DNA from: a virus | Strand: one strand, 5' to 3' | Virus record (IMG/VR): IMGVR_UViG_3300038825_000664 | Span: 1 to 43,920 of that record | Length of the DNA: 43,920 nt | Shown here: positions 1-43,920 of the stretch, in pieces | Position numbering within the stretch: position 1 is the first letter of the stretch | Layout: each line of letters begins with the position of its first letter | Program-made: the position numbers and the translations under genes | Notes under the pieces: model-generated | What the model saw: the letters and a program-made list of their open reading frames with translations, nothing else | Databases searched by the model: none | What the model was told of the DNA's origin: nothing

Positions 1-99
1 TGTCGTCACCTATTCTCTTTTAGCATTTTAAAATAATCATCTGTTGCAGCTTCTCTCAATTCTGCATCGAGCCATAGACCATGACTTCGGTTACCAGCG
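1..99. repeat. Left copy of an exact 99-nt end overlap, identical to 43822..43920
   Basis: Read directly: bases 1-99 recur base for base at 43822-43920. This implies a 43,821-bp circular or terminally redundant unit. Confidence 0.97.
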
Positions 100-275
100 T
101 TGAAAGCGTGCTGAATAGAGTCCTTATCGAATATACTCTCAAATGTACAGCACATTTGCAAACATCTCCACATAAAAGCTCTACCATTCTCAGTCTTCAT
201 TGTATTACGAATAGCAAGTAATTCCAACTCACGAGCATCATTGTGTTTTTTACGACCTTCATCTTCATCAAACAT
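6..275 (-). CDS. Small head-module protein, 89 aa, function unknown (possibly Bbp19-like, from weak recollection)
   Basis: The ATG overlaps the portal stop (TAATG). The gene sits between portal and scaffold across the window junction. There is no competing frame. Confidence 0.65.
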   Translation of the reverse strand: MFDEDEGRKKHNDARELELLAIRNTMKTENGRAFMWRCLQMCCTFESIFDKDSIQHAFNAGNRSHGLWLDAELREAATDDYFKMLKENR

Positions 276-1945
276 TATGCTAACCCTGCTCTACGCATCG
301 TCGCACCGAGCGCATTATCTTCACTCATGTCAGTTTCAGATGCAGTCTTCGCCATCTCAACACCTTGTTGTGCAGTTGCCATTGCTTGAGCCTGTGCAGC
401 TTGTTGTGCTTCAGCTTGAGCCATTGCAGCAACTTCTTCATCACTGCGAACCATTGAAGGATCAACACCGAGTGATTCAGCATACTCATCGATTGCACGT
501 GAAGCATTAACCTTGTGACGTGCTTCGGGCCATACAGCAGCAACTTGACTGGTGAACCCTACTAGACGGTCAACAGCACCGGTGGCAACAAGTCGTTGTG
601 CTTGTGCTAACACTGATACATATTCAACGTTCAAATCTTTATTCTGTAACTCAGGTGGTGGTTCAGGTAGTACACCATTCTGTTGAAGTATGTTGAATGT
701 TCTGTCAATCAATGGATCAAGCAACTCAGTATGCAAACGTTCAAGTACGGGACCTAACATCAACAACTTCTCTTCATGCTTCTCAGCAACTTCACGAGCT
801 GTTATCTGACGACGGTCAGTCTGTGCCAACATCAAGAATAAATCTTCATAGAATGCACGTTGAACACGGTTCTCGACGTTACCTATCTCTTGATTGATTG
901 CATTGATGTCAGGACGGTAGTCATAAATACTACGCAACCCTTCACCATTCTGGTCGTGCCATATAACATCATTGGGTCCAACTACACCACCATTGAGCTT
1001 GTTCTTCATTGACGAAGGACCTTGCAGTGGTGGATTAACAATCTTATCTAATGCTTGATACTTACGACGTTCAGCAAGTTGTAACGCTTTAGTGTCACCA
1101 AGTCCCGTGATACCTGGGCAATCAGTAGCATATACATCTTCAGCAGTAACGTCCCAACGTGGTGCTAATATTGGGAAGTCATCAAAACCTGATTCACGTA
1201 AGAACTTTTCAGTACCTTCTTTAGTACCATTCTTCGCTTCGTAGTAAACACTGCGCCATGCTTTCTGACTGGCTAGTGGACTGTTACCATCACGGTCATC
1301 ATTGGGTTCAATAGCATGAACAATCTTAACCCATGACTCACTGTTACCTTTTTTCCATTGTTCCATTACAGATTGACTGACGTTATCTTCACCAAACTGT
1401 TTAATACATTGACCGACACTAATTTCATATTCACGGTAGAAAGTATCTGCTGTGTTCTGACTGTTCAAGCCAAGCATGTAGCTACCAACAGTGTACGGTT
1501 TACACCAGATGACATTTTCAAAGTCTTGGTAAACTCCCATTGATGCAGTACCAAACACACCGAGTTCAGAATATAACTGATGTAGTGCATTGTAAGTATT
1601 CGACTGTGAGAACACTTTGTACATAATTTGTTGAACTTGATGCAACCACATCTTCACTGCTTGAATATCATCAAGGTCGCTATCACCAGTGCCAAGTCTG
1701 AACCAAGGTCTAGCCGGTGATGTAATACCTGACATCATTCCTGATGCAAGTGTGCGTGATGCCATGCGTGAAGTATTGTTAATTTGTTTCGTGTTTCGCT
1801 TGTAACCTTTGTTACGGTCAGACGTTAAGAATCGACCACGATGTGCAAGGTGGTAATCAGATAACTCACGATACAGTGGGATAAATGAAGAACGTTCCGA
1901 GCGCAATGCTTCAAGTCGTTTGTTATAACTGTTAATAGTTGGCAT
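275..1945 (-). CDS. Portal (head-to-tail connector) protein, 556 aa
   Basis: Size and position fit: downstream of the terminase genes and upstream of scaffold and capsid. The N-terminal region resembles podovirus connector proteins as I remember them. The start is coupled to the upstream stop by TAATG. Confidence 0.8.
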   Translation of the reverse strand: MPTINSYNKRLEALRSERSSFIPLYRELSDYHLAHRGRFLTSDRNKGYKRNTKQINNTSRMASRTLASGMMSGITSPARPWFRLGTGDSDLDDIQAVKMWLHQVQQIMYKVFSQSNTYNALHQLYSELGVFGTASMGVYQDFENVIWCKPYTVGSYMLGLNSQNTADTFYREYEISVGQCIKQFGEDNVSQSVMEQWKKGNSESWVKIVHAIEPNDDRDGNSPLASQKAWRSVYYEAKNGTKEGTEKFLRESGFDDFPILAPRWDVTAEDVYATDCPGITGLGDTKALQLAERRKYQALDKIVNPPLQGPSSMKNKLNGGVVGPNDVIWHDQNGEGLRSIYDYRPDINAINQEIGNVENRVQRAFYEDLFLMLAQTDRRQITAREVAEKHEEKLLMLGPVLERLHTELLDPLIDRTFNILQQNGVLPEPPPELQNKDLNVEYVSVLAQAQRLVATGAVDRLVGFTSQVAAVWPEARHKVNASRAIDEYAESLGVDPSMVRSDEEVAAMAQAEAQQAAQAQAMATAQQGVEMAKTASETDMSEDNALGATMRRAGLA

Positions 1946-3621
1946 TATAAATCATCCTCCCAGCCTATAGCTGCTTCAATATCTGCGACATTACCGCTAG
2001 GAAAAGTTGCCGCAATTGTTATAGAGTCCATGGGTTGTAATTCTTCCATTACTTTACTCAAGTCTTTTTCTAACTCAGTCCTGGTACTATAACATCTGAT
2101 AGAATTCGTCGAAGTTATAGCAACACTGTTATTAGCTACTTCAGCTAAACTATTAGGTTCATCAAAGAAGTTGTAATCAAAAAACCCTGATGTAATAGCA
2201 TTTTTGTATACATAGAACGTTGTTATCTTTGTTGATTCAGTTGATAAACTTAGATCTTTAAGAAACATATTTGTTCTGTTAGTTTTATCACCAAACAACA
2301 TTCGGTTTCTGATTGTCAATATGTTTGTAGGTGGTAACCCATTACTTACCGATTGCGTATGGCATACCCCATTGGGTTGACCGTGTACCGTGTACTCACC
2401 TTCTGTTTCTATACTTGCACCAGCTCCACTGACTTTTATGTTACTTGTATTCCCAGTGTTACGACTAGCCCAACCACAACGGAATGTGGGAACTTCGACA
2501 CTTGGTAGTACATTTCTATCTGCATATTTATCAATGTGAACTAATACAAATTCACCAGTGTCCCTGTCTTTTATTGAAAAGTGAGTATTACCGAAACCTA
2601 AGTACGGATAAGAAACTTTATACTCATTACCCATTTGGGGGTTGATTATGAAATCAGGTCGTTCACTCCAATCTGCTTTTACCGTCCAACGTTCAGTGGG
2701 TATGGCATTAGATCCTATCAAGTTGAATGCAGCAACAGCAGTCCCACTTGAGAAATCATATAAACCACCACCGATCTCAGGTAATAGACCTAGTGTAGTA
2801 ACTACAGCACCATTCGACGCAAAACTGAAACCGTTAACCTGTGAATTCAAAGACTCTGCTATCTCATACGCATTTTCTTCAATAGACGAATTAGTTATGT
2901 CAACGTTGTAAGGTGTACCATTGATGGTGATGATTGCTGTTTCAAGTGCACCAGCACCCACTGTGATTGTTAGCTCATATATCTCAAGCTTACCACCGTT
3001 AGCAAACCCGATACCATATTCCAGTCCATTGTAACCAAACCCTATGAGACTACCTGATGTTTGCAAAGCTGCAAATTGAGTGTTGTTTTCAGCAGGTGTG
3101 TCGAACACTGCTGAGATTTTCCCAACTATGCCTTGACCAGCCTTGACACTTACTTGTTCGTTTGTTGATATGGCAGAAACACCATTGGCAGAAACACCAG
3201 TTGATGCTTCAAACATTGAATTATTTACTTCTACAGTACCACCGAGTGACACACGAAACACACTGGGTATGAATCCATACTGTCCTGTTATTTGCGCCCT
3301 AAATGTCGGACTCACTGTGATAAGTTCACTGTATGCAGATAATTGGGGTCCTGGTGGTACTCGTTGCTCAGTAACAGTCAGTGCTGAACGTTCTGTCATA
3401 GCTAACGCCCACACTACAACTTCAACCATCGGAAGGTTCAACGGTGGGTGTTCACCACCTAACTCGTGAAATACATCATTCGACCTAGCAGGTTTCACTG
3501 TACTGAATGCAACACGCACTGTGTCACGATGTGACTGCAACAACAGTGATGATGGTGTCAGTGGGTCAGAAGTAACTCTGACATACTGAGTGACATCAAG
3601 ATTGACACGAGAAGTTGCCAT
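1945..3621 (-). CDS. 558-aa beta-rich protein of unknown function inserted between terL and portal (putative virion-associated)
   Basis: Long clean ORF in the late operon, with its stop overlapping the portal ATG. Composition is Gly/Asn/Thr/Ser-rich. I recognise no catalytic motif. Confidence 0.7.
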   Translation of the reverse strand: MATSRVNLDVTQYVRVTSDPLTPSSLLLQSHRDTVRVAFSTVKPARSNDVFHELGGEHPPLNLPMVEVVVWALAMTERSALTVTEQRVPPGPQLSAYSELITVSPTFRAQITGQYGFIPSVFRVSLGGTVEVNNSMFEASTGVSANGVSAISTNEQVSVKAGQGIVGKISAVFDTPAENNTQFAALQTSGSLIGFGYNGLEYGIGFANGGKLEIYELTITVGAGALETAIITINGTPYNVDITNSSIEENAYEIAESLNSQVNGFSFASNGAVVTTLGLLPEIGGGLYDFSSGTAVAAFNLIGSNAIPTERWTVKADWSERPDFIINPQMGNEYKVSYPYLGFGNTHFSIKDRDTGEFVLVHIDKYADRNVLPSVEVPTFRCGWASRNTGNTSNIKVSGAGASIETEGEYTVHGQPNGVCHTQSVSNGLPPTNILTIRNRMLFGDKTNRTNMFLKDLSLSTESTKITTFYVYKNAITSGFFDYNFFDEPNSLAEVANNSVAITSTNSIRCYSTRTELEKDLSKVMEELQPMDSITIAATFPSGNVADIEAAIGWEDDL

Positions 3622-3624
3622 TGG

Positions 3625-3837
3625 TTATTGGCCCAATAATGTTTTAGTTGCTGTTGCTGCACCATCAGATACACCACGAGAACTTGTCAATATTGTACTA
3701 CGACCATCCCCCGTTGCTGCTGCACGACGACGTTTATCAGTGCCTTGTGCTGCTTGACTTGAACCAGTGTCCGGTGCACGTGGTGCTTCCGGTACTGCTG
3801 GTGGTGGTGCTGGCGCTCTTGGTGAACCTCCACACAT
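3625..3837 (-). CDS. 70-aa Pro/Ala/Arg/Gly-rich, probably disordered protein
   Basis: Strong SD (AGGAGAA, 6 nt before the ATG). The stop lies 3 nt before the next ATG. The sequence begins MCGGSPRAPAPPPAVPEAP and ends in a TILTS...KTLLGQ-type tail. Confidence 0.6.
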   Translation of the reverse strand: MCGGSPRAPAPPPAVPEAPRAPDTGSSQAAQGTDKRRRAAATGDGRSTILTSSRGVSDGAATATKTLLGQ

Positions 3838-3896
3838 GTGAATTCTCCTATTGACTTATACAATTAATGGAATAATAGCACACTGTTAAACAATGT

Positions 3897-5414
3897 CTAC
3901 ATGTAGTCATCTGAGTTCATTGAGTCCAAAGGGTTATAATCACCACGTGGTTTGTTGCGTATATGAGGATTGTGGTCGAGATGTCCACGTGGTGTCTCAC
4001 GTTTTGGTACTGGTTCAGCAAACGTCAAGTACAATGCATCAGCCCAATCTGGTGACACACCGAGTCGTTTCTTCATGTCCTTTTTACGTTCAAGCACAAG
4101 CTGATCTTTATCATTGTGACCGAACTCACGTGATGTCAGTTCAATCTCAAGTTGTGGGTCATTAGGAATAGCACCACCGTCAAGCAACCACTGTCTACAA
4201 TGTGAACCCATCTCAGCAGTACGCATCTTGAAGTGCTTCACATCAGCAGCATTATCACCGAAACCTACATCAATGACATGGTAACCGAGTTGACGCATTC
4301 TATCTGCAACCGGTCCACCCATTGAACCTTTATCCATGAAGGTAACATCAGGTTTATGTCTATCAAGTATCATTTGCAACAGTGACACGACCTTCATTGA
4401 GTCACGTGACTTCTCACCTGGTATGCGATAAACCTTCTCAGACTTACCATCTTTACCACGACGGAACACAATCATACAATTATCTTCACCACCACGTGCC
4501 ATGTCGATACCACAGATTAAAGGGTCATCACCAAGGTAAGCACCAGACCCACGACGCATTGCATCATAGACCACATCAGATGGAATGAACTGCATATCAC
4601 CACCATGAGGAAACATGCCACGCACACGAACCTTAACAAAGTCACTGTCTTCACCGAAGTCATCTATCCACGTTTGAATCAATCGCTTGTTGGTCATCTT
4701 CGCAGTACGACTGTCAATCTGTCTCGTGATCCATCGGTGACTGTTCTTCCTGAAACATTCAAAGAATGAACCATTATTACGTGTTGGGTTACCGAAACAG
4801 ATGTGCATCGGTTCACCATCAGTCAGACCACCTTTAGCAACTTCCCATATCTTTTCAGGTATTGCTGATGCTTCATCGAATAAGTACCACGGTGTTGAGT
4901 CAGCAGCATGTAAACCAGCGAATGCTTCAGAGTTCTCTTCACGACATGTCTGTGCATCAACTCGCCATGAGTCAGGATAAGCACGATGTACGATTGACAT
5001 TGCATTCATCTGAAACCAGTGACCGGTGATACAGCGTGCACGCCACTTAGATACTTCTGACATTGTTTTAGTTTTGAGCTGGTCACCAGTGTTAGCTGTG
5101 ACAACTCCTTTTGAATTGGGACGTGTTGACATGATCCAGAGTATCAACCAGGCAGACAATGCTGATTTACCGATACCATGACCAGATGACACTGCAACTT
5201 GAACAGGATCAACAGGATCAACACCGTTGAACTTACGTTCTTTAACTTCGTGACCTATTGCATTGAGTATGTCAATTTGCCATTCATCAGGGCCATCGAA
5301 ACCATGAAGAGATGAACCATCTTCTCCCCATTGGAATGCCATCATGACAAAACCAAGTGGGTCATCATAGTATTTGCTGACTTCATCAGCGAGTGTAATA
5401 TCTATATCGGACAT
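3897..5414 (-). CDS. terL: Terminase large subunit, 505 aa
   Basis: Walker A is SGHGIGKS and Walker B-like is WYLFDEAS. A C-terminal nuclease-type acidic motif (GIDMARGGED) is present. The gene follows a TerS-like gene. Confidence 0.9.
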   Translation of the reverse strand: MSDIDITLADEVSKYYDDPLGFVMMAFQWGEDGSSLHGFDGPDEWQIDILNAIGHEVKERKFNGVDPVDPVQVAVSSGHGIGKSALSAWLILWIMSTRPNSKGVVTANTGDQLKTKTMSEVSKWRARCITGHWFQMNAMSIVHRAYPDSWRVDAQTCREENSEAFAGLHAADSTPWYLFDEASAIPEKIWEVAKGGLTDGEPMHICFGNPTRNNGSFFECFRKNSHRWITRQIDSRTAKMTNKRLIQTWIDDFGEDSDFVKVRVRGMFPHGGDMQFIPSDVVYDAMRRGSGAYLGDDPLICGIDMARGGEDNCMIVFRRGKDGKSEKVYRIPGEKSRDSMKVVSLLQMILDRHKPDVTFMDKGSMGGPVADRMRQLGYHVIDVGFGDNAADVKHFKMRTAEMGSHCRQWLLDGGAIPNDPQLEIELTSREFGHNDKDQLVLERKKDMKKRLGVSPDWADALYLTFAEPVPKRETPRGHLDHNPHIRNKPRGDYNPLDSMNSDDYM

Positions 5415-5445
5415 GTGTCACCATTGTCATCACCATGTGAATGAT

Positions 5446-5514
5446 TGCTCATCACTGGTAAGACTGGTGACAGGGTGACGGACTGTCAGTATCTGATGAG
5501 TCCAGTGATGAGCA
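5446..5514 (-). promoter_or_regulatory. Large structured element in the terS-terL spacer: a perfect 13-bp inverted repeat enclosing a 6-bp inner stem
   Basis: tgctcatcactgg (5446-5458) is the exact reverse complement of ccagtgatgagca (5502-5514). The inner pair is tgacag (5468-5473) with ctgtca (5483-5488). Confidence 0.6.
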
Positions 5515-5529
5515 TTGTGAAGAATAGCA

Positions 5530-5976
5530 TTAGAAGAACGTCACGTCATCCTCTATCTCATCGTCAGGCTTACTCAATCGATGTCTCGCAGCAACTAACC
5601 GGTCCATGACATCAGCATCAGTGCTGACCTTTATCTTGTCAGCAGCGAATGCATCGACACGCTTATGCTTACCCACCATGTTAAGTGCAGTGTTACTCGC
5701 GGTGATGTTACCTTGCTGGCGTGCGATACGGTGATTGTCCACCATCTCATACAGTAACCAGTCAGTGTCAATCATGTTGTCTTCAAGACGTTGCTGAATG
5801 ATATGCTCAATAGCTGCACTGACTTCAGGTTCATCAAGTAACCGGTAACCATGATCAGATGAGAACCCAGCAGCTTCCGCAGCTCGACGTGGTGCAAAGT
5901 CTTTGATGTACTCGACAACAAAATACGCTTTCTTAGGTGGCAGCTTAATGATGTCTGCAATCGTTATTCTTCTCAT
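5530..5976 (-). CDS. terS: Terminase small subunit, 148 aa
   Basis: The N-terminal segment KKAYFVVEYIKDFAPRRAAEAAGFSSDHGYRLLDEPEVSAAIE matches the Terminase_2-type HTH pattern. The gene lies immediately upstream of terL and has an ATGA overlap with the preceding gene. Confidence 0.78.
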   Translation of the reverse strand: MRRITIADIIKLPPKKAYFVVEYIKDFAPRRAAEAAGFSSDHGYRLLDEPEVSAAIEHIIQQRLEDNMIDTDWLLYEMVDNHRIARQQGNITASNTALNMVGKHKRVDAFAADKIKVSTDADVMDRLVAARHRLSKPDDEIEDDVTFF

Positions 5977-6476
5977 AGGAAGCTCACTTCAGGTTTACTC
6001 AATGCCTTGAAAGCATCTTCAATATCTTCATAGTAACCTATAACAGTCTTATTGTAATCATGGTCAACTGCTACCACGGTGAATTGTTTGTGTTCAAAGC
6101 AGTACGACACCACTGTGCTGTTCTTCGCTCTATCTCGATGAACACGTACTTGGTCGAATGGTACTACGTACAGGTTATCAATACAGAAGTTAGTATCACG
6201 TGGGTTCATGGTTCTGATTTTACCCATGATCAGTTCACCGGTGACATGTTGCCATATCATACGAAGCCCACAATGCTTATCACCTTGCTGTTTAATCTTG
6301 TACTCACCTAAACCCCGTTTACCTGCAACAGACCCTGGTTTGGCTCGTGACATCTTGGATATGATGGTTTCACGTTTACCATTGGGTTTGATATAAACAA
6401 ACTCATCGTTAAGTGCTTGCCACCGTAGACAACCTTCTTCATGGTCGTATGTAAATCGTTCTTGTAAATGGTTCAT
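5973..6476 (-). CDS. HNH_3-like/AP2-domain DNA-binding protein with a degenerate HNH motif, 167 aa
   Basis: I moved the start to the ATG at 6476, which has an AGGAGAA SD and lies downstream of a predicted promoter. The pattern YDHEEGCLRW...GSVAG...LRMIWQHVTGE is typical of phage HNH_3 proteins. The His-Asn-His core reads IRTMNPRDTNFCIDNLY, so the catalytic His is missing. The C-terminal VSYCFEHKQFTVVAVDHDYNKTVIGYYEDIEDAFKAL looks like an AP2 domain. Confidence 0.6.
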   Translation of the reverse strand: MNHLQERFTYDHEEGCLRWQALNDEFVYIKPNGKRETIISKMSRAKPGSVAGKRGLGEYKIKQQGDKHCGLRMIWQHVTGELIMGKIRTMNPRDTNFCIDNLYVVPFDQVRVHRDRAKNSTVVSYCFEHKQFTVVAVDHDYNKTVIGYYEDIEDAFKALSKPEVSFL

Positions 6477-6498
6477 TAGTGTTCTCCTGTTTGTGGGT

Positions 6499-6527
6499 AA
6501 TATACCACCGTTCAAGATGTTCATCAA
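6499..6527 (-). promoter_or_regulatory. Sigma70-like promoter candidate for the packaging/late operon (TTGATG-N17-TATATT)
   Basis: On the minus strand the -35 TTGATG is at 6522-6527 and the -10 TATATT is at 6499-6504, with a 17-nt spacer. It lies about 25 nt upstream of the 6476 ATG. Confidence 0.45.
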
Positions 6528-6550
6528 TCAACATTCTCACCGTTCAATCC

Positions 6551-6926
6551 ATGACACAATGACGGTGACACATCGCAAAACATACTCAAGGATTACTTTG
6601 CAGGGTATACCCCACAATCACAATCTTACGGTTTTATACTTAAAAATGTGTCATTAATAATAAATAAGAGTAAAGAGTATAAGAAACAACAACTTAACCC
6701 ATGACAGTTTGATCACGATCCATGACACATTAAATGCTAAGTTGTTGTTTTCCTTGAACTTCCCAATGACACATTATCACTTTACTGTACCACAAAATAC
6801 CACGACATCCAGCACCATTGTAGCTGTGAGTCACCATTCTAAGCATCATTTCATCATCAACATTCTAAGCATCAACATTTCTAGCGACATGACACATTAA
6901 TGACACATCCACTTTCAATGTGTCAC
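6551..6926. repeat. Cluster of nine (A/G)TGACACAT boxes in the largest non-coding region
   Basis: Exact ATGACACAT occurs at 6722, 6766, 6889, 6900 and, inverted, at 6646. One-mismatch copies are at 6551, 6565 and, inverted, at 6918. A two-mismatch copy is at 6701. An AT-rich core spans roughly 6630-6700. Confidence 0.85.
6835..6874. repeat. 14-bp direct repeat cattctaagcatca, two copies
   Basis: Copies are at 6835-6848 and 6861-6874, 26 bp apart, inside the non-coding region. Confidence 0.85.
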
Positions 6927-6931
6927 GCAAT

Positions 6932-6952
6932 AAAAAACCACTCGAAAGTGGC
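6932..6952 (-). terminator. Rho-independent terminator closing the leftward early operon
   Basis: The minus-strand RNA reads GCCACU-UUCG-AGUGGU followed by UUUUUU. It starts 7 nt after the stop of the 116-aa gene. Confidence 0.6.
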
Positions 6953-6958
6953 TCTTGG

Positions 6959-7309
6959 TTAAGATGTTTCACGGGTCACAGTAAGTCTTCTTTGATGTAC
7001 AACTCCTTCCCCGATACCAACCGGTTTCCAGAAAGTAATTGTTTCATCGTCACCGGTTAATACATCTAACTTAACACTGTATTCAATGCAGTTAATGTTA
7101 AGCTTTCTAGGTTTCAGTTCACGTACATTGAATTTTGCTGGCGAATCGAAAGGGTTATCTCGACTAAGTGAATATACTACCACACCTGGGTCGGGAGACT
7201 TTTCGATCGGTTTCCATACAACTTCATGTAAATTCTTACGACGTGATGAAGGTTTCAACAGTATGACCGCTATTATTGCTAATGATATAACACCAAGTAT
7301 AATATCCAT
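6959..7309 (-). CDS. 116-aa membrane-anchored protein, unknown function
   Basis: N-terminal hydrophobic helix (MDIILGVISLAIIAVILL). TAATG coupling to the upstream micro-ORF. It is the last gene before the terminator. Confidence 0.7.
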   Translation of the reverse strand: MDIILGVISLAIIAVILLKPSSRRKNLHEVVWKPIEKSPDPGVVVYSLSRDNPFDSPAKFNVRELKPRKLNINCIEYSVKLDVLTGDDETITFWKPVGIGEGVVHQRRLTVTRETS

Positions 7310-7467
7310 TAGCCAATCGCCTCAGTGTAAGAGTAAACTGGAATGAACAGACACCAGTAAGTTGTCACACGATACAATGAAGCGTGTTTATGTTCATCAT
7401 GTCTATCACGATAAATCTTCTTAATGACCGTTTTACTTGTTCTACTGAATAAACTAAACCCAGACAT
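7309..7467 (-). CDS. 52-aa micro-ORF (MSGFSLFSRTSKTVIKKIYRDRHDEHKH...), absent from the ORF track
   Basis: SD AAGGGG lies 7 nt upstream of the ATG. The stop overlaps the ATG of the 116-aa gene (TAATG). Confidence 0.5.
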   Translation of the reverse strand: MSGFSLFSRTSKTVIKKIYRDRHDEHKHASLYRVTTYWCLFIPVYSYTEAIG

Positions 7468-7563
7468 ACCATACCCCTTGATTCAATAAACACCGACGCA
7501 CTGACTTAGCTTGGTGAAGCACAAATGCATGTGACAGTGCTAACCTTAGACTTGCTGACTTGA

Positions 7564-7680
7564 TTAACATTGCACCCACCATACGAAGACTGTGGTCATG
7601 ATAGCCGACACCACATAGAAGATGAACCCACGACGACGTTCAGCAGCAATCTCATTGCCATTCTTACGCTTGTTGATCAT
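7564..7680 (-). CDS. 38-aa micro-ORF with a C-terminal hydrophobic helix (MINKRKNGNEIAAERRRGFIFYVVSAIMTTVFVWWVQC)
   Basis: GGAG lies 9 nt upstream. The ORF starts 1 nt after the previous micro-ORF stop. Confidence 0.5.
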   Translation of the reverse strand: MINKRKNGNEIAAERRRGFIFYVVSAIMTTVFVWWVQC

Positions 7681-7681
7681 G

Positions 7682-7768
7682 TTAAAACTCCAACCGTGTA
7701 GCATGAACCAGTTCAACATATTGACGCATTGTGATGAACCCTTTGATGTGCTGTATGCAATAATTCAT
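7682..7768 (-). CDS. 28-aa micro-ORF (MNYCIQHIKGFITMRQYVELVHATRLEF)
   Basis: GGAGAA SD lies 7 nt upstream. ATGA overlap with the previous micro-ORF stop. Confidence 0.35.
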   Translation of the reverse strand: MNYCIQHIKGFITMRQYVELVHATRLEF

Positions 7769-7899
7769 GATGCTTCTCCATCAGCGAAACCGCGCTCATA
7801 GTCAGCATGTCGAGTTGAACCCTGGACATACGTGTTGTGATGCTTACCATTAACACCATCGGTGAAACCTACTTTATATGCACGTGTTGCTCTCTTCAT
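7765..7899 (-). CDS. 44-aa micro-ORF (MKRATRAYKVGFTDGVNGKHHNTYVQGSTRHADYERGFADGEAS)
   Basis: TAATG overlap with the stop of the 192-aa gene. GAGGG is upstream. The G-F-x-D-G motif occurs twice. Confidence 0.5.
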   Translation of the reverse strand: MKRATRAYKVGFTDGVNGKHHNTYVQGSTRHADYERGFADGEAS

Positions 7900-8477
7900 T
7901 ACAGTAACCCTCTAACAGTTGACACCAAGTCGATAGCAATTAACTGAGTAGACTTGATTTCAGGTTTCGGGACGTATTTGCTGAACTCAGGTAAGATGTC
8001 AGTTAATTTTTTAACAGTGGTAACACTGTAAAGGACTGACTCGACATTTCGTATATCAACTTGAATCAAATTCATTTTGTCCTTGAACCGGTTAAATATT
8101 ACTTCAGCTTTTTTCATGTCAACGTGTTCTTTAGGATCAAAGTATTTACTGCTACACGCAATGGGTTCGATAGTGAAAGACTTTCTACCGATAGAATTAT
8201 CACGGAAGCTCAAGATGTCACAAACTACACCACTATCAATATGTTTTTGCTGGAAACGATACGGTAGTTGTGCACTATTAATTGTTGAGATGAAACCATC
8301 AGCAACCAGTTGTTTATTTTCGATACACACTTGACGATTCAATGGGTAAGTTTTAGCAATCAACGCAGAATACTGTGAACCCAGTAAATCAAACGCTTTT
8401 ACTATTTGCTTTTTCTTCTTAGCATTAACCCAGTTGTACAATGTTTCCTTCTTCATTTTATTAGTTAATCTTGTCAT
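7899..8477 (-). CDS. 192-aa early protein of unknown function
   Basis: I moved the start to the ATG at 8477 (MTRLTNK...), which has SD AAAGGTGA. The longer track start lies upstream of the predicted promoter and inside a terminator. No motif recognised. Confidence 0.7.
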   Translation of the reverse strand: MTRLTNKMKKETLYNWVNAKKKKQIVKAFDLLGSQYSALIAKTYPLNRQVCIENKQLVADGFISTINSAQLPYRFQQKHIDSGVVCDILSFRDNSIGRKSFTIEPIACSSKYFDPKEHVDMKKAEVIFNRFKDKMNLIQVDIRNVESVLYSVTTVKKLTDILPEFSKYVPKPEIKSTQLIAIDLVSTVRGLL

Positions 8478-8518
8478 CTTCGTCACCTTTATATAGTCAA
8501 TAATTAATGTTCGCTCAC

Positions 8519-8548
8519 AGTATAGTACCACACTGTTCCACATGTCAA
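8519..8548 (-). promoter_or_regulatory. Early promoter P2: TTGACA-N18-TATACT with a GTGGAACA spacer element
   Basis: The minus strand reads TTGACAtGTGGAACAgtGTggtacTATACT. It matches the plus-strand promoter at 15229-15258 at 25 of 30 positions. Confidence 0.7.
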
Positions 8549-8559
8549 ACATCAGACAC

Positions 8560-8586
8560 AAAAAAGCCGACTGTTACATCGGCTTT
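8560..8586 (-). terminator. Rho-independent terminator after the 103-aa moron gene
   Basis: The minus-strand RNA reads GCCGAU-GUAACA-GUCGGC followed by UUUUUU. Confidence 0.75.
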
Positions 8587-8602
8587 ATGTTTAGAATGTG
8601 AA

Positions 8603-8914
8603 TTACATTCGTTCAAAGTTTTGATTCTGCACTTTAGCAGTGTTCGCAATATAAGATACATTACTAATCAATGTTGGCGCTTTCGTTATCAGCTCCGCAC
8701 CATAATCGGTGATGACAATGGGACTCACTAACGCATGATAGTTGAACACCATCAACTCTTCACCAGGTTGAACTGTTAACGCTTTCAACTGTGTAACCTT
8801 TGCAGGTTCAACAAAAGCTGATTGCAACACTTTGTCTTTGAATTCAATGGCAGTAGCTGATATGGATAAAGACAACCCAATCATGCCAATCAATAAACGT
8901 TTACTCATTTTCAT
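8603..8914 (-). CDS. 103-aa secreted/periplasmic protein of unknown function (moron)
   Basis: Signal-peptide-like N-terminus (MKMSKRLLIGMIGLSLSISATA / IEF). The gene is flanked by its own promoter candidate and terminator. Confidence 0.7.
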   Translation of the reverse strand: MKMSKRLLIGMIGLSLSISATAIEFKDKVLQSAFVEPAKVTQLKALTVQPGEELMVFNYHALVSPIVITDYGAELITKAPTLISNVSYIANTAKVQNQNFERM

Positions 8915-8943
8915 AATATCAATCCTATATAAGAGGAACTTAA

Positions 8944-8972
8944 TTTATAGCAATAAACCGCTACACTTGCAA
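8944..8972 (-). promoter_or_regulatory. Sigma70-like promoter candidate TTGCAA-N17-TATAAA for the moron
   Basis: On the minus strand the -35 is at 8967-8972 and the -10 at 8944-8949. It lies directly after the MazG stop codon. Confidence 0.45.
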
Positions 8973-9329
8973 CTATTTGTCAGCGCGATCCTGAGCTTGT
9001 GCATCACTGTAACTGTGACCTTTGTAACGTTTACCCAGTTTATTGATATTTGCTTCAATGGTTTCTTCACGAGTGATACCAAGGCCCTGACGTAACCCTT
9101 CCATATAGAACTCAAGATCACCAAGTTCTTCAATGACATTCTCACGGTCAAGTGGTTTACGATAGATGACTGACTTCTTCACAGCATCAAGTAACTCACC
9201 AGACTCACCACTGATACCCACTGCCATATGCAGCAGATGAGCATCGTCACCAGTAAGTTCAGCAGCAATGAGTTCACCAGGTTTAGCTAATTGCGCCACC
9301 ATGTCACTATGATTAATGTTCTGTTTCAT
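8973..9329 (-). CDS. mazG: MazG-like nucleoside triphosphate pyrophosphohydrolase, 118 aa
   Basis: Acidic metal-binding helices are present (GESGELLDAVKK and EELGDLEFY). AGGAGAA SD. Confidence 0.8.
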   Translation of the reverse strand: MKQNINHSDMVAQLAKPGELIAAELTGDDAHLLHMAVGISGESGELLDAVKKSVIYRKPLDRENVIEELGDLEFYMEGLRQGLGITREETIEANINKLGKRYKGHSYSDAQAQDRADK

Positions 9330-9585
9330 TTTCTTCTCCTGCTGTTAAGTTAATAGTGATACCTTCAACAAGTACCGGCATGAATAGACCCAATGATTGA
9401 ACGTTCTCTTTAGCCATTTGATACTGCGCTAAGAATTGAACGGCCCACCCATCTTTATTTTCCGCGACGAATGAAGCAACAAGTTTATGTTCACTTGCTT
9501 CAAATGCATCAATCCACATCTCAGACATTTCAATGAACGTGTTGTTCACCAGCTCTTGTGTAATTTTTTCAGTTTTCTCAGTCAT
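9313..9585 (-). CDS. 90-aa hypothetical protein
   Basis: Start chosen at the ATG after SD AAGGTGA (MTEKTEK...). The ATG two codons upstream is equally possible. The 3' end overlaps the MazG start. Confidence 0.6.
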   Translation of the reverse strand: MTEKTEKITQELVNNTFIEMSEMWIDAFEASEHKLVASFVAENKDGWAVQFLAQYQMAKENVQSLGLFMPVLVEGITINLTAGEENETEH

Positions 9586-9630
9586 TGTCATCACCTTAGT
9601 TTGCCAGCAACACTGTCACTGGCGTTAAGT

Positions 9631-11517
9631 TTATATTTCACATGAACCAGCAGAACACGCTAGTGTTTGCATTGCTTCAGTGTTGTCATCTTCTTCGTTC
9701 AAGTCAGTCCAGTCTACACTTGGTGTAGGGTTAGCTTCAACCCATGCAACATACTCATCACGAGTTAAGTCTTGATATGGTGCTTGCTGATACGTGTGAT
9801 CGGTATGTGGTAAGAAACTGATACCAGACACTTCATCAAAGTGTTCATATACCCATGCACCAACTGCAACCCATTCTTCATCACGTACTGTGATAGTCAC
9901 CGATGGTTTATGTTCACACCATTCACGTTGATACATCAACCACAGTTCAAGTGCTTCCATTGCTGATACTTGATCACGAGTAACCGATGACTCAGGTGCT
10001 TCAATGGCAAAGCTGACCACAGCAGTGCTATCAGGACGCATGACATCATCTTCAGTCACAAAACCACGTTCTTTCATGAACTCATATAACGGGTCTTTCT
10101 TATCAACACGAACTGTACGAATGTAATTGTGGTTATGACGTGCATGAATACCTGAAGCAGTGTTACACAGTTGGCTAACAGTACCAGATGGTTTGACACA
10201 TGTGATAGCAGTAGAAGTATTCACACCGAGGTTAACAGACCATAATTCATTAATAGTACGAGCATGATCACGTAACTTGTTCAACACATCAGTTAGCACA
10301 TCAGTACCTTCGACACCCGACATCAATTTATTGTCCATGATACCGGTGAGACTGACACCCAATAAAGCTTCTTCAGCAGTATTCTGTTCCCATGCTTCAG
10401 ATACGAAGTTGAAATCAGTCAGTGTTGATTGCAGTGTACCCAGGATGGTAGCCACTTCAACTTTTTCCATTAACGACTCAAGTGTGTCATCTTCACGGAT
10501 AATCACTTCAGACAGGTTACACAGTTGCTTGTCACGCAGAATAATCTCTGAACAAGGGTTACAACCATAAGATAGATCAGCAGGACGACGACCCCATTTA
10601 GCTGCTTGCTTACCTGCTGCTTCACGGTTGAAGATACCACGTTCACCTGATTTAGATTTAACCAGTGATAGCCACTCTTCCATGAATATCTCAGCAGAAG
10701 GTTTCTCAGTGTATGCAACACTGTTGTTTGCTAGACCACGTTGAGGATTGTCTGACCACCACTGACCAGCTTTAGCATCACGCATACGTTGATCTGACAA
10801 GTTGCTCAGACTGATAAGTGCACTACGACGTACACCACCAACCACAACTATCTCACCAATCATGCACATAAGGTCATGCACTTCAAGACTGTTTAGCTTG
10901 CGACCACGAGCTTTCAAGAAGGTATCAATGGTGAACTTAAACAATCGGTCTAATGGTGCAGGACCTGAAGCACGACCACCGAACACTTTCAAACGTTCAC
11001 CAGCAGCACGAACACGACTATAATCAACGTTAGGTATATCACCATTCCATAGATGACTGAGTAATGCGTGGTAAGCTTTGGCCCAACCTTTCTTACTGTC
11101 ACCGACGACAATGGTGCTGTCAGTCTTTTCAATTTCATCAGGGATAGGTGGTAACCCTGCAACTTCTTGACGTTCACACGAGAAACCTACACCAGTACCA
11201 CACATTAAGATGTACAGTGCTTCAGCGAATGAACGCTTAGTATTGACCGCGAGATATGAACAGTTGAAACCTGCTAGGTTCTCACGTTCTAATGCAGGAC
11301 CTGCTGACATAAGTGCACGCATTGACGGCATGACTTTCAGATCGGTGATGAACTCCTTCACTTTACCATTGAGAACATTGGTGTGTTCACCATTAGTCTT
11401 CTTGTCGAAGAAATCAATGTAACGCTGTACTGTTTCTTCCCATGTTTCACGACGACCTAGATCATCGCGCCAGCGTGAATAACGTGATATGTGTATGTAC
11501 TGTTGATATAAATCCAT
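9631..11517 (-). CDS. nrdJ: Ribonucleotide reductase, class II-like (cobalamin-dependent type), 628 aa
   Basis: NPCSEI active-site Cys loop. C-terminal redox pair CSAGSCEI. N-terminal YSRW..RETWEETV..R pattern. No NrdB-like beta subunit anywhere in the genome. Confidence 0.72.
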   Translation of the reverse strand: MDLYQQYIHISRYSRWRDDLGRRETWEETVQRYIDFFDKKTNGEHTNVLNGKVKEFITDLKVMPSMRALMSAGPALERENLAGFNCSYLAVNTKRSFAEALYILMCGTGVGFSCERQEVAGLPPIPDEIEKTDSTIVVGDSKKGWAKAYHALLSHLWNGDIPNVDYSRVRAAGERLKVFGGRASGPAPLDRLFKFTIDTFLKARGRKLNSLEVHDLMCMIGEIVVVGGVRRSALISLSNLSDQRMRDAKAGQWWSDNPQRGLANNSVAYTEKPSAEIFMEEWLSLVKSKSGERGIFNREAAGKQAAKWGRRPADLSYGCNPCSEIILRDKQLCNLSEVIIREDDTLESLMEKVEVATILGTLQSTLTDFNFVSEAWEQNTAEEALLGVSLTGIMDNKLMSGVEGTDVLTDVLNKLRDHARTINELWSVNLGVNTSTAITCVKPSGTVSQLCNTASGIHARHNHNYIRTVRVDKKDPLYEFMKERGFVTEDDVMRPDSTAVVSFAIEAPESSVTRDQVSAMEALELWLMYQREWCEHKPSVTITVRDEEWVAVGAWVYEHFDEVSGISFLPHTDHTYQQAPYQDLTRDEYVAWVEANPTPSVDWTDLNEEDDNTEAMQTLACSAGSCEI

Positions 11518-11519
11518 GA

Positions 11520-12206
11520 TTAATAACCTTGTGCTTCGTAACGTTTCTTGAAAGCAGCAACCGCAACCGGTGCTACATCTTTGATTAATTCCAATATTGC
11601 TTCAGCATAAACTCTGATTTCATATTGGGCGTGAGGGTGTAACCGTTCAGCTAAGAATCGGAATAGGTTGTGCAGGTTCATCGTGGCGAACATGTGAGAA
11701 TAAGTAGCTACCGGTAACACTGAGCGTGCAAGCTCACGTGGACAACCTTGTGCTATCATAACTTTATAATCATTGAATGCATCACGGTTACGTTCTAACA
11801 TTATTTGTCTAAAGTATTCAGCTTTAGGATGAACTTCATCAGTACGCATCTGCTTGTTATCAGTTGACTGAGTTGTGATTTGTTCAACTTCAGGAATGTA
11901 GAACTCTTCAGGTAGCTCTTTATATCGCGCACTCAGTTCATTGAATGATTGAGTACGGTGACGATGCCACTGACGGAATACGAAGATTGGTGCTTTGACT
12001 TCAAACGTAAACGTCACCGCTTCAAACGGTGTATTGTGACCATTGTTATATAGATAGCTGATAAGACGTGCATCACTACCTTTGTCTTCACCAGCACGCC
12101 ACTCAGCGTCATAAGACACACGAGCATTTCTAGCGATTGATAAATCACTACCCATTGAATCAACGAGTCGAATCAACCCGTGATCAAGTACATTAATCTT
12201 TTTCAT
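11520..12206 (-). CDS. thyX: Flavin-dependent thymidylate synthase ThyX, 228 aa
   Basis: ThyX signature RHRTQSFNELSARY (RHRxxSxxxxSxR). Start placed at the ATG after SD AGGTGA; the track start is a GTG 9 nt upstream. Confidence 0.9.
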   Translation of the reverse strand: MKKINVLDHGLIRLVDSMGSDLSIARNARVSYDAEWRAGEDKGSDARLISYLYNNGHNTPFEAVTFTFEVKAPIFVFRQWHRHRTQSFNELSARYKELPEEFYIPEVEQITTQSTDNKQMRTDEVHPKAEYFRQIMLERNRDAFNDYKVMIAQGCPRELARSVLPVATYSHMFATMNLHNLFRFLAERLHPHAQYEIRVYAEAILELIKDVAPVAVAAFKKRYEAQGY

Positions 12207-12426
12207 TGTCGTCACCTTTTAGTTGTTCCATTTCAATAGAACGGTTAATACTTGCAATAGCTTCATTTTTATCTTGAATACTATCCTTCACACCACGTTG
12301 ACCTGGGGCCAAACATTTCTTTACACCGTGAGCCATAGCAGGACATGTCACATTGAATGCTTGCAGCACATCATATACATCAACCCATACACCAGGTTTA
12401 ATCTCACGTTGATATTTATTACTCAT
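12193..12426 (-). CDS. DUF3310-like small protein, 77 aa
   Basis: Start moved to MSNKYQ, which has SD GGAGTGA. The pattern VDVYDVLQAF...HGVKKCLAPGQRG...DKNEAIASINRSIE resembles DUF3310 as I remember it. Confidence 0.55.
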   Translation of the reverse strand: MSNKYQREIKPGVWVDVYDVLQAFNVTCPAMAHGVKKCLAPGQRGVKDSIQDKNEAIASINRSIEMEQLKGDDNEKD

Positions 12427-12463
12427 CTTCGTCACTCCATTATGTAGAACATTGTCCCACGTG

Positions 12464-15073
12464 TCAACGTACAACTGTCAATGATTGTTCACCACGTGCA
12501 ATTTTCATCTGACGTTCATACTCGTGGTATAACTGCGTCGATGTCATGTGCACATATTTCTCTTCATCTCGAATTATCCACAGACGTGCATCACTGCATC
12601 GTACTTGTCGGTAACTCCCAATCTCTTTCAGGACCATTCCCACTTTCTTATCAGTGAAGAACTTAGGATCGGTCATCATATCTGACGGCATCATTGCGCC
12701 AGCACGTAAGGTTTCACCCATGTCATTACTGGTGAGAACATCACATCTGAATGCACCATGTTCTTTAACGATAAACTGTTCAATCGTTTGCTGCATTGGT
12801 GACTTACTTGACTCTTTGATTTCTCGCAGGAACTCAGTCATCGGTGGTGCTTCATTAGGGTTGAAGGTAGATAAGTCAACCACGTGCATTAGATGGTGCA
12901 CAACGGCTTTCCATCCACCACCTTTCATCCAGTTCCACCGGTCTTCCCAGTATTCAAGCCACTCACGCTTCATGTTGTCCTGCTTATCACGAGGATTAAG
13001 ATCGGACCACAAAGCGTAGAAACGACGACTAGGACCATTCAAGCGTAAAGGCATTACACTATTCGTTGTCATAGTAGCATTGACGATGTTACGAATTTTA
13101 ATTGGCTTGATGCCTTTCTGGTTCACTCTCAATGTATCAGGTGGAGCTGCTGCCAATGGCTTCAGTTTGTTACTCACTGCCAATGCTTCACGACGGTCAC
13201 CCAATTCTGCTTCATTGATATGCAGGTACTTAGTTGATAGTAAGAATTCTCTGAAGTCTGACAGTAAATCTTCACCTTCAATAGTGGTGTGGTTGTCACC
13301 CATTGCTTTGATAAGTGGGTACAATAAGAAATCTTTACCACAACCTTCACCACTACCAAGTAGTAACATGTGATTGATCTTGCGATCAGGATGACGCAGT
13401 GTGAAAGCCATCCACTTTTCAATGTGGTCACGGTGTTCTTCCCAACCTAACGCATCAAAGTGTTGTAACCATCGACTAGCATCACCAAGCTCACCGAAGT
13501 GTTGAGATGATTCACACCAAGTGTTCGCGTACCGGCAACCGTTCTCGATGAACACACGTGGTTGTTTCGGTGCGTAGTCAAGTCGGTCAACCTTTTGCAC
13601 TCGACCATCTTGCAATGCAATCTTACGGGCCTCTGCATCTTCGTGACTGAATGCATTTTGAAACGCCTCAGTGCTGAAGAATATGCTTGACTCCCAGTCA
13701 TAGAATTGGTTTAGCTCTTTAACGAATACCACATTGTCATAGAATTCTTGTTTACTTACTTTCTCACCATACCAAGTCTTACGAAGATCGGTGATGATGT
13801 CTTTAAAATCTGCTTTACTCCACCGCATAATATCAACGACGACTTCATGCCAATGTTTCTGATCTATCTTTGGCATATCATCAGTGAACTTCAGAACCGT
13901 CGAAGCCATCTCACGTTGCTCAGTAGTACCAGGTAGCTGACGACGCAGTTGATCACAGATAAGTTGCAGTGCATCAGGGTTAACATCTTCAACGGGTGCA
14001 CTTGGTGGTGCGATTGGTTGAGCTAAGAACGACGGTTCAAATTCAGTGATTGCTTGTGCTGTTACCGCATTAGGTTGAATCGTTGGTTGTGCAACAGGGG
14101 CCATGAAAGAGATTGGTGCAGCGATGGCATCGAGTTCTCGCATAACCTGCCAATTTTTAAGCTTTGCACTGAAGCCTGGGGTATCGTTGTCGATAAATCG
14201 TAAAAGGTCTGCACCGGTACGTTCTTGACAGTTTCCGTGGTGACACTTAAAACCGATAGTCCCATCACTATTTGTGAAGACAGCGCTTCCTGAATTGTCT
14301 TGTCCAGTATGGTCTTCAACCCATGGGCATGTAATATCGAAACGTCCATCTGATCGCACCTCTTTGATGTGAATAGTATCTGGTATATTAACTAACGGAT
14401 GATCGGAAACAGCAGCAGCACCATCAACACGTGACTCACGTCGTTCTTTATCAAGATCAACAGCGAAGGGTAATGCTAATGCTTCTAAGGTAACTCTGTT
14501 GAACGGTTCCCACAGTCTCATCTGACACTTGTAAGGTTGACCATTCACCAGTTTGCTTGCTTTGTTGTTCACACCTTCAGGAAGTCTAAGGTAACGAGTC
14601 ACACCCTTCATACCAGGATCACGACCATCTGGTGCTAGACCATTGGCAACTAGACCATCAAGTAAGTTTTCAACACGACCACGGTCAGCACATGGTGTGT
14701 CAAGAATATACCCCCATTGTTCCGATCCTGCTGATGATTCTAATATCCATGCAGGTTTAGGTAATTTGTTGACTTCCACCATTGATAACTTTTCTTTTAC
14801 ATCATCAAGAACGATACACGGTGTCTGCTTGAACAATGCTTTACGACGACGAGCTTGTTGCTGGTCATCACAATAGAATGTGCTGATGGTGAAATACTGA
14901 TTAGTGTTTGGTGCGATGTTGTAACGCGAGAAATAGTCACCCTTCCAAGCGATCAAGTGCTTGTCTTTAGGTATGTTACCTGGGTCATAAGGGAAATCTG
15001 TGACGTGACACCACGGTGCATCTTCACCAAAAATAGCGTCAATGAATTCTTTATTACTGATTTGTAATTGCAT
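12464..15073 (-). CDS. Primase-polymerase / Zn-binding / SF3 (VirE/D5-type) helicase fusion, 869 aa
   Basis: AEP-like motifs in the N-terminal part (IVLDDV and RYLRLPEGVNNK). Cys/His cluster CPWVEDH...CHHGNC. Walker A is LLLGSGEGCGKD and Walker B-like is YLHINEAE. Confidence 0.8.
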   Translation of the reverse strand: MQLQISNKEFIDAIFGEDAPWCHVTDFPYDPGNIPKDKHLIAWKGDYFSRYNIAPNTNQYFTISTFYCDDQQQARRRKALFKQTPCIVLDDVKEKLSMVEVNKLPKPAWILESSAGSEQWGYILDTPCADRGRVENLLDGLVANGLAPDGRDPGMKGVTRYLRLPEGVNNKASKLVNGQPYKCQMRLWEPFNRVTLEALALPFAVDLDKERRESRVDGAAAVSDHPLVNIPDTIHIKEVRSDGRFDITCPWVEDHTGQDNSGSAVFTNSDGTIGFKCHHGNCQERTGADLLRFIDNDTPGFSAKLKNWQVMRELDAIAAPISFMAPVAQPTIQPNAVTAQAITEFEPSFLAQPIAPPSAPVEDVNPDALQLICDQLRRQLPGTTEQREMASTVLKFTDDMPKIDQKHWHEVVVDIMRWSKADFKDIITDLRKTWYGEKVSKQEFYDNVVFVKELNQFYDWESSIFFSTEAFQNAFSHEDAEARKIALQDGRVQKVDRLDYAPKQPRVFIENGCRYANTWCESSQHFGELGDASRWLQHFDALGWEEHRDHIEKWMAFTLRHPDRKINHMLLLGSGEGCGKDFLLYPLIKAMGDNHTTIEGEDLLSDFREFLLSTKYLHINEAELGDRREALAVSNKLKPLAAAPPDTLRVNQKGIKPIKIRNIVNATMTTNSVMPLRLNGPSRRFYALWSDLNPRDKQDNMKREWLEYWEDRWNWMKGGGWKAVVHHLMHVVDLSTFNPNEAPPMTEFLREIKESSKSPMQQTIEQFIVKEHGAFRCDVLTSNDMGETLRAGAMMPSDMMTDPKFFTDKKVGMVLKEIGSYRQVRCSDARLWIIRDEEKYVHMTSTQLYHEYERQMKIARGEQSLTVVR

Positions 15074-15174
15074 TTAATCTGACCTTATAACTGACTGACC
15101 TGTAAGAGAATTGCGGCAACCTGGTCAGAGTAGGCTGTCTCAGTAACGATCAATCACCGATAAGCCGCATGTAC

Positions 15175-15219
15175 ATTTAAGCATAAAGCCAATTTAAACG
15201 CAATGTGAAACTTTATCAA
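15175..15219 (-). promoter_or_regulatory. Leftward early promoter candidates (TTGATA-N17-TAAATT and/or TTGCGT-N17-TTAAAT)
   Basis: Two overlapping sigma70-like hexamer pairs on the minus strand, back to back with the rightward promoter. Either would leave a leader of about 100 nt before the primase ATG. Confidence 0.4.
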
Positions 15220-15228
15220 ACATTATTG

Positions 15229-15258
15229 TTGACAGGTGGAACATTGTAATATTATACT
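15229..15258 (+). promoter_or_regulatory. Early promoter P1: TTGACA-N18-TATACT with a GTGGAACA spacer element
   Basis: The sequence reads TTGACAgGTGGAACAttGTaatatTATACT. It lies about 40 nt upstream of the RHH gene ATG, which has SD GAGGAA. Confidence 0.75.
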
Positions 15259-15298
15259 TGCTCACGGTGACACAACGAACTGATGAGGAAACTTCACC

Positions 15299-15526
15299 AT
15301 GTCTGCTGAAGATAGTGAAACAAATGAAGTATTAGATGGTGACTTACGCATGAGAATGTCACAGTCCGAACTTGATACATTTCAAAAGAAATCGAAACGT
15401 GTAACAGGTAAACCATACCAGTTAATGCTTCGTGAAATGATAACAGCGTTCAATGATGGTCGATTACGCATCGTTCCAACTGAAGAACAAAAATCCCAAC
15501 TTGGAGAATTATACAATGTCGATTAA
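15299..15526 (+). CDS. Ribbon-helix-helix-type small DNA-binding protein (putative early regulator), 75 aa
   Basis: A beta-strand then two helices: [30 protein letters not shown]. It is the first gene after promoter P1. Confidence 0.55.
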
Positions 15527-15980
15527 AAATGTTAGTGAAATTATCACACTAGGTCAGGTCATGATCAGTGGTGAAAGCCCTGAAGCAAAAACACGTGGTA
15601 CTAAGTTGCTTGTTGACTTAGCTAACCAGTTGCTTCCTGAACTGGTAGTGGTCAGTGGTCCTGCGCCAGCAAAACCTAAAGCTGAAAAGAAAGTCGCTGC
15701 ACCAGCACCTGCACCAGCACCTGCACCAGCACCAGCACCAGCACCTGCACCTGCACCAGCACCTGCACCAGCACCTGCACCTGCACCTGCACCTGCACCT
15801 GCACCAGCCGCAACCATGACACCTGAAGAGTTAAACAATGCTTTAGTTGTTGAGTTCCGTCGTCTAGGTTCTCGTGAAGGTATTGATCAAGCGATGGCTG
15901 AACTTGGTGTAACGTCAGTGAACGACTTGAAACCTGAACAGTTCTCTGTGCTACTTGCAGCAGTTCAAGGTATAAAGTAA
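15516..15980 (+). CDS. 154-aa two-domain protein joined by an (Ala-Pro)18 linker, unknown function
   Basis: Start moved to the ATG at 15516, with GGAGAA 7 nt upstream. The stop overlaps the next ATG (TAATG). Confidence 0.7.
15699..15806 (+). repeat. Hexanucleotide microsatellite (GCACCW) x18 encoding (AP)18
   Basis: I counted 18 consecutive in-frame gcacca/gcacct units. Confidence 0.95.
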
Positions 15981-17311
15981 TGACTGGTCACGCCCGTCTA
16001 GGGCCAAGCAACCACCGGTGGCCCAACTGCCCTGGTAGTGTGCGTGAAGAATCTAATTACCCTGACATCGCTGGTGAAGCAGCTATCGATGGTACGGGTA
16101 GTCATCTTCTGCTTGAAATGTGTATGGAGAACAATGTACCTGCAATTCAATATGACCAGCAGATAATCGGTGCTAATCACCCTGACCATTCTAGCGGTTG
16201 GTTAGTTGGTATTGAGCGCATTAACCGTGTGCAAATGTGTCTTGACTATGTTACCCGTCGTGTTGCTGAATTAAAAATTCAATACACTGGTAGCACAGTG
16301 ACCGTTGAAGCTGAGTCGAAGTCTGACCCAGGTGAAATGTATGGTCGTGATGATTGGTGGGGTACTTGTGACATCACCATTATATGTTTCACCGGTGATG
16401 TTATTCACTTCATCGAAGCTGCTGACTATAAAGATGGTCGTGGTTGGGTTAATGCTCGTGATAACACCCAGTTGATTTCATATTTAGGTGGCAAGATTAA
16501 ACCGTTTCATACTGACCGTGTGAAGAATTGCCGCATGACTATCATTCAACCGAAGACTAACCCAGTCATACGGTATCAATGTAGCACTCGACCTGAAGAC
16601 AATTTGTCAGTCGATATTGTTATGGCTAAAATCGAAGACATGAGTCGAGCTGCTGCTGAAACCGATGATCCTAATGCACCATGCTTCAGTGGTAAACACT
16701 GTCAATGGTGTAAAGCTAACCCTAAACGTGGTGGTCATTGTGTCACTGCAACTGAAAAATCAATAAAAGTGGTGACAGATATGAGTACCAATTTAGCAAG
16801 TCCAACCCTGCCAATGTTTGAGCAAATAACTCAAGTGATTGCAGATCCTAAGTCATTAACCTCTGACCAACTGTCTGAACTATTAAGTGCACAAGATGCA
16901 CTGATGGCAGGGTTCGATGCATGTCGTACTGAGATACAGACACGTATTGAAGCTGGTGAACATGTCAGTGGTTATGCAATGTGTGCTGGTAACAGTTCTC
17001 GCAAGTGGAATGAACCTGAAGAAGAAATTGTCAAGAAACTCAAGTCACGTCGCTTGAAGCTTGATGACATCTATCCGAAGAAACTCATCTCCCCTGCTGC
17101 TGCATTGAAGTTAAGTAAATTGACTGATGCACAGAAGAAGAAGATTGAAGCTGACTTGATTTCAGAAGTCGCTGGTAAATTAACTTTGAAAAAAGTTGCA
17201 CATTCTGTTGCACAAAGTTCCACAAATGATGTAGACTCTATTAATCAGATGTTTATTGATGTTCCAACTAATACACCAGCACCTGTTGCTGATGAACCTT
17301 CATTTTTCTAA
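15980..17311 (+). CDS. DUF2800-type PD-(D/E)XK nuclease with a Cas4-like Cys cluster, 443 aa
   Basis: N-terminal RLGPSNHRWPNCPGS. Nuclease core CDITII...IEAADYKDG. C-terminal CQWCKANPKRGGHC plus the N-terminal Cys resemble Cas4-like Fe-S ligands. Confidence 0.75.
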   Translation: MTGHARLGPSNHRWPNCPGSVREESNYPDIAGEAAIDGTGSHLLLEMCMENNVPAIQYDQQIIGANHPDHSSGWLVGIERINRVQMCLDYVTRRVAELKIQYTGSTVTVEAESKSDPGEMYGRDDWWGTCDITIICFTGDVIHFIEAADYKDGRGWVNARDNTQLISYLGGKIKPFHTDRVKNCRMTIIQPKTNPVIRYQCSTRPEDNLSVDIVMAKIEDMSRAAAETDDPNAPCFSGKHCQWCKANPKRGGHCVTATEKSIKVVTDMSTNLASPTLPMFEQITQVIADPKSLTSDQLSELLSAQDALMAGFDACRTEIQTRIEAGEHVSGYAMCAGNSSRKWNEPEEEIVKKLKSRRLKLDDIYPKKLISPAAALKLSKLTDAQKKKIEADLISEVAGKLTLKKVAHSVAQSSTNDVDSINQMFIDVPTNTPAPVADEPSFF

Positions 17312-17323
17312 GAGGAAAAAACA

Positions 17324-18232
17324 ATGGCTACAATTAAAGGTATTATCTCGTTCCCTGCTATCTTCACACCTAAACTTGCAAAAGGTGCTAGTGAAGAAAA
17401 GTATGGTTGTACTGTATTGCTTCCACCAACTGACCCACAAGTTGCAGGGTTGTTGGCTGAAGTTGAAGCAGCTAAAGGTAACTCATTCCCATCAGGTTAC
17501 ACTGGTGCTGATGAATGTTTCGGTCTGTATGACACCAAGTATGCTGGTAAAGATTACTATGACCCACGCTTCACCGGTTGGTATGTATTCAGTTGTTCTG
17601 CTAAAGCTGATGACCGTCCTGCTGTTGTTGATGCTAACCGTCAACCAGTGATTGACCCGTCAAAAGTGTTCAGTGGTATGGTTGCCTATGTCAGTGCTGG
17701 TATCAGTGGTTACACCAAAGGTAAAGGTGGTATTGGTGGTTGGTTCAATGGTGTGATGATTACTGATGAAGAACCTACAATGGGTCGTCTTGACGGTAAA
17801 CCATCGGTTGATCAGATGTTCGCAAGTGCACCAGGTGGTTCAGCTCCACAAGCTGCTGCACCGTCTGCTCCCGTTCCACCTGCACCTAATGCGCCACAAG
17901 CACCTGCTGAAGCTGCATTGGTTATGACTGATAAAGCTACTGGTGTAACACTTGAACAATACTTGGCAACACCAGGTTGGACTGAGCAGATGTTACTTGA
18001 TCAAGGTCTTGCTACTCGACCGGTGGCAACTCCGGTGGCAACTCCTGCACCAGCACCGTCTGCCCCGACTCCACCAGTTCCACCTGCACCTGCCGCGCCA
18101 GCAGCACCGGTTGCATTGACCATGACAGCAGCAGCAAATGGTGTGACTTATGAGCAGTACATGGCAACACCAGGGTGGACTGATCAAATGTTACTTGACC
18201 AAGGTCTAGCAATTAAACCTTCGTTTGCTTAA
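17324..18232 (+). CDS. DUF2815-type ssDNA-binding protein with a duplicated C-terminal module, 302 aa
   Basis: N-terminal ISFPAIFTPK...YGCTVLLP pattern. The gene follows the DUF2800 nuclease, as in known replication modules. Pro/Ala linkers and two 34-aa repeats lie at the C-terminus. Confidence 0.7.
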   Translation: MATIKGIISFPAIFTPKLAKGASEEKYGCTVLLPPTDPQVAGLLAEVEAAKGNSFPSGYTGADECFGLYDTKYAGKDYYDPRFTGWYVFSCSAKADDRPAVVDANRQPVIDPSKVFSGMVAYVSAGISGYTKGKGGIGGWFNGVMITDEEPTMGRLDGKPSVDQMFASAPGGSAPQAAAPSAPVPPAPNAPQAPAEAALVMTDKATGVTLEQYLATPGWTEQMLLDQGLATRPVATPVATPAPAPSAPTPPVPPAPAAPAAPVALTMTAAANGVTYEQYMATPGWTDQMLLDQGLAIKPSFA

Positions 18233-18246
18233 CAGCTCCCAACTTT

Positions 18247-18282
18247 GACCCTGTTTATCAATTTGTAGCAGGGTCTTTTTTT
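18247..18282 (+). terminator. Rho-independent terminator/attenuator after the SSB gene
   Basis: GACCCTG (18247-18253) pairs with CAGGGTC (18269-18275) and is followed by T7. Confidence 0.7.
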
Positions 18283-18293
18283 AAGGTCAAATT

Positions 18294-18809
18294 ATGGCGA
18301 ACAACAGTTGGGGAACACCACCCCACTTCATTGAATCTGCTCGAAAGGTTATGGGGTCAATTGATGTTGATCCTGCATCCAATGACGAAGCGCAACAGGT
18401 CGTCAAAGCCGGTCAGTATTTCACTGAAGAGAATTCAGGTCTTGAAGATTATTGGAATGGTAACGTGTGGCTCAATCCACCATACGGTCGTGGTCTAGCT
18501 AAACCGTTCATCATTCAGATAGTTCACCAGTACAAGGTTGTGAAGTGTGTGACTCAAGCTGTTGTTCTGCTTAACTCAGTTTACTCAAGTGCATGGTGGA
18601 AAGAATCAGAGATTGCACAACATTGTTCAGCGATATGTTTACCTGACCACCGTATAGCATTCATCAACCCTGTTACCGGTAAACCTGAGAAGGGTAACGA
18701 TCGGGAACAAATAATCACATACCTTGGTGACAATCCCGACAAATTTTGTGAAGAGTTCAGTCAATATGGTCTGTGCTGTTTACCCTATCAACCCGTAACA
18801 TTTATGTAA
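18294..18809 (+). CDS. Phage Dam-type N6-adenine DNA methyltransferase (orphan), 171 aa
   Basis: WGTPPHFIESARKVMGSIDVDPAS plus the catalytic NPPY motif (WLNPPYGRG). No restriction partner is present. Confidence 0.8.
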   Translation: MANNSWGTPPHFIESARKVMGSIDVDPASNDEAQQVVKAGQYFTEENSGLEDYWNGNVWLNPPYGRGLAKPFIIQIVHQYKVVKCVTQAVVLLNSVYSSAWWKESEIAQHCSAICLPDHRIAFINPVTGKPEKGNDREQIITYLGDNPDKFCEEFSQYGLCCLPYQPVTFM

Positions 18810-18818
18810 GGTGACGAC

Positions 18819-19583
18819 ATGGCACGTAGAACAGACTTCAGAAAAGCAACGACCTACACTGGTCAAAAGATAAAGGGTGTTGTTGAAATATCCTACAAGA
18901 TTGACGGTGTTCGACTCTTACACCGTGACGGTCAACTGGTAACTCGCAATAACAAAGTACCACCAGGGTTAGACATCGCACTAACTGATGAAGCTAAAAA
19001 TAAGATTAATTGGTACGGTGACTGTGAAGTTTACGCTGGTTCATTTGTGGAAAGTAATTCACCGATGCAACAGCACGAACCTAAACCTAACTGTCTCACT
19101 GAAGACATGGTGTACCCGTTAGACTATGAAGAGTTCATGGGTATCAAGCACAACGTTGATCCTCGTTTGTGGGCTGATAAATTACTTGACCCAACACCTG
19201 AACAGATTGACCAATACCTTCAGTCAGCACTCGACAAAGGTTATGAAGGTCTGGTGCTGAGAACCGATGAACGGTGGTATCGAGTTAAACCGAAACATAC
19301 TGCTGATGTATTCATTACCGGTAACTTTGAACAGCTCGACAAGAACAAAGTACCAAAGGGTCAACTCGGTGGGTTCGACACTGCTTATGGCAAGGTCACA
19401 GCGTTCACTGATGAAATGCGCCAGCAGCTATGGGACAACCCTGATCAGTACACCGGCAGATTAATGGAAGTTCAATATAAAGAACTGTTTGACTCAGGTT
19501 CATTCCGTTATGCTGTCACCTTCCTTCGATTCCGTGACGACAAAGACACTGAATCATTCGACACTAAAGGACAAATGAAATGA
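18819..19583 (+). CDS. ATP-dependent DNA ligase, minimal 254-aa form
   Basis: Motif I is YKIDGVR (KxDG). Motif IV is EGLVLR. Motif V is WYRVKPK. Motif VI-like is RYAVTFLRFRDDKD. Confidence 0.85.
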   Translation: MARRTDFRKATTYTGQKIKGVVEISYKIDGVRLLHRDGQLVTRNNKVPPGLDIALTDEAKNKINWYGDCEVYAGSFVESNSPMQQHEPKPNCLTEDMVYPLDYEEFMGIKHNVDPRLWADKLLDPTPEQIDQYLQSALDKGYEGLVLRTDERWYRVKPKHTADVFITGNFEQLDKNKVPKGQLGGFDTAYGKVTAFTDEMRQQLWDNPDQYTGRLMEVQYKELFDSGSFRYAVTFLRFRDDKDTESFDTKGQMK

Positions 19584-21655
19584 CCCCTGACTTCCTATTC
19601 GGTGTGACACCTGGTGATGTGTCATACGATGAAGAAACATTCCCAAATGCATTCACCATTGGCTTCATGCACCGTGTTACCCGTCGCAAGTGGGTCTTTG
19701 AAATCAGTGACCGACGTAATGACATTCAGTTACTGTGTCGATTCATTGAAGAATTAGCTGCTCAAAAGTGTCGCATGATTGGGTACAACAACATCGGTTT
19801 CGATTACCCTGTGCTTCACTTCATCTATAAAAACCGCAATGCTTGCATCACTTACAAAGACATCTATGACAAAGCAATGTCAATAATCAATGCACCACAT
19901 CACGCACGTTTCGCTCACATGGTGTGGGAATCAGACTGGATAGTTGAACAGCTTGACCTTTACAAGATCCACCACTTTGACAACATGGCTAAAGCTACCA
20001 GTCTCAAGGTCCTTGAATTTAATATGGGTATGCAAAGCATTGAAGACTTACCATTTGATGTTGGTACAACTCTCACCAGTGAACAGATTGATGTGCTTAT
20101 CTCGTACATGTGGCATGACATCGATGCAACTGACATGTTTGCTGATAGAACAGTGAAGCAGATTGCAATGCGTGAAGGACTGTCCAACACCTTTGACAAG
20201 AACATGATGAACATGAGTGACGTTAAGATCGGTGAAGTCATCTTGGTTACTGAGATGGAAAAAGCCGGTATCAAGTGCTTCGAGTACGTTGATAACAAGA
20301 AGAAGAAACGTCAGACTAAACGCGATAGTGTTGATCTAGGTCAAGTTATATTCCCTTATGTCAACTTTGAACGTGTTGAATTTCAGAACATTCAAAACTA
20401 TTTAGCTGCACGTGTCATCACAGAATTCAAAGGTGTGTTCAAGGGCCTCATTGCTACCGTTGATGGTGTTGACTATAAGTTTGGTACTGGTGGCATTCAC
20501 GCATCAGTTGAATCACAAGTGGTTCACACTAGTGATACTCACCAGTTAGTCGATGTCGATGTTGCTTCATTCTATCCTAACCTAGCAATCAAAAATAAAT
20601 TGTACCCTGCTCATCTTGGTGAAGAGTTCGGTCAAGCTTATGAAGGTGTTTATCATACCCGTAAAACGTACGCGAAAGGTACACCAGAAAACGGTGCATT
20701 CAAGTTAGCACTCAACGGTGCATACGGTGGTAGTAATAACGAGTACAGCCCGTTCTTTGATACTCAGTTCACAATGGCAATCACCATCAATGGTCAGCTA
20801 CTGTTGTGCATGTTAGTTGAACAGATGTTGAAAGTACCAGGGTTAAGAATGATTCAGGCTAACACTGATGGTATTACTTACCTTTGCCCACATGAACATC
20901 TTGATCACACTCGTGCAATATGTCACTGGTGGGAACAAGTAACAAACCTTGAACTTGAAGAAGCATTGTACAGTCGCATGTTTATCCGTGATGTAAATAG
21001 TTACATGGCTGAATATCAAAGTGGTGACCTGAAACGTATCGGTGCTTATGCATATGTCACTGCTGAAGATGACCCAGGTACACGTGAACTTCCTTACCAT
21101 AAAGACTGGTCAGCTCGTGTTGTTGCCATGGCTGCTGAAGCTGCATTGGTCCGTGGTGAAGATATTCGTCAGTACATCACCAGCCATGTTGATGTATTCG
21201 ACTTCTTCCTGAGAACCAAAGTACCACGTAGCTCGATACTTGAATGGGGTGGTGAGAAGGTCAGCAACATTGTTCGCTATTACATCAGTGTTGATGGTAA
21301 GACACTTGAGAAAGTGATGCCACCAAACGGACCAGCAGGTGAGTATAAGCGTGCTAACAAGCTGACTAATTCATATTACGATGGTGTCATGGCTGAGATT
21401 GGTAGTGGTGTATGGGATGAACGCATTCACACCAAGAATCAATCAACGTATGGTGAACGTCGCGCTGGTGTGAATACAGGTTGGAAGGTTTGGGTGTGTA
21501 ACACTTTACCTGCATACATTGCTGACCCTGACCACATTGAGAAAGGTGGTAACGACGGTGGTGACATTGCTGATTATCAAGATTGGCGCAGTGACATTAA
21601 TTATGAATGGTATATCCAAGAAGCTGAGAAATTAGTTAAACCATTACTTGATTAA
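19580..21655 (+). CDS. DNA polymerase with 3'-5' exonuclease, family-B-like motif set, 691 aa
   Basis: ExoI is SYDEETF, ExoII is YNNIGFDYPV, ExoIII is YMWHDIDAT. Motif A is DVDVASFYPNL, motif B is KLALNGAYGG, motif C is QANTDGITY. Confidence 0.8.
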   Translation: MTPDFLFGVTPGDVSYDEETFPNAFTIGFMHRVTRRKWVFEISDRRNDIQLLCRFIEELAAQKCRMIGYNNIGFDYPVLHFIYKNRNACITYKDIYDKAMSIINAPHHARFAHMVWESDWIVEQLDLYKIHHFDNMAKATSLKVLEFNMGMQSIEDLPFDVGTTLTSEQIDVLISYMWHDIDATDMFADRTVKQIAMREGLSNTFDKNMMNMSDVKIGEVILVTEMEKAGIKCFEYVDNKKKKRQTKRDSVDLGQVIFPYVNFERVEFQNIQNYLAARVITEFKGVFKGLIATVDGVDYKFGTGGIHASVESQVVHTSDTHQLVDVDVASFYPNLAIKNKLYPAHLGEEFGQAYEGVYHTRKTYAKGTPENGAFKLALNGAYGGSNNEYSPFFDTQFTMAITINGQLLLCMLVEQMLKVPGLRMIQANTDGITYLCPHEHLDHTRAICHWWEQVTNLELEEALYSRMFIRDVNSYMAEYQSGDLKRIGAYAYVTAEDDPGTRELPYHKDWSARVVAMAAEAALVRGEDIRQYITSHVDVFDFFLRTKVPRSSILEWGGEKVSNIVRYYISVDGKTLEKVMPPNGPAGEYKRANKLTNSYYDGVMAEIGSGVWDERIHTKNQSTYGERRAGVNTGWKVWVCNTLPAYIADPDHIEKGGNDGGDIADYQDWRSDINYEWYIQEAEKLVKPLLD

Positions 21656-21656
21656 C

Positions 21657-21673
21657 GTGGAACAATGTGTAAC
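21657..21673 (+). promoter_or_regulatory. Orphan copy of the early-promoter spacer element (GTGGAACAaTGTGTAAC)
   Basis: It matches the P2 spacer at 14 of 17 positions. The flanking hexamers are poor (GATTAA and ACTCAA). It lies between the pol stop and the VRR-NUC start. Confidence 0.5.
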
Positions 21674-21705
21674 ACTCAATGCTTAACTTAATGAAGGTGA
21701 CTTGA

Positions 21706-22017
21706 ATGGGTACTCGTGAGAACAAGGTTGAAACTTATCTACGTGACCAGGTTAAATTGCTAAGTGGTGACACACGTAAATGGGTTTCACCAGGTCGCGA
21801 CGGTGTACCCGATCAGATAGTTTTCGGCTTCAACCCCATATTCTTTTGTGAAGTGAAAACAATTGACGGTACATTTGAATCAAGTCAAGAACGTGAACAT
21901 AAACGGTTGCGTGCACTTGGTTCAATCGTCTGCACTGTCTATGGTAATCATGGTGTTGACCTTCTTATCAAAGATTTACAATTATTCAATCGACCAGTGG
22001 TGAAATATTATGCATAA
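21706..22017 (+). CDS. VRR-NUC domain nuclease, 103 aa
   Basis: PD-(D/E)XK core GVPDQIVF...FCEVK. The size is typical. SD GAAGGTGA. Confidence 0.75.
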   Translation: MGTRENKVETYLRDQVKLLSGDTRKWVSPGRDGVPDQIVFGFNPIFFCEVKTIDGTFESSQEREHKRLRALGSIVCTVYGNHGVDLLIKDLQLFNRPVVKYYA

Positions 22018-22171
22018 AGTAACACGTGAAAGTGATGAGTATGTTTGCAGTTGCGGTCTACGTTGGGCCACTGATGAAGCTGATCCACATGTGGTAACTC
22101 CTTCTCAGCCCACGGATAACGGGAAATTTTATCAGCAGAATCATGTTGAAGATAATAAGGATTGGAAATGA
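22010..22171 (+). CDS. 53-aa small ORF (MHKVTRESDEYVCSCGLRW...), absent from the ORF track
   Basis: It exactly fills the gap between VRR-NUC and the HAD gene. It overlaps the upstream stop by 8 nt and is coupled to the next gene by ATGA. Confidence 0.45.
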   Translation: MHKVTRESDEYVCSCGLRWATDEADPHVVTPSQPTDNGKFYQQNHVEDNKDWK

Positions 22172-22593
22172 TTGTATTTGATTTAGACAACACATTGCGT
22201 AAGAGCGATGGTGATTATCCACACACACCATTTGCACTGGGTACTGATCCAGGTGATATGGTTAACTGGGTAACGTGGCAAAAATTTGTCAATGAGAACG
22301 GTGTGCCGATTGACCGCATCGTCAAGTTGTATCATGAAATCTACGAAGGTCCTGATGTAATTGTTATCCTCACCAGCTCTCAGTTCGGCACACTTGAATG
22401 GTTGAGTAAACACAACGTCAACATTCCTGATGGTATCGAAGAACGTCAGTCAGGTGACAACCGTCACGGTGTTGAGTATAAAAAAACTTTCATCAATAAA
22501 CATAAAGGTGATATTTCATTGTGGGTAGATGATTGTATTAAGACTTGTGACTATGTTGAAAGTTTAGGTATACCAGTAGTAAGGGTGGTGTGA
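22168..22593 (+). CDS. HAD-superfamily phosphatase, 141 aa
   Basis: Motif I is FDLDNTL (DxDxT), motif II is VILTSS, motif IV is LWVDD. Start placed at the ATG at 22168; the track used a TTG 6 nt upstream. Confidence 0.75.
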   Translation: MIVFDLDNTLRKSDGDYPHTPFALGTDPGDMVNWVTWQKFVNENGVPIDRIVKLYHEIYEGPDVIVILTSSQFGTLEWLSKHNVNIPDGIEERQSGDNRHGVEYKKTFINKHKGDISLWVDDCIKTCDYVESLGIPVVRVV

Positions 22594-24089
22594 TGAAAGA
22601 ACTATTAACACCTCAACAATTATTCGAGTACCAGCGTACTTGTATCATGCACCAGCTCACACATGATGACTCGATGCTGTGGTTGGGTATGGGACTGGGG
22701 AAAACTCCTATCACGCTCACCACCATCGTTGATCGTATGCGTGCTGGTCAGGTTAAGAAGACATTGATCTTCGGACCACTGCGAGTCATTCAAGCAGTTT
22801 GGGCGCGTGAAGCAAGGAAGTGGGAGCATACTAAACATTTACGCTTCAGTGTGATTCATGGCCCCAAAGAGAAACGTACTCGTGCACTGTTTGCCGATGC
22901 TGACATCTATCTCATCAACTATGAAGCTATGAACTGGTTAGCCGAAACCCTTGACCACTACTACATATCACAAGACAAACCACTACCGTTTGAGATGGTT
23001 GTCTATGATGAAGTGTCGAAGCTGAAGAACTCTACCACGCTCAGAATGAAAGGTGGTAAACGTGATCGTAAAGATGGACGTGGTGAACCGGTCACCATAA
23101 AGGTTACTGGCTGGCGTAAGATGATTAACGAGTTCAAGTACAGAACAGGTCTTACCGGTACACCAGCATCAAATGGTTACTTGGACTTACACGGTCAGTT
23201 CCTAGCAGTTGACGGTGGTGAACGACTTGGTGAATTCATCACGCATTATAAAGACAGTTACTTTGCATCTGATTACAGTGGTTGGTCATACACTCCAACT
23301 GAATTGGGTAAGCAGTGGATCGAGTTTAAGATCAGCGACATCACAACCAAGATGGATGCTAAAGATTATCTTGACCTACCTGATGTGAAAATTACTAACA
23401 TGATGGTGGAGCTACCTGCTGCTGCACGTAAAGCTTATGCAGAAGTTGAAAAGAATATGTTTACTCTGCTTGATACAGGTCAGGAAGTTGAAGTGTTCAG
23501 TCGCTCATCAGTGTCAAATAAATGTTTACAGTTCTGCAATGGTTCACCATACCTGTCAAGCGAGTCACCAGAATATCAAGTGGTTCATGATGCTAAACTT
23601 GATGCACTTGAAGAAGTGTTGGAAGAAGCAGGTGGTGCACCGGTACTGTGTAGCTATGCATTCAAAGCTGATGCTGAACGTATCATGAAGAAGTTCAAGA
23701 AGTATAAACCGGTTAACTTGACACAGACTAAATCTGCTGACACTGAGCGCATCATCAACGACTGGAACAGTGGCAAAATTAAACTTATGATCGGTCACCC
23801 TGCTTCAATGGGTCATGGTGTTGATGGTCTTCAGGACTCAGGATCAATACTGGTGTGGTTCGGTTTGAACTGGTCACTGGAATTGTATGAGCAAATGTGT
23901 GGACGGTTAGACAGGCAAGGTCAAACTAAACCCGTGTCAATCATCAGAATACTTTGCAATGACACCGTTGACTTAGCTGTTGCCGATGCACTGGAACGTA
24001 AGACCGATGATCAGGAAGGTCTGAAGAATGCATTGCAGCGATACCGCGATGGTGTGACAACAAATGATTTAACAACTAACTTCTTTTAA
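22593..24089 (+). CDS. SNF2-family helicase/translocase, 498 aa
   Basis: Motif I is GMGLGKT, motif II is VYDEVS, motif III is LTGTP, motif VI is QMCGRLDRQGQ. Confidence 0.88.
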   Translation: MKELLTPQQLFEYQRTCIMHQLTHDDSMLWLGMGLGKTPITLTTIVDRMRAGQVKKTLIFGPLRVIQAVWAREARKWEHTKHLRFSVIHGPKEKRTRALFADADIYLINYEAMNWLAETLDHYYISQDKPLPFEMVVYDEVSKLKNSTTLRMKGGKRDRKDGRGEPVTIKVTGWRKMINEFKYRTGLTGTPASNGYLDLHGQFLAVDGGERLGEFITHYKDSYFASDYSGWSYTPTELGKQWIEFKISDITTKMDAKDYLDLPDVKITNMMVELPAAARKAYAEVEKNMFTLLDTGQEVEVFSRSSVSNKCLQFCNGSPYLSSESPEYQVVHDAKLDALEEVLEEAGGAPVLCSYAFKADAERIMKKFKKYKPVNLTQTKSADTERIINDWNSGKIKLMIGHPASMGHGVDGLQDSGSILVWFGLNWSLELYEQMCGRLDRQGQTKPVSIIRILCNDTVDLAVADALERKTDDQEGLKNALQRYRDGVTTNDLTTNFF

Positions 24090-24433
24090 AACTTAATGTG
24101 GTCAGCAATCCATTTGATAGCGACACCAAGTACAGTGAAACCACTTAACCACTTAGCGAATTTACCGAGTGTTGACAGTGTTTTCATTGTACCGTCAGCA
24201 GCTTTCCACACTGCAACAACATCACGTGTTGAATCACTCAACTCTTTATTAGATGTCACGAGTTCCCTGATTGATATTGTGTTACTTTCCTGAGTAGATA
24301 TGAACCGATCCCACCGCTTGTCTTCAGCAGCACAATGTTCGTGAAAATCATCAATGTGATTGTCAAGTTTCTGTTGTAATAATAAAATTTGAGTATCACC
24401 TTCACGTCTATTCTTATCAGTCATGTTGTTCAT
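24086..24433 (-). CDS. Lysis-cassette protein with a coiled-coil N-terminus and a C-terminal membrane anchor, about 115 aa
   Basis: It lies immediately after the endolysin and overlaps its 3' end. C-terminal hydrophobic segment is WLSGFTVLGVAIKWI. The start is uncertain: ATG at 24433 or at 24424. Confidence 0.55.
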   Translation of the reverse strand: MNNMTDKNRREGDTQILLLQQKLDNHIDDFHEHCAAEDKRWDRFISTQESNTISIRELVTSNKELSDSTRDVVAVWKAADGTMKTLSTLGKFAKWLSGFTVLGVAIKWIADHIKF

Positions 24434-24863
24434 TCCATAGTTCAACTTCAGCAGCACGACGACGGGTCAACCCACGCAACACTCGACCACCAGCTTTATT
24501 CCAACGTGACATCTGATAAGGTACGTCATCAAAGTCACCGGTGTTAATCTTACGTCTAAGGGTTGATGCTCTGAATGCACCACTCCCCAGGTTATAAACG
24601 AAACTAGCAAGTGCAGCACGCTGGTTCGGATTCAAGTAAGGTTTACAGTATCTTACAACAACACGTTCAGCTTTTTCAAGTTCATGGTGTAACCATTGTT
24701 CTGCTTGCTCACGAGTGCAATTGACATCACCACCTTTGACACGACGACCATCAGGGTAACGAGTAGTACCGAAACCGATGGTCCACACACCAGCAGCACA
24801 GCGATAAGGGGTAGATGAATACCCCTCAAATCTGACAACCATGTCAACCCCTGTTTTAATCAT
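24417..24863 (-). CDS. Endolysin, GH24 (T4/lambda-type) lysozyme, 148 aa
   Basis: The stretch FEGYSSTPYRCAAGVWTIGFGTT carries the E-x8-(D/C)-x5-T catalytic signature. ATGA coupling to the holin stop. Confidence 0.85.
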   Translation of the reverse strand: MIKTGVDMVVRFEGYSSTPYRCAAGVWTIGFGTTRYPDGRRVKGGDVNCTREQAEQWLHHELEKAERVVVRYCKPYLNPNQRAALASFVYNLGSGAFRASTLRRKINTGDFDDVPYQMSRWNKAGGRVLRGLTRRRAAEVELWNEQHD

Positions 24864-25336
24864 TTTCGTGAAGACCTGTAACCAAATAAGAAACCTAATA
24901 CTGCTTGAATCGCTTCACCGATTAATGAACCCCATAACAAGTCAACAGCTTGAGTAATATCTTCAAACGATTCGACGGTGATCAACACTGCGTAAGTGTA
25001 GAACGATGCCATGACTGCAAACAGGGTGATGATTATGGTGACAGCAAAAGGTCGCATTGCAGCATTCCATGCATCAACCCAGTTGATACCTACACCTTTC
25101 AGACTGGCTGTTGCTATCTTAGATTGAGCATCATAAGCTGCAATGTCAACTTCACGGTCCATCTCAGCAACACGTGTCTCACCTTCCTTCTCAGCGATAC
25201 GTAGTTGCAACTCAGTCTGCTTCTCAAGCATCTGCATCTCACGACTATGCTCACGACCTGCACCCCACTCTTTTAACAAGTTGGGAACCGTACCGGATAT
25301 TAAACCGGTGACTGTTGATATTAATGCTGTAATCAT
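24860..25336 (-). CDS. Putative holin, 158 aa
   Basis: Two or three hydrophobic segments (PFAVTIIITLFAVMASFYTYAVLI and LWGSLIGEAIQAVLGFLFGY). It lies directly upstream of the endolysin. Confidence 0.55.
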   Translation of the reverse strand: MITALISTVTGLISGTVPNLLKEWGAGREHSREMQMLEKQTELQLRIAEKEGETRVAEMDREVDIAAYDAQSKIATASLKGVGINWVDAWNAAMRPFAVTIIITLFAVMASFYTYAVLITVESFEDITQAVDLLWGSLIGEAIQAVLGFLFGYRSSRK

Positions 25337-25344
25337 AATGACCT

Positions 25345-27729
25345 CTATGTTAACTGACCCATAACTTTAAATCCTGATGGTGTTCGCATCCAACCTATAT
25401 TATCAGCAACACCAGAAGGATCGCTGTTCCATACTTTTTCGCCATTGTTCCAAATCCCACCAGCAGGGGCGGAGCTTGCTTCTTCATCATAAATATAAGG
25501 CGCAGGCATTGAAGGTGTTCCGTTCTGGTACACACGCAAGCCTGAAAATTGAATTTTCTTTGAAACACTTGTTGAACCTGCGTTCTGTCTTACTGTAAGG
25601 GTTGTTGCATCACCATCTACCATCGTCATATATGTCCCCCACAACTCCCATCCGTTAGTGTAAACAACTACTGGTCTAAGATCCCTGTTTCCACTTGTGG
25701 TATTAAACACTCTTACCGTGGTGTCAGTTTCACTTATTCGTTTAACCATCAGTGTGACCCAAACGGTCATTTCGTTACCTCTATTGGTTTCAGCAGGTAA
25801 GAACGTGTAATTAGCCTGATTGTCTGTTGCGGCAGTTCCAGCGCCTCTCCTGAGTTCGATATATATACCAGAAAGAAAAGCGTCAGCACCCTCTAGAAAT
25901 AACCCTCCAGCAGGGGACCAAGTCAACCCTTCAACTGAACTCCTAAAGCTTGGGGTTGCTCTTGTTGTTGCCTCGACAATTTTTATCTCCATTGGCTCAC
26001 CAGCAGACAACTTAACTGAATCAGTGTAGTTACTTATTCCTGTTGCTGTAATGACTGGGTTTAATAAAACGGCTGGTGTAAAGCCATAGTGGTTAGCTGA
26101 ATAGTTTGCACCACCTGCTACATTATCCCTGTCAGATGCGTCGATAACATAAGGCGCTTTTTTAGCCTCAAAATAACAGCCCGTAATACTTGTGCCGTTG
26201 CCCCTATCTAAAAACAGGGCTACATTCGCGTTACCTTCAACACCAACACCACCGCTTATTGTAGTACCAGCACCAAGGCTAACATCACCACCGATAACAA
26301 TAGCGTAGTCTTTACCTAGCGTGTTAGCTGGAAAGTTTGTTCTGTCACTAAATGAACCACTTAAAACACCTGTTGCTGAAATTGTATCAATGTCGCGTTT
26401 ACAATCGCGTGTAATACAATGATTAATTTGATGATAATAAGTAAATACTTCGTTACGTCTATCAAGTTTGAATGCTGTACCTTGCCAGAAGTCAGTAACC
26501 ATTACACGTTCAAAATTAGTCCCCATGGTGTCGTACATATCAAAACAGTGAAGTGTATTTCGATTATATTCTGTGACTGGTGAGCCACTGTAACCAGGGT
26601 ATGTTCCACCTGTTGGCTGAACACAAACGTAAAAATCTCTAAACTTCATCTGCCAGTTTGACGATGCGTGAGCATTAGGATCAACACCAAAGTTTTTATT
26701 TTTAGGCTCTAGGAATGACAAGCTTGTAGATGGATTAAATCTAAACTTAGAACCAGGACCTACACCGTATAATAAAACAGACGACCCCATGAATAATGTG
26801 GTTGTAGTTATATACTCACCAGGTGGTATGAACACCAAACCGCCACCAGGTGACATTGATTGGTAGTTGACAGTCATATACGCTGTGTCAATCCATGCAA
26901 ATATATGGTTCATAACAGTAGTATTGTCAAACTCTAAAAACCCCACATCATTTCTATCATGTGCACCCCAAGCTTTAATATCAATTTTCCCTTGAAACCG
27001 TATTACTAACGCTAAAGTTGCTACACCTGTACATTGAACAATGTTATAAGTGTTCGGTGTGACACTTGATGCTAGGACAACATCCCACATTGCACCACCA
27101 CCGTTCCCTGATGTCCGTTCTTTCATGTTACATGCTTGGTTTAATTTCAGGTTATTGTCACTTACAGCAGACGTTAATGTTGAATAGTTTATGACAGGTT
27201 TGTCTGCTGCTATCTCATCACTTGTTAATGCAGAAAATGGGTCGTAATTTTCAAGACCAGTACCACTACCGTTCCACCGTAACGCAAAACCAGCACCTGG
27301 TGAATCAAGTGATAATGGTAAAGAACCTGTATAAGTTTTTGATACAGCAGGACTGCGTGATTTTTCATCCAGCAACTGCTGTATCAACAGTGTCAACTTA
27401 TCCATTGCATTCTCATGTAGGTCAGGGAAGAACGGACCTTGTGATGAGAATGCGGTCAATTGTGTCTCTTTAAAGTCGGATCGAATAAACCACTCATAAC
27501 CTGTTGGTAAAGGACCTGGTATGCGTGTGACTATACCACCACCGTCGTTACCAACACCACTTACAGTGTAGTTAGTGTCAACAACCAACAAGGTTTGAAT
27601 ACCTATGTCATTTGTTTCATATACGCTCAGTTGGTCTTTATCATCTACTTTAAACGTGTAGCTGAATGTTTCTGCTACATCGTTACCAACGTAAGGACCT
27701 GATGTGATTTTTGTGGTATTAACAGTCAT
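25345..27729 (-). CDS. Tail fibre/tailspike, 794 aa (T7 gp17 position)
   Basis: Its position is after the internal virion genes. N-terminal anchor-like segment is TSGPYVGNDVAETFSYTFKV. The central part is long and Gly/Asn/Thr-rich, consistent with a beta-helix. Confidence 0.65.
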   Translation of the reverse strand: MTVNTTKITSGPYVGNDVAETFSYTFKVDDKDQLSVYETNDIGIQTLLVVDTNYTVSGVGNDGGGIVTRIPGPLPTGYEWFIRSDFKETQLTAFSSQGPFFPDLHENAMDKLTLLIQQLLDEKSRSPAVSKTYTGSLPLSLDSPGAGFALRWNGSGTGLENYDPFSALTSDEIAADKPVINYSTLTSAVSDNNLKLNQACNMKERTSGNGGGAMWDVVLASSVTPNTYNIVQCTGVATLALVIRFQGKIDIKAWGAHDRNDVGFLEFDNTTVMNHIFAWIDTAYMTVNYQSMSPGGGLVFIPPGEYITTTTLFMGSSVLLYGVGPGSKFRFNPSTSLSFLEPKNKNFGVDPNAHASSNWQMKFRDFYVCVQPTGGTYPGYSGSPVTEYNRNTLHCFDMYDTMGTNFERVMVTDFWQGTAFKLDRRNEVFTYYHQINHCITRDCKRDIDTISATGVLSGSFSDRTNFPANTLGKDYAIVIGGDVSLGAGTTISGGVGVEGNANVALFLDRGNGTSITGCYFEAKKAPYVIDASDRDNVAGGANYSANHYGFTPAVLLNPVITATGISNYTDSVKLSAGEPMEIKIVEATTRATPSFRSSVEGLTWSPAGGLFLEGADAFLSGIYIELRRGAGTAATDNQANYTFLPAETNRGNEMTVWVTLMVKRISETDTTVRVFNTTSGNRDLRPVVVYTNGWELWGTYMTMVDGDATTLTVRQNAGSTSVSKKIQFSGLRVYQNGTPSMPAPYIYDEEASSAPAGGIWNNGEKVWNSDPSGVADNIGWMRTPSGFKVMGQLT

Positions 27730-27765
27730 AGTGACACTCCGAAATATATTGATTAAAGTCTAACA

Positions 27766-30700
27766 TTACTTACGTTCAGGACCAAATAAGAATTGATGAG
27801 TAGTAAAGTCTTCACCTTCAGCAAGGACATCATACAAATGTTCACCAGATGCCCACGCTTGACCTGTACCTGGTACACCTAGTGTTGCACCGAGTAACTT
27901 ACTAATTGATTTAATTTGACCTTTCGTCAGTTCACCATCAGCAAGCACTGCTTTTGATGCACCTTCTAAACCTTGTAACCCTTGTTCTACAATTGACGTA
28001 ACCGGTGAAGCATTGTAACCATAACCAGCTACCACACCATTAACAACATCGCGTACAAAAGGTATTGATGCAATCGGGTACAATGCAACCTTAGTCATTA
28101 CATTCTGCAATAACTCTTCAGGTTCTTCATCTTCTTTGGCAAACTCACCGCGCATTATCATCTCAAATAATACTGGTATGGTGAAAAGAAACATTGTTTT
28201 AGCTGCTACAGTGGTGGTTGAATATTTACCAGACTTAGTACCTTTCACTAAATCACGTTGCAAATTCCACAATGCACTGAAGAATGTCATGAACATGGTG
28301 AAGATTGTATGTGTCTTGGTTTGATTACGCATCAGTGCAGCCATGTCTTTAGTAGCACCTGAACCTTGAACATTCTCAATCACCCAGTCAGCATACTGAA
28401 ACGCTTTCTTTTCATCACCAGACTCACCAAGCTCTTTAATGTATGCAGCGTGCCATGATGGTAAATCAACCATGTAAGTTTGGATCAAAGCAATGTGCTT
28501 CATTGAAGCTTCTTGAACTGCTGCAAGCACACCACGTTTACTTTCGAGCTGTTGCATTGCATTCATGATTTCCCGATCCATTGTCTGTGTACGATGCTTC
28601 AGTACCTTGGACTTCTCAGTGGCAAATTCCCATGCACTCTTCATGCTGTCAACACTACCGAGTATTGTACGAAGTGACTGATACACTGGACCCATACCCA
28701 CTTCAGCAATGGTGTTTGACAAACCACTGATCTGAATGATACCAGTTGATGCTTTGAAACCCATTACACCGAGTGTAGTACCTAAGCGTAACTTATTGAA
28801 CATTGCATCAACAATCGATTTATTCGGTGCATTACGTCCATCTTTAGCAATGTCATTTAACCACGGTTTCAATTGTGCAAATTCTTCAGGACCTAGTTTC
28901 GATGTCACTGCATCCTTCACACGTGGGTCACGTAGTAATCTGTTCACTTCACGTACTGCATCATGGTGAGTGATGTAGTGGATTGTTTCTTGAATATGAT
29001 TAGGAACCACGTTCAATGTTAAATGTATTGGTGCAAAGTAACCGGTACGCTCATTCGTTGACCCAGTGTTCACTGATGATTGTATGCTGGCGTTACTGGC
29101 AAACATTGAACCCACTTCAGCTTCTTTACGTTCTTCAAATTCAGCAGCTTTATTATCACGAGTCGGGTCATACTTAACAGGGTAATAACCACCTTTAAAC
29201 GTACCATGTTCAGTCACAACTGGTGTAGCTTCAACTTTAGGTGGTACAAGTCCAGTGGTGCGACGATGCACTTCAGCAAGTTTCGGGTAAAGAATATCAA
29301 TCTGATCCCAAATCTTCTGAACCATCTGCCAATCGGATTTCGTCATGTGCTTCAGTACAGCAACTAACTTGTCATTCTGTAAACTGATTTCACCAGTGTC
29401 TTCAGTGGCCCACTGTTCACCGAGTAATAACTTTCTCAAGTTACCTTCGTTACCGGTGTTCAATGCGACTGCAATAATCTCATGACCTTTCAAGTTACCG
29501 GTGTGAGTACCACCAGCAGTACCTTTGATTTCAGGTATAAAGAATGTAGTGTTGTGACGCTTCTCATCTTCCTTGCTTCTGTTCTTGATCATGTCAGTGA
29601 CGGGTTTACCCACTTCTTCAAACATTTCTAATTCAGCATTGTATGCGTCAGTCATCGGTTGTGAGAATGTGGTGAACCATGTACCCACTCGATCCATTCC
29701 GTCCATCCATGACATCATGTAAGGTATCTTGGTCATCTGACCCATTGCCCACCGACCCTTGCGTTCAATCCAAGTTAGGTCATCAGCAACACTTGCAGAT
29801 TTTTTGAATCGACCTGTACCAGTTTCAGCAGCAGTGGTGACAAGTTTGTCAACCAGTTTATTGTATTCAATTTCTTCACCCATTCGAGTGAGTTTATTCG
29901 AGTAACGTGCAACATGTTCAATGTTCTTCACTGAGTCATCGATACCCTGTAAATCGCTATAAGCAACATTTTTCCAATGGGTGACATAAGATTCATTCAA
30001 CACCACGTTAGCCAATACTAGACCATCACCGTGAGTGTCCATGCGTTCAGCAGCCCAGGTATTAATATCTTGGTTAACTTGATCAACAGAACCTAGTGTC
30101 GCAGATTTTCTGAACTCAAATCGTTCAAGGATTTTGACGATCTGATCCCAGTAACCACCTTCAGCTTTTTGAATTTCTTCACGTACTTTTTTCTTATTGT
30201 AACGATTCATACGGTCAACAATTTTCACCGTGTCATTCTTCGCTTCAGTTGCTTCCATACCAAGGTAGTAGTTTAATGCTTGACGTGCTTTAGCTTGTGC
30301 AGCACCTTCTTTGTTACCTTCAGTCAACATGCGTGCAGCTTCTTGTGCAGCTCTTATCTCAGCCTTGCGATACTTACCAGGGTGAATTTCTCTGAATGAC
30401 AAGTTACCAATACGTTCAGCAGCAATTGACTTCATTGTTTGACGGTCAAGACTACGCTGGTTAGTACCACGTGAAAGAATTTTTAACTCATGAAGAATCA
30501 ACTTACCACGTTCTTCATTCTGCACAGCTTCATCAGCTTGACGCTCAATCGTACCATCGGTGAACACATCACCATGACGTTCAATCATTCGAGCTTGTGC
30601 ATTAGCTTCAGCAGTTTCTTTGATAGGTGGTGCAGTCATTAAGTCATTGAGTAATTCAGCACCTGAGTTGTAACCGAAGAATGCAGCAGCTTCATCAGGG

Positions 30701-33700
30701 TGAACACCTTTCTGACCTTTCGCTGTCATACCGCGCAGTTTGTCAGAGACACGTGTTGATGTGCGACCCAGTTTATCTGTACGTTCTTCACCGACCATCT
30801 CTTTCACAGTCGCATGGTCAAGCTTAATGTCACCATCACGTAAACGTGTAGCAGTTGAGTAAACTTGTTCACCGGCTAAACGACCCAACTCTTCATCAGT
30901 CAAGTCAGCTTTTTCTTCTTTCCACCATTGCTGTGTTTTACGGGTAAGTGCTTTGATTAATTTGTCGCGCAATGTTTCAGTCTGAATGTCTTTGACTTTT
31001 TCTTGACGCTGTTGATAATCACTGAACTCTTCAGCAGTCATACCTGCCATCGTAGCATCGGTGAACATTGGTTCAACTCGTGCACGTGACTCAGCAGCAG
31101 CAATCTGTTCTTCAGTTGCAAGCAAACGGTCAAATACTTGACGCATCTCAGCATCAAGTTTCACATTCAAGTCACCACGTAGTGCTTGATAAATGCGTGC
31201 AAGCCATCGTGCAAATGTTCTGAATGCATTACGCAGTTCAACACTTGGTGCTTTACCTTCCATCAAATAAGTTTCAAAGCCACGAGCAAACTGCTCATGT
31301 ACAGCACGACGAACAGCAGCATCTTTGTCAGTGCTACCGGTTGCACCAGTGTCAAGATAGTTCACCACATCAGCTTCAGTCACAGTTTGCTTGTTGTCAT
31401 TGGTGCGCTCACCCTGCTTGATAGCATCAAAGTTACCGTTAAGGTTCTTAGTAGCTTCAGCAGCAACATCTTCAGCATTACGCTTGTACCAGTTGTTAAT
31501 GCTTTCATTCATGTCAGTGTTACCTGACGCTTCCATCTCATACATGAAGTGTGCAAACTCATGAAGGAAGGTTGACAGGTCAGCAGATTCAGTCAAACGT
31601 ATAACACTGTTCTCAGGGTCATAATAACCACGAGCAACACCGGTGTCTGGTTTCTTTTGGAACAATAGTTTTTTCTGCTCACTGATAACTTGCTGGCGCG
31701 TTTTACCTACACCTTTAGGGTCGTAAGTTTTAATCTTCAACCCTGCATCTTTCAATACTTGTAACGCATTTTTGTTCATACCCTTTGGTACAACAGCAGT
31801 GTTGAATTCTTCAAAACCAACAGCACGTTGGATCTTAGTTTCAAAGTAACTTGATGGCAAAGCACTAAGGTACTCAGTGAAGTCGTCAACAATCTCACGT
31901 ACTTCAGGTGTCACGTTAAATGCTTCATTCAACCCTTTACGACCTTCTGTGATTGCAGTACCTGCATCATCTGCATAACCCCAACCATCAGCATCAAACT
32001 TGTAGAATGGTTTCAGCTTTTCAAGCACTTCCTCAAATACATCAGCAGATTCTTGCTTGACTTCAGTCATCTCAGCTTCACTGACAATCTCACCACGTCG
32101 TGCTTGAACCTGTTTAATGGTTTTCATTTCATTAGCAAACGCAGAACGAACTGTACCAACACCATAGAATGATGCTTCACCAGCTTGCAGCTTCTGTGTC
32201 ATTTCCTTGACAACACTTTGCATATTGTAATCGACGTACTTCTTGTTACCACTTGGTGAGAAACCTTTGAACAACTTCTTACCTTTCACCATGTCATTGA
32301 ATTTGTCAGTCACCCATTGGTCATACTCATCACGGGTCTTCTGAACACGCATCTTTTTATCGATGTCAGTACGAAGCTGGTGAGTATCGGTTGCACCTTT
32401 TTGCTTGAAGTTTCGGACCGTTGTTTCAAAGTCGTATAACTTACCTGGTATAACTTCACCATTCTCAAGAAACCAGAAACCACTGAAACGTTCAGCGCGA
32501 CCTGGGTCTTTTTCCAAGATTGCATCAAGCATTGTTTGATAATGTGCTTTAGCAGCTTTTTGAAACTTAGGATCACGCGCATCAATTTTGTCTAGCTTCG
32601 CAGCTTTCTTGACAGTTGCATCAATCTTTTTGTTTTTAAGTTTCGGTGCTTTACCTTGTTCTTGTAACCATAAGTATTGAACAGCAGTTGAACGTTGAAG
32701 GTTGTCAGCACCAGTGCCATCTTGTAACGAGTTGATGTCTGGTTTACTTAGATTAAGATCACGAGCATCACCCATCTGTTCATCGAGTTCATTGAATTTC
32801 TTTTGATCAATGTCATAAGTAGGACGTGGTTGTCGTGGTGAATATATGTCAGCATCAAAATTACGTGCTTTATCTGATTCGAGTAACGACGGGTCAGCAA
32901 GTAATGACACTTCACCAAATGCATCAAAGTCACTTACATCAGTTCGGATAGTAGCAATCGACGGTGCAGCTAAACCACCAAGGTCAGCAGCAGCAAGAAT
33001 GTTTTCAGATGAAAGGTTATGTGTGACAACTAGGTTCGCGTCATCAACTGGTGATTGTGCTAAAGGGTCTGATGAAGCAAATGCTTTACCTGCTTCAGAT
33101 AAGTCTTCAGAGTGTTTAACTGATTCAAAGTCTTCACGTGCACGTGCTAACAGTTCAGTACCGATACCTTCTTTTTGTCTACCTTCTTTCGTGACAGCGT
33201 TTGCAATAGTTGCCGTTTTACCACCATCTGTACTGGTGACTTGAACTGTACCAACTATTTCACCATCTTCAGCTTTGACATATCTACGACTTACGAATTG
33301 GTCAGATGGTGTGTTAACTGCTTCAAACACAGATAACCCTTCATCGTTAAAAGTACCTGATTCTTGACCGATACTTAATGATTCGTTTTGAGGTAACAAG
33401 AAGTCAGCAAAATCACCAACAGCATCTTGAGTCAACACCTGCTCACCTTCAAGTCGGGCAAGCTCACCGGTCTGTGGTCCTTCAATGGTTAACCCTGCAT
33501 CAGTGTAAACTTGTTGAACTGTTTTACCGCTACGTGCAGCTTGAGCGGTTGCCCATGCAGGAACAACTTGAGCCATGATTGAAGCATTAGCCGCATTCAC
33601 TGCACCAGTGTCAATCAGTTGATCACGAACAGTGGTATAAATTTCCTGTGCTTCAACGTACTCAGATGCATTCTCTTGAGCTTCAGCCATTATTGTTTCA

Positions 33701-35280
33701 ACGTATGCTTTAGTCTCAACCTCATGTTGCTCTTGACGGAATGGTGAAACTGTTTCCTCACTCATCGTCATGTGTTCACGTAACTCAGTAGCTGCTTCAG
33801 TACCGGCAATGTCACCCATGAATTCATCAACGGGAACCGCGACATCAGCACCTGTGGCACGAGACTCACGTGCAGCATTAGCAAGTGCTTTCAATGCAGG
33901 GTCAGCATCAATCTCTTCACGTGTTTTACTTTGTAGAAATAATGAAGTTTGAACACCATCGATAAACACGTGAGTATTATTCTCACCATCAGCTTCACGA
34001 ATAAATTGCTTAAATGACTCAACATCACGTTCACGCAACTTAGACTTAACTGAATCAGCACTTAACTTGTCAATGTTACGTTGCTCAACATCACCTTGAG
34101 TTGCTTGTTCTTGCTCAGTCTGAGTCAACTTAGCAACCGTCTTATTGACAGCAGTTGCAGCACCTATCTGTGCACCACCTGCCACGACAGTAGCAATGGC
34201 AGTGACCGCTTGACGACGTAACTGTATGTTGATTACCTCTTGTGCACCTTCAGCATTTTCAAGTTCTTTATCTAAACCGAACATGTATGAGTTAACTGTC
34301 TGCAATGCAGTAGCAAGTTGCTCAGTACCCATCTCTTGTACTGCGAATTTCAATGCTGATTTAGTTAACCCTTTACTTTTACCGGTTAGAATTGTTTCAA
34401 TTGTTTTCGTTGGTAATAACTCAGTACCCACTTCGATAGCTGCATCAATGGTGGCAAACCATCGCGCTTCTTCAACAGTCAACCCTTCAGCACGACCTTC
34501 ACCGTATGAACCAGTAAACGTCTGTGCACCAATGGTGACAAGTAATGGTGTAGTACGACCACCTGATAAGACAGTTAGTGCAAGACCTGGGGCCATGTTA
34601 GCAAGTGACTCAACACCTGCTCGAACACCTTCTTGAACAATGTTCATGTCTTCAGGTGTTAATGATTGACGTTCTTTTTGTAATGTTTGAATCTCACCGA
34701 TGAGTCGGTCACTTGATTCCTGTTTAGCAGCAGCAAGTTGTTCGTCAGTTTCAATACCAGCGTTAGCAGCAAACTCACGCGACAAGTCACGTGCAACATT
34801 CTCCATACCTATTGGCATAGCACCAGCAGGTATCAGGTCCTCAATGCGACTCGATGTAGCTTCATTACCAGCGAGTAATAGACCGCGACCTTGAATGTCG
34901 AAACCTACACCGATTGAGCGACCCATACCGTCGAATGTTTTTTCAATACCTTCAAGTAAGTTACTGATCACGTCTTCTTGTGCAATGACAGAATTGTTCA
35001 CATCAGTGGTGAGAAACTTAGAAGTTTTCGGTGCACGTTGTGTCATACCTTCAAGGTTAATCTGGTCAAGCTTGAGCTTCTGTTGAATTTGTTCAGGGTT
35101 AGATTGTACAGCGAACTCAGGTACACCAGACTCTTTGCTCAGTTTAGTGGTCTGAGCATGTTGGTCAGGGTTAATCTTGACAGCTTCACCCATATTAGCG
35201 TTCAATTGCGTCTGCTGTGGGTCTTCTTCGTTCAGTCCGAAACCACCAAGGTCTATTTTACTAAGGTCTAAATCAGGCAT
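27766..35280 (-). CDS. Giant 2504-aa internal virion/ejection protein (T7 gp16 position), multi-domain
   Basis: TAATG coupling to the gp15-position gene. GNAT-like module at aa 662-737. HEFAH module at aa 1240-1244. C-terminal hydrophobic helices are encoded at 28150-28315. Confidence 0.8.
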   Translation of the reverse strand: MPDLDLSKIDLGGFGLNEEDPQQTQLNANMGEAVKINPDQHAQTTKLSKESGVPEFAVQSNPEQIQQKLKLDQINLEGMTQRAPKTSKFLTTDVNNSVIAQEDVISNLLEGIEKTFDGMGRSIGVGFDIQGRGLLLAGNEATSSRIEDLIPAGAMPIGMENVARDLSREFAANAGIETDEQLAAAKQESSDRLIGEIQTLQKERQSLTPEDMNIVQEGVRAGVESLANMAPGLALTVLSGGRTTPLLVTIGAQTFTGSYGEGRAEGLTVEEARWFATIDAAIEVGTELLPTKTIETILTGKSKGLTKSALKFAVQEMGTEQLATALQTVNSYMFGLDKELENAEGAQEVINIQLRRQAVTAIATVVAGGAQIGAATAVNKTVAKLTQTEQEQATQGDVEQRNIDKLSADSVKSKLRERDVESFKQFIREADGENNTHVFIDGVQTSLFLQSKTREEIDADPALKALANAARESRATGADVAVPVDEFMGDIAGTEAATELREHMTMSEETVSPFRQEQHEVETKAYVETIMAEAQENASEYVEAQEIYTTVRDQLIDTGAVNAANASIMAQVVPAWATAQAARSGKTVQQVYTDAGLTIEGPQTGELARLEGEQVLTQDAVGDFADFLLPQNESLSIGQESGTFNDEGLSVFEAVNTPSDQFVSRRYVKAEDGEIVGTVQVTSTDGGKTATIANAVTKEGRQKEGIGTELLARAREDFESVKHSEDLSEAGKAFASSDPLAQSPVDDANLVVTHNLSSENILAAADLGGLAAPSIATIRTDVSDFDAFGEVSLLADPSLLESDKARNFDADIYSPRQPRPTYDIDQKKFNELDEQMGDARDLNLSKPDINSLQDGTGADNLQRSTAVQYLWLQEQGKAPKLKNKKIDATVKKAAKLDKIDARDPKFQKAAKAHYQTMLDAILEKDPGRAERFSGFWFLENGEVIPGKLYDFETTVRNFKQKGATDTHQLRTDIDKKMRVQKTRDEYDQWVTDKFNDMVKGKKLFKGFSPSGNKKYVDYNMQSVVKEMTQKLQAGEASFYGVGTVRSAFANEMKTIKQVQARRGEIVSEAEMTEVKQESADVFEEVLEKLKPFYKFDADGWGYADDAGTAITEGRKGLNEAFNVTPEVREIVDDFTEYLSALPSSYFETKIQRAVGFEEFNTAVVPKGMNKNALQVLKDAGLKIKTYDPKGVGKTRQQVISEQKKLLFQKKPDTGVARGYYDPENSVIRLTESADLSTFLHEFAHFMYEMEASGNTDMNESINNWYKRNAEDVAAEATKNLNGNFDAIKQGERTNDNKQTVTEADVVNYLDTGATGSTDKDAAVRRAVHEQFARGFETYLMEGKAPSVELRNAFRTFARWLARIYQALRGDLNVKLDAEMRQVFDRLLATEEQIAAAESRARVEPMFTDATMAGMTAEEFSDYQQRQEKVKDIQTETLRDKLIKALTRKTQQWWKEEKADLTDEELGRLAGEQVYSTATRLRDGDIKLDHATVKEMVGEERTDKLGRTSTRVSDKLRGMTAKGQKGVHPDEAAAFFGYNSGAELLNDLMTAPPIKETAEANAQARMIERHGDVFTDGTIERQADEAVQNEERGKLILHELKILSRGTNQRSLDRQTMKSIAAERIGNLSFREIHPGKYRKAEIRAAQEAARMLTEGNKEGAAQAKARQALNYYLGMEATEAKNDTVKIVDRMNRYNKKKVREEIQKAEGGYWDQIVKILERFEFRKSATLGSVDQVNQDINTWAAERMDTHGDGLVLANVVLNESYVTHWKNVAYSDLQGIDDSVKNIEHVARYSNKLTRMGEEIEYNKLVDKLVTTAAETGTGRFKKSASVADDLTWIERKGRWAMGQMTKIPYMMSWMDGMDRVGTWFTTFSQPMTDAYNAELEMFEEVGKPVTDMIKNRSKEDEKRHNTTFFIPEIKGTAGGTHTGNLKGHEIIAVALNTGNEGNLRKLLLGEQWATEDTGEISLQNDKLVAVLKHMTKSDWQMVQKIWDQIDILYPKLAEVHRRTTGLVPPKVEATPVVTEHGTFKGGYYPVKYDPTRDNKAAEFEERKEAEVGSMFASNASIQSSVNTGSTNERTGYFAPIHLTLNVVPNHIQETIHYITHHDAVREVNRLLRDPRVKDAVTSKLGPEEFAQLKPWLNDIAKDGRNAPNKSIVDAMFNKLRLGTTLGVMGFKASTGIIQISGLSNTIAEVGMGPVYQSLRTILGSVDSMKSAWEFATEKSKVLKHRTQTMDREIMNAMQQLESKRGVLAAVQEASMKHIALIQTYMVDLPSWHAAYIKELGESGDEKKAFQYADWVIENVQGSGATKDMAALMRNQTKTHTIFTMFMTFFSALWNLQRDLVKGTKSGKYSTTTVAAKTMFLFTIPVLFEMIMRGEFAKEDEEPEELLQNVMTKVALYPIASIPFVRDVVNGVVAGYGYNASPVTSIVEQGLQGLEGASKAVLADGELTKGQIKSISKLLGATLGVPGTGQAWASGEHLYDVLAEGEDFTTHQFLFGPERK

Positions 35281-36911
35281 TATTGACTCGCTTGTCGTTG
35301 CGCTTTGAGTAAGTTATCAGCAGTTACTGGGACCCCATTGTCGCGTAAGAATTTACTTAATGTTCTTACATTTTCAGGTGGTATCTCTGTAACATTTTGT
35401 TCTACATCTGGTGCTAGGAAATCAATACCAAATGCACTTCTCTCAATAGTAACCTCTCTTGTTAAATCTGACAACACATCTGTGAATTCTGCTGATGACA
35501 GTGAACTACCTTTCTGTTCTTCACGATGTTGTACTTCACCATCTAACAGGTCATAGAATGAGTTAGCTTTGTTACGCTTTTCATCATTCCACTTAGACTT
35601 CTTACCCATTATCTGCTCAACAGCAGCAGTGGTCTGTGCACTACGTGTTCGACCTACTTGGTGATCAATCTTGTCTTTCGATGAACCAGTACCACCTGCA
35701 CTTTTAACTGCGCTGATTAACTTACTACGTTCACCAGGTGCAAGGTCTTGGAAGTGTTCAGTCGGGTTGACCTTAGATAATTCTTCTTTAGGTAACATCA
35801 TCAGGTCTGAAAATTTATTCCAGTCAGTGATGATTGCTTTACCTGAATCAATACTCTTTTTCTGTTTGGTACTCAACCGTTCCCAACCTTCAGGATCAGT
35901 TGCTTGGAATGTCTCAGCAGAACCACCTTCAATGATATGAGACTCAGCACTTTCAAATGACTCAGCTTGTGCTTCACTCTCACCCTGCTTCTTCAAGTTA
36001 AATTGACGCATTGCTTCAGTCATCGTTTTCTTACGAAGTTCAGGGTCTTCAATGGTGTTAACCTGCTCACGTACTTCTTCACGACTGTCATAGGTATCAA
36101 CTAACTTAGTACCGGCAACAATGGCTTGCTGTGAGTCAGATTGAATCTTCTCAGCTTTAGCTTTAGCAGCAACATCTTTCTCAAGTTTAACTTTGTCAGG
36201 ACCTTCAAGTCGTGCACCATGTTTCTCCATCATTGCAGCACCTTCTTCAGCACTGCTACTGATAGCCGATGTAATAGCTGTTTTTGCAAATGATGAGTCA
36301 TAGGTCTGCAACCGTTCATTAGTTGCTTCAGCACCGATACCTTCAAGTTCAGCAGCATCAATCACCGCTTGACGACCTAGTGCGTTTTGCACTGCTAACT
36401 TGTCAGGTTGATTCCAATACAATGAAGCATTCTCAACGGTGTTCTCAACTTGCGATCTGATAGTGGCAACTTCCCACGACTTCAAACCTTTAGCTGAGTG
36501 ACGTGCAATGTCAGCTTGACTACGTGTGATATGTAAATCAGCAGACTTGTCAAACATCGATTTAGCATTAGTACCTAATGATTTACCATACTGCTTCTTC
36601 AACTCATCAAGTGACTTGTTTGCAGCATTAGCATTGTCAAAAGCATTTTTACCCTGGGTATTAAAGTAACCGTTTTCAGGATTAAAGAATAATTGGTTTT
36701 TATCACGCTCAAACGCCACCAATGCTTCTTCAGCAGATGTGGTGTCAATACGTTGAGTGACCTGTGCAACAGCACTACCCACCGACGCAAGACCTTGTGC
36801 AGCTTGAATGTTAGAACGGAATACAGCATTACCTGCTGAAGCATCAGCACGTGGTTGCCTGGTGACATTGGTGTGAACCTGTTGAGGTCCATAAGTTGCG
36901 ACTTTAGGCAT
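35280..36911 (-). CDS. Internal virion protein, 543 aa (T7 gp15 position)
   Basis: Called from synteny and TAATG coupling on both sides. The protein looks helical and rich in charged residues. Confidence 0.6.
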   Translation of the reverse strand: MPKVATYGPQQVHTNVTRQPRADASAGNAVFRSNIQAAQGLASVGSAVAQVTQRIDTTSAEEALVAFERDKNQLFFNPENGYFNTQGKNAFDNANAANKSLDELKKQYGKSLGTNAKSMFDKSADLHITRSQADIARHSAKGLKSWEVATIRSQVENTVENASLYWNQPDKLAVQNALGRQAVIDAAELEGIGAEATNERLQTYDSSFAKTAITSAISSSAEEGAAMMEKHGARLEGPDKVKLEKDVAAKAKAEKIQSDSQQAIVAGTKLVDTYDSREEVREQVNTIEDPELRKKTMTEAMRQFNLKKQGESEAQAESFESAESHIIEGGSAETFQATDPEGWERLSTKQKKSIDSGKAIITDWNKFSDLMMLPKEELSKVNPTEHFQDLAPGERSKLISAVKSAGGTGSSKDKIDHQVGRTRSAQTTAAVEQIMGKKSKWNDEKRNKANSFYDLLDGEVQHREEQKGSSLSSAEFTDVLSDLTREVTIERSAFGIDFLAPDVEQNVTEIPPENVRTLSKFLRDNGVPVTADNLLKAQRQASQ

Positions 36912-37459
36912 TATGCAAAACTCCCAACTTGATTAATGTTCGAGGGTGTGCCGGCTAGATTAGTAACAGCAGCACTTGATGGTGTGAACCATTTATCAGC
37001 AACACCTGTACCTAACACTGTTGAAGTAGCTTGTAACAAGGTACCTGTTGCAGCACCTTTACCTGCTGACTCAGCAAACTCACCTTGACTTGTTGTCAAT
37101 GCAGCACCTGTGTCTAATGATGATGCTTGGTTCGCAAAATTGCTACGAATACGCAGAGCATCAGCTTCACCGAGTGCAACCGTTTCTTCTTGTAGTTGTA
37201 ATGCTGATCCTGATGTCAGGTCAATATTCCCTGCACCAAGTTGTGCACGTTGCTTAGATAACAACTCAGCAGTCTTACGACGTTGAATGTTCTCAGCTTC
37301 AACACCAGCATTACGAGTTTCTTCAGCTTCATTCTCAGCTACACGAGCATTATAGTCAGCAGTAGACTTCTGAAACTTACCTTGTTTAACTTGTTGGTTA
37401 GCAGTAAATGCAGCAGAGACAACTGCTACTGCTGCCATTATCGTAGTTGGTTCGCACAT
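36911..37459 (-). CDS. Internal virion protein, 182 aa (T7 gp14 position)
   Basis: Called from synteny. Hydrophobic N-terminus MCEPTTIMAAVAVVSAAF. TGATG and TAATG coupling to its neighbours. Confidence 0.6.
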   Translation of the reverse strand: MCEPTTIMAAVAVVSAAFTANQQVKQGKFQKSTADYNARVAENEAEETRNAGVEAENIQRRKTAELLSKQRAQLGAGNIDLTSGSALQLQEETVALGEADALRIRSNFANQASSLDTGAALTTSQGEFAESAGKGAATGTLLQATSTVLGTGVADKWFTPSSAAVTNLAGTPSNINQVGSFA

Positions 37460-37923
37460 CAGCGTGACCTCTCTAAATGAAATCGATGGAACAATTCATC
37501 ATCTGGACCATGTGGTATTGGGTCTTCAATTGTAAACCCTAACCACTTCAACCATAGAATACTGTTCGTGTTCTTATTATGCACCATGTTACACAATCGT
37601 GGGCATATAGTCAGCATTTCATCAATGATAGGTTTAGTCTGACGAAAGAATTCTTTTTTATGCTTCATTGCTCTATTAGCGCCAAGCATCCACACGACAC
37701 CTGACCCCGTAAGCATGTCACGCTTAACTAAACCAATTATCACCAATGGTTCACCATTGTCATCTATTGCAACCGTTGAAACGTCAGACAGCTCCCAACC
37801 TTTCATCATAGACTCTAATGGTGAATGATGATTCGATGCCCATACTTCTTCAGCATCAGCTTGCCTCATGTCAGCAGCAATGGACTCAACCAGTGCTACT
37901 GTTGGCTTTACCCATTGAATCAT
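37459..37923 (-). CDS. 154-aa protein at the T7 gp13 position, possibly N4 gp49/Sf6 gp66-family (acetyltransferase-like fold)
   Basis: Called from synteny. The C-terminal NSILWLKWLGFTIE resembles the N..S..W...LGF signature of that family. This is recollection only. Confidence 0.5.
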   Translation of the reverse strand: MIQWVKPTVALVESIAADMRQADAEEVWASNHHSPLESMMKGWELSDVSTVAIDDNGEPLVIIGLVKRDMLTGSGVVWMLGANRAMKHKKEFFRQTKPIIDEMLTICPRLCNMVHNKNTNSILWLKWLGFTIEDPIPHGPDDELFHRFHLERSR

Positions 37924-40244
37924 TAGTTACCACCTACATCGACTTGAGGGATTACTGACAGTATAGCCATTGGTAAAGGTGCACGCTGTTCAATCCTAAG
38001 ACCACCACCTTTTGACCACTGTGGTTGTATGAACACTTCTTGCTTATAAGTTTTCAATGCAATTGGGTCATAGTTGTCACCGTCGAATCTTGGTTTAATC
38101 TCACTCATCGGTGGAGCTGAACCATTGTCCTGTCGTGGCCCTACAAATCCACCACGTGATCCTGAAACCTCAATGGTAACCTTCGACACTGAAACAGATT
38201 GAGCTTTGACTGTTTGACCCTGTGAAGGTGTATCAATGTCAAGTGTCTCAATGACAGGTGTATAACTAAGACCGACATGTACTTTTGATGCAGCACGTTC
38301 AAGTGTGATCGCACCTGTGATGACTACTTGATCAGGTACAGTGTAACCATCTGTCAATATCGACACAGTTTCACCTTCGAGATGACCAAGACCACTTATG
38401 ACCGTAGCAGGTATACCACCGTATGTCAGACCTGAGTCAACGTAGAAACAGTCTGCTGCATTGATTGATTCACGTTTCTCTAATCGTTCAACATAACGAA
38501 CATCTGAACCGTTAACATTACGCTTGACAATAACATACACTGCATCACGGTCATCTTCTGCAATCGATGAAACTGACTCAAAAGTACCTTGTGTATTGTG
38601 TTGATGCCATCCCCATACCTGGTGTTCACGTTGGTATGTTAAACCTAACATCACACCGTCATTACGAACACACCAAACAATACTATAAGGTTCAGCAGCA
38701 TAAGCCATTGATGTAATCTGATGTTCTTCAAACAAGTGTTCTGCCATCAATGACAAATCGTTACCGGTATATTTATCACTGCTGAACTCATAACCTAAAT
38801 CACGAAGTCGTGCACCTTTCTCTTGAAGGAACAATGCTGTGCTGTTGATCACAACAGGTGGAACTATTGAAACACCGTTATACGACTGTATTCTCACACC
38901 GATAGTTGAAGGTGTTAACACTCTGTCTTGACCTTCTGTCATTATCCACTCACCACCAGATGTCAACAATATCAGTGAATCAAGTGGTAACAGATGGCGT
39001 ATCTCATTTACTTGTTGTGCTGCAATCGTAAAGGTCACAGCATCATCATCACGTGCAGGGTTAGATGTACGCAATGAATTGAAATTATTTACCTGAGTTG
39101 TATACGTTACTTGGGGTTCATTGTTGGTATTAGCGAACACTTGACGCTGTTGATAATACGTCACTGTTGATGGTTTATTACCAACCCCTGAGAACGGTTG
39201 ACGGTCTTCAGGTGGTGCGTCACTTGTAATCGGTGCAATGTTATAATCATCAAATGAATTGTTATTTGAATCACCTATCCAACCATAAATACCTGTACCC
39301 ACTGAAGGGTCCTTATAAACACGATAGTAAGTAGCACCAACCACAGTACCCCATGACAAACGAATACCACCGGTCTGTGATAATGACTTAGCTGTGACAC
39401 TGATCTCAACAGATGCAAGTGACTCAATACCTGCTTCATCAACAGCAGTGACAACATAAGTGTAAGTCTTCTCAAAATCACCGAAACCATCACCGATTGT
39501 TGTAGCACCTTTCTGTCTTTCAGCTTCACCACCACTGGTGTATATACCATGTGCAGTTGCATCTTCACCAACGAGTTCAAACGTATCATCTGTCACGACT
39601 GATATTGTGAAAAATCTATCATTGAGTTCAGTCATACCACCGACATTGACAATCTCAACTAAGTTACCACTAACGAAACCATGTGCAACTGCTGTAACTC
39701 TTGCAGGGTTCGCATTGGTGATTGCCGTTATAGATATTGAATCAACACCTGCTGTGAATGCTGGTGCTGTGACTGTTGTTGAATAATCAATTGTTGTCAA
39801 CGACCAGTTGTCATCAGCTAATCGATTGAGGTTTGCAGGGTCATGATCAGGGTGAACAATGGTCATCACATCAGCATTCTGTGTGAAACCTAAACGTGGT
39901 AACTGTGCTTCAGTGTAAGGTGTAGCAAGTTCAAATATTGCAGGACCTCCACCCGCTAAAACAAAACCACCATCTTTAATAACACGTACTTTTAAATGCT
40001 CAAACACCAACATATATGTCTGTTCAGTGTTAAAGCTGAATGGGATTAATCGACCGACTTTAGATGAGTCATCAAGTTCACCGATGAAACGTAGACCTGG
40101 GCGTGAGTAAACACCACCTTGTGCACGCACGAACATGTTCTCACACAAAGCCAACCCAGTAGCATACTTGGTTAAGTCTGCACGAGACTGTAATGCTGGC
40201 GCAATCTCACCAGATGTAAAACTACGTTGAATAATTTGTGGCAT
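37923..40244 (-). CDS. Tail tubular B/nozzle-like protein, 773 aa, with inserted FCCH-like and FN3-like modules
   Basis: Synteny with the T7 gp12 position and a similar size. N-terminal segment is RSFTSGEIAPALQSRADLTKY. The insert NPARVTAVAHGFVSGNLVEIVNVGGMTELNDRFFTISVVTDDTFEL is FCCH-like. SWGTVVGATYYRVYK is FN3-like. Confidence 0.6.
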   Translation of the reverse strand: MPQIIQRSFTSGEIAPALQSRADLTKYATGLALCENMFVRAQGGVYSRPGLRFIGELDDSSKVGRLIPFSFNTEQTYMLVFEHLKVRVIKDGGFVLAGGGPAIFELATPYTEAQLPRLGFTQNADVMTIVHPDHDPANLNRLADDNWSLTTIDYSTTVTAPAFTAGVDSISITAITNANPARVTAVAHGFVSGNLVEIVNVGGMTELNDRFFTISVVTDDTFELVGEDATAHGIYTSGGEAERQKGATTIGDGFGDFEKTYTYVVTAVDEAGIESLASVEISVTAKSLSQTGGIRLSWGTVVGATYYRVYKDPSVGTGIYGWIGDSNNNSFDDYNIAPITSDAPPEDRQPFSGVGNKPSTVTYYQQRQVFANTNNEPQVTYTTQVNNFNSLRTSNPARDDDAVTFTIAAQQVNEIRHLLPLDSLILLTSGGEWIMTEGQDRVLTPSTIGVRIQSYNGVSIVPPVVINSTALFLQEKGARLRDLGYEFSSDKYTGNDLSLMAEHLFEEHQITSMAYAAEPYSIVWCVRNDGVMLGLTYQREHQVWGWHQHNTQGTFESVSSIAEDDRDAVYVIVKRNVNGSDVRYVERLEKRESINAADCFYVDSGLTYGGIPATVISGLGHLEGETVSILTDGYTVPDQVVITGAITLERAASKVHVGLSYTPVIETLDIDTPSQGQTVKAQSVSVSKVTIEVSGSRGGFVGPRQDNGSAPPMSEIKPRFDGDNYDPIALKTYKQEVFIQPQWSKGGGLRIEQRAPLPMAILSVIPQVDVGGN

Positions 40245-40247
40245 TGT

Positions 40248-40904
40248 TTAATTCCTAACGGTAACAAAATCACTTTCACCTGGTGAAAAATACTGGTCGT
40301 TCATATCAGTAGCAATGGCTGATGCTAAATACTGCTTATAAAGCTGCAATGAATCATTACGCAATGCTCGACCTAACTCAGCACCCACGATAGGTACAGC
40401 AAGTTCTGAAGATAATAAATGTGATAAAGCCATGATGAAGTCATCACTGAATAAATTGGGGTCAGTAACCTTAGCAGCAAAGTCAATGCGTAGATCGGGT
40501 TGGTCTGAACCTATTATTTTAGCATCATCAAAGTTGAACACCTCATAAGGTATCTGTCTTCGTTGACCCTTCAAGTCGATAACGCGACTATCTAACCGTC
40601 TTGATGCAGCATTAGAACTACCAGCAGGTAACTCTTCATAAGAACCAACTAGACGACGAATCTTGAGACAATCAACAGGGTATGAATATGCATAGGCCCA
40701 GTTGAATATGTCAGTGGTGACTGGTGCTAATGCTCTCAACTTATGATTGAACTGCCACGGTATTTCACGTAAACATCGGTCACGAAGAATAGGGTACTTC
40801 AGCTTACAAACCTGAGCTTGTATGCTTCCCTCATTCAACGAGTTAATACTACCTGCACGAATGTTACTCAGTGCCAGGTTACATACTTCAACTTCAGAAG
40901 CCAT
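40248..40904 (-). CDS. Tail tubular A/adaptor-like protein, 218 aa
   Basis: Synteny with the T7 gp11 position and a similar size. N-terminal CNLALSNIRAGSINSL...W pattern. Confidence 0.55.
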   Translation of the reverse strand: MASEVEVCNLALSNIRAGSINSLNEGSIQAQVCKLKYPILRDRCLREIPWQFNHKLRALAPVTTDIFNWAYAYSYPVDCLKIRRLVGSYEELPAGSSNAASRRLDSRVIDLKGQRRQIPYEVFNFDDAKIIGSDQPDLRIDFAAKVTDPNLFSDDFIMALSHLLSSELAVPIVGAELGRALRNDSLQLYKQYLASAIATDMNDQYFSPGESDFVTVRN

Positions 40905-40916
40905 GATGTACCTCGA

Positions 40917-41225
40917 TTACGATTTAGGACCATAAAGCTGTACAGCTCGATCATCAGTTTCACGTTTCAATTTAATACTGGTGAGTTGAAGACTGATGTT
41001 TTTACTTGAATGGTCAGCACTGCTGTGTTCAGACTTACTTTCCACAAATGCAAATGCACGAACTTCAACAACATCACCCACTGCTAAGTTCCCTGCTTCA
41101 AGTTCTTCAATCAATTCATCTTCAAAACGTAAGCTTGTACCATATGGATAGTAGTTGTCATCAGAACAGCAAACATCACTGCCTGAATGATTCTCTTTTT
41201 TAATCTTCACTTGATCATCAGGCAT
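40917..41225 (-). CDS. 102-aa hypothetical head/neck-module protein
   Basis: Good SD (GAGGT). It lies inside the structural operon. Confidence 0.6.
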   Translation of the reverse strand: MPDDQVKIKKENHSGSDVCCSDDNYYPYGTSLRFEDELIEELEAGNLAVGDVVEVRAFAFVESKSEHSSADHSSKNISLQLTSIKLKRETDDRAVQLYGPKS

Positions 41226-41234
41226 GATAAACCT

Positions 41235-41567
41235 CTACAATGTTTCAACGTTTGAGTTAGTTTCACCAGCGCCAAGGAACGACGCTTCAGCAATGTCTTT
41301 CTGCTGTTCATCTGCTTCTTTCTTAGCAGCATTAGCAGCTTTAGTTTCAGCAGTCTTACGTGCTTTAGCAGCTTTAGTTTCAGCAGTCTTACGTGCTTTA
41401 GCTTGTGCAGCAGTTTCACCTTGAATAGCTTCAAGCCATGCAGGTACTTGTTCTTTTTTGTCTTTCGACGGGAACGGTTTTTCAGTATGTAATACGCGAC
41501 GCTTCCCAGCAGGATCATACAAATGACCACCGAAAAAACCTTTACTTATAACTTTATAACTAGGCAT
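41235..41567 (-). CDS. 110-aa Lys/Ala-rich protein with an internal 11-aa tandem duplication
   Basis: Start moved to MPSYKV, after SD GGTGAT. It contains KARKTAETKAA twice. Confidence 0.6.
   Translation of the reverse strand: MPSYKVISKGFFGGHLYDPAGKRRVLHTEKPFPSKDKKEQVPAWLEAIQGETAAQAKARKTAETKAAKARKTAETKAANAAKKEADEQQKDIAEASFLGAGETNSNVETL
41338..41403. repeat. 33-bp tandem duplication (2 units, 1 mismatch)
   Basis: The sequence gctttagtttcagcagtcttacgtgctttagca at 41338-41370 repeats at 41371-41403. Confidence 0.9.
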
Positions 41568-41595
41568 GTTAATCACCAATTGTGTTGAATGAAAT

Positions 41596-41611
41596 GGGGA
41601 CCGAAGTCCCT
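41596..41611 (-). promoter_or_regulatory. GGGAC-UUCG-GUCCC tetraloop hairpin after the capsid/cement genes (possible attenuator or RNA-stability element)
   Basis: Read on the minus strand between the 143-aa gene stop (41629) and the next start (41567). The trailing U-tract is weak (CAUUUCAUU). Confidence 0.35.
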
Positions 41612-41628
41612 CATTAGACGTGTATCAA

Positions 41629-42060
41629 TTAAGCACCTGTGACGTTAGTCTGGTTACCCATTGTGATACCTGCTGTGATTTTACCAGTAGTCGGTGCAGT
41701 ACCTACAACCACGTACTCAATACCTAAGTATCTTTCGTCGATTTCATTCGGTAACACTTCAACTGGGAACTGGTAACCTAACACCAAGTCAGCAAGTGGT
41801 ACAACCTTACTGATGACAGTTGTACCCAGTGCAGTAGTAGCACCAGTTGAGATTTTAATCTCTAAACTTGTCAAAGTGTTAAACGCTTCAGTAACCTGAA
41901 TCAAGATCGGAACCTTGTTTCCTTTACCTTTGTCGTTATTCAACGGTGCAACAGCACCATACGGTGTACCAGGTACACCAAGGTCGATGACATTAGTTGA
42001 ATCAGCAGAAGCTGTAATCGCCTGGTCATTCGAAAATATTTGTTGTGCAGATAAGATCAT
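41629..42060 (-). CDS. Capsid decoration/cement protein, 143 aa (Bbp16-like, by recollection)
   Basis: It lies immediately downstream of the major capsid gene. AGGAGA SD. The protein is beta-rich and of typical size. Confidence 0.55.
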   Translation of the reverse strand: MILSAQQIFSNDQAITASADSTNVIDLGVPGTPYGAVAPLNNDKGKGNKVPILIQVTEAFNTLTSLEIKISTGATTALGTTVISKVVPLADLVLGYQFPVEVLPNEIDERYLGIEYVVVGTAPTTGKITAGITMGNQTNVTGA

Positions 42061-42098
42061 GATGAATCTCCTAAATTAATGAGTGAAAACGTGCGGTA

Positions 42099-43097
42099 TT
42101 AAACCACACGAGCTTCAGCATTGATAAGTGAATCGGTTTCGCGAAGAGGAATACCACGGTAAGTCATTACTTCTTTACCTTCGATTTCCATAGGCTTCAA
42201 ACGAATGAAACTGTCAGTTGCACCAGCGTTAGTAGCTAAAGCATCAAGTGCTTCAAGTACATCACGGTTACAATAGATAGCCATTTTACCACCAGCGACA
42301 CGACGGTTCTGCAACTTGTAATAAGCTTTACGCATGAAGTCGTATAATGCAACAGTACCTGCTGCTAATGCAGTGGTGTCAATGTTCGCAATACGAGAAA
42401 CATAACGCCAATCTTTAACAGCCATACCCACATGCCATGTGAATTTTTCTTCCATAGCGTAGTAAGCATTACCTGCACCATCTGTGACACGTTGCTGACC
42501 GTGGTCTTCACGCTGAACACCAGCTTGAGTACCTTTAGGGTAAAGCAAGTTACACTGATTATCGCCCCAGGTAACAAACCAGATTGAAGTGTTAATCGAA
42601 CCAGTACCACCAGCATCGATAATCTGACCACCATTAGCAGCAGACTTATCGTTGAAACGTGGTGCAAGGCCCATGAATTCTTCAGGGTCTGATGCAGAGT
42701 TACCGTAGAATACTTTCGTACCTACTTCTTGCGCCATTGCTTCAAGGTATGCTTGTGCTTCAGATAAACGTACAGCACCTTCATTGGTAGACAAATCAAG
42801 TAATCGTTTATCGACGGTACTAAGACCTTCAACGAAACCCGTAGTGTCTTCAACTTGAGCAGTTGCACCTTTGCTGTTTGGAATACCAGCATACAATTTA
42901 CCCCATGTAACTGATGGTAAACCTGAACGAACAGTGTGCAAGTGAGTAGTACCTTTATTACATTCTACCGCGATGGCATCATCTAATATTGGTGTCATTT
43001 CCATAAGCATTTCAATAACTGGAACAAATTGTCCTGTACCGTCTTGCAGCTTATATACGTCGATTAAGTCAACGAAACTATTTCCTAAAGTAGCCAT
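42099..43097 (-). CDS. Major capsid protein, 332 aa (HK97 fold, BPP-1-like type)
   Basis: Its position is after the scaffold gene. The size fits. GAGGTGA SD. The N-terminal pattern resembles this capsid family as I remember it. Confidence 0.8.
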   Translation of the reverse strand: MATLGNSFVDLIDVYKLQDGTGQFVPVIEMLMEMTPILDDAIAVECNKGTTHLHTVRSGLPSVTWGKLYAGIPNSKGATAQVEDTTGFVEGLSTVDKRLLDLSTNEGAVRLSEAQAYLEAMAQEVGTKVFYGNSASDPEEFMGLAPRFNDKSAANGGQIIDAGGTGSINTSIWFVTWGDNQCNLLYPKGTQAGVQREDHGQQRVTDGAGNAYYAMEEKFTWHVGMAVKDWRYVSRIANIDTTALAAGTVALYDFMRKAYYKLQNRRVAGGKMAIYCNRDVLEALDALATNAGATDSFIRLKPMEIEGKEVMTYRGIPLRETDSLINAEARVV

Positions 43098-43116
43098 GTT
43101 TCACCTCGTGAATTAG

Positions 43117-43821
43117 TTAGGCAGTTTTGTCATTTGGATAAAGAAGAGACACACGGTCTTGTGCTTTAGATGGTGCAGCAGTAGTGCCACCAGGTACATC
43201 TTCAGCAGTTAACTTCCCTACCTTGACCATAAACCGGATAACTTCAGGGTGGTTGCCCACACCGTGTTCTTCCAGCAGTTGCTTCAGTTCTGGCGTACCA
43301 AACTTATCAATGGCAGATCGTGCGACACCGACGTTTTCTTCAAACTTATCGCCACCGAACTCTTTGTCATTTTTAGATTGTTCTTGCCAGTCGTTCATCA
43401 ACTGATTGAAAGCATCGACGTTACTCTCCGAACTCGCCTGGGCCTGTTTTGCTTGGAAGTCTACAAGTTTCTGTGCTTGATCTTGAGTCAACCCTAACTC
43501 TTTAAAGAGTGGAGCTGCTTCAGTCAACAAGGCAGAATCAAGTTCAACCCCTTCTGGCATAACAAAGTCGGCATAAGTGTCGGGAGGTGTCTGACTACTT
43601 AAATCAGCTTCTTCGCCTGTGGCTGCTTCACCATCGGCATTATCGTCAGTAGCACCATCAGGTACAACATCAGAATCTGTTGCAGTCAACACTGTTGAAG
43701 TATCAGCATTGTCTGTGTTATCTGTTTCAGTTTGAACACCTGTGGTACTTGCACCACCAGCGTCTTCCCCTGCATCGGGACTTCTGTATACGTTGAATAA
43801 CCAATTTTTGTTAATAATCAT
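43117..43821 (-). CDS. Scaffolding protein, 234 aa
   Basis: Acidic, low-complexity N-terminal half and a helical C-terminal half. It lies between portal and capsid. Start placed at the ATG after SD AGGTGA; the track start is a GTG 9 nt upstream. Confidence 0.6.
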   Translation of the reverse strand: MIINKNWLFNVYRSPDAGEDAGGASTTGVQTETDNTDNADTSTVLTATDSDVVPDGATDDNADGEAATGEEADLSSQTPPDTYADFVMPEGVELDSALLTEAAPLFKELGLTQDQAQKLVDFQAKQAQASSESNVDAFNQLMNDWQEQSKNDKEFGGDKFEENVGVARSAIDKFGTPELKQLLEEHGVGNHPEVIRFMVKVGKLTAEDVPGGTTAAPSKAQDRVSLLYPNDKTA

Positions 43822-43920
43822 TGTCGTCACCTATTCTCTTTTAGCATTTTAAAATAATCATCTGTTGCAGCTTCTCTCAATTCTGCATCGAGCCATAGAC
43901 CATGACTTCGGTTACCAGCG
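43822..43920. repeat. Right copy of the exact 99-nt end overlap, identical to 1..99
   Basis: Read directly. It duplicates the 3' end of the 89-aa gene. Confidence 0.97.

Follow-up and report, generated by a model that had tools for sequence, protein, structure and literature searches.

A box-rich non-coding region between a terminator and the late promoter of a podovirus-type phage genome: a possible operator array for late transcription

We analysed the complete 43,920-bp virus record IMGVR_UViG_3300038825_000664 (the window) and found that its largest non-coding region carries a conserved array of short boxes between an intrinsic terminator and a sigma70-type promoter in front of the late genes. 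These features suggest that the region may be an operator array governing the early-to-late transcription switch, a reading that we favour and hold tentatively. A preliminary description of the same DNA had offered three roles for the region: a replication origin, a pac or TerS-binding array, or a late-promoter control region. The last is the best supported of the three, in part rather than in full, because the region combines a terminator, an extended -10 promoter, conserved boxes abutting that promoter and a 14-nt pattern shared with the early promoter.

The first 99 bases of the window are identical to its last 99, making it a circular assembly of ~43.8 kb; the 99-bp overlap lies inside the structural operon and is an assembly artefact. 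Pfam and PHROG scans revealed a podovirus gene content. The encoded proteins include a T7-type portal, gp13/gp14-like internal proteins and a 2504-aa polyvalent protein, a DUF2800 nuclease, an Enc34-type SSB and a Dam-family methylase, a 691-aa polymerase-like protein and an SNF2 helicase, as well as a DUF5906 primase-helicase (869 aa), ThyX, ribonucleotide reductase, MazG and Nmad5. The nearest isolates of this marine Vibrio phage are the Vibrio phages 1.021.A, 1.185.O, PS25B.1 and MZH0603. No RNA polymerase domain was recovered when 38 ORFs, among them most of the large ones, were scanned against Pfam, in agreement with the earlier statement that the phage encodes none. The same scans found no integrase, and an attP-like intasome was rejected as an explanation of the boxes. 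The genes fall into an early plus-strand block, a minus-strand block and a late minus-strand block (Table 1), and those flanking the box region all lie on the minus strand. Read along that strand, the order is intrinsic terminator, boxes, sigma70-type promoter, a degenerate HNH-AP2-like gene, terS and terL.

The region had been described as the largest non-coding stretch of the genome, and it is: the ORF-free gap as listed measures 431 bp, the next largest 225 bp. The TTG start listed at 6527 for the first late gene is probably wrong. The ATG at 6476 is preferable because it is preceded by an AGGAGA ribosome-binding site and gives a length that fits the homologues, and the gap therefore extends over 6477-6958 (482 bp). 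The 167-aa product of this gene has lost the catalytic DH motif of HNH endonucleases (the site reads IRTMNP) and has no Pfam match. The gene is optional within the family; only some relatives carry one, and tblastn found none upstream of terS in L008, L012, L015, L020, L077 and MZH0603 (L numbers designate individual loci), with L117 likewise lacking it. The earlier placement of the region just upstream of terS was thus imprecise, as this optional gene intervenes. Compared with small terminases in the PDB, the terS product matches that of Pam5 (E=4e-9) and, more distantly, SF6 (3zqp, E=0.18). On the other side of the region, a 116-aa membrane-type ORF ends at a stop codon at 6959, ahead of the terminator. 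Several relatives, L007, L009, L014, PS25B.1 and 1.021.A among them, have this ORF replaced by a divergent 151-aa gene without a family assignment.

All nine ATGACACAT boxes reported earlier are present at their reported positions. Exact copies lie at 6646 (inverted), 6722, 6766, 6889 and 6900, copies with one mismatch at 6551, 6565 and 6918 (the last inverted), and a copy with two mismatches at 6701; a tenth heptad, AATGACG, occupies 6557-6563, between the boxes at 6551 and 6565. Outside the region the genome contains a single further exact copy, at 19617. As the region makes up 1.1% of the genome, binomial tests give P=1e-9 for ATGACACAT (5 of 6 copies inside), P=2e-12 for TGACACAT (7 of 10) and P=9e-11 for TGACACA (8 of 23). 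The genome-wide number of copies with at most one mismatch (25) is not above that in shuffled sequences (30±5), so the box signal consists in local clustering, not in an overall excess. Other features noticed beforehand proved equally real: the tandem pair at 6889 and 6900, 11 bp apart; the inverted pair forming an 8-bp palindrome (6901-6908/6918-6925); the 14-bp direct repeat CATTCTAAGCATCA, present twice inside an 18-nt repeat (6831-6848 and 6857-6874); and the AT-rich block, with a GC content of 19% at 6655-6690 against 42.6% for the genome.

Table 1. Features of the box region, the early promoter and the surrounding gene blocks (window coordinates)
Feature	Position	Strand	Description
GTGAAACATCTTAAC motif just before the terminator	6958-6972	-	GTGAAACA invariant in alignment A1
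Intrinsic terminator	6932-6956	-	CCACT/AGTGG stem, UUCG loop, U6 run
Distal box block	6889-6926	-	Inverted box 6918-6926, then tandem pair 6900-6908 and 6889-6897
~13-nt tandem repeats (G)CTTAGAATGTTGATG	6828-6882	-	Core RAATGKTGA; four to five copies; includes the 14-bp direct repeat
Box 4	6766-6774	-	ATGTGTCAT on the minus strand
IHF-like site 1	6738-6750	-	Plus strand TAAGTTGTTGTTT, minus strand AAACAACAACTTA; one mismatch to WATCAANNNNTTR
Boxes 5 and 6	6701-6730	-	Box 5 6722-6730; box 6 6701-6709 (CTGTCATGG), left arm of the central module
Central module	6646-6700	-	IHF-like site 2 6684-6696; AT-rich tract 6655-6690; inverted box ATGACACAT 6646-6654; T5 run
Promoter-proximal block	6551-6575	-	Three heptads at 7-bp spacing; plus strand ATGACAC AATGACG GTGACAC
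Sigma70-type late promoter	6499-6527	-	TTGATG, 17 nt, TGgTATATT (extended -10); consensus match
First late gene, 167-aa HNH-AP2-like	5973-6476	-	PHROG 99, HNH endonuclease, E=2e-12
terS	5530-5976	-	SF6/SPP1-type Terminase_2 family; Pfam PF03592, E=6e-12
Early promoter, in divergent region 15074-15298	TTGACA 15229-15234, TATACT 15253-15258	+	Strong consensus match
Second extended box copy ACGGTGACACAACG	15264-15277	+	Starts 6 nt past the early -10
First early gene, 75-aa RHH-like	15299-15526	+	Strand-helix-helix pattern, highly conserved in the family
Early block	15299-24089	+	Holds replication genes
Minus-strand block	15073-6959	-	
Late block	From 6476 across the assembly junction to 24086	-	

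The region is bounded by elements that end one operon and begin the next. The terminator hairpin lies directly 3' of the stop codon of the 116-aa ORF and is predicted to close the upstream nucleotide-metabolism/primase operon. As no other promoter-like site was found before the late genes, the late promoter must lie within the region. The motif GTGAAACATCTTAAC in front of the terminator has a near copy, ATGAACATCTTGAAC, at 6509-6523 within the late promoter spacer, and its part GTGAAACA falls in non-coding DNA in L077 and L019. The distal block reads TGACACAT-N9-ATGTGTCATTAATGTGTCATGTCG on the minus strand. The RAATGKTGA core of the tandem repeats that follow has four of its nine genome copies inside the region (P=2e-6), occurs also in L077, L024, L015, L016, L135 and L143, and reappears at the end of the region, where the late -35 is embedded in a copy of it (GAGAATGTTGATTGATG). 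The promoter-proximal triple heptad, which includes ACGGTGACACATCG (6562-6575), is the most conserved box block; it is situated directly upstream of the late -35, ~46-70 bp upstream of the -10 hexamer. A counterpart of the late promoter can be recognised by eye in the sequences of L007, L009 and L119.

Several other explanations of the region were tried and rejected. An Rfam search of 6300-7700 (E<=1) for a small RNA or riboswitch returned only a spurious snoRNA match. A hidden coding sequence is contradicted by indels that break the short gap ORFs in L116, L117 and L119. The boxes do not serve as sigma70 promoters of their own, with TTGACAC or ATGACA as the -35, given that neither the window nor its relatives have a conserved -10 at 16-18 bp. 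A sigma54 promoter at the central box would lack the invariant GG and GC.

The link between the late region and the early genes comes from the extended box. The genome holds exactly two copies of the 14-nt pattern ACGGTGACACANCG, one within the promoter-proximal block (6562-6575) and one at 15264-15277. The expected number of matches with one mismatch allowed is 0.06, and two were reached in none of 100 shuffles. The second copy is predicted to cover the early transcription start. Among the early promoters of the window and 25 relatives, 15 of 26 carry GTGAC at this position. In relatives with the 151-aa divergent gene, boxes overlap its sigma70 promoter as well, forming the -35 in L007 and lying just after the -10 in PS25B.1 and L014. 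L018 keeps ACGGTGACACAACG at the early promoter and has TCCGTCAYGG as its late boxes.

Using TerL, the early RHH-like protein and a 20-nt box string as queries, we recovered ~30 related loci from IMG/VR, TARA/JGI metagenomes and GenBank. In all of them, 400-700 bp of non-coding DNA dense in GTCA-core boxes precede the terS operon, and ~25 relatives (isolates, IMG/VR, TARA) share the same architecture: GTCA-core heptads 7 or 11 bp apart in both orientations, with an inverted box pair around an IHF-like site and an AT-rich tract. Exact-pattern scans of IMG/VR with two strings from the window gave no matches. Two of six metagenome matches (L118 and L120) are due to chance and lie in eukaryotic-looking DNA. 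An alignment of five sequences (A1; mean column identity 59%) contains several invariant blocks: GTGAAACA with the terminator, the 24 nt of ATGTGTCATTAATGTGTCATGTCG spanning the tandem box pair, a box fused to TAAGTTGTTG, and a central ATGACA..TTTTTA element. The promoter-proximal CGATGTGTCAYCGTCATGTGTCA is near-invariant. Terminator stems change in a compensatory manner in relatives, for example to GCCGC/GCGGC in L116, and L012, L016, L019 and L077 have different stems. The central box with its T-run, ATGAC(A/G)C-TTTT(T), is the best-conserved feature and the sole element that aligns in every relative. In distant relatives (TerS identity 54-61%), a box, an IHF-like site and an inverted box still form this module, with different box sequences. 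Across the family the box reads ATGACAC, ATGACGC, TCCGTCAYGG, TTGACACT or AGGACAC, and whole arrays switch in concert between related phages (GCGTCAT, TCCGTCAYGG, AGGACAC).

The spacing of the boxes is also conserved. In 12 relatives, neighbouring boxes of the same orientation are preferentially 7 bp (n=15) or 11 bp (n=17) apart, and those of opposite orientation 21-23 bp (n=17). L012 has three copies at 11-bp spacing in the distal block, and L009 has three GCGTCAT copies at 7-bp spacing in the same place as the promoter-proximal block. The 11-bp period, the commonest same-orientation spacing, would also suit binding of TGTCAY heptads by the host PhoB or another winged-helix protein of the OmpR family. 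The pair GTGTCAT-TAAT-GTGTCAT (6889-6908), invariant in five sequences, shares a 7+4+7 layout and the TGTCA core with CTGTCATAWAWCTGTCAY, which we take to be the Pho box consensus. We nevertheless consider Pho boxes highly unlikely. The 7-bp spacing and inverted orientations are equally common, and the pair lies ~385 bp upstream of the late -10, which belongs to the sole promoter-like site on that strand, and does not replace a -35. No conserved -10 follows the pair in L115, L117 or L119, and the concerted changes of arrays between related phages point to a phage-specific reader. If PhoB did bind here, the phosphate status of the host would gate expression of the late DNA-packaging operon in a lytic marine vibriophage.

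Within the central module, box 6 and the inverted box at 6646-6654 form an inverted pair ~55 bp apart that flanks a predicted bend site. The two IHF-like sites of the window both read AAACAACAACTTA, each with one core-position mismatch, and constitute the 13-nt arms (6750-6738 and 6696-6684) of a perfect inverted repeat. At the position of site 1 relatives read AATCAACAACTTA, the reverse complement of the motif TAAGTTGTTGATT and an exact fit to WATCAANNNNTTR, which we take to be the IHF consensus. Across 29 genomes, the density of this consensus in the regions upstream of terS is nine times that in the flanks of the same loci. The adjoining AT-rich tract is 36 bp long and pyrimidine-skewed.

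These same elements could be assembled into a replication origin, in which the boxes would be iterons for an initiator such as the 869-aa primase-helicase, the AT tract would unwind and IHF would assist. Iteron-like repeats do adjoin a strand-skewed tract of 19% GC, the combination of inverted box, IHF-like site and AT tract is the best-conserved element, and the encoded DUF5906 primase-helicase has a precedent in that of phage P4, which binds iterons. An origin is nonetheless improbable, the weakest of the three roles first proposed: the repeats and the tract are there, but the region lies ~5.5 kb from the primase-helicase gene, and ~8.3 kb separate it from the gene that opens the plus-strand early block. 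Nor does the C-terminus of the primase follow the box type, those of L014 and PS25B.1 (TTGACAC) being closer to that of the window than is that of L012 (ATGACAC). The closest DnaA-box-like sequence, TTACCCACA, lies at the late transcription start and is one base off the consensus as judged by eye. Moreover, the AT tract adjoins the IHF-like core without a gap and may be read as its usual A/T flank.

The constant company of terS bears on another function. At a pac site, an SF6/SPP1-type TerS ring would assemble on the phased boxes, an IHF bend would form between the inverted boxes and TerL would make the first headful cut nearby, with the late promoter sharing the space. We judge this rather unlikely, although part of the earlier case for it stands. 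In every relative examined the region precedes the terS operon, whatever gene is on the other side; TerS, a Terminase_2 protein, has a helix-turn-helix N-terminus and nonameric relatives in the PDB; and the 11-bp phasing fits. The inverted boxes ~55 bp apart around an IHF-like site mirror P1 pac and the R3-I1-R2 arrangement of lambda cosB. Phages Ab31 and YA3, placed by published work in the epsilon15/AF group, lack fixed ends to their genomes, which headful packaging would predict; the TerL of Ab31 is 50% identical to that of the window, which was itself assembled as a circle. What fails is co-variation between the boxes and the TerS helix-turn-helix. The TerS N-termini of L020 and L014 are identical, yet their box sets differ, while the DHGYKLL helix is common to L009 and L016, with GCGTCAT boxes, and L015, with GTGTCAT, and box type does not separate the recognition-helix classes DHGY, DYGY and DTGY. 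Furthermore, the extended box is also found on the early promoter, 8.7 kb away, and contig ends show no accumulation in the region.

A direct terminal repeat or fixed ends at the region were rejected separately, with the 99-bp overlap located in the structural operon and IMG/VR contig ends not piled up. As assemblies, the window and its related records are either circular or opened at an arbitrary point; the record of PS25B.1 was opened within a CTCCTGCTG repeat, and that of 1.021.A between two boxes, without a terminal repeat. Control by Dam methylation of GATC sites, as in P1 pac, was also rejected, GATC being neither enriched nor within the boxes. A search of the literature on the box motif, VpV262-type promoters, epsilon15-type packaging and the Pam5 small terminase found nothing directly relevant.

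Late control and pac function are not mutually exclusive. One nucleoprotein complex might both fire the late promoter and mark the DNA for TerS; we consider it very improbable that either this or a PhoB array is the correct account. A shared complex would couple late transcription to the initiation of headful packaging.

If the region is an operator array, the boxes need a reader, which is most likely the 75-aa RHH-like product of the first early gene. One homologue of this protein was named CopG/RHH by JGI. A moderately confident AlphaFold2 model (pLDDT 76) shows an extended N-terminus followed by two helices; the top PDB match of the model in Foldseek is ArtA, a DNA-bound RHH protein, at a non-significant E=3.3, and the protein has no Pfam match. 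The grammar of direct spacings of 7 or 11 bp combined with inverted units is that of the RHH regulators omega, ParR and MetJ. In ~14 genome pairs, we found no co-variation of the box variants with the RHH-like protein, TerS or the primase C-terminus, and the RHH strand does not follow the box variants. The HNH-AP2-like and the 151-aa divergent proteins were also considered. Neither can be the obligatory reader because clean ATGACAC arrays persist in phages that lack both genes, such as L012, L015, L077 and L117.

The favoured reading, that of a late-control operator array, can be put together as follows. The region would control the sole late operon, which comprises the HNH-like gene, terS, terL and the portal, capsid, tail and lysis genes. 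Transcription of the upstream operon would be halted at 6932-6956, and the host RNA polymerase would restart at the sigma70-type promoter (6527-6499). The ATGACACAT boxes would act as 7-9-bp operators with a GTCA core, to which a phage-encoded sequence-specific protein would bind cooperatively in tandem (7 or 11 bp) and inverted units. One or two IHF-type bends would fold the 430 bp, bringing the distal boxes and the proximal triple heptad into one nucleoprotein complex that sets the activity of the late promoter. The same protein bound over the early start site (15264-15277) would shut off the early promoter. With the late promoter set and the early promoter silenced by one protein, the array would constitute an early-to-late switch.

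Some observations do not sit easily with a switch. Nine to twelve boxes over 430 bp exceed what a single promoter usually needs, and no protein was found that tracks the box variants. The RHH fold is a weak assignment, and the IHF-like sites of the window each have a core mismatch.

T7-like marine podoviruses without their own RNA polymerase are abundant, and to our knowledge the timing of their late genes is uncharacterised. The region offers a conserved and experimentally tractable cis element, with named boxes, a candidate reader, probable IHF sites and an operator shared between early and late promoters. It could be used for probing early-to-late switching and whether the same site is also a packaging signal. 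For annotating phages of this family, it is a recognisable landmark of where the late operon begins.

The closest parallel to the proposed switch is found in phage phi29, where p4 sites 1-4, together with p6, occupy the region between promoters A2c/A2b and A3. There, a small early DNA-binding protein acts at several sites, repressing the early promoters and activating the late one through a bent multiprotein complex. The present model likewise invokes an early protein and several sites over a few hundred base pairs in a lytic phage with no RNA polymerase of its own. Unlike in phi29, the early and late promoters are not back to back but 8.7 kb apart, the box sequences and the protein family differ, and bending is tentatively assigned to a host IHF-type site. 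The arrays read by RHH proteins, such as those of omega in pSM19035, ParR/parC in R1 and MetJ at met boxes, similarly consist of 7-11-bp units arranged head-to-tail and head-to-head beside or over promoters. In those cases the array is contiguous and its role lies in plasmid partition, copy control or metabolism, whereas here four box clusters are spread over 430 bp with other motifs between them, and the assignment of the reader to the RHH family is weak.

Packaging sites and iteron origins each share part of this layout. Lambda cosB (R3-I1-R2-R1), P1 pac and SPP1 pac also lie upstream of or overlap the small terminase gene and have repeated short boxes in both orientations, the inverted ones being separated by an IHF site or an intrinsic bend. 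The present region departs from them in that the DNA-binding domain of TerS does not co-vary with the boxes and an extended box lies on the early promoter. Direct and inverted repeats, an AT-rich tract and an IHF site are likewise typical of iteron origins (lambda ori, pSC101, R6K gamma, P4 ori/crr); unlike these, the region has no initiator gene within or adjacent to it and no DnaA-box consensus match by eye, and it is bounded by a terminator and a structural-gene promoter. No new class of mechanism is indicated by these comparisons: the region is most likely an ordinary kind of control element in a new sequence guise.

The box-packed non-coding region (6477-6958) carries a GTGAAACAT-type motif on both of its sides: one copy lies directly before the terminator, at 6958-6972, and the other falls within the spacer of the late promoter, at 6509-6523. 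The related phage loci L077, L115, L116 and L117 likewise contain the paired motifs.

On the early promoter (15200-15260) we found a conserved inverted repeat, TGTCAA-N9-TTGACA, in which the right arm doubles as the -35 hexamer. Almost all of the 25 relatives carry this repeat (loci L088-L111). It is probably a second operator, separate from the GTGACACA box located downstream. The second early ORF (15453-15980) encodes 175 aa and includes about 20 Ala-Pro dipeptides in one run. The GenBank record of the Vibrio phage isolate PS25B.1 was opened within the matching CTCCTGCTG tandem repeat, which leaves the gene split between the ends of the record.

The product of the first late gene (5973-6476) is a relative of HNH_3/AP2-type homing endonucleases. 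Its catalytic Asp-His is substituted, the sequence at this position being IRTMNP, and because of this replacement the protein has probably been domesticated for DNA binding. Depending on the relative, this slot is filled by one or the other of two divergent versions, ∼41% identical, and some relatives do not have the gene. Upstream of the 116-aa ORF, a short segment is conserved as the peptide MLIKSASLRLALSHAF between the window (7454-7582) and the related locus L007 (2126-2305). The flanking genes on both sides of it are unlike between the two phages. This segment may mark a recombination boundary for the swap of the 116-aa gene with the divergent 151-aa gene.

The terS and terL genes are separated by 115 bp (5415-5529). 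A further box-like string, GGTGACACATG (5413-5421), encloses the start codon of terL. Seven or more relatives retain this string, which may be no more than ribosome-binding context.

Elsewhere, the window encodes a virion-type polyvalent protein of 2504 aa (27766-35280) with LPD22, GNAT acetyltransferase and PBECR5 (barnase/EndoU-like nuclease) domains.

Several unrelated proteins of the window and its relatives have in common a C-terminal tail of the form [D/E/P]-x-[S/T]-F-[F/L/M]. The tail of TerS is kept in 21 relatives.

C-terminal tails of unrelated proteins in the window and in related loci
Protein	Location	Tail
TerS	window 5530-5976	DDVTFF
HNH-AP2-like protein	window 5973-6476	PEVSFL
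DUF2800 nuclease	window 15980-17311	DEPSFF
Dam methylase	window 18294-18809	QPVTFM
Divergent 151-aa protein of relatives	L007:2353-2808	PEVSFI
321-aa upstream enzyme of unassigned family, in relatives	L117:493-1458	VDPSFM

The common tail looks like a docking peptide for one shared partner, perhaps a motif of the clamp-binding type.

Follow-up and report, generated by a model that had tools for sequence, protein, structure and literature searches.

Gene neighbourhood of the 2504-aa protein

The window analysed here is a whole stretch of viral DNA of 43,920 nucleotides (IMG/VR virus record IMGVR_UViG_3300038825_000664). Its virion genes are arranged in the order tubular tail A, tubular tail B, gp13-like, gp14-like, a 543-aa protein, a 2504-aa open reading frame (ORF) and a tail fibre, with the following coordinates:

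37923..40904, minus strand: tubular tail proteins B (37923-40244) and A (40248-40904), matching phrog_376 (5e-209) and phrog_394 (8e-41)
37459..37923, minus strand: gp13-like internal virion/assembly protein, 154 aa (phrog_308, 2e-40)
36911..37459, minus strand: gp14-like internal virion protein, 182 aa (Pfam T7_gp14, 3.6e-7, above cut-off; phrog_418, 6.6e-31)
35280..36911, minus strand: 543-aa protein in the gp15 (IVP-C) slot, the upstream neighbour of the giant ORF, with 0 Cys
27766..35280, minus strand: giant ORF, ATG start, 2504 aa plus stop, a probable polyvalent ejection protein in the gp16 (IVP-D) slot
25345..27729, minus strand: tail fibre/spike with a T7 gp17-type N-terminal adaptor (aa 1-120), adjoining the giant ORF downstream

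The product of the giant ORF matched phrog_9880 over its full length (9e-300), and an identical protein, P0001, is present in public data. A one-base overlap was found at each of the four junctions upstream of the gene, at positions 37923, 37459, 36911 and 35280, where the coding strand reads TAATG, TGATG, TAATG and TAATG, respectively. This bears out the initial annotation, which had proposed synteny with the T7 gp13-gp14-gp15-gp16 order with all four junctions overlapping and had put the protein at about twice the size of T7 gp16 (2504 aa vs 1318 aa, a ratio of 1.9). Large size is normal for this lineage: BPP-1 Bbp10 has 2052 aa, and homologues that carry no cargo have about 1900 aa.

The neighbouring proteins were assigned with differing strength. 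The gp13-like protein matched Pfam Phage_T7_Gp13 weakly (0.0039). The first 247 residues of the 543-aa protein aligned with aa 1-273 of BPP-1 Bbp11 (E 2e-9), and the PHROG 'endolysin' families that match it cover aa 1-264 only; it is without the SLT domain of Bbp11, and no transglycosylase was found in it. Several PHROG tail-fibre families matched the tail fibre/spike, with the matches limited to aa 1-120. The same phage encodes a separate Phage_lysozyme endolysin at 24417-24863.

A conserved scaffold with a single cargo slot

Alignment with 240 homologues divided the protein into a conserved backbone, made up of aa 1-618 and aa 1209-2504, and one sharply bounded cargo slot between these two parts, which ranges from 0 to about 2000 aa. 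The features of the protein, from its N-terminus to its C-terminus, are:

33427..35280, minus strand: N-terminal scaffold, aa 1-618, all alpha-helical (AF2 pLDDT about 60-88; homologue alignment)
34921..35196, minus strand: LPD22 (large polyvalent protein associated domain 22, Pfam PF18834), aa 29-120
34147..34209, minus strand: hydrophobic Gly/Ala-rich segment, aa 358-378 (AVTAIATVVAGGAQIGAATAV), a Kyte-Doolittle peak
33427..33435, minus strand: junction motif 1, L616-T-Q618, the end of the N-terminal scaffold and start of the slot, where homologues diverge
33055..33426, minus strand: cargo module 1, GNAT-like acetyltransferase, aa 619-742, ending L740-A-Q742 (Pfam Acetyltransf_1)
31657..33054, minus strand: cargo module 2, PBECR5 with a fixed C-terminal extension, aa 743-1208, 466 aa, ending L1206-F-Q1208 (Pfam PF18814)
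31081..31656, minus strand: predicted zincin-like metallopeptidase (MPTase) region, about aa 1209-1400, the first part of the conserved C-terminal backbone
31549..31563, minus strand: HExxH motif (HEFAH), aa 1240-1244, occurring once in the protein
31273..31299, minus strand: second zincin helix, H1328-E-Q-F-A-R-G-F-E1336, with a candidate third zinc ligand, in invariant columns
27769..31080, minus strand: C-terminal scaffold, aa 1401-2504, mostly alpha-helical (homologues, Bbp10 alignment, Foldseek)
28153..28323, minus strand: hydrophobic helical pair, aa 2320-2376 (Kyte-Doolittle peak at 2357-2376; AF2 helices 2320-2350 and 2355-2376)

The N-terminal scaffold (aa 1 to ~618) is common to about 110 of the 120 Vibrio-clade homologues listed and is also found in BPP-1 Bbp10, while the C-terminal scaffold is present in all 120 Vibrio-clade and all 120 BPP-1-clade homologues listed. 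LPD22 was detected above the Pfam cut-off (E 9e-13 to 3e-12). DSSP on the AF2 models showed the scaffold parts to be almost wholly helical. In the Gly/Ala-rich segment, T360, A363, T364, V366 and G369 are nearly invariant in the family alignment, and the segment is a possible membrane-active stretch. The modelled pair at aa 2320-2376, which corresponds to the C-terminal hydrophobic helices reported earlier, is a candidate membrane-inserting hairpin. A Foldseek search of BFVD with the C-terminal part hit nothing but the C-terminal portions of further large phage proteins, whose names reflect diverse cargo (polyvalent, ART-PolyVal, N-acetyltransferase, MuF-C, nuclease, UDP-GlcNAc kinase). The more than 1000 aa that had previously resisted assignment thus proved to be mostly conserved alpha-helical scaffold common to all homologues rather than hidden effectors. 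Structural repeats alone, the outcome named at the outset as refuting an effector-like protein, were not seen: self-BLAST returned the identity match alone and TRF one trivial 12-nt repeat.

The slot, by comparison, is variably filled. Residues 625-1200 are common to only 22-35 of the 120 Vibrio-clade homologues listed, the empty-slot homologues have 1901 and 1957 aa, and the longest homologue reaches 3863 aa. Elsewhere in the Vibrio clade the slot holds ART-PolyVal, GGDEF, GNAT, LPD23, M78/DUF6782 peptidase, zeta toxin, Kinase-PolyVal, RadC-JAB or SLT domains, the last in one distant homologue (P0118); slots of the BPP-1 clade hold PBECR1, PBECR3, LPD3, RadC, ART and ParB. Slot content differs even among phages with scaffolds more than 90% identical. 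P0007-P0012 have scaffolds about 92% identical and different cargo; P0003 is 98% identical in the C-terminal part and only 48% in the PBECR5 module; and P0018 is 70% identical in the C-terminal part and 80% in the PBECR5 module. The histories of scaffold and cargo are thus different, and exchange of slot content this rapid suggests that phages and host defences are engaged in an arms race.

GNAT-like and PBECR5 modules occupy the slot

The Acetyltransf_1 match in cargo module 1 (aa 665-719) scored above its cut-off in a Pfam scan of a 400-aa slice (E 1.5e-5, 25.7 bits vs 20.7) and had an E value of 1.1e-4 on the whole protein. It spans about 55 residues of the 124-aa module (model positions 34-89 of 116), whereas a full GNAT fold, a mixed beta-sheet opening in a V, takes about 150 aa. 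The GNAT QxxGxG-type motif reads QKEGIG here and RRMGHA or KRQGHA in relatives. The module is rare: among the matches listed it occurs only in P0017, in P0089 and, as a protein of its own, in P0389 (128 aa). With no more than three sequences in the alignment, AF2 modelled it poorly (pLDDT below 40). The GNAT-like insert proposed earlier is therefore real in terms of Pfam, but modest in extent.

PBECR5 (PF18814) was detected with much greater strength in cargo module 2 (3.4e-17, 63.6 bits vs a cut-off of 25), and phrog_22978 matched aa 743-1210. All 14 members of the PBECR5 alignment (A4) match PF18814. The two parts of the module, 740-900 and 901-1200, always occur together (33/120 and 34/120 of the homologues listed), and AF2 modelled it with pLDDT above 90. 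At least 93% of 33 carriers retain H754 (in VVTHNLS) and D811, and S774 is likewise conserved. The active-site pattern given by Iyer et al. 2017 (PMC5512222) combines a His towards the N-terminus with a Thr or Ser towards the C-terminus. End-to-end matches to the module were found in 2619 cluster representatives, nearly all of them inside proteins of 2000-6000 aa. No PDB relative was found by sequence and no fold match for the whole model. From its sequence, PBECR5 is predicted to be a metal-independent RNase of the BECR fold. This module, the main cargo, had been missed in the initial annotation.

A candidate zincin-like metallopeptidase region belongs to the backbone

The HExxH motif had been described as lying in a second insert. 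The motif is present, but it lies in the backbone: H1240, E1241, H1244, H1328, E1329, R1333, E1336 and Y1338 are invariant in 42 aligned sequences, down to 27% identity, and again in a set of 45 sequences that includes the BPP-1 clade. AF2 modelled two short strands (1218-1221 and 1226-1229) followed by two helices, 1235-1253 with the HExxH and 1317-1341 with the glutamates. The Pfam DUF6782 metallopeptidase model matched the region weakly (E 0.017, below cut-off), the Pfam MPTase-PolyVal model did not match the 2504-aa protein, and no PDB match to the region was found, including by Foldseek of the aa 1201-2400 model. Taken together, the motif, the secondary structure and the weak DUF6782 match make aa ~1209-1400 a candidate zincin-like metallopeptidase.

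Absence of cysteine

The 2504-aa protein has no cysteine, compared to 1.09% in the other proteins of the genome (P about 1e-12). Cysteine is also absent from T7 gp15, T7 gp16, N4 gp50 (3500 aa) and N4 gp51. Among the homologues, 177/240 have none and none has more than two, enzyme cargo included. This absence fits with proteins that cross the periplasm unfolded.

A short motif marks the module boundaries

Homologues diverge right after ...EGEQVLTQ, and an empty-slot homologue retains this joint, reading EQVLTQ|PDTSGARGYYDP. The pattern [LF]-x-Q falls exactly at Q618, Q742 and Q1208, and each of these sites is in a linker modelled at pLDDT below 50. Across the family, [LF]xQ was found within -12 to +8 residues of 97 of the 110 distinct indel breakpoints defined by BLAST, compared to 12.1 +/- 3.3 for random positions, and the slots of 57 homologues contained [LF]xQx(0-2)P 103 times vs 16.8 after shuffling; both counts come from related sequences and are not phylogenetically independent. 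In the BPP-1 clade (~30% identical), hydrophobic-x-Q stands 1-5 residues before ARGxF[DN]P, ahead of the peptidase, and unrelated module types have like ends (LLFQ, DIFKQ, ALRQ, EQFAQ, LLAQ). The presence of [LF]-x-Q at each module boundary is possibly a new detail, and the motif may mark cleavage sites.

One tentative reading of these joints, to which we give well under an even chance, is that the protein is ejected as a polyprotein: its [LF]-x-Q motifs would be sites with Gln at P1, cut by the invariant MPTase in the capsid or after ejection, and the swappable GNAT and PBECR5 enzymes would thereby be freed. The position of the motif in low-confidence linkers, its excess at breakpoints and in slots, the retained joint of the empty-slot homologue and the like ends in the BPP-1 clade and in unrelated modules are all in its favour, and autoproteolytic release by MPTases has been proposed in general terms by Iyer et al. 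2017 (PMC5512222). On the other hand, [LF]xQ could simply reflect a preference within linkers or a joint left by recombination, Gln at P1 would be an uncommon specificity for a zincin, and N4 gp50, with a similar MPTase, is without the motif and is packaged unprocessed according to that paper. Cleavage of this kind would refine the explanation given below and would not replace it. If it does occur, [LF]-x-Q would be a standard joint for module exchange between phages, and polyvalent proteins would acquire a 'plug-and-cleave' grammar legible from sequence.

The protein is probably a cargo-carrying ejection protein

We consider it likely that, in a marine Vibrio podovirus of the BPP-1/epsilon15 type, the 2504-aa protein serves as the largest internal virion (ejection) protein, that it is the counterpart of Bbp10, and that it is polyvalent and carries cargo. 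Its correspondence to T7 gp16 by gene position is part of this joint explanation and is held with the same good, though not complete, confidence. Gene order and a published chain of HMM-HMM comparisons are the basis of the IVP-D assignment, because direct similarity to T7 gp16, epsilon15 gp17 or N4 gp50 was not detected: with these as single-sequence targets, which makes for a weak test, hmmsearch gave scores below 11 bits and hhalign probabilities below 1%. Foldseek of the aa 1201-2400 model against the PDB, a query of 1200 aa and several domains, returned no phage protein, and its best E was 0.87. Solved structures show only part of T7 gp16 in ordered form. Bbp10 is listed as an IVP-D homologue in Table 2 of Hardies et al. 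2016 (PMC4819975), which also put forward the idea of IVP-D proteins with passenger domains bound for the cytoplasm.

A build like that of a polyvalent effector, as the initial annotation had it, is supported by the Pfam matches to LPD22, PBECR5 and GNAT; the GNAT and PBECR5 modules and the zincin motif lie in one polypeptide that also has LPD22 and virion-gene neighbours. The suggestion that it represents a new arsenal did not stand: Iyer et al. 2017 (PMC5512222) had already described the class, and UniRef names close relatives 'large polyvalent protein...'. Because polyvalent phage proteins were catalogued in 2017, the protein is a good example and not a new class. Low copy number in the virion, about 3-4, is a trait of the IVP-D family. 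A few copies would be packed in the capsid core and the proteins pushed unfolded through the tail before the DNA, where the scaffold may help to form a trans-envelope channel. The cargo would then refold in the cell and be active prior to phage gene expression; its likely activities are acetylation of a host protein and cleavage of RNA, whether from the host, related to defence or from the phage, and the built-in metallopeptidase probably frees or activates it. In related systems, N4 gp50 is injected and its MPTase-containing C-terminal region is needed for encapsidation (Iyer 2017, PMC5512222), and a 2198-aa putative polyvalent protein of phage PTXU04 is essential.

We infer both ejection and an anti-defence activity, the latter being one of several uses to which the cargo could be put. 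A different role for the cargo, as a tool of host take-over or competition (shut-off of translation or transcription, exclusion of phages or plasmids), is possible, and we give it well under an even chance. Parallels for take-over are T4 Alt, the T7 kinase and RegB. The GGDEF, kinase and zeta-toxin domains of relatives resemble physiology modifiers or toxins more than specific defence inhibitors, PADLOC shows no link to known defence proteins, and RegB-like mRNA targeting and protein modification are treated as equally plausible for PBECR and GNAT by Iyer et al. 2017 (PMC5512222). Against this stands how very quickly the slot content changes between near-identical scaffolds, as expected from a host-specific arms race; take-over functions of a general kind tend to be kept throughout a lineage.

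It is improbable that the protein is purely a structural core or channel protein in which the enzyme-like stretches are inactive relics or spacers for length or packing. About 1900 of the 2504 residues are indeed conserved helical scaffold, the cargo must be dispensable for the basic function because empty-slot homologues exist, and inactive PBECR domains such as that of Mu gp30 are known (Iyer 2017, PMC5512222). However, residues of catalytic type are retained (the invariant HExxH, H754 in at least 93% of carriers, the GNAT motif), PBECR5 is conserved throughout its length across the 2619 cluster representatives, and the cargo types belong to bona fide enzyme families. An identity as a lysis protein, or as a lysin with a beta/gamma-crystallin motif, has almost nothing left to recommend it beyond the GenBank labels of BPP-1 bbp10, the Caulobacter phage homologues and OANV1 gp16. 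Pfam, PHROGs and NCBIfam found no muralytic or crystallin domain, the gene lies within the virion module and not in a lysis cassette, and the phage has its own endolysin; this identity is effectively refuted.

Comparison with known systems

The closest parallel is BPP-1 Bbp10, which has homologues in Pseudomonas AF/HU1, Cobetia Carin-1, Xanthomonas CP2 and Caulobacter podoviruses as well. In both phages the gene lies between those for an IVP-C-like protein and the fibre, with tubular A, tubular B and an internal virion protein encoded further upstream, and in both proteins LPD22 (3.5e-25 in Bbp10 by Pfam), the N-terminal scaffold, the cargo slot, HExxH and the C-terminal scaffold come in sequence. 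Identity is 29% over aa 1214-2470 (~1300 aa, E 3e-133), and the N-terminus also matches. In contrast, the cargo is GNAT-like and PBECR5 here and PBECR1 in Bbp10, the SLT of Bbp11 has no equivalent in the gp15-slot neighbour, and the replication module of the Vibrio phage is different.

T7 gp16 (1318 aa) likewise comes after gp13, gp14 and gp15 homologues, is extensively helical, contains no cysteine and has an expected role in the ejectosome, which the 2504-aa protein would share. The latter has ~600 additional scaffold residues and ~590 cargo residues and an HExxH peptidase motif, and it has no N-terminal lytic transglycosylase, a domain whose presence varies within the IVP-D family. The absence of that motif had been noticed before, and our searches agree, as neither a transglycosylase nor a lysozyme domain was found in the protein by Pfam, PHROGs or NCBIfam.

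Like the N4 gp50 virion RNA polymerase, the protein has three parts (an N-terminal domain, central cargo and a C-terminal HExxH MPTase region) and no cysteine, and the MPTase motif patterns are similar by eye; the C-terminal domain of N4 gp50 was assigned to the IVP-D family by Hardies et al. 2016 (PMC4819975). The cargo of N4 gp50 is an RNA polymerase, whereas Pfam and PHROGs found no RNAP domain in the 2504-aa protein, and N4 gp50 is without the [LF]xQ..P junction motif. The P1 Dar proteins (DarB, DdrB) and T4 Alt and IPI* are also packaged in the virion and act in the cell on entry, and P1 DdrB has a C-terminal MPTase (Iyer 2017, PMC5512222). These are not homologous to the 2504-aa protein: they are head-internal proteins of myoviruses and not channel-forming proteins of podoviruses, and the helicase and methylase of P1 Dar have no counterpart here.

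With the polyvalent proteins described by Iyer, Burroughs, Anand, de Souza and Aravind (2017, PMC5512222), the protein shares the joining of unrelated enzyme domains in one giant polypeptide of a virion locus, as well as the domain types LPD22, PBECR5, GNAT and zincin MPTase. In that paper they are predicted to be co-delivered with DNA, and a GNAT family is described as confined to polyvalent proteins of gammaproteobacterial (pro)phages. Nothing categorical sets the 2504-aa protein apart. Term searches of the paper found no mention of a single fixed slot flanked by two scaffold halves, of discordant scaffold and cargo histories, of an absence of cysteine or of an [LF]xQ junction motif.

Implications

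The 2504-aa protein reveals no new class of system. The analysis also corrects misleading database names, such as 'coil containing protein', 'lysin', 'crystallin' and 'lysis protein'. What it offers is a well-bounded example of a podovirus ejection protein as a delivery vehicle, with a fixed scaffold of ~1900 aa and one refillable slot. With a slot so sharply bounded and with [LF]xQ at its joints, module swaps and engineered protein delivery by phages would be straightforward to plan. In the Nahant and oyster Vibrio collections, for which host ranges and defence elements have been mapped, the content of the slot is a candidate determinant of host range.

A 2504-aa protein in a T7-like structural block

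At ~44 kb, the window has the appearance of a complete podovirus genome, and Vibrio phages 1.185.O, PS25B.1 and 1.021.A-C are related to it at 75-82% nucleotide identity. Among its genes are those for a portal, large terminase, capsid protein and scaffold-like protein; those for ribonucleotide reductase, thymidylate synthase, primase, exonuclease, a gp2.5-like SSB, ligase, DNA polymerase and helicase; and a lysis cassette that includes a lysozyme of its own. The 869-aa ORF encodes a primase instead of an RNA polymerase, which places the phage outside the T7 family. The structural block is nevertheless T7-like, comprising tubular tail proteins A and B, a gp13-like protein (phrog_308, 2e-40), a gp14-like protein (Pfam T7_gp14, 3.6e-7), a 543-aa protein, the 2504-aa protein and a fibre with an N-terminus of the T7 gp17 type. 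The ORFs considered below are as follows.

1945-3621, minus strand: 558-aa ORF, flanked by the large-terminase and portal genes
27766-35280, minus strand: 2504-aa protein, ATG start
35280-36911, minus strand: 543-aa protein
37923-40244, minus strand: tubular tail protein B
43117-43830, minus strand: ORF matching PHROG family 458

The extent of the 2504-aa ORF is as the initial annotation gave it, as is the size of T7 gp16 used for comparison (1318 aa). The overlapping junctions were also confirmed: the four same-strand genes upstream each share a single base with the next gene, in the form TAATG or TGATG.

Three further observations were made on this genome and its relative. An insertion in tubular tail protein B (aa 187-245) matches the FCCH domain of ubiquitin E1 (Pfam PF16190, 6.3e-10). 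The 558-aa ORF appears by eye to be rich in beta-strand-type sequence and had no PHROGs, Pfam, NCBIfam or PADLOC match; in phage 1.185.O its place is taken by a pair of smaller hypothetical genes. The GenBank record of 1.185.O, the isolate closest to this phage, lists four 'CRISPR spacers' at 28101-28318, within hypothetical gene NVP1185O_27; these probably represent a mis-annotated array of short repeats.

A conserved scaffold with a variable cargo slot

A search of a large protein collection returned 183 relatives of the 2504-aa protein, of which 120 were listed. Residues 1-~618 and ~1205-2504, the two scaffold halves, are common to all 120, while aa 625-1200 are present in only 22-35. This intervening slot is empty in two homologues (1901 and 1957 aa), and the longest homologue reaches 3863 aa. 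All additional Pfam domains of the scanned relatives were located between the scaffold halves; they are ART-PolyVal, GGDEF, GNAT, DUF3990, LPD23, M78/DUF6782 peptidase, zeta toxin, Kinase-PolyVal, RadC-JAB and SLT. The window protein has the following Pfam domains.

aa 29-120: LPD22 (9e-13)
aa 665-719: GNAT core (1.5e-5, above cut-off)
aa 742-898: PBECR5 (3.4e-17)

The definitions of LPD22 and PBECR5 come from the polyvalent proteins described by Iyer et al. 2017 (PMC5512222). No further Pfam, NCBIfam or PADLOC family was found in the protein, and no PDB chain matched its sequence (phmmer) or the family profiles. Foldseek searches of both 1200-aa AF2 models against the PDB gave best E values of 0.4 and 0.87, although such helix-dominated whole-model queries may mask domain-level matches. 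Hydrophobicity peaks most strongly at aa 2357-2376 and aa 358-378. No internal repeats were found, which rules out a protein of structural repeats only, one of the outcomes that the initial annotation had set against its own proposal.

Residues 740-900, the PBECR5 part, are in every case accompanied by the 300 residues after them (33 and 34 of the 120 listed homologues), and together they make up one 466-aa module. This module is modelled by AF2 with pLDDT above 90 and occurs end to end in 2619 cluster representatives, nearly always within proteins of 2000-6000 aa. The GNAT-like module is rare: it is present in two other homologues, and a search for its relatives gave one stand-alone 128-aa protein and no more.

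Identities of scaffold and cargo were compared among the homologues. In homologue P0003 the C-part is 98% identical and the PBECR5 module just 48%, whereas in P0018 the C-part is 70% identical and the module 80%. Homologues P0007-P0012 have ~92% identical scaffolds with unrelated cargo. These mismatches indicate cargo exchange by recombination, and scaffold and cargo evidently have different histories.

The HExxH as part of the scaffold

The protein contains a single HExxH, at aa 1240, which the initial annotation had taken for an insert. Residues H1240, E1241, H1244, H1328, E1329, R1333, E1336 and Y1338 are invariant in alignments down to 27% identity that include the BPP-1 clade, and this putative zincin-like peptidase region is accordingly part of the scaffold, opening its C-terminal half. 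The AF2 order is two short strands, the HExxH helix, a variable insert and a helix with HEQFARGFE, the same layout as is given for zincin MPTases of polyvalent proteins by Iyer et al. (PMC5512222). By eye, the N4 gp50 MPTase has a similar motif pattern. The HExxH at aa 559 of T7 gp16 was considered as a zincin, but its context is unlike a zincin helix and it was taken as chance.

A second variable region was seen within and just after the peptidase, at aa ~1250-1325 and ~1300-1480 (window ~30840-31530). In several homologues the alignment breaks at aa ~1300 and resumes at ~1470-1485, and in homologue P0089 a GNAT domain lies directly upstream of this break. The space between the two zincin helices may therefore be a further site of module insertion.

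An [LF]-x-Q motif at module junctions

At the points where homologues diverge or gain modules, the sequence reads [LF]-x-Q, often with P no more than three residues after. With a slash marking the joint, the N scaffold ends in EGEQVLTQ/, the joints between modules read EQFAQ/AP, LLAQ/VP and PLAQ/SP, and the junction of the empty-slot homologue reads EQVLTQ/PDTSGARGYYDP. The peptidase is preceded by LLFQ, DIFKQ or ALRQ and then xxPDTGxARGYYDP; the BPP-1 clade likewise has a hydrophobic-x-Q motif immediately before its peptidase. In the window protein the motif ends at Q618, Q742 and Q1208, all in low-confidence AF2 linkers, and these ends define the modules as 619-742 (GNAT-like) and 743-1208 (PBECR5).

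With shared ancestry left in the counts, the motif was found near 97 of 110 distinct BLAST-defined breakpoints compared with 12.1 +/- 3.3 at random positions. On the same basis, the motif followed by P was counted 103 times in slots against 16.8 after shuffling (~sixfold enriched) and was depleted in the N scaffold. The association between motif and breakpoints is strong. The N4 gp50 sequence was searched for [LF]xQ..P and does not contain it.

Such motifs may be sites of cleavage or joints for recombination, and the two roles may also coincide. A prohead protease was weighed as the cutting enzyme, the candidate being the ORF at 43117-43830. No [LF]xQ is present in the capsid protein of the window. 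The ORF matches PHROG family 458, labelled 'protease' (6.7e-53). Its N-terminal half is acidic and of low complexity and its C-terminal half is helical; it looks like an acidic scaffolding protein, and the family label may be misleading.

Kinship with known ejection proteins

Tblastn with the C-part matched ~50 GenBank phages, including BPP-1 (Bbp10), Pseudomonas AF and HU1, Cobetia Carin-1, and Caulobacter and Xanthomonas podoviruses. GenBank names these relatives 'hypothetical', 'lysin', 'lysis protein' or 'crystallin'. The lysin and crystallin names were rejected, as Pfam, PHROGs and NCBIfam gave no muralytic or crystallin domain in the protein and the phage has a separate lysozyme. Bbp10 (2052 aa) aligns to aa 1214-2470 (E 3e-133) and to the N-terminus; it likewise carries LPD22, with PBECR1 in the equivalent slot, and BPP-1 has the same gene order as the window. 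A search started from Bbp10 gave 919 relatives built on this pattern but with different cargo (PBECR3, LPD3, RadC, ART, ParB), some already named 'polyvalent protein' in UniRef.

Bbp10 has been listed as a homologue of T7 IVP-D (gp16) (Hardies et al. 2016, PMC4819975). Local hmmsearch and hhalign comparisons of the family profiles with T7 gp13-16, epsilon15 gp14-17 and N4 gp50-52 gave no credible match, and direct tests of the 2504-aa protein against T7 gp16, epsilon15 gp17 and N4 gp50 were negative, so the IVP-D assignment rests on gene order and the published Hardies chain. The only BFVD matches of the C scaffold in Foldseek were C-terminal pieces of other very large phage proteins, whose cargo varied. 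No usable virion proteomics turned up in literature searches on the close relatives phage AF, Carin-1 and BPP-1. The N-scaffold profile aligned with epsilon15 gp16 aa 39-189 at 11 bits; this alignment, too weak for use, hints that epsilon15 gp16 and gp17 could be a split version of a Bbp10-type protein.

Cysteine avoidance

The 2504-aa protein contains no cysteine, compared with 1.09% over the genome's other proteins (P ~1e-12), and the 543-aa neighbour also has none. The same is true of T7 gp15 and gp16 and of N4 gp50 and gp51. Cysteine is absent from 177 of the 240 homologues, with a maximum of two, and the avoidance reaches the enzyme cargo too. This would suit proteins that have to cross the tail and the oxidising periplasm in an unfolded state.

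The 543-aa protein occupies the gp15 slot. Its homology to BPP-1 Bbp11 covers about the first 270 residues of Bbp11 (aligned to 273). In contrast to Bbp11, the 543-aa protein lacks the SLT transglycosylase domain, and its PHROG label 'endolysin' derives from SLT-bearing relatives. The phage's internal virion proteins gave no peptidoglycan hydrolase hit.

Proposed function

The architecture, conservation pattern, domain families, gene order and composition are established by the analysis. In the mechanism that we propose, the 2504-aa protein would be packed in the core and ejected ahead of the DNA. The scaffold would form a channel, the peptidase would release or activate the cargo, and the GNAT-like and PBECR5 modules would act in the cell before phage gene expression. 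An anti-defence role of the cargo is favoured because cargo turnover is rapid; alternatively, the cargo may help to take over the host or to compete with other elements. In phage PTXU04, a related putative polyvalent protein of 2198 aa is essential.

The initial annotation suggested a new arsenal, yet proteins of this kind are already known (Iyer et al. 2017; Hardies et al. 2016). In the papers on polyvalent and IVP-D proteins that were examined, no earlier description was found of the single fixed slot, the scaffold/cargo discordance, the cysteine avoidance or the [LF]xQ motif. Among these points, the absence of cysteine might be used to recognise ejected proteins by their composition, and the junction motif is the most interesting lead.
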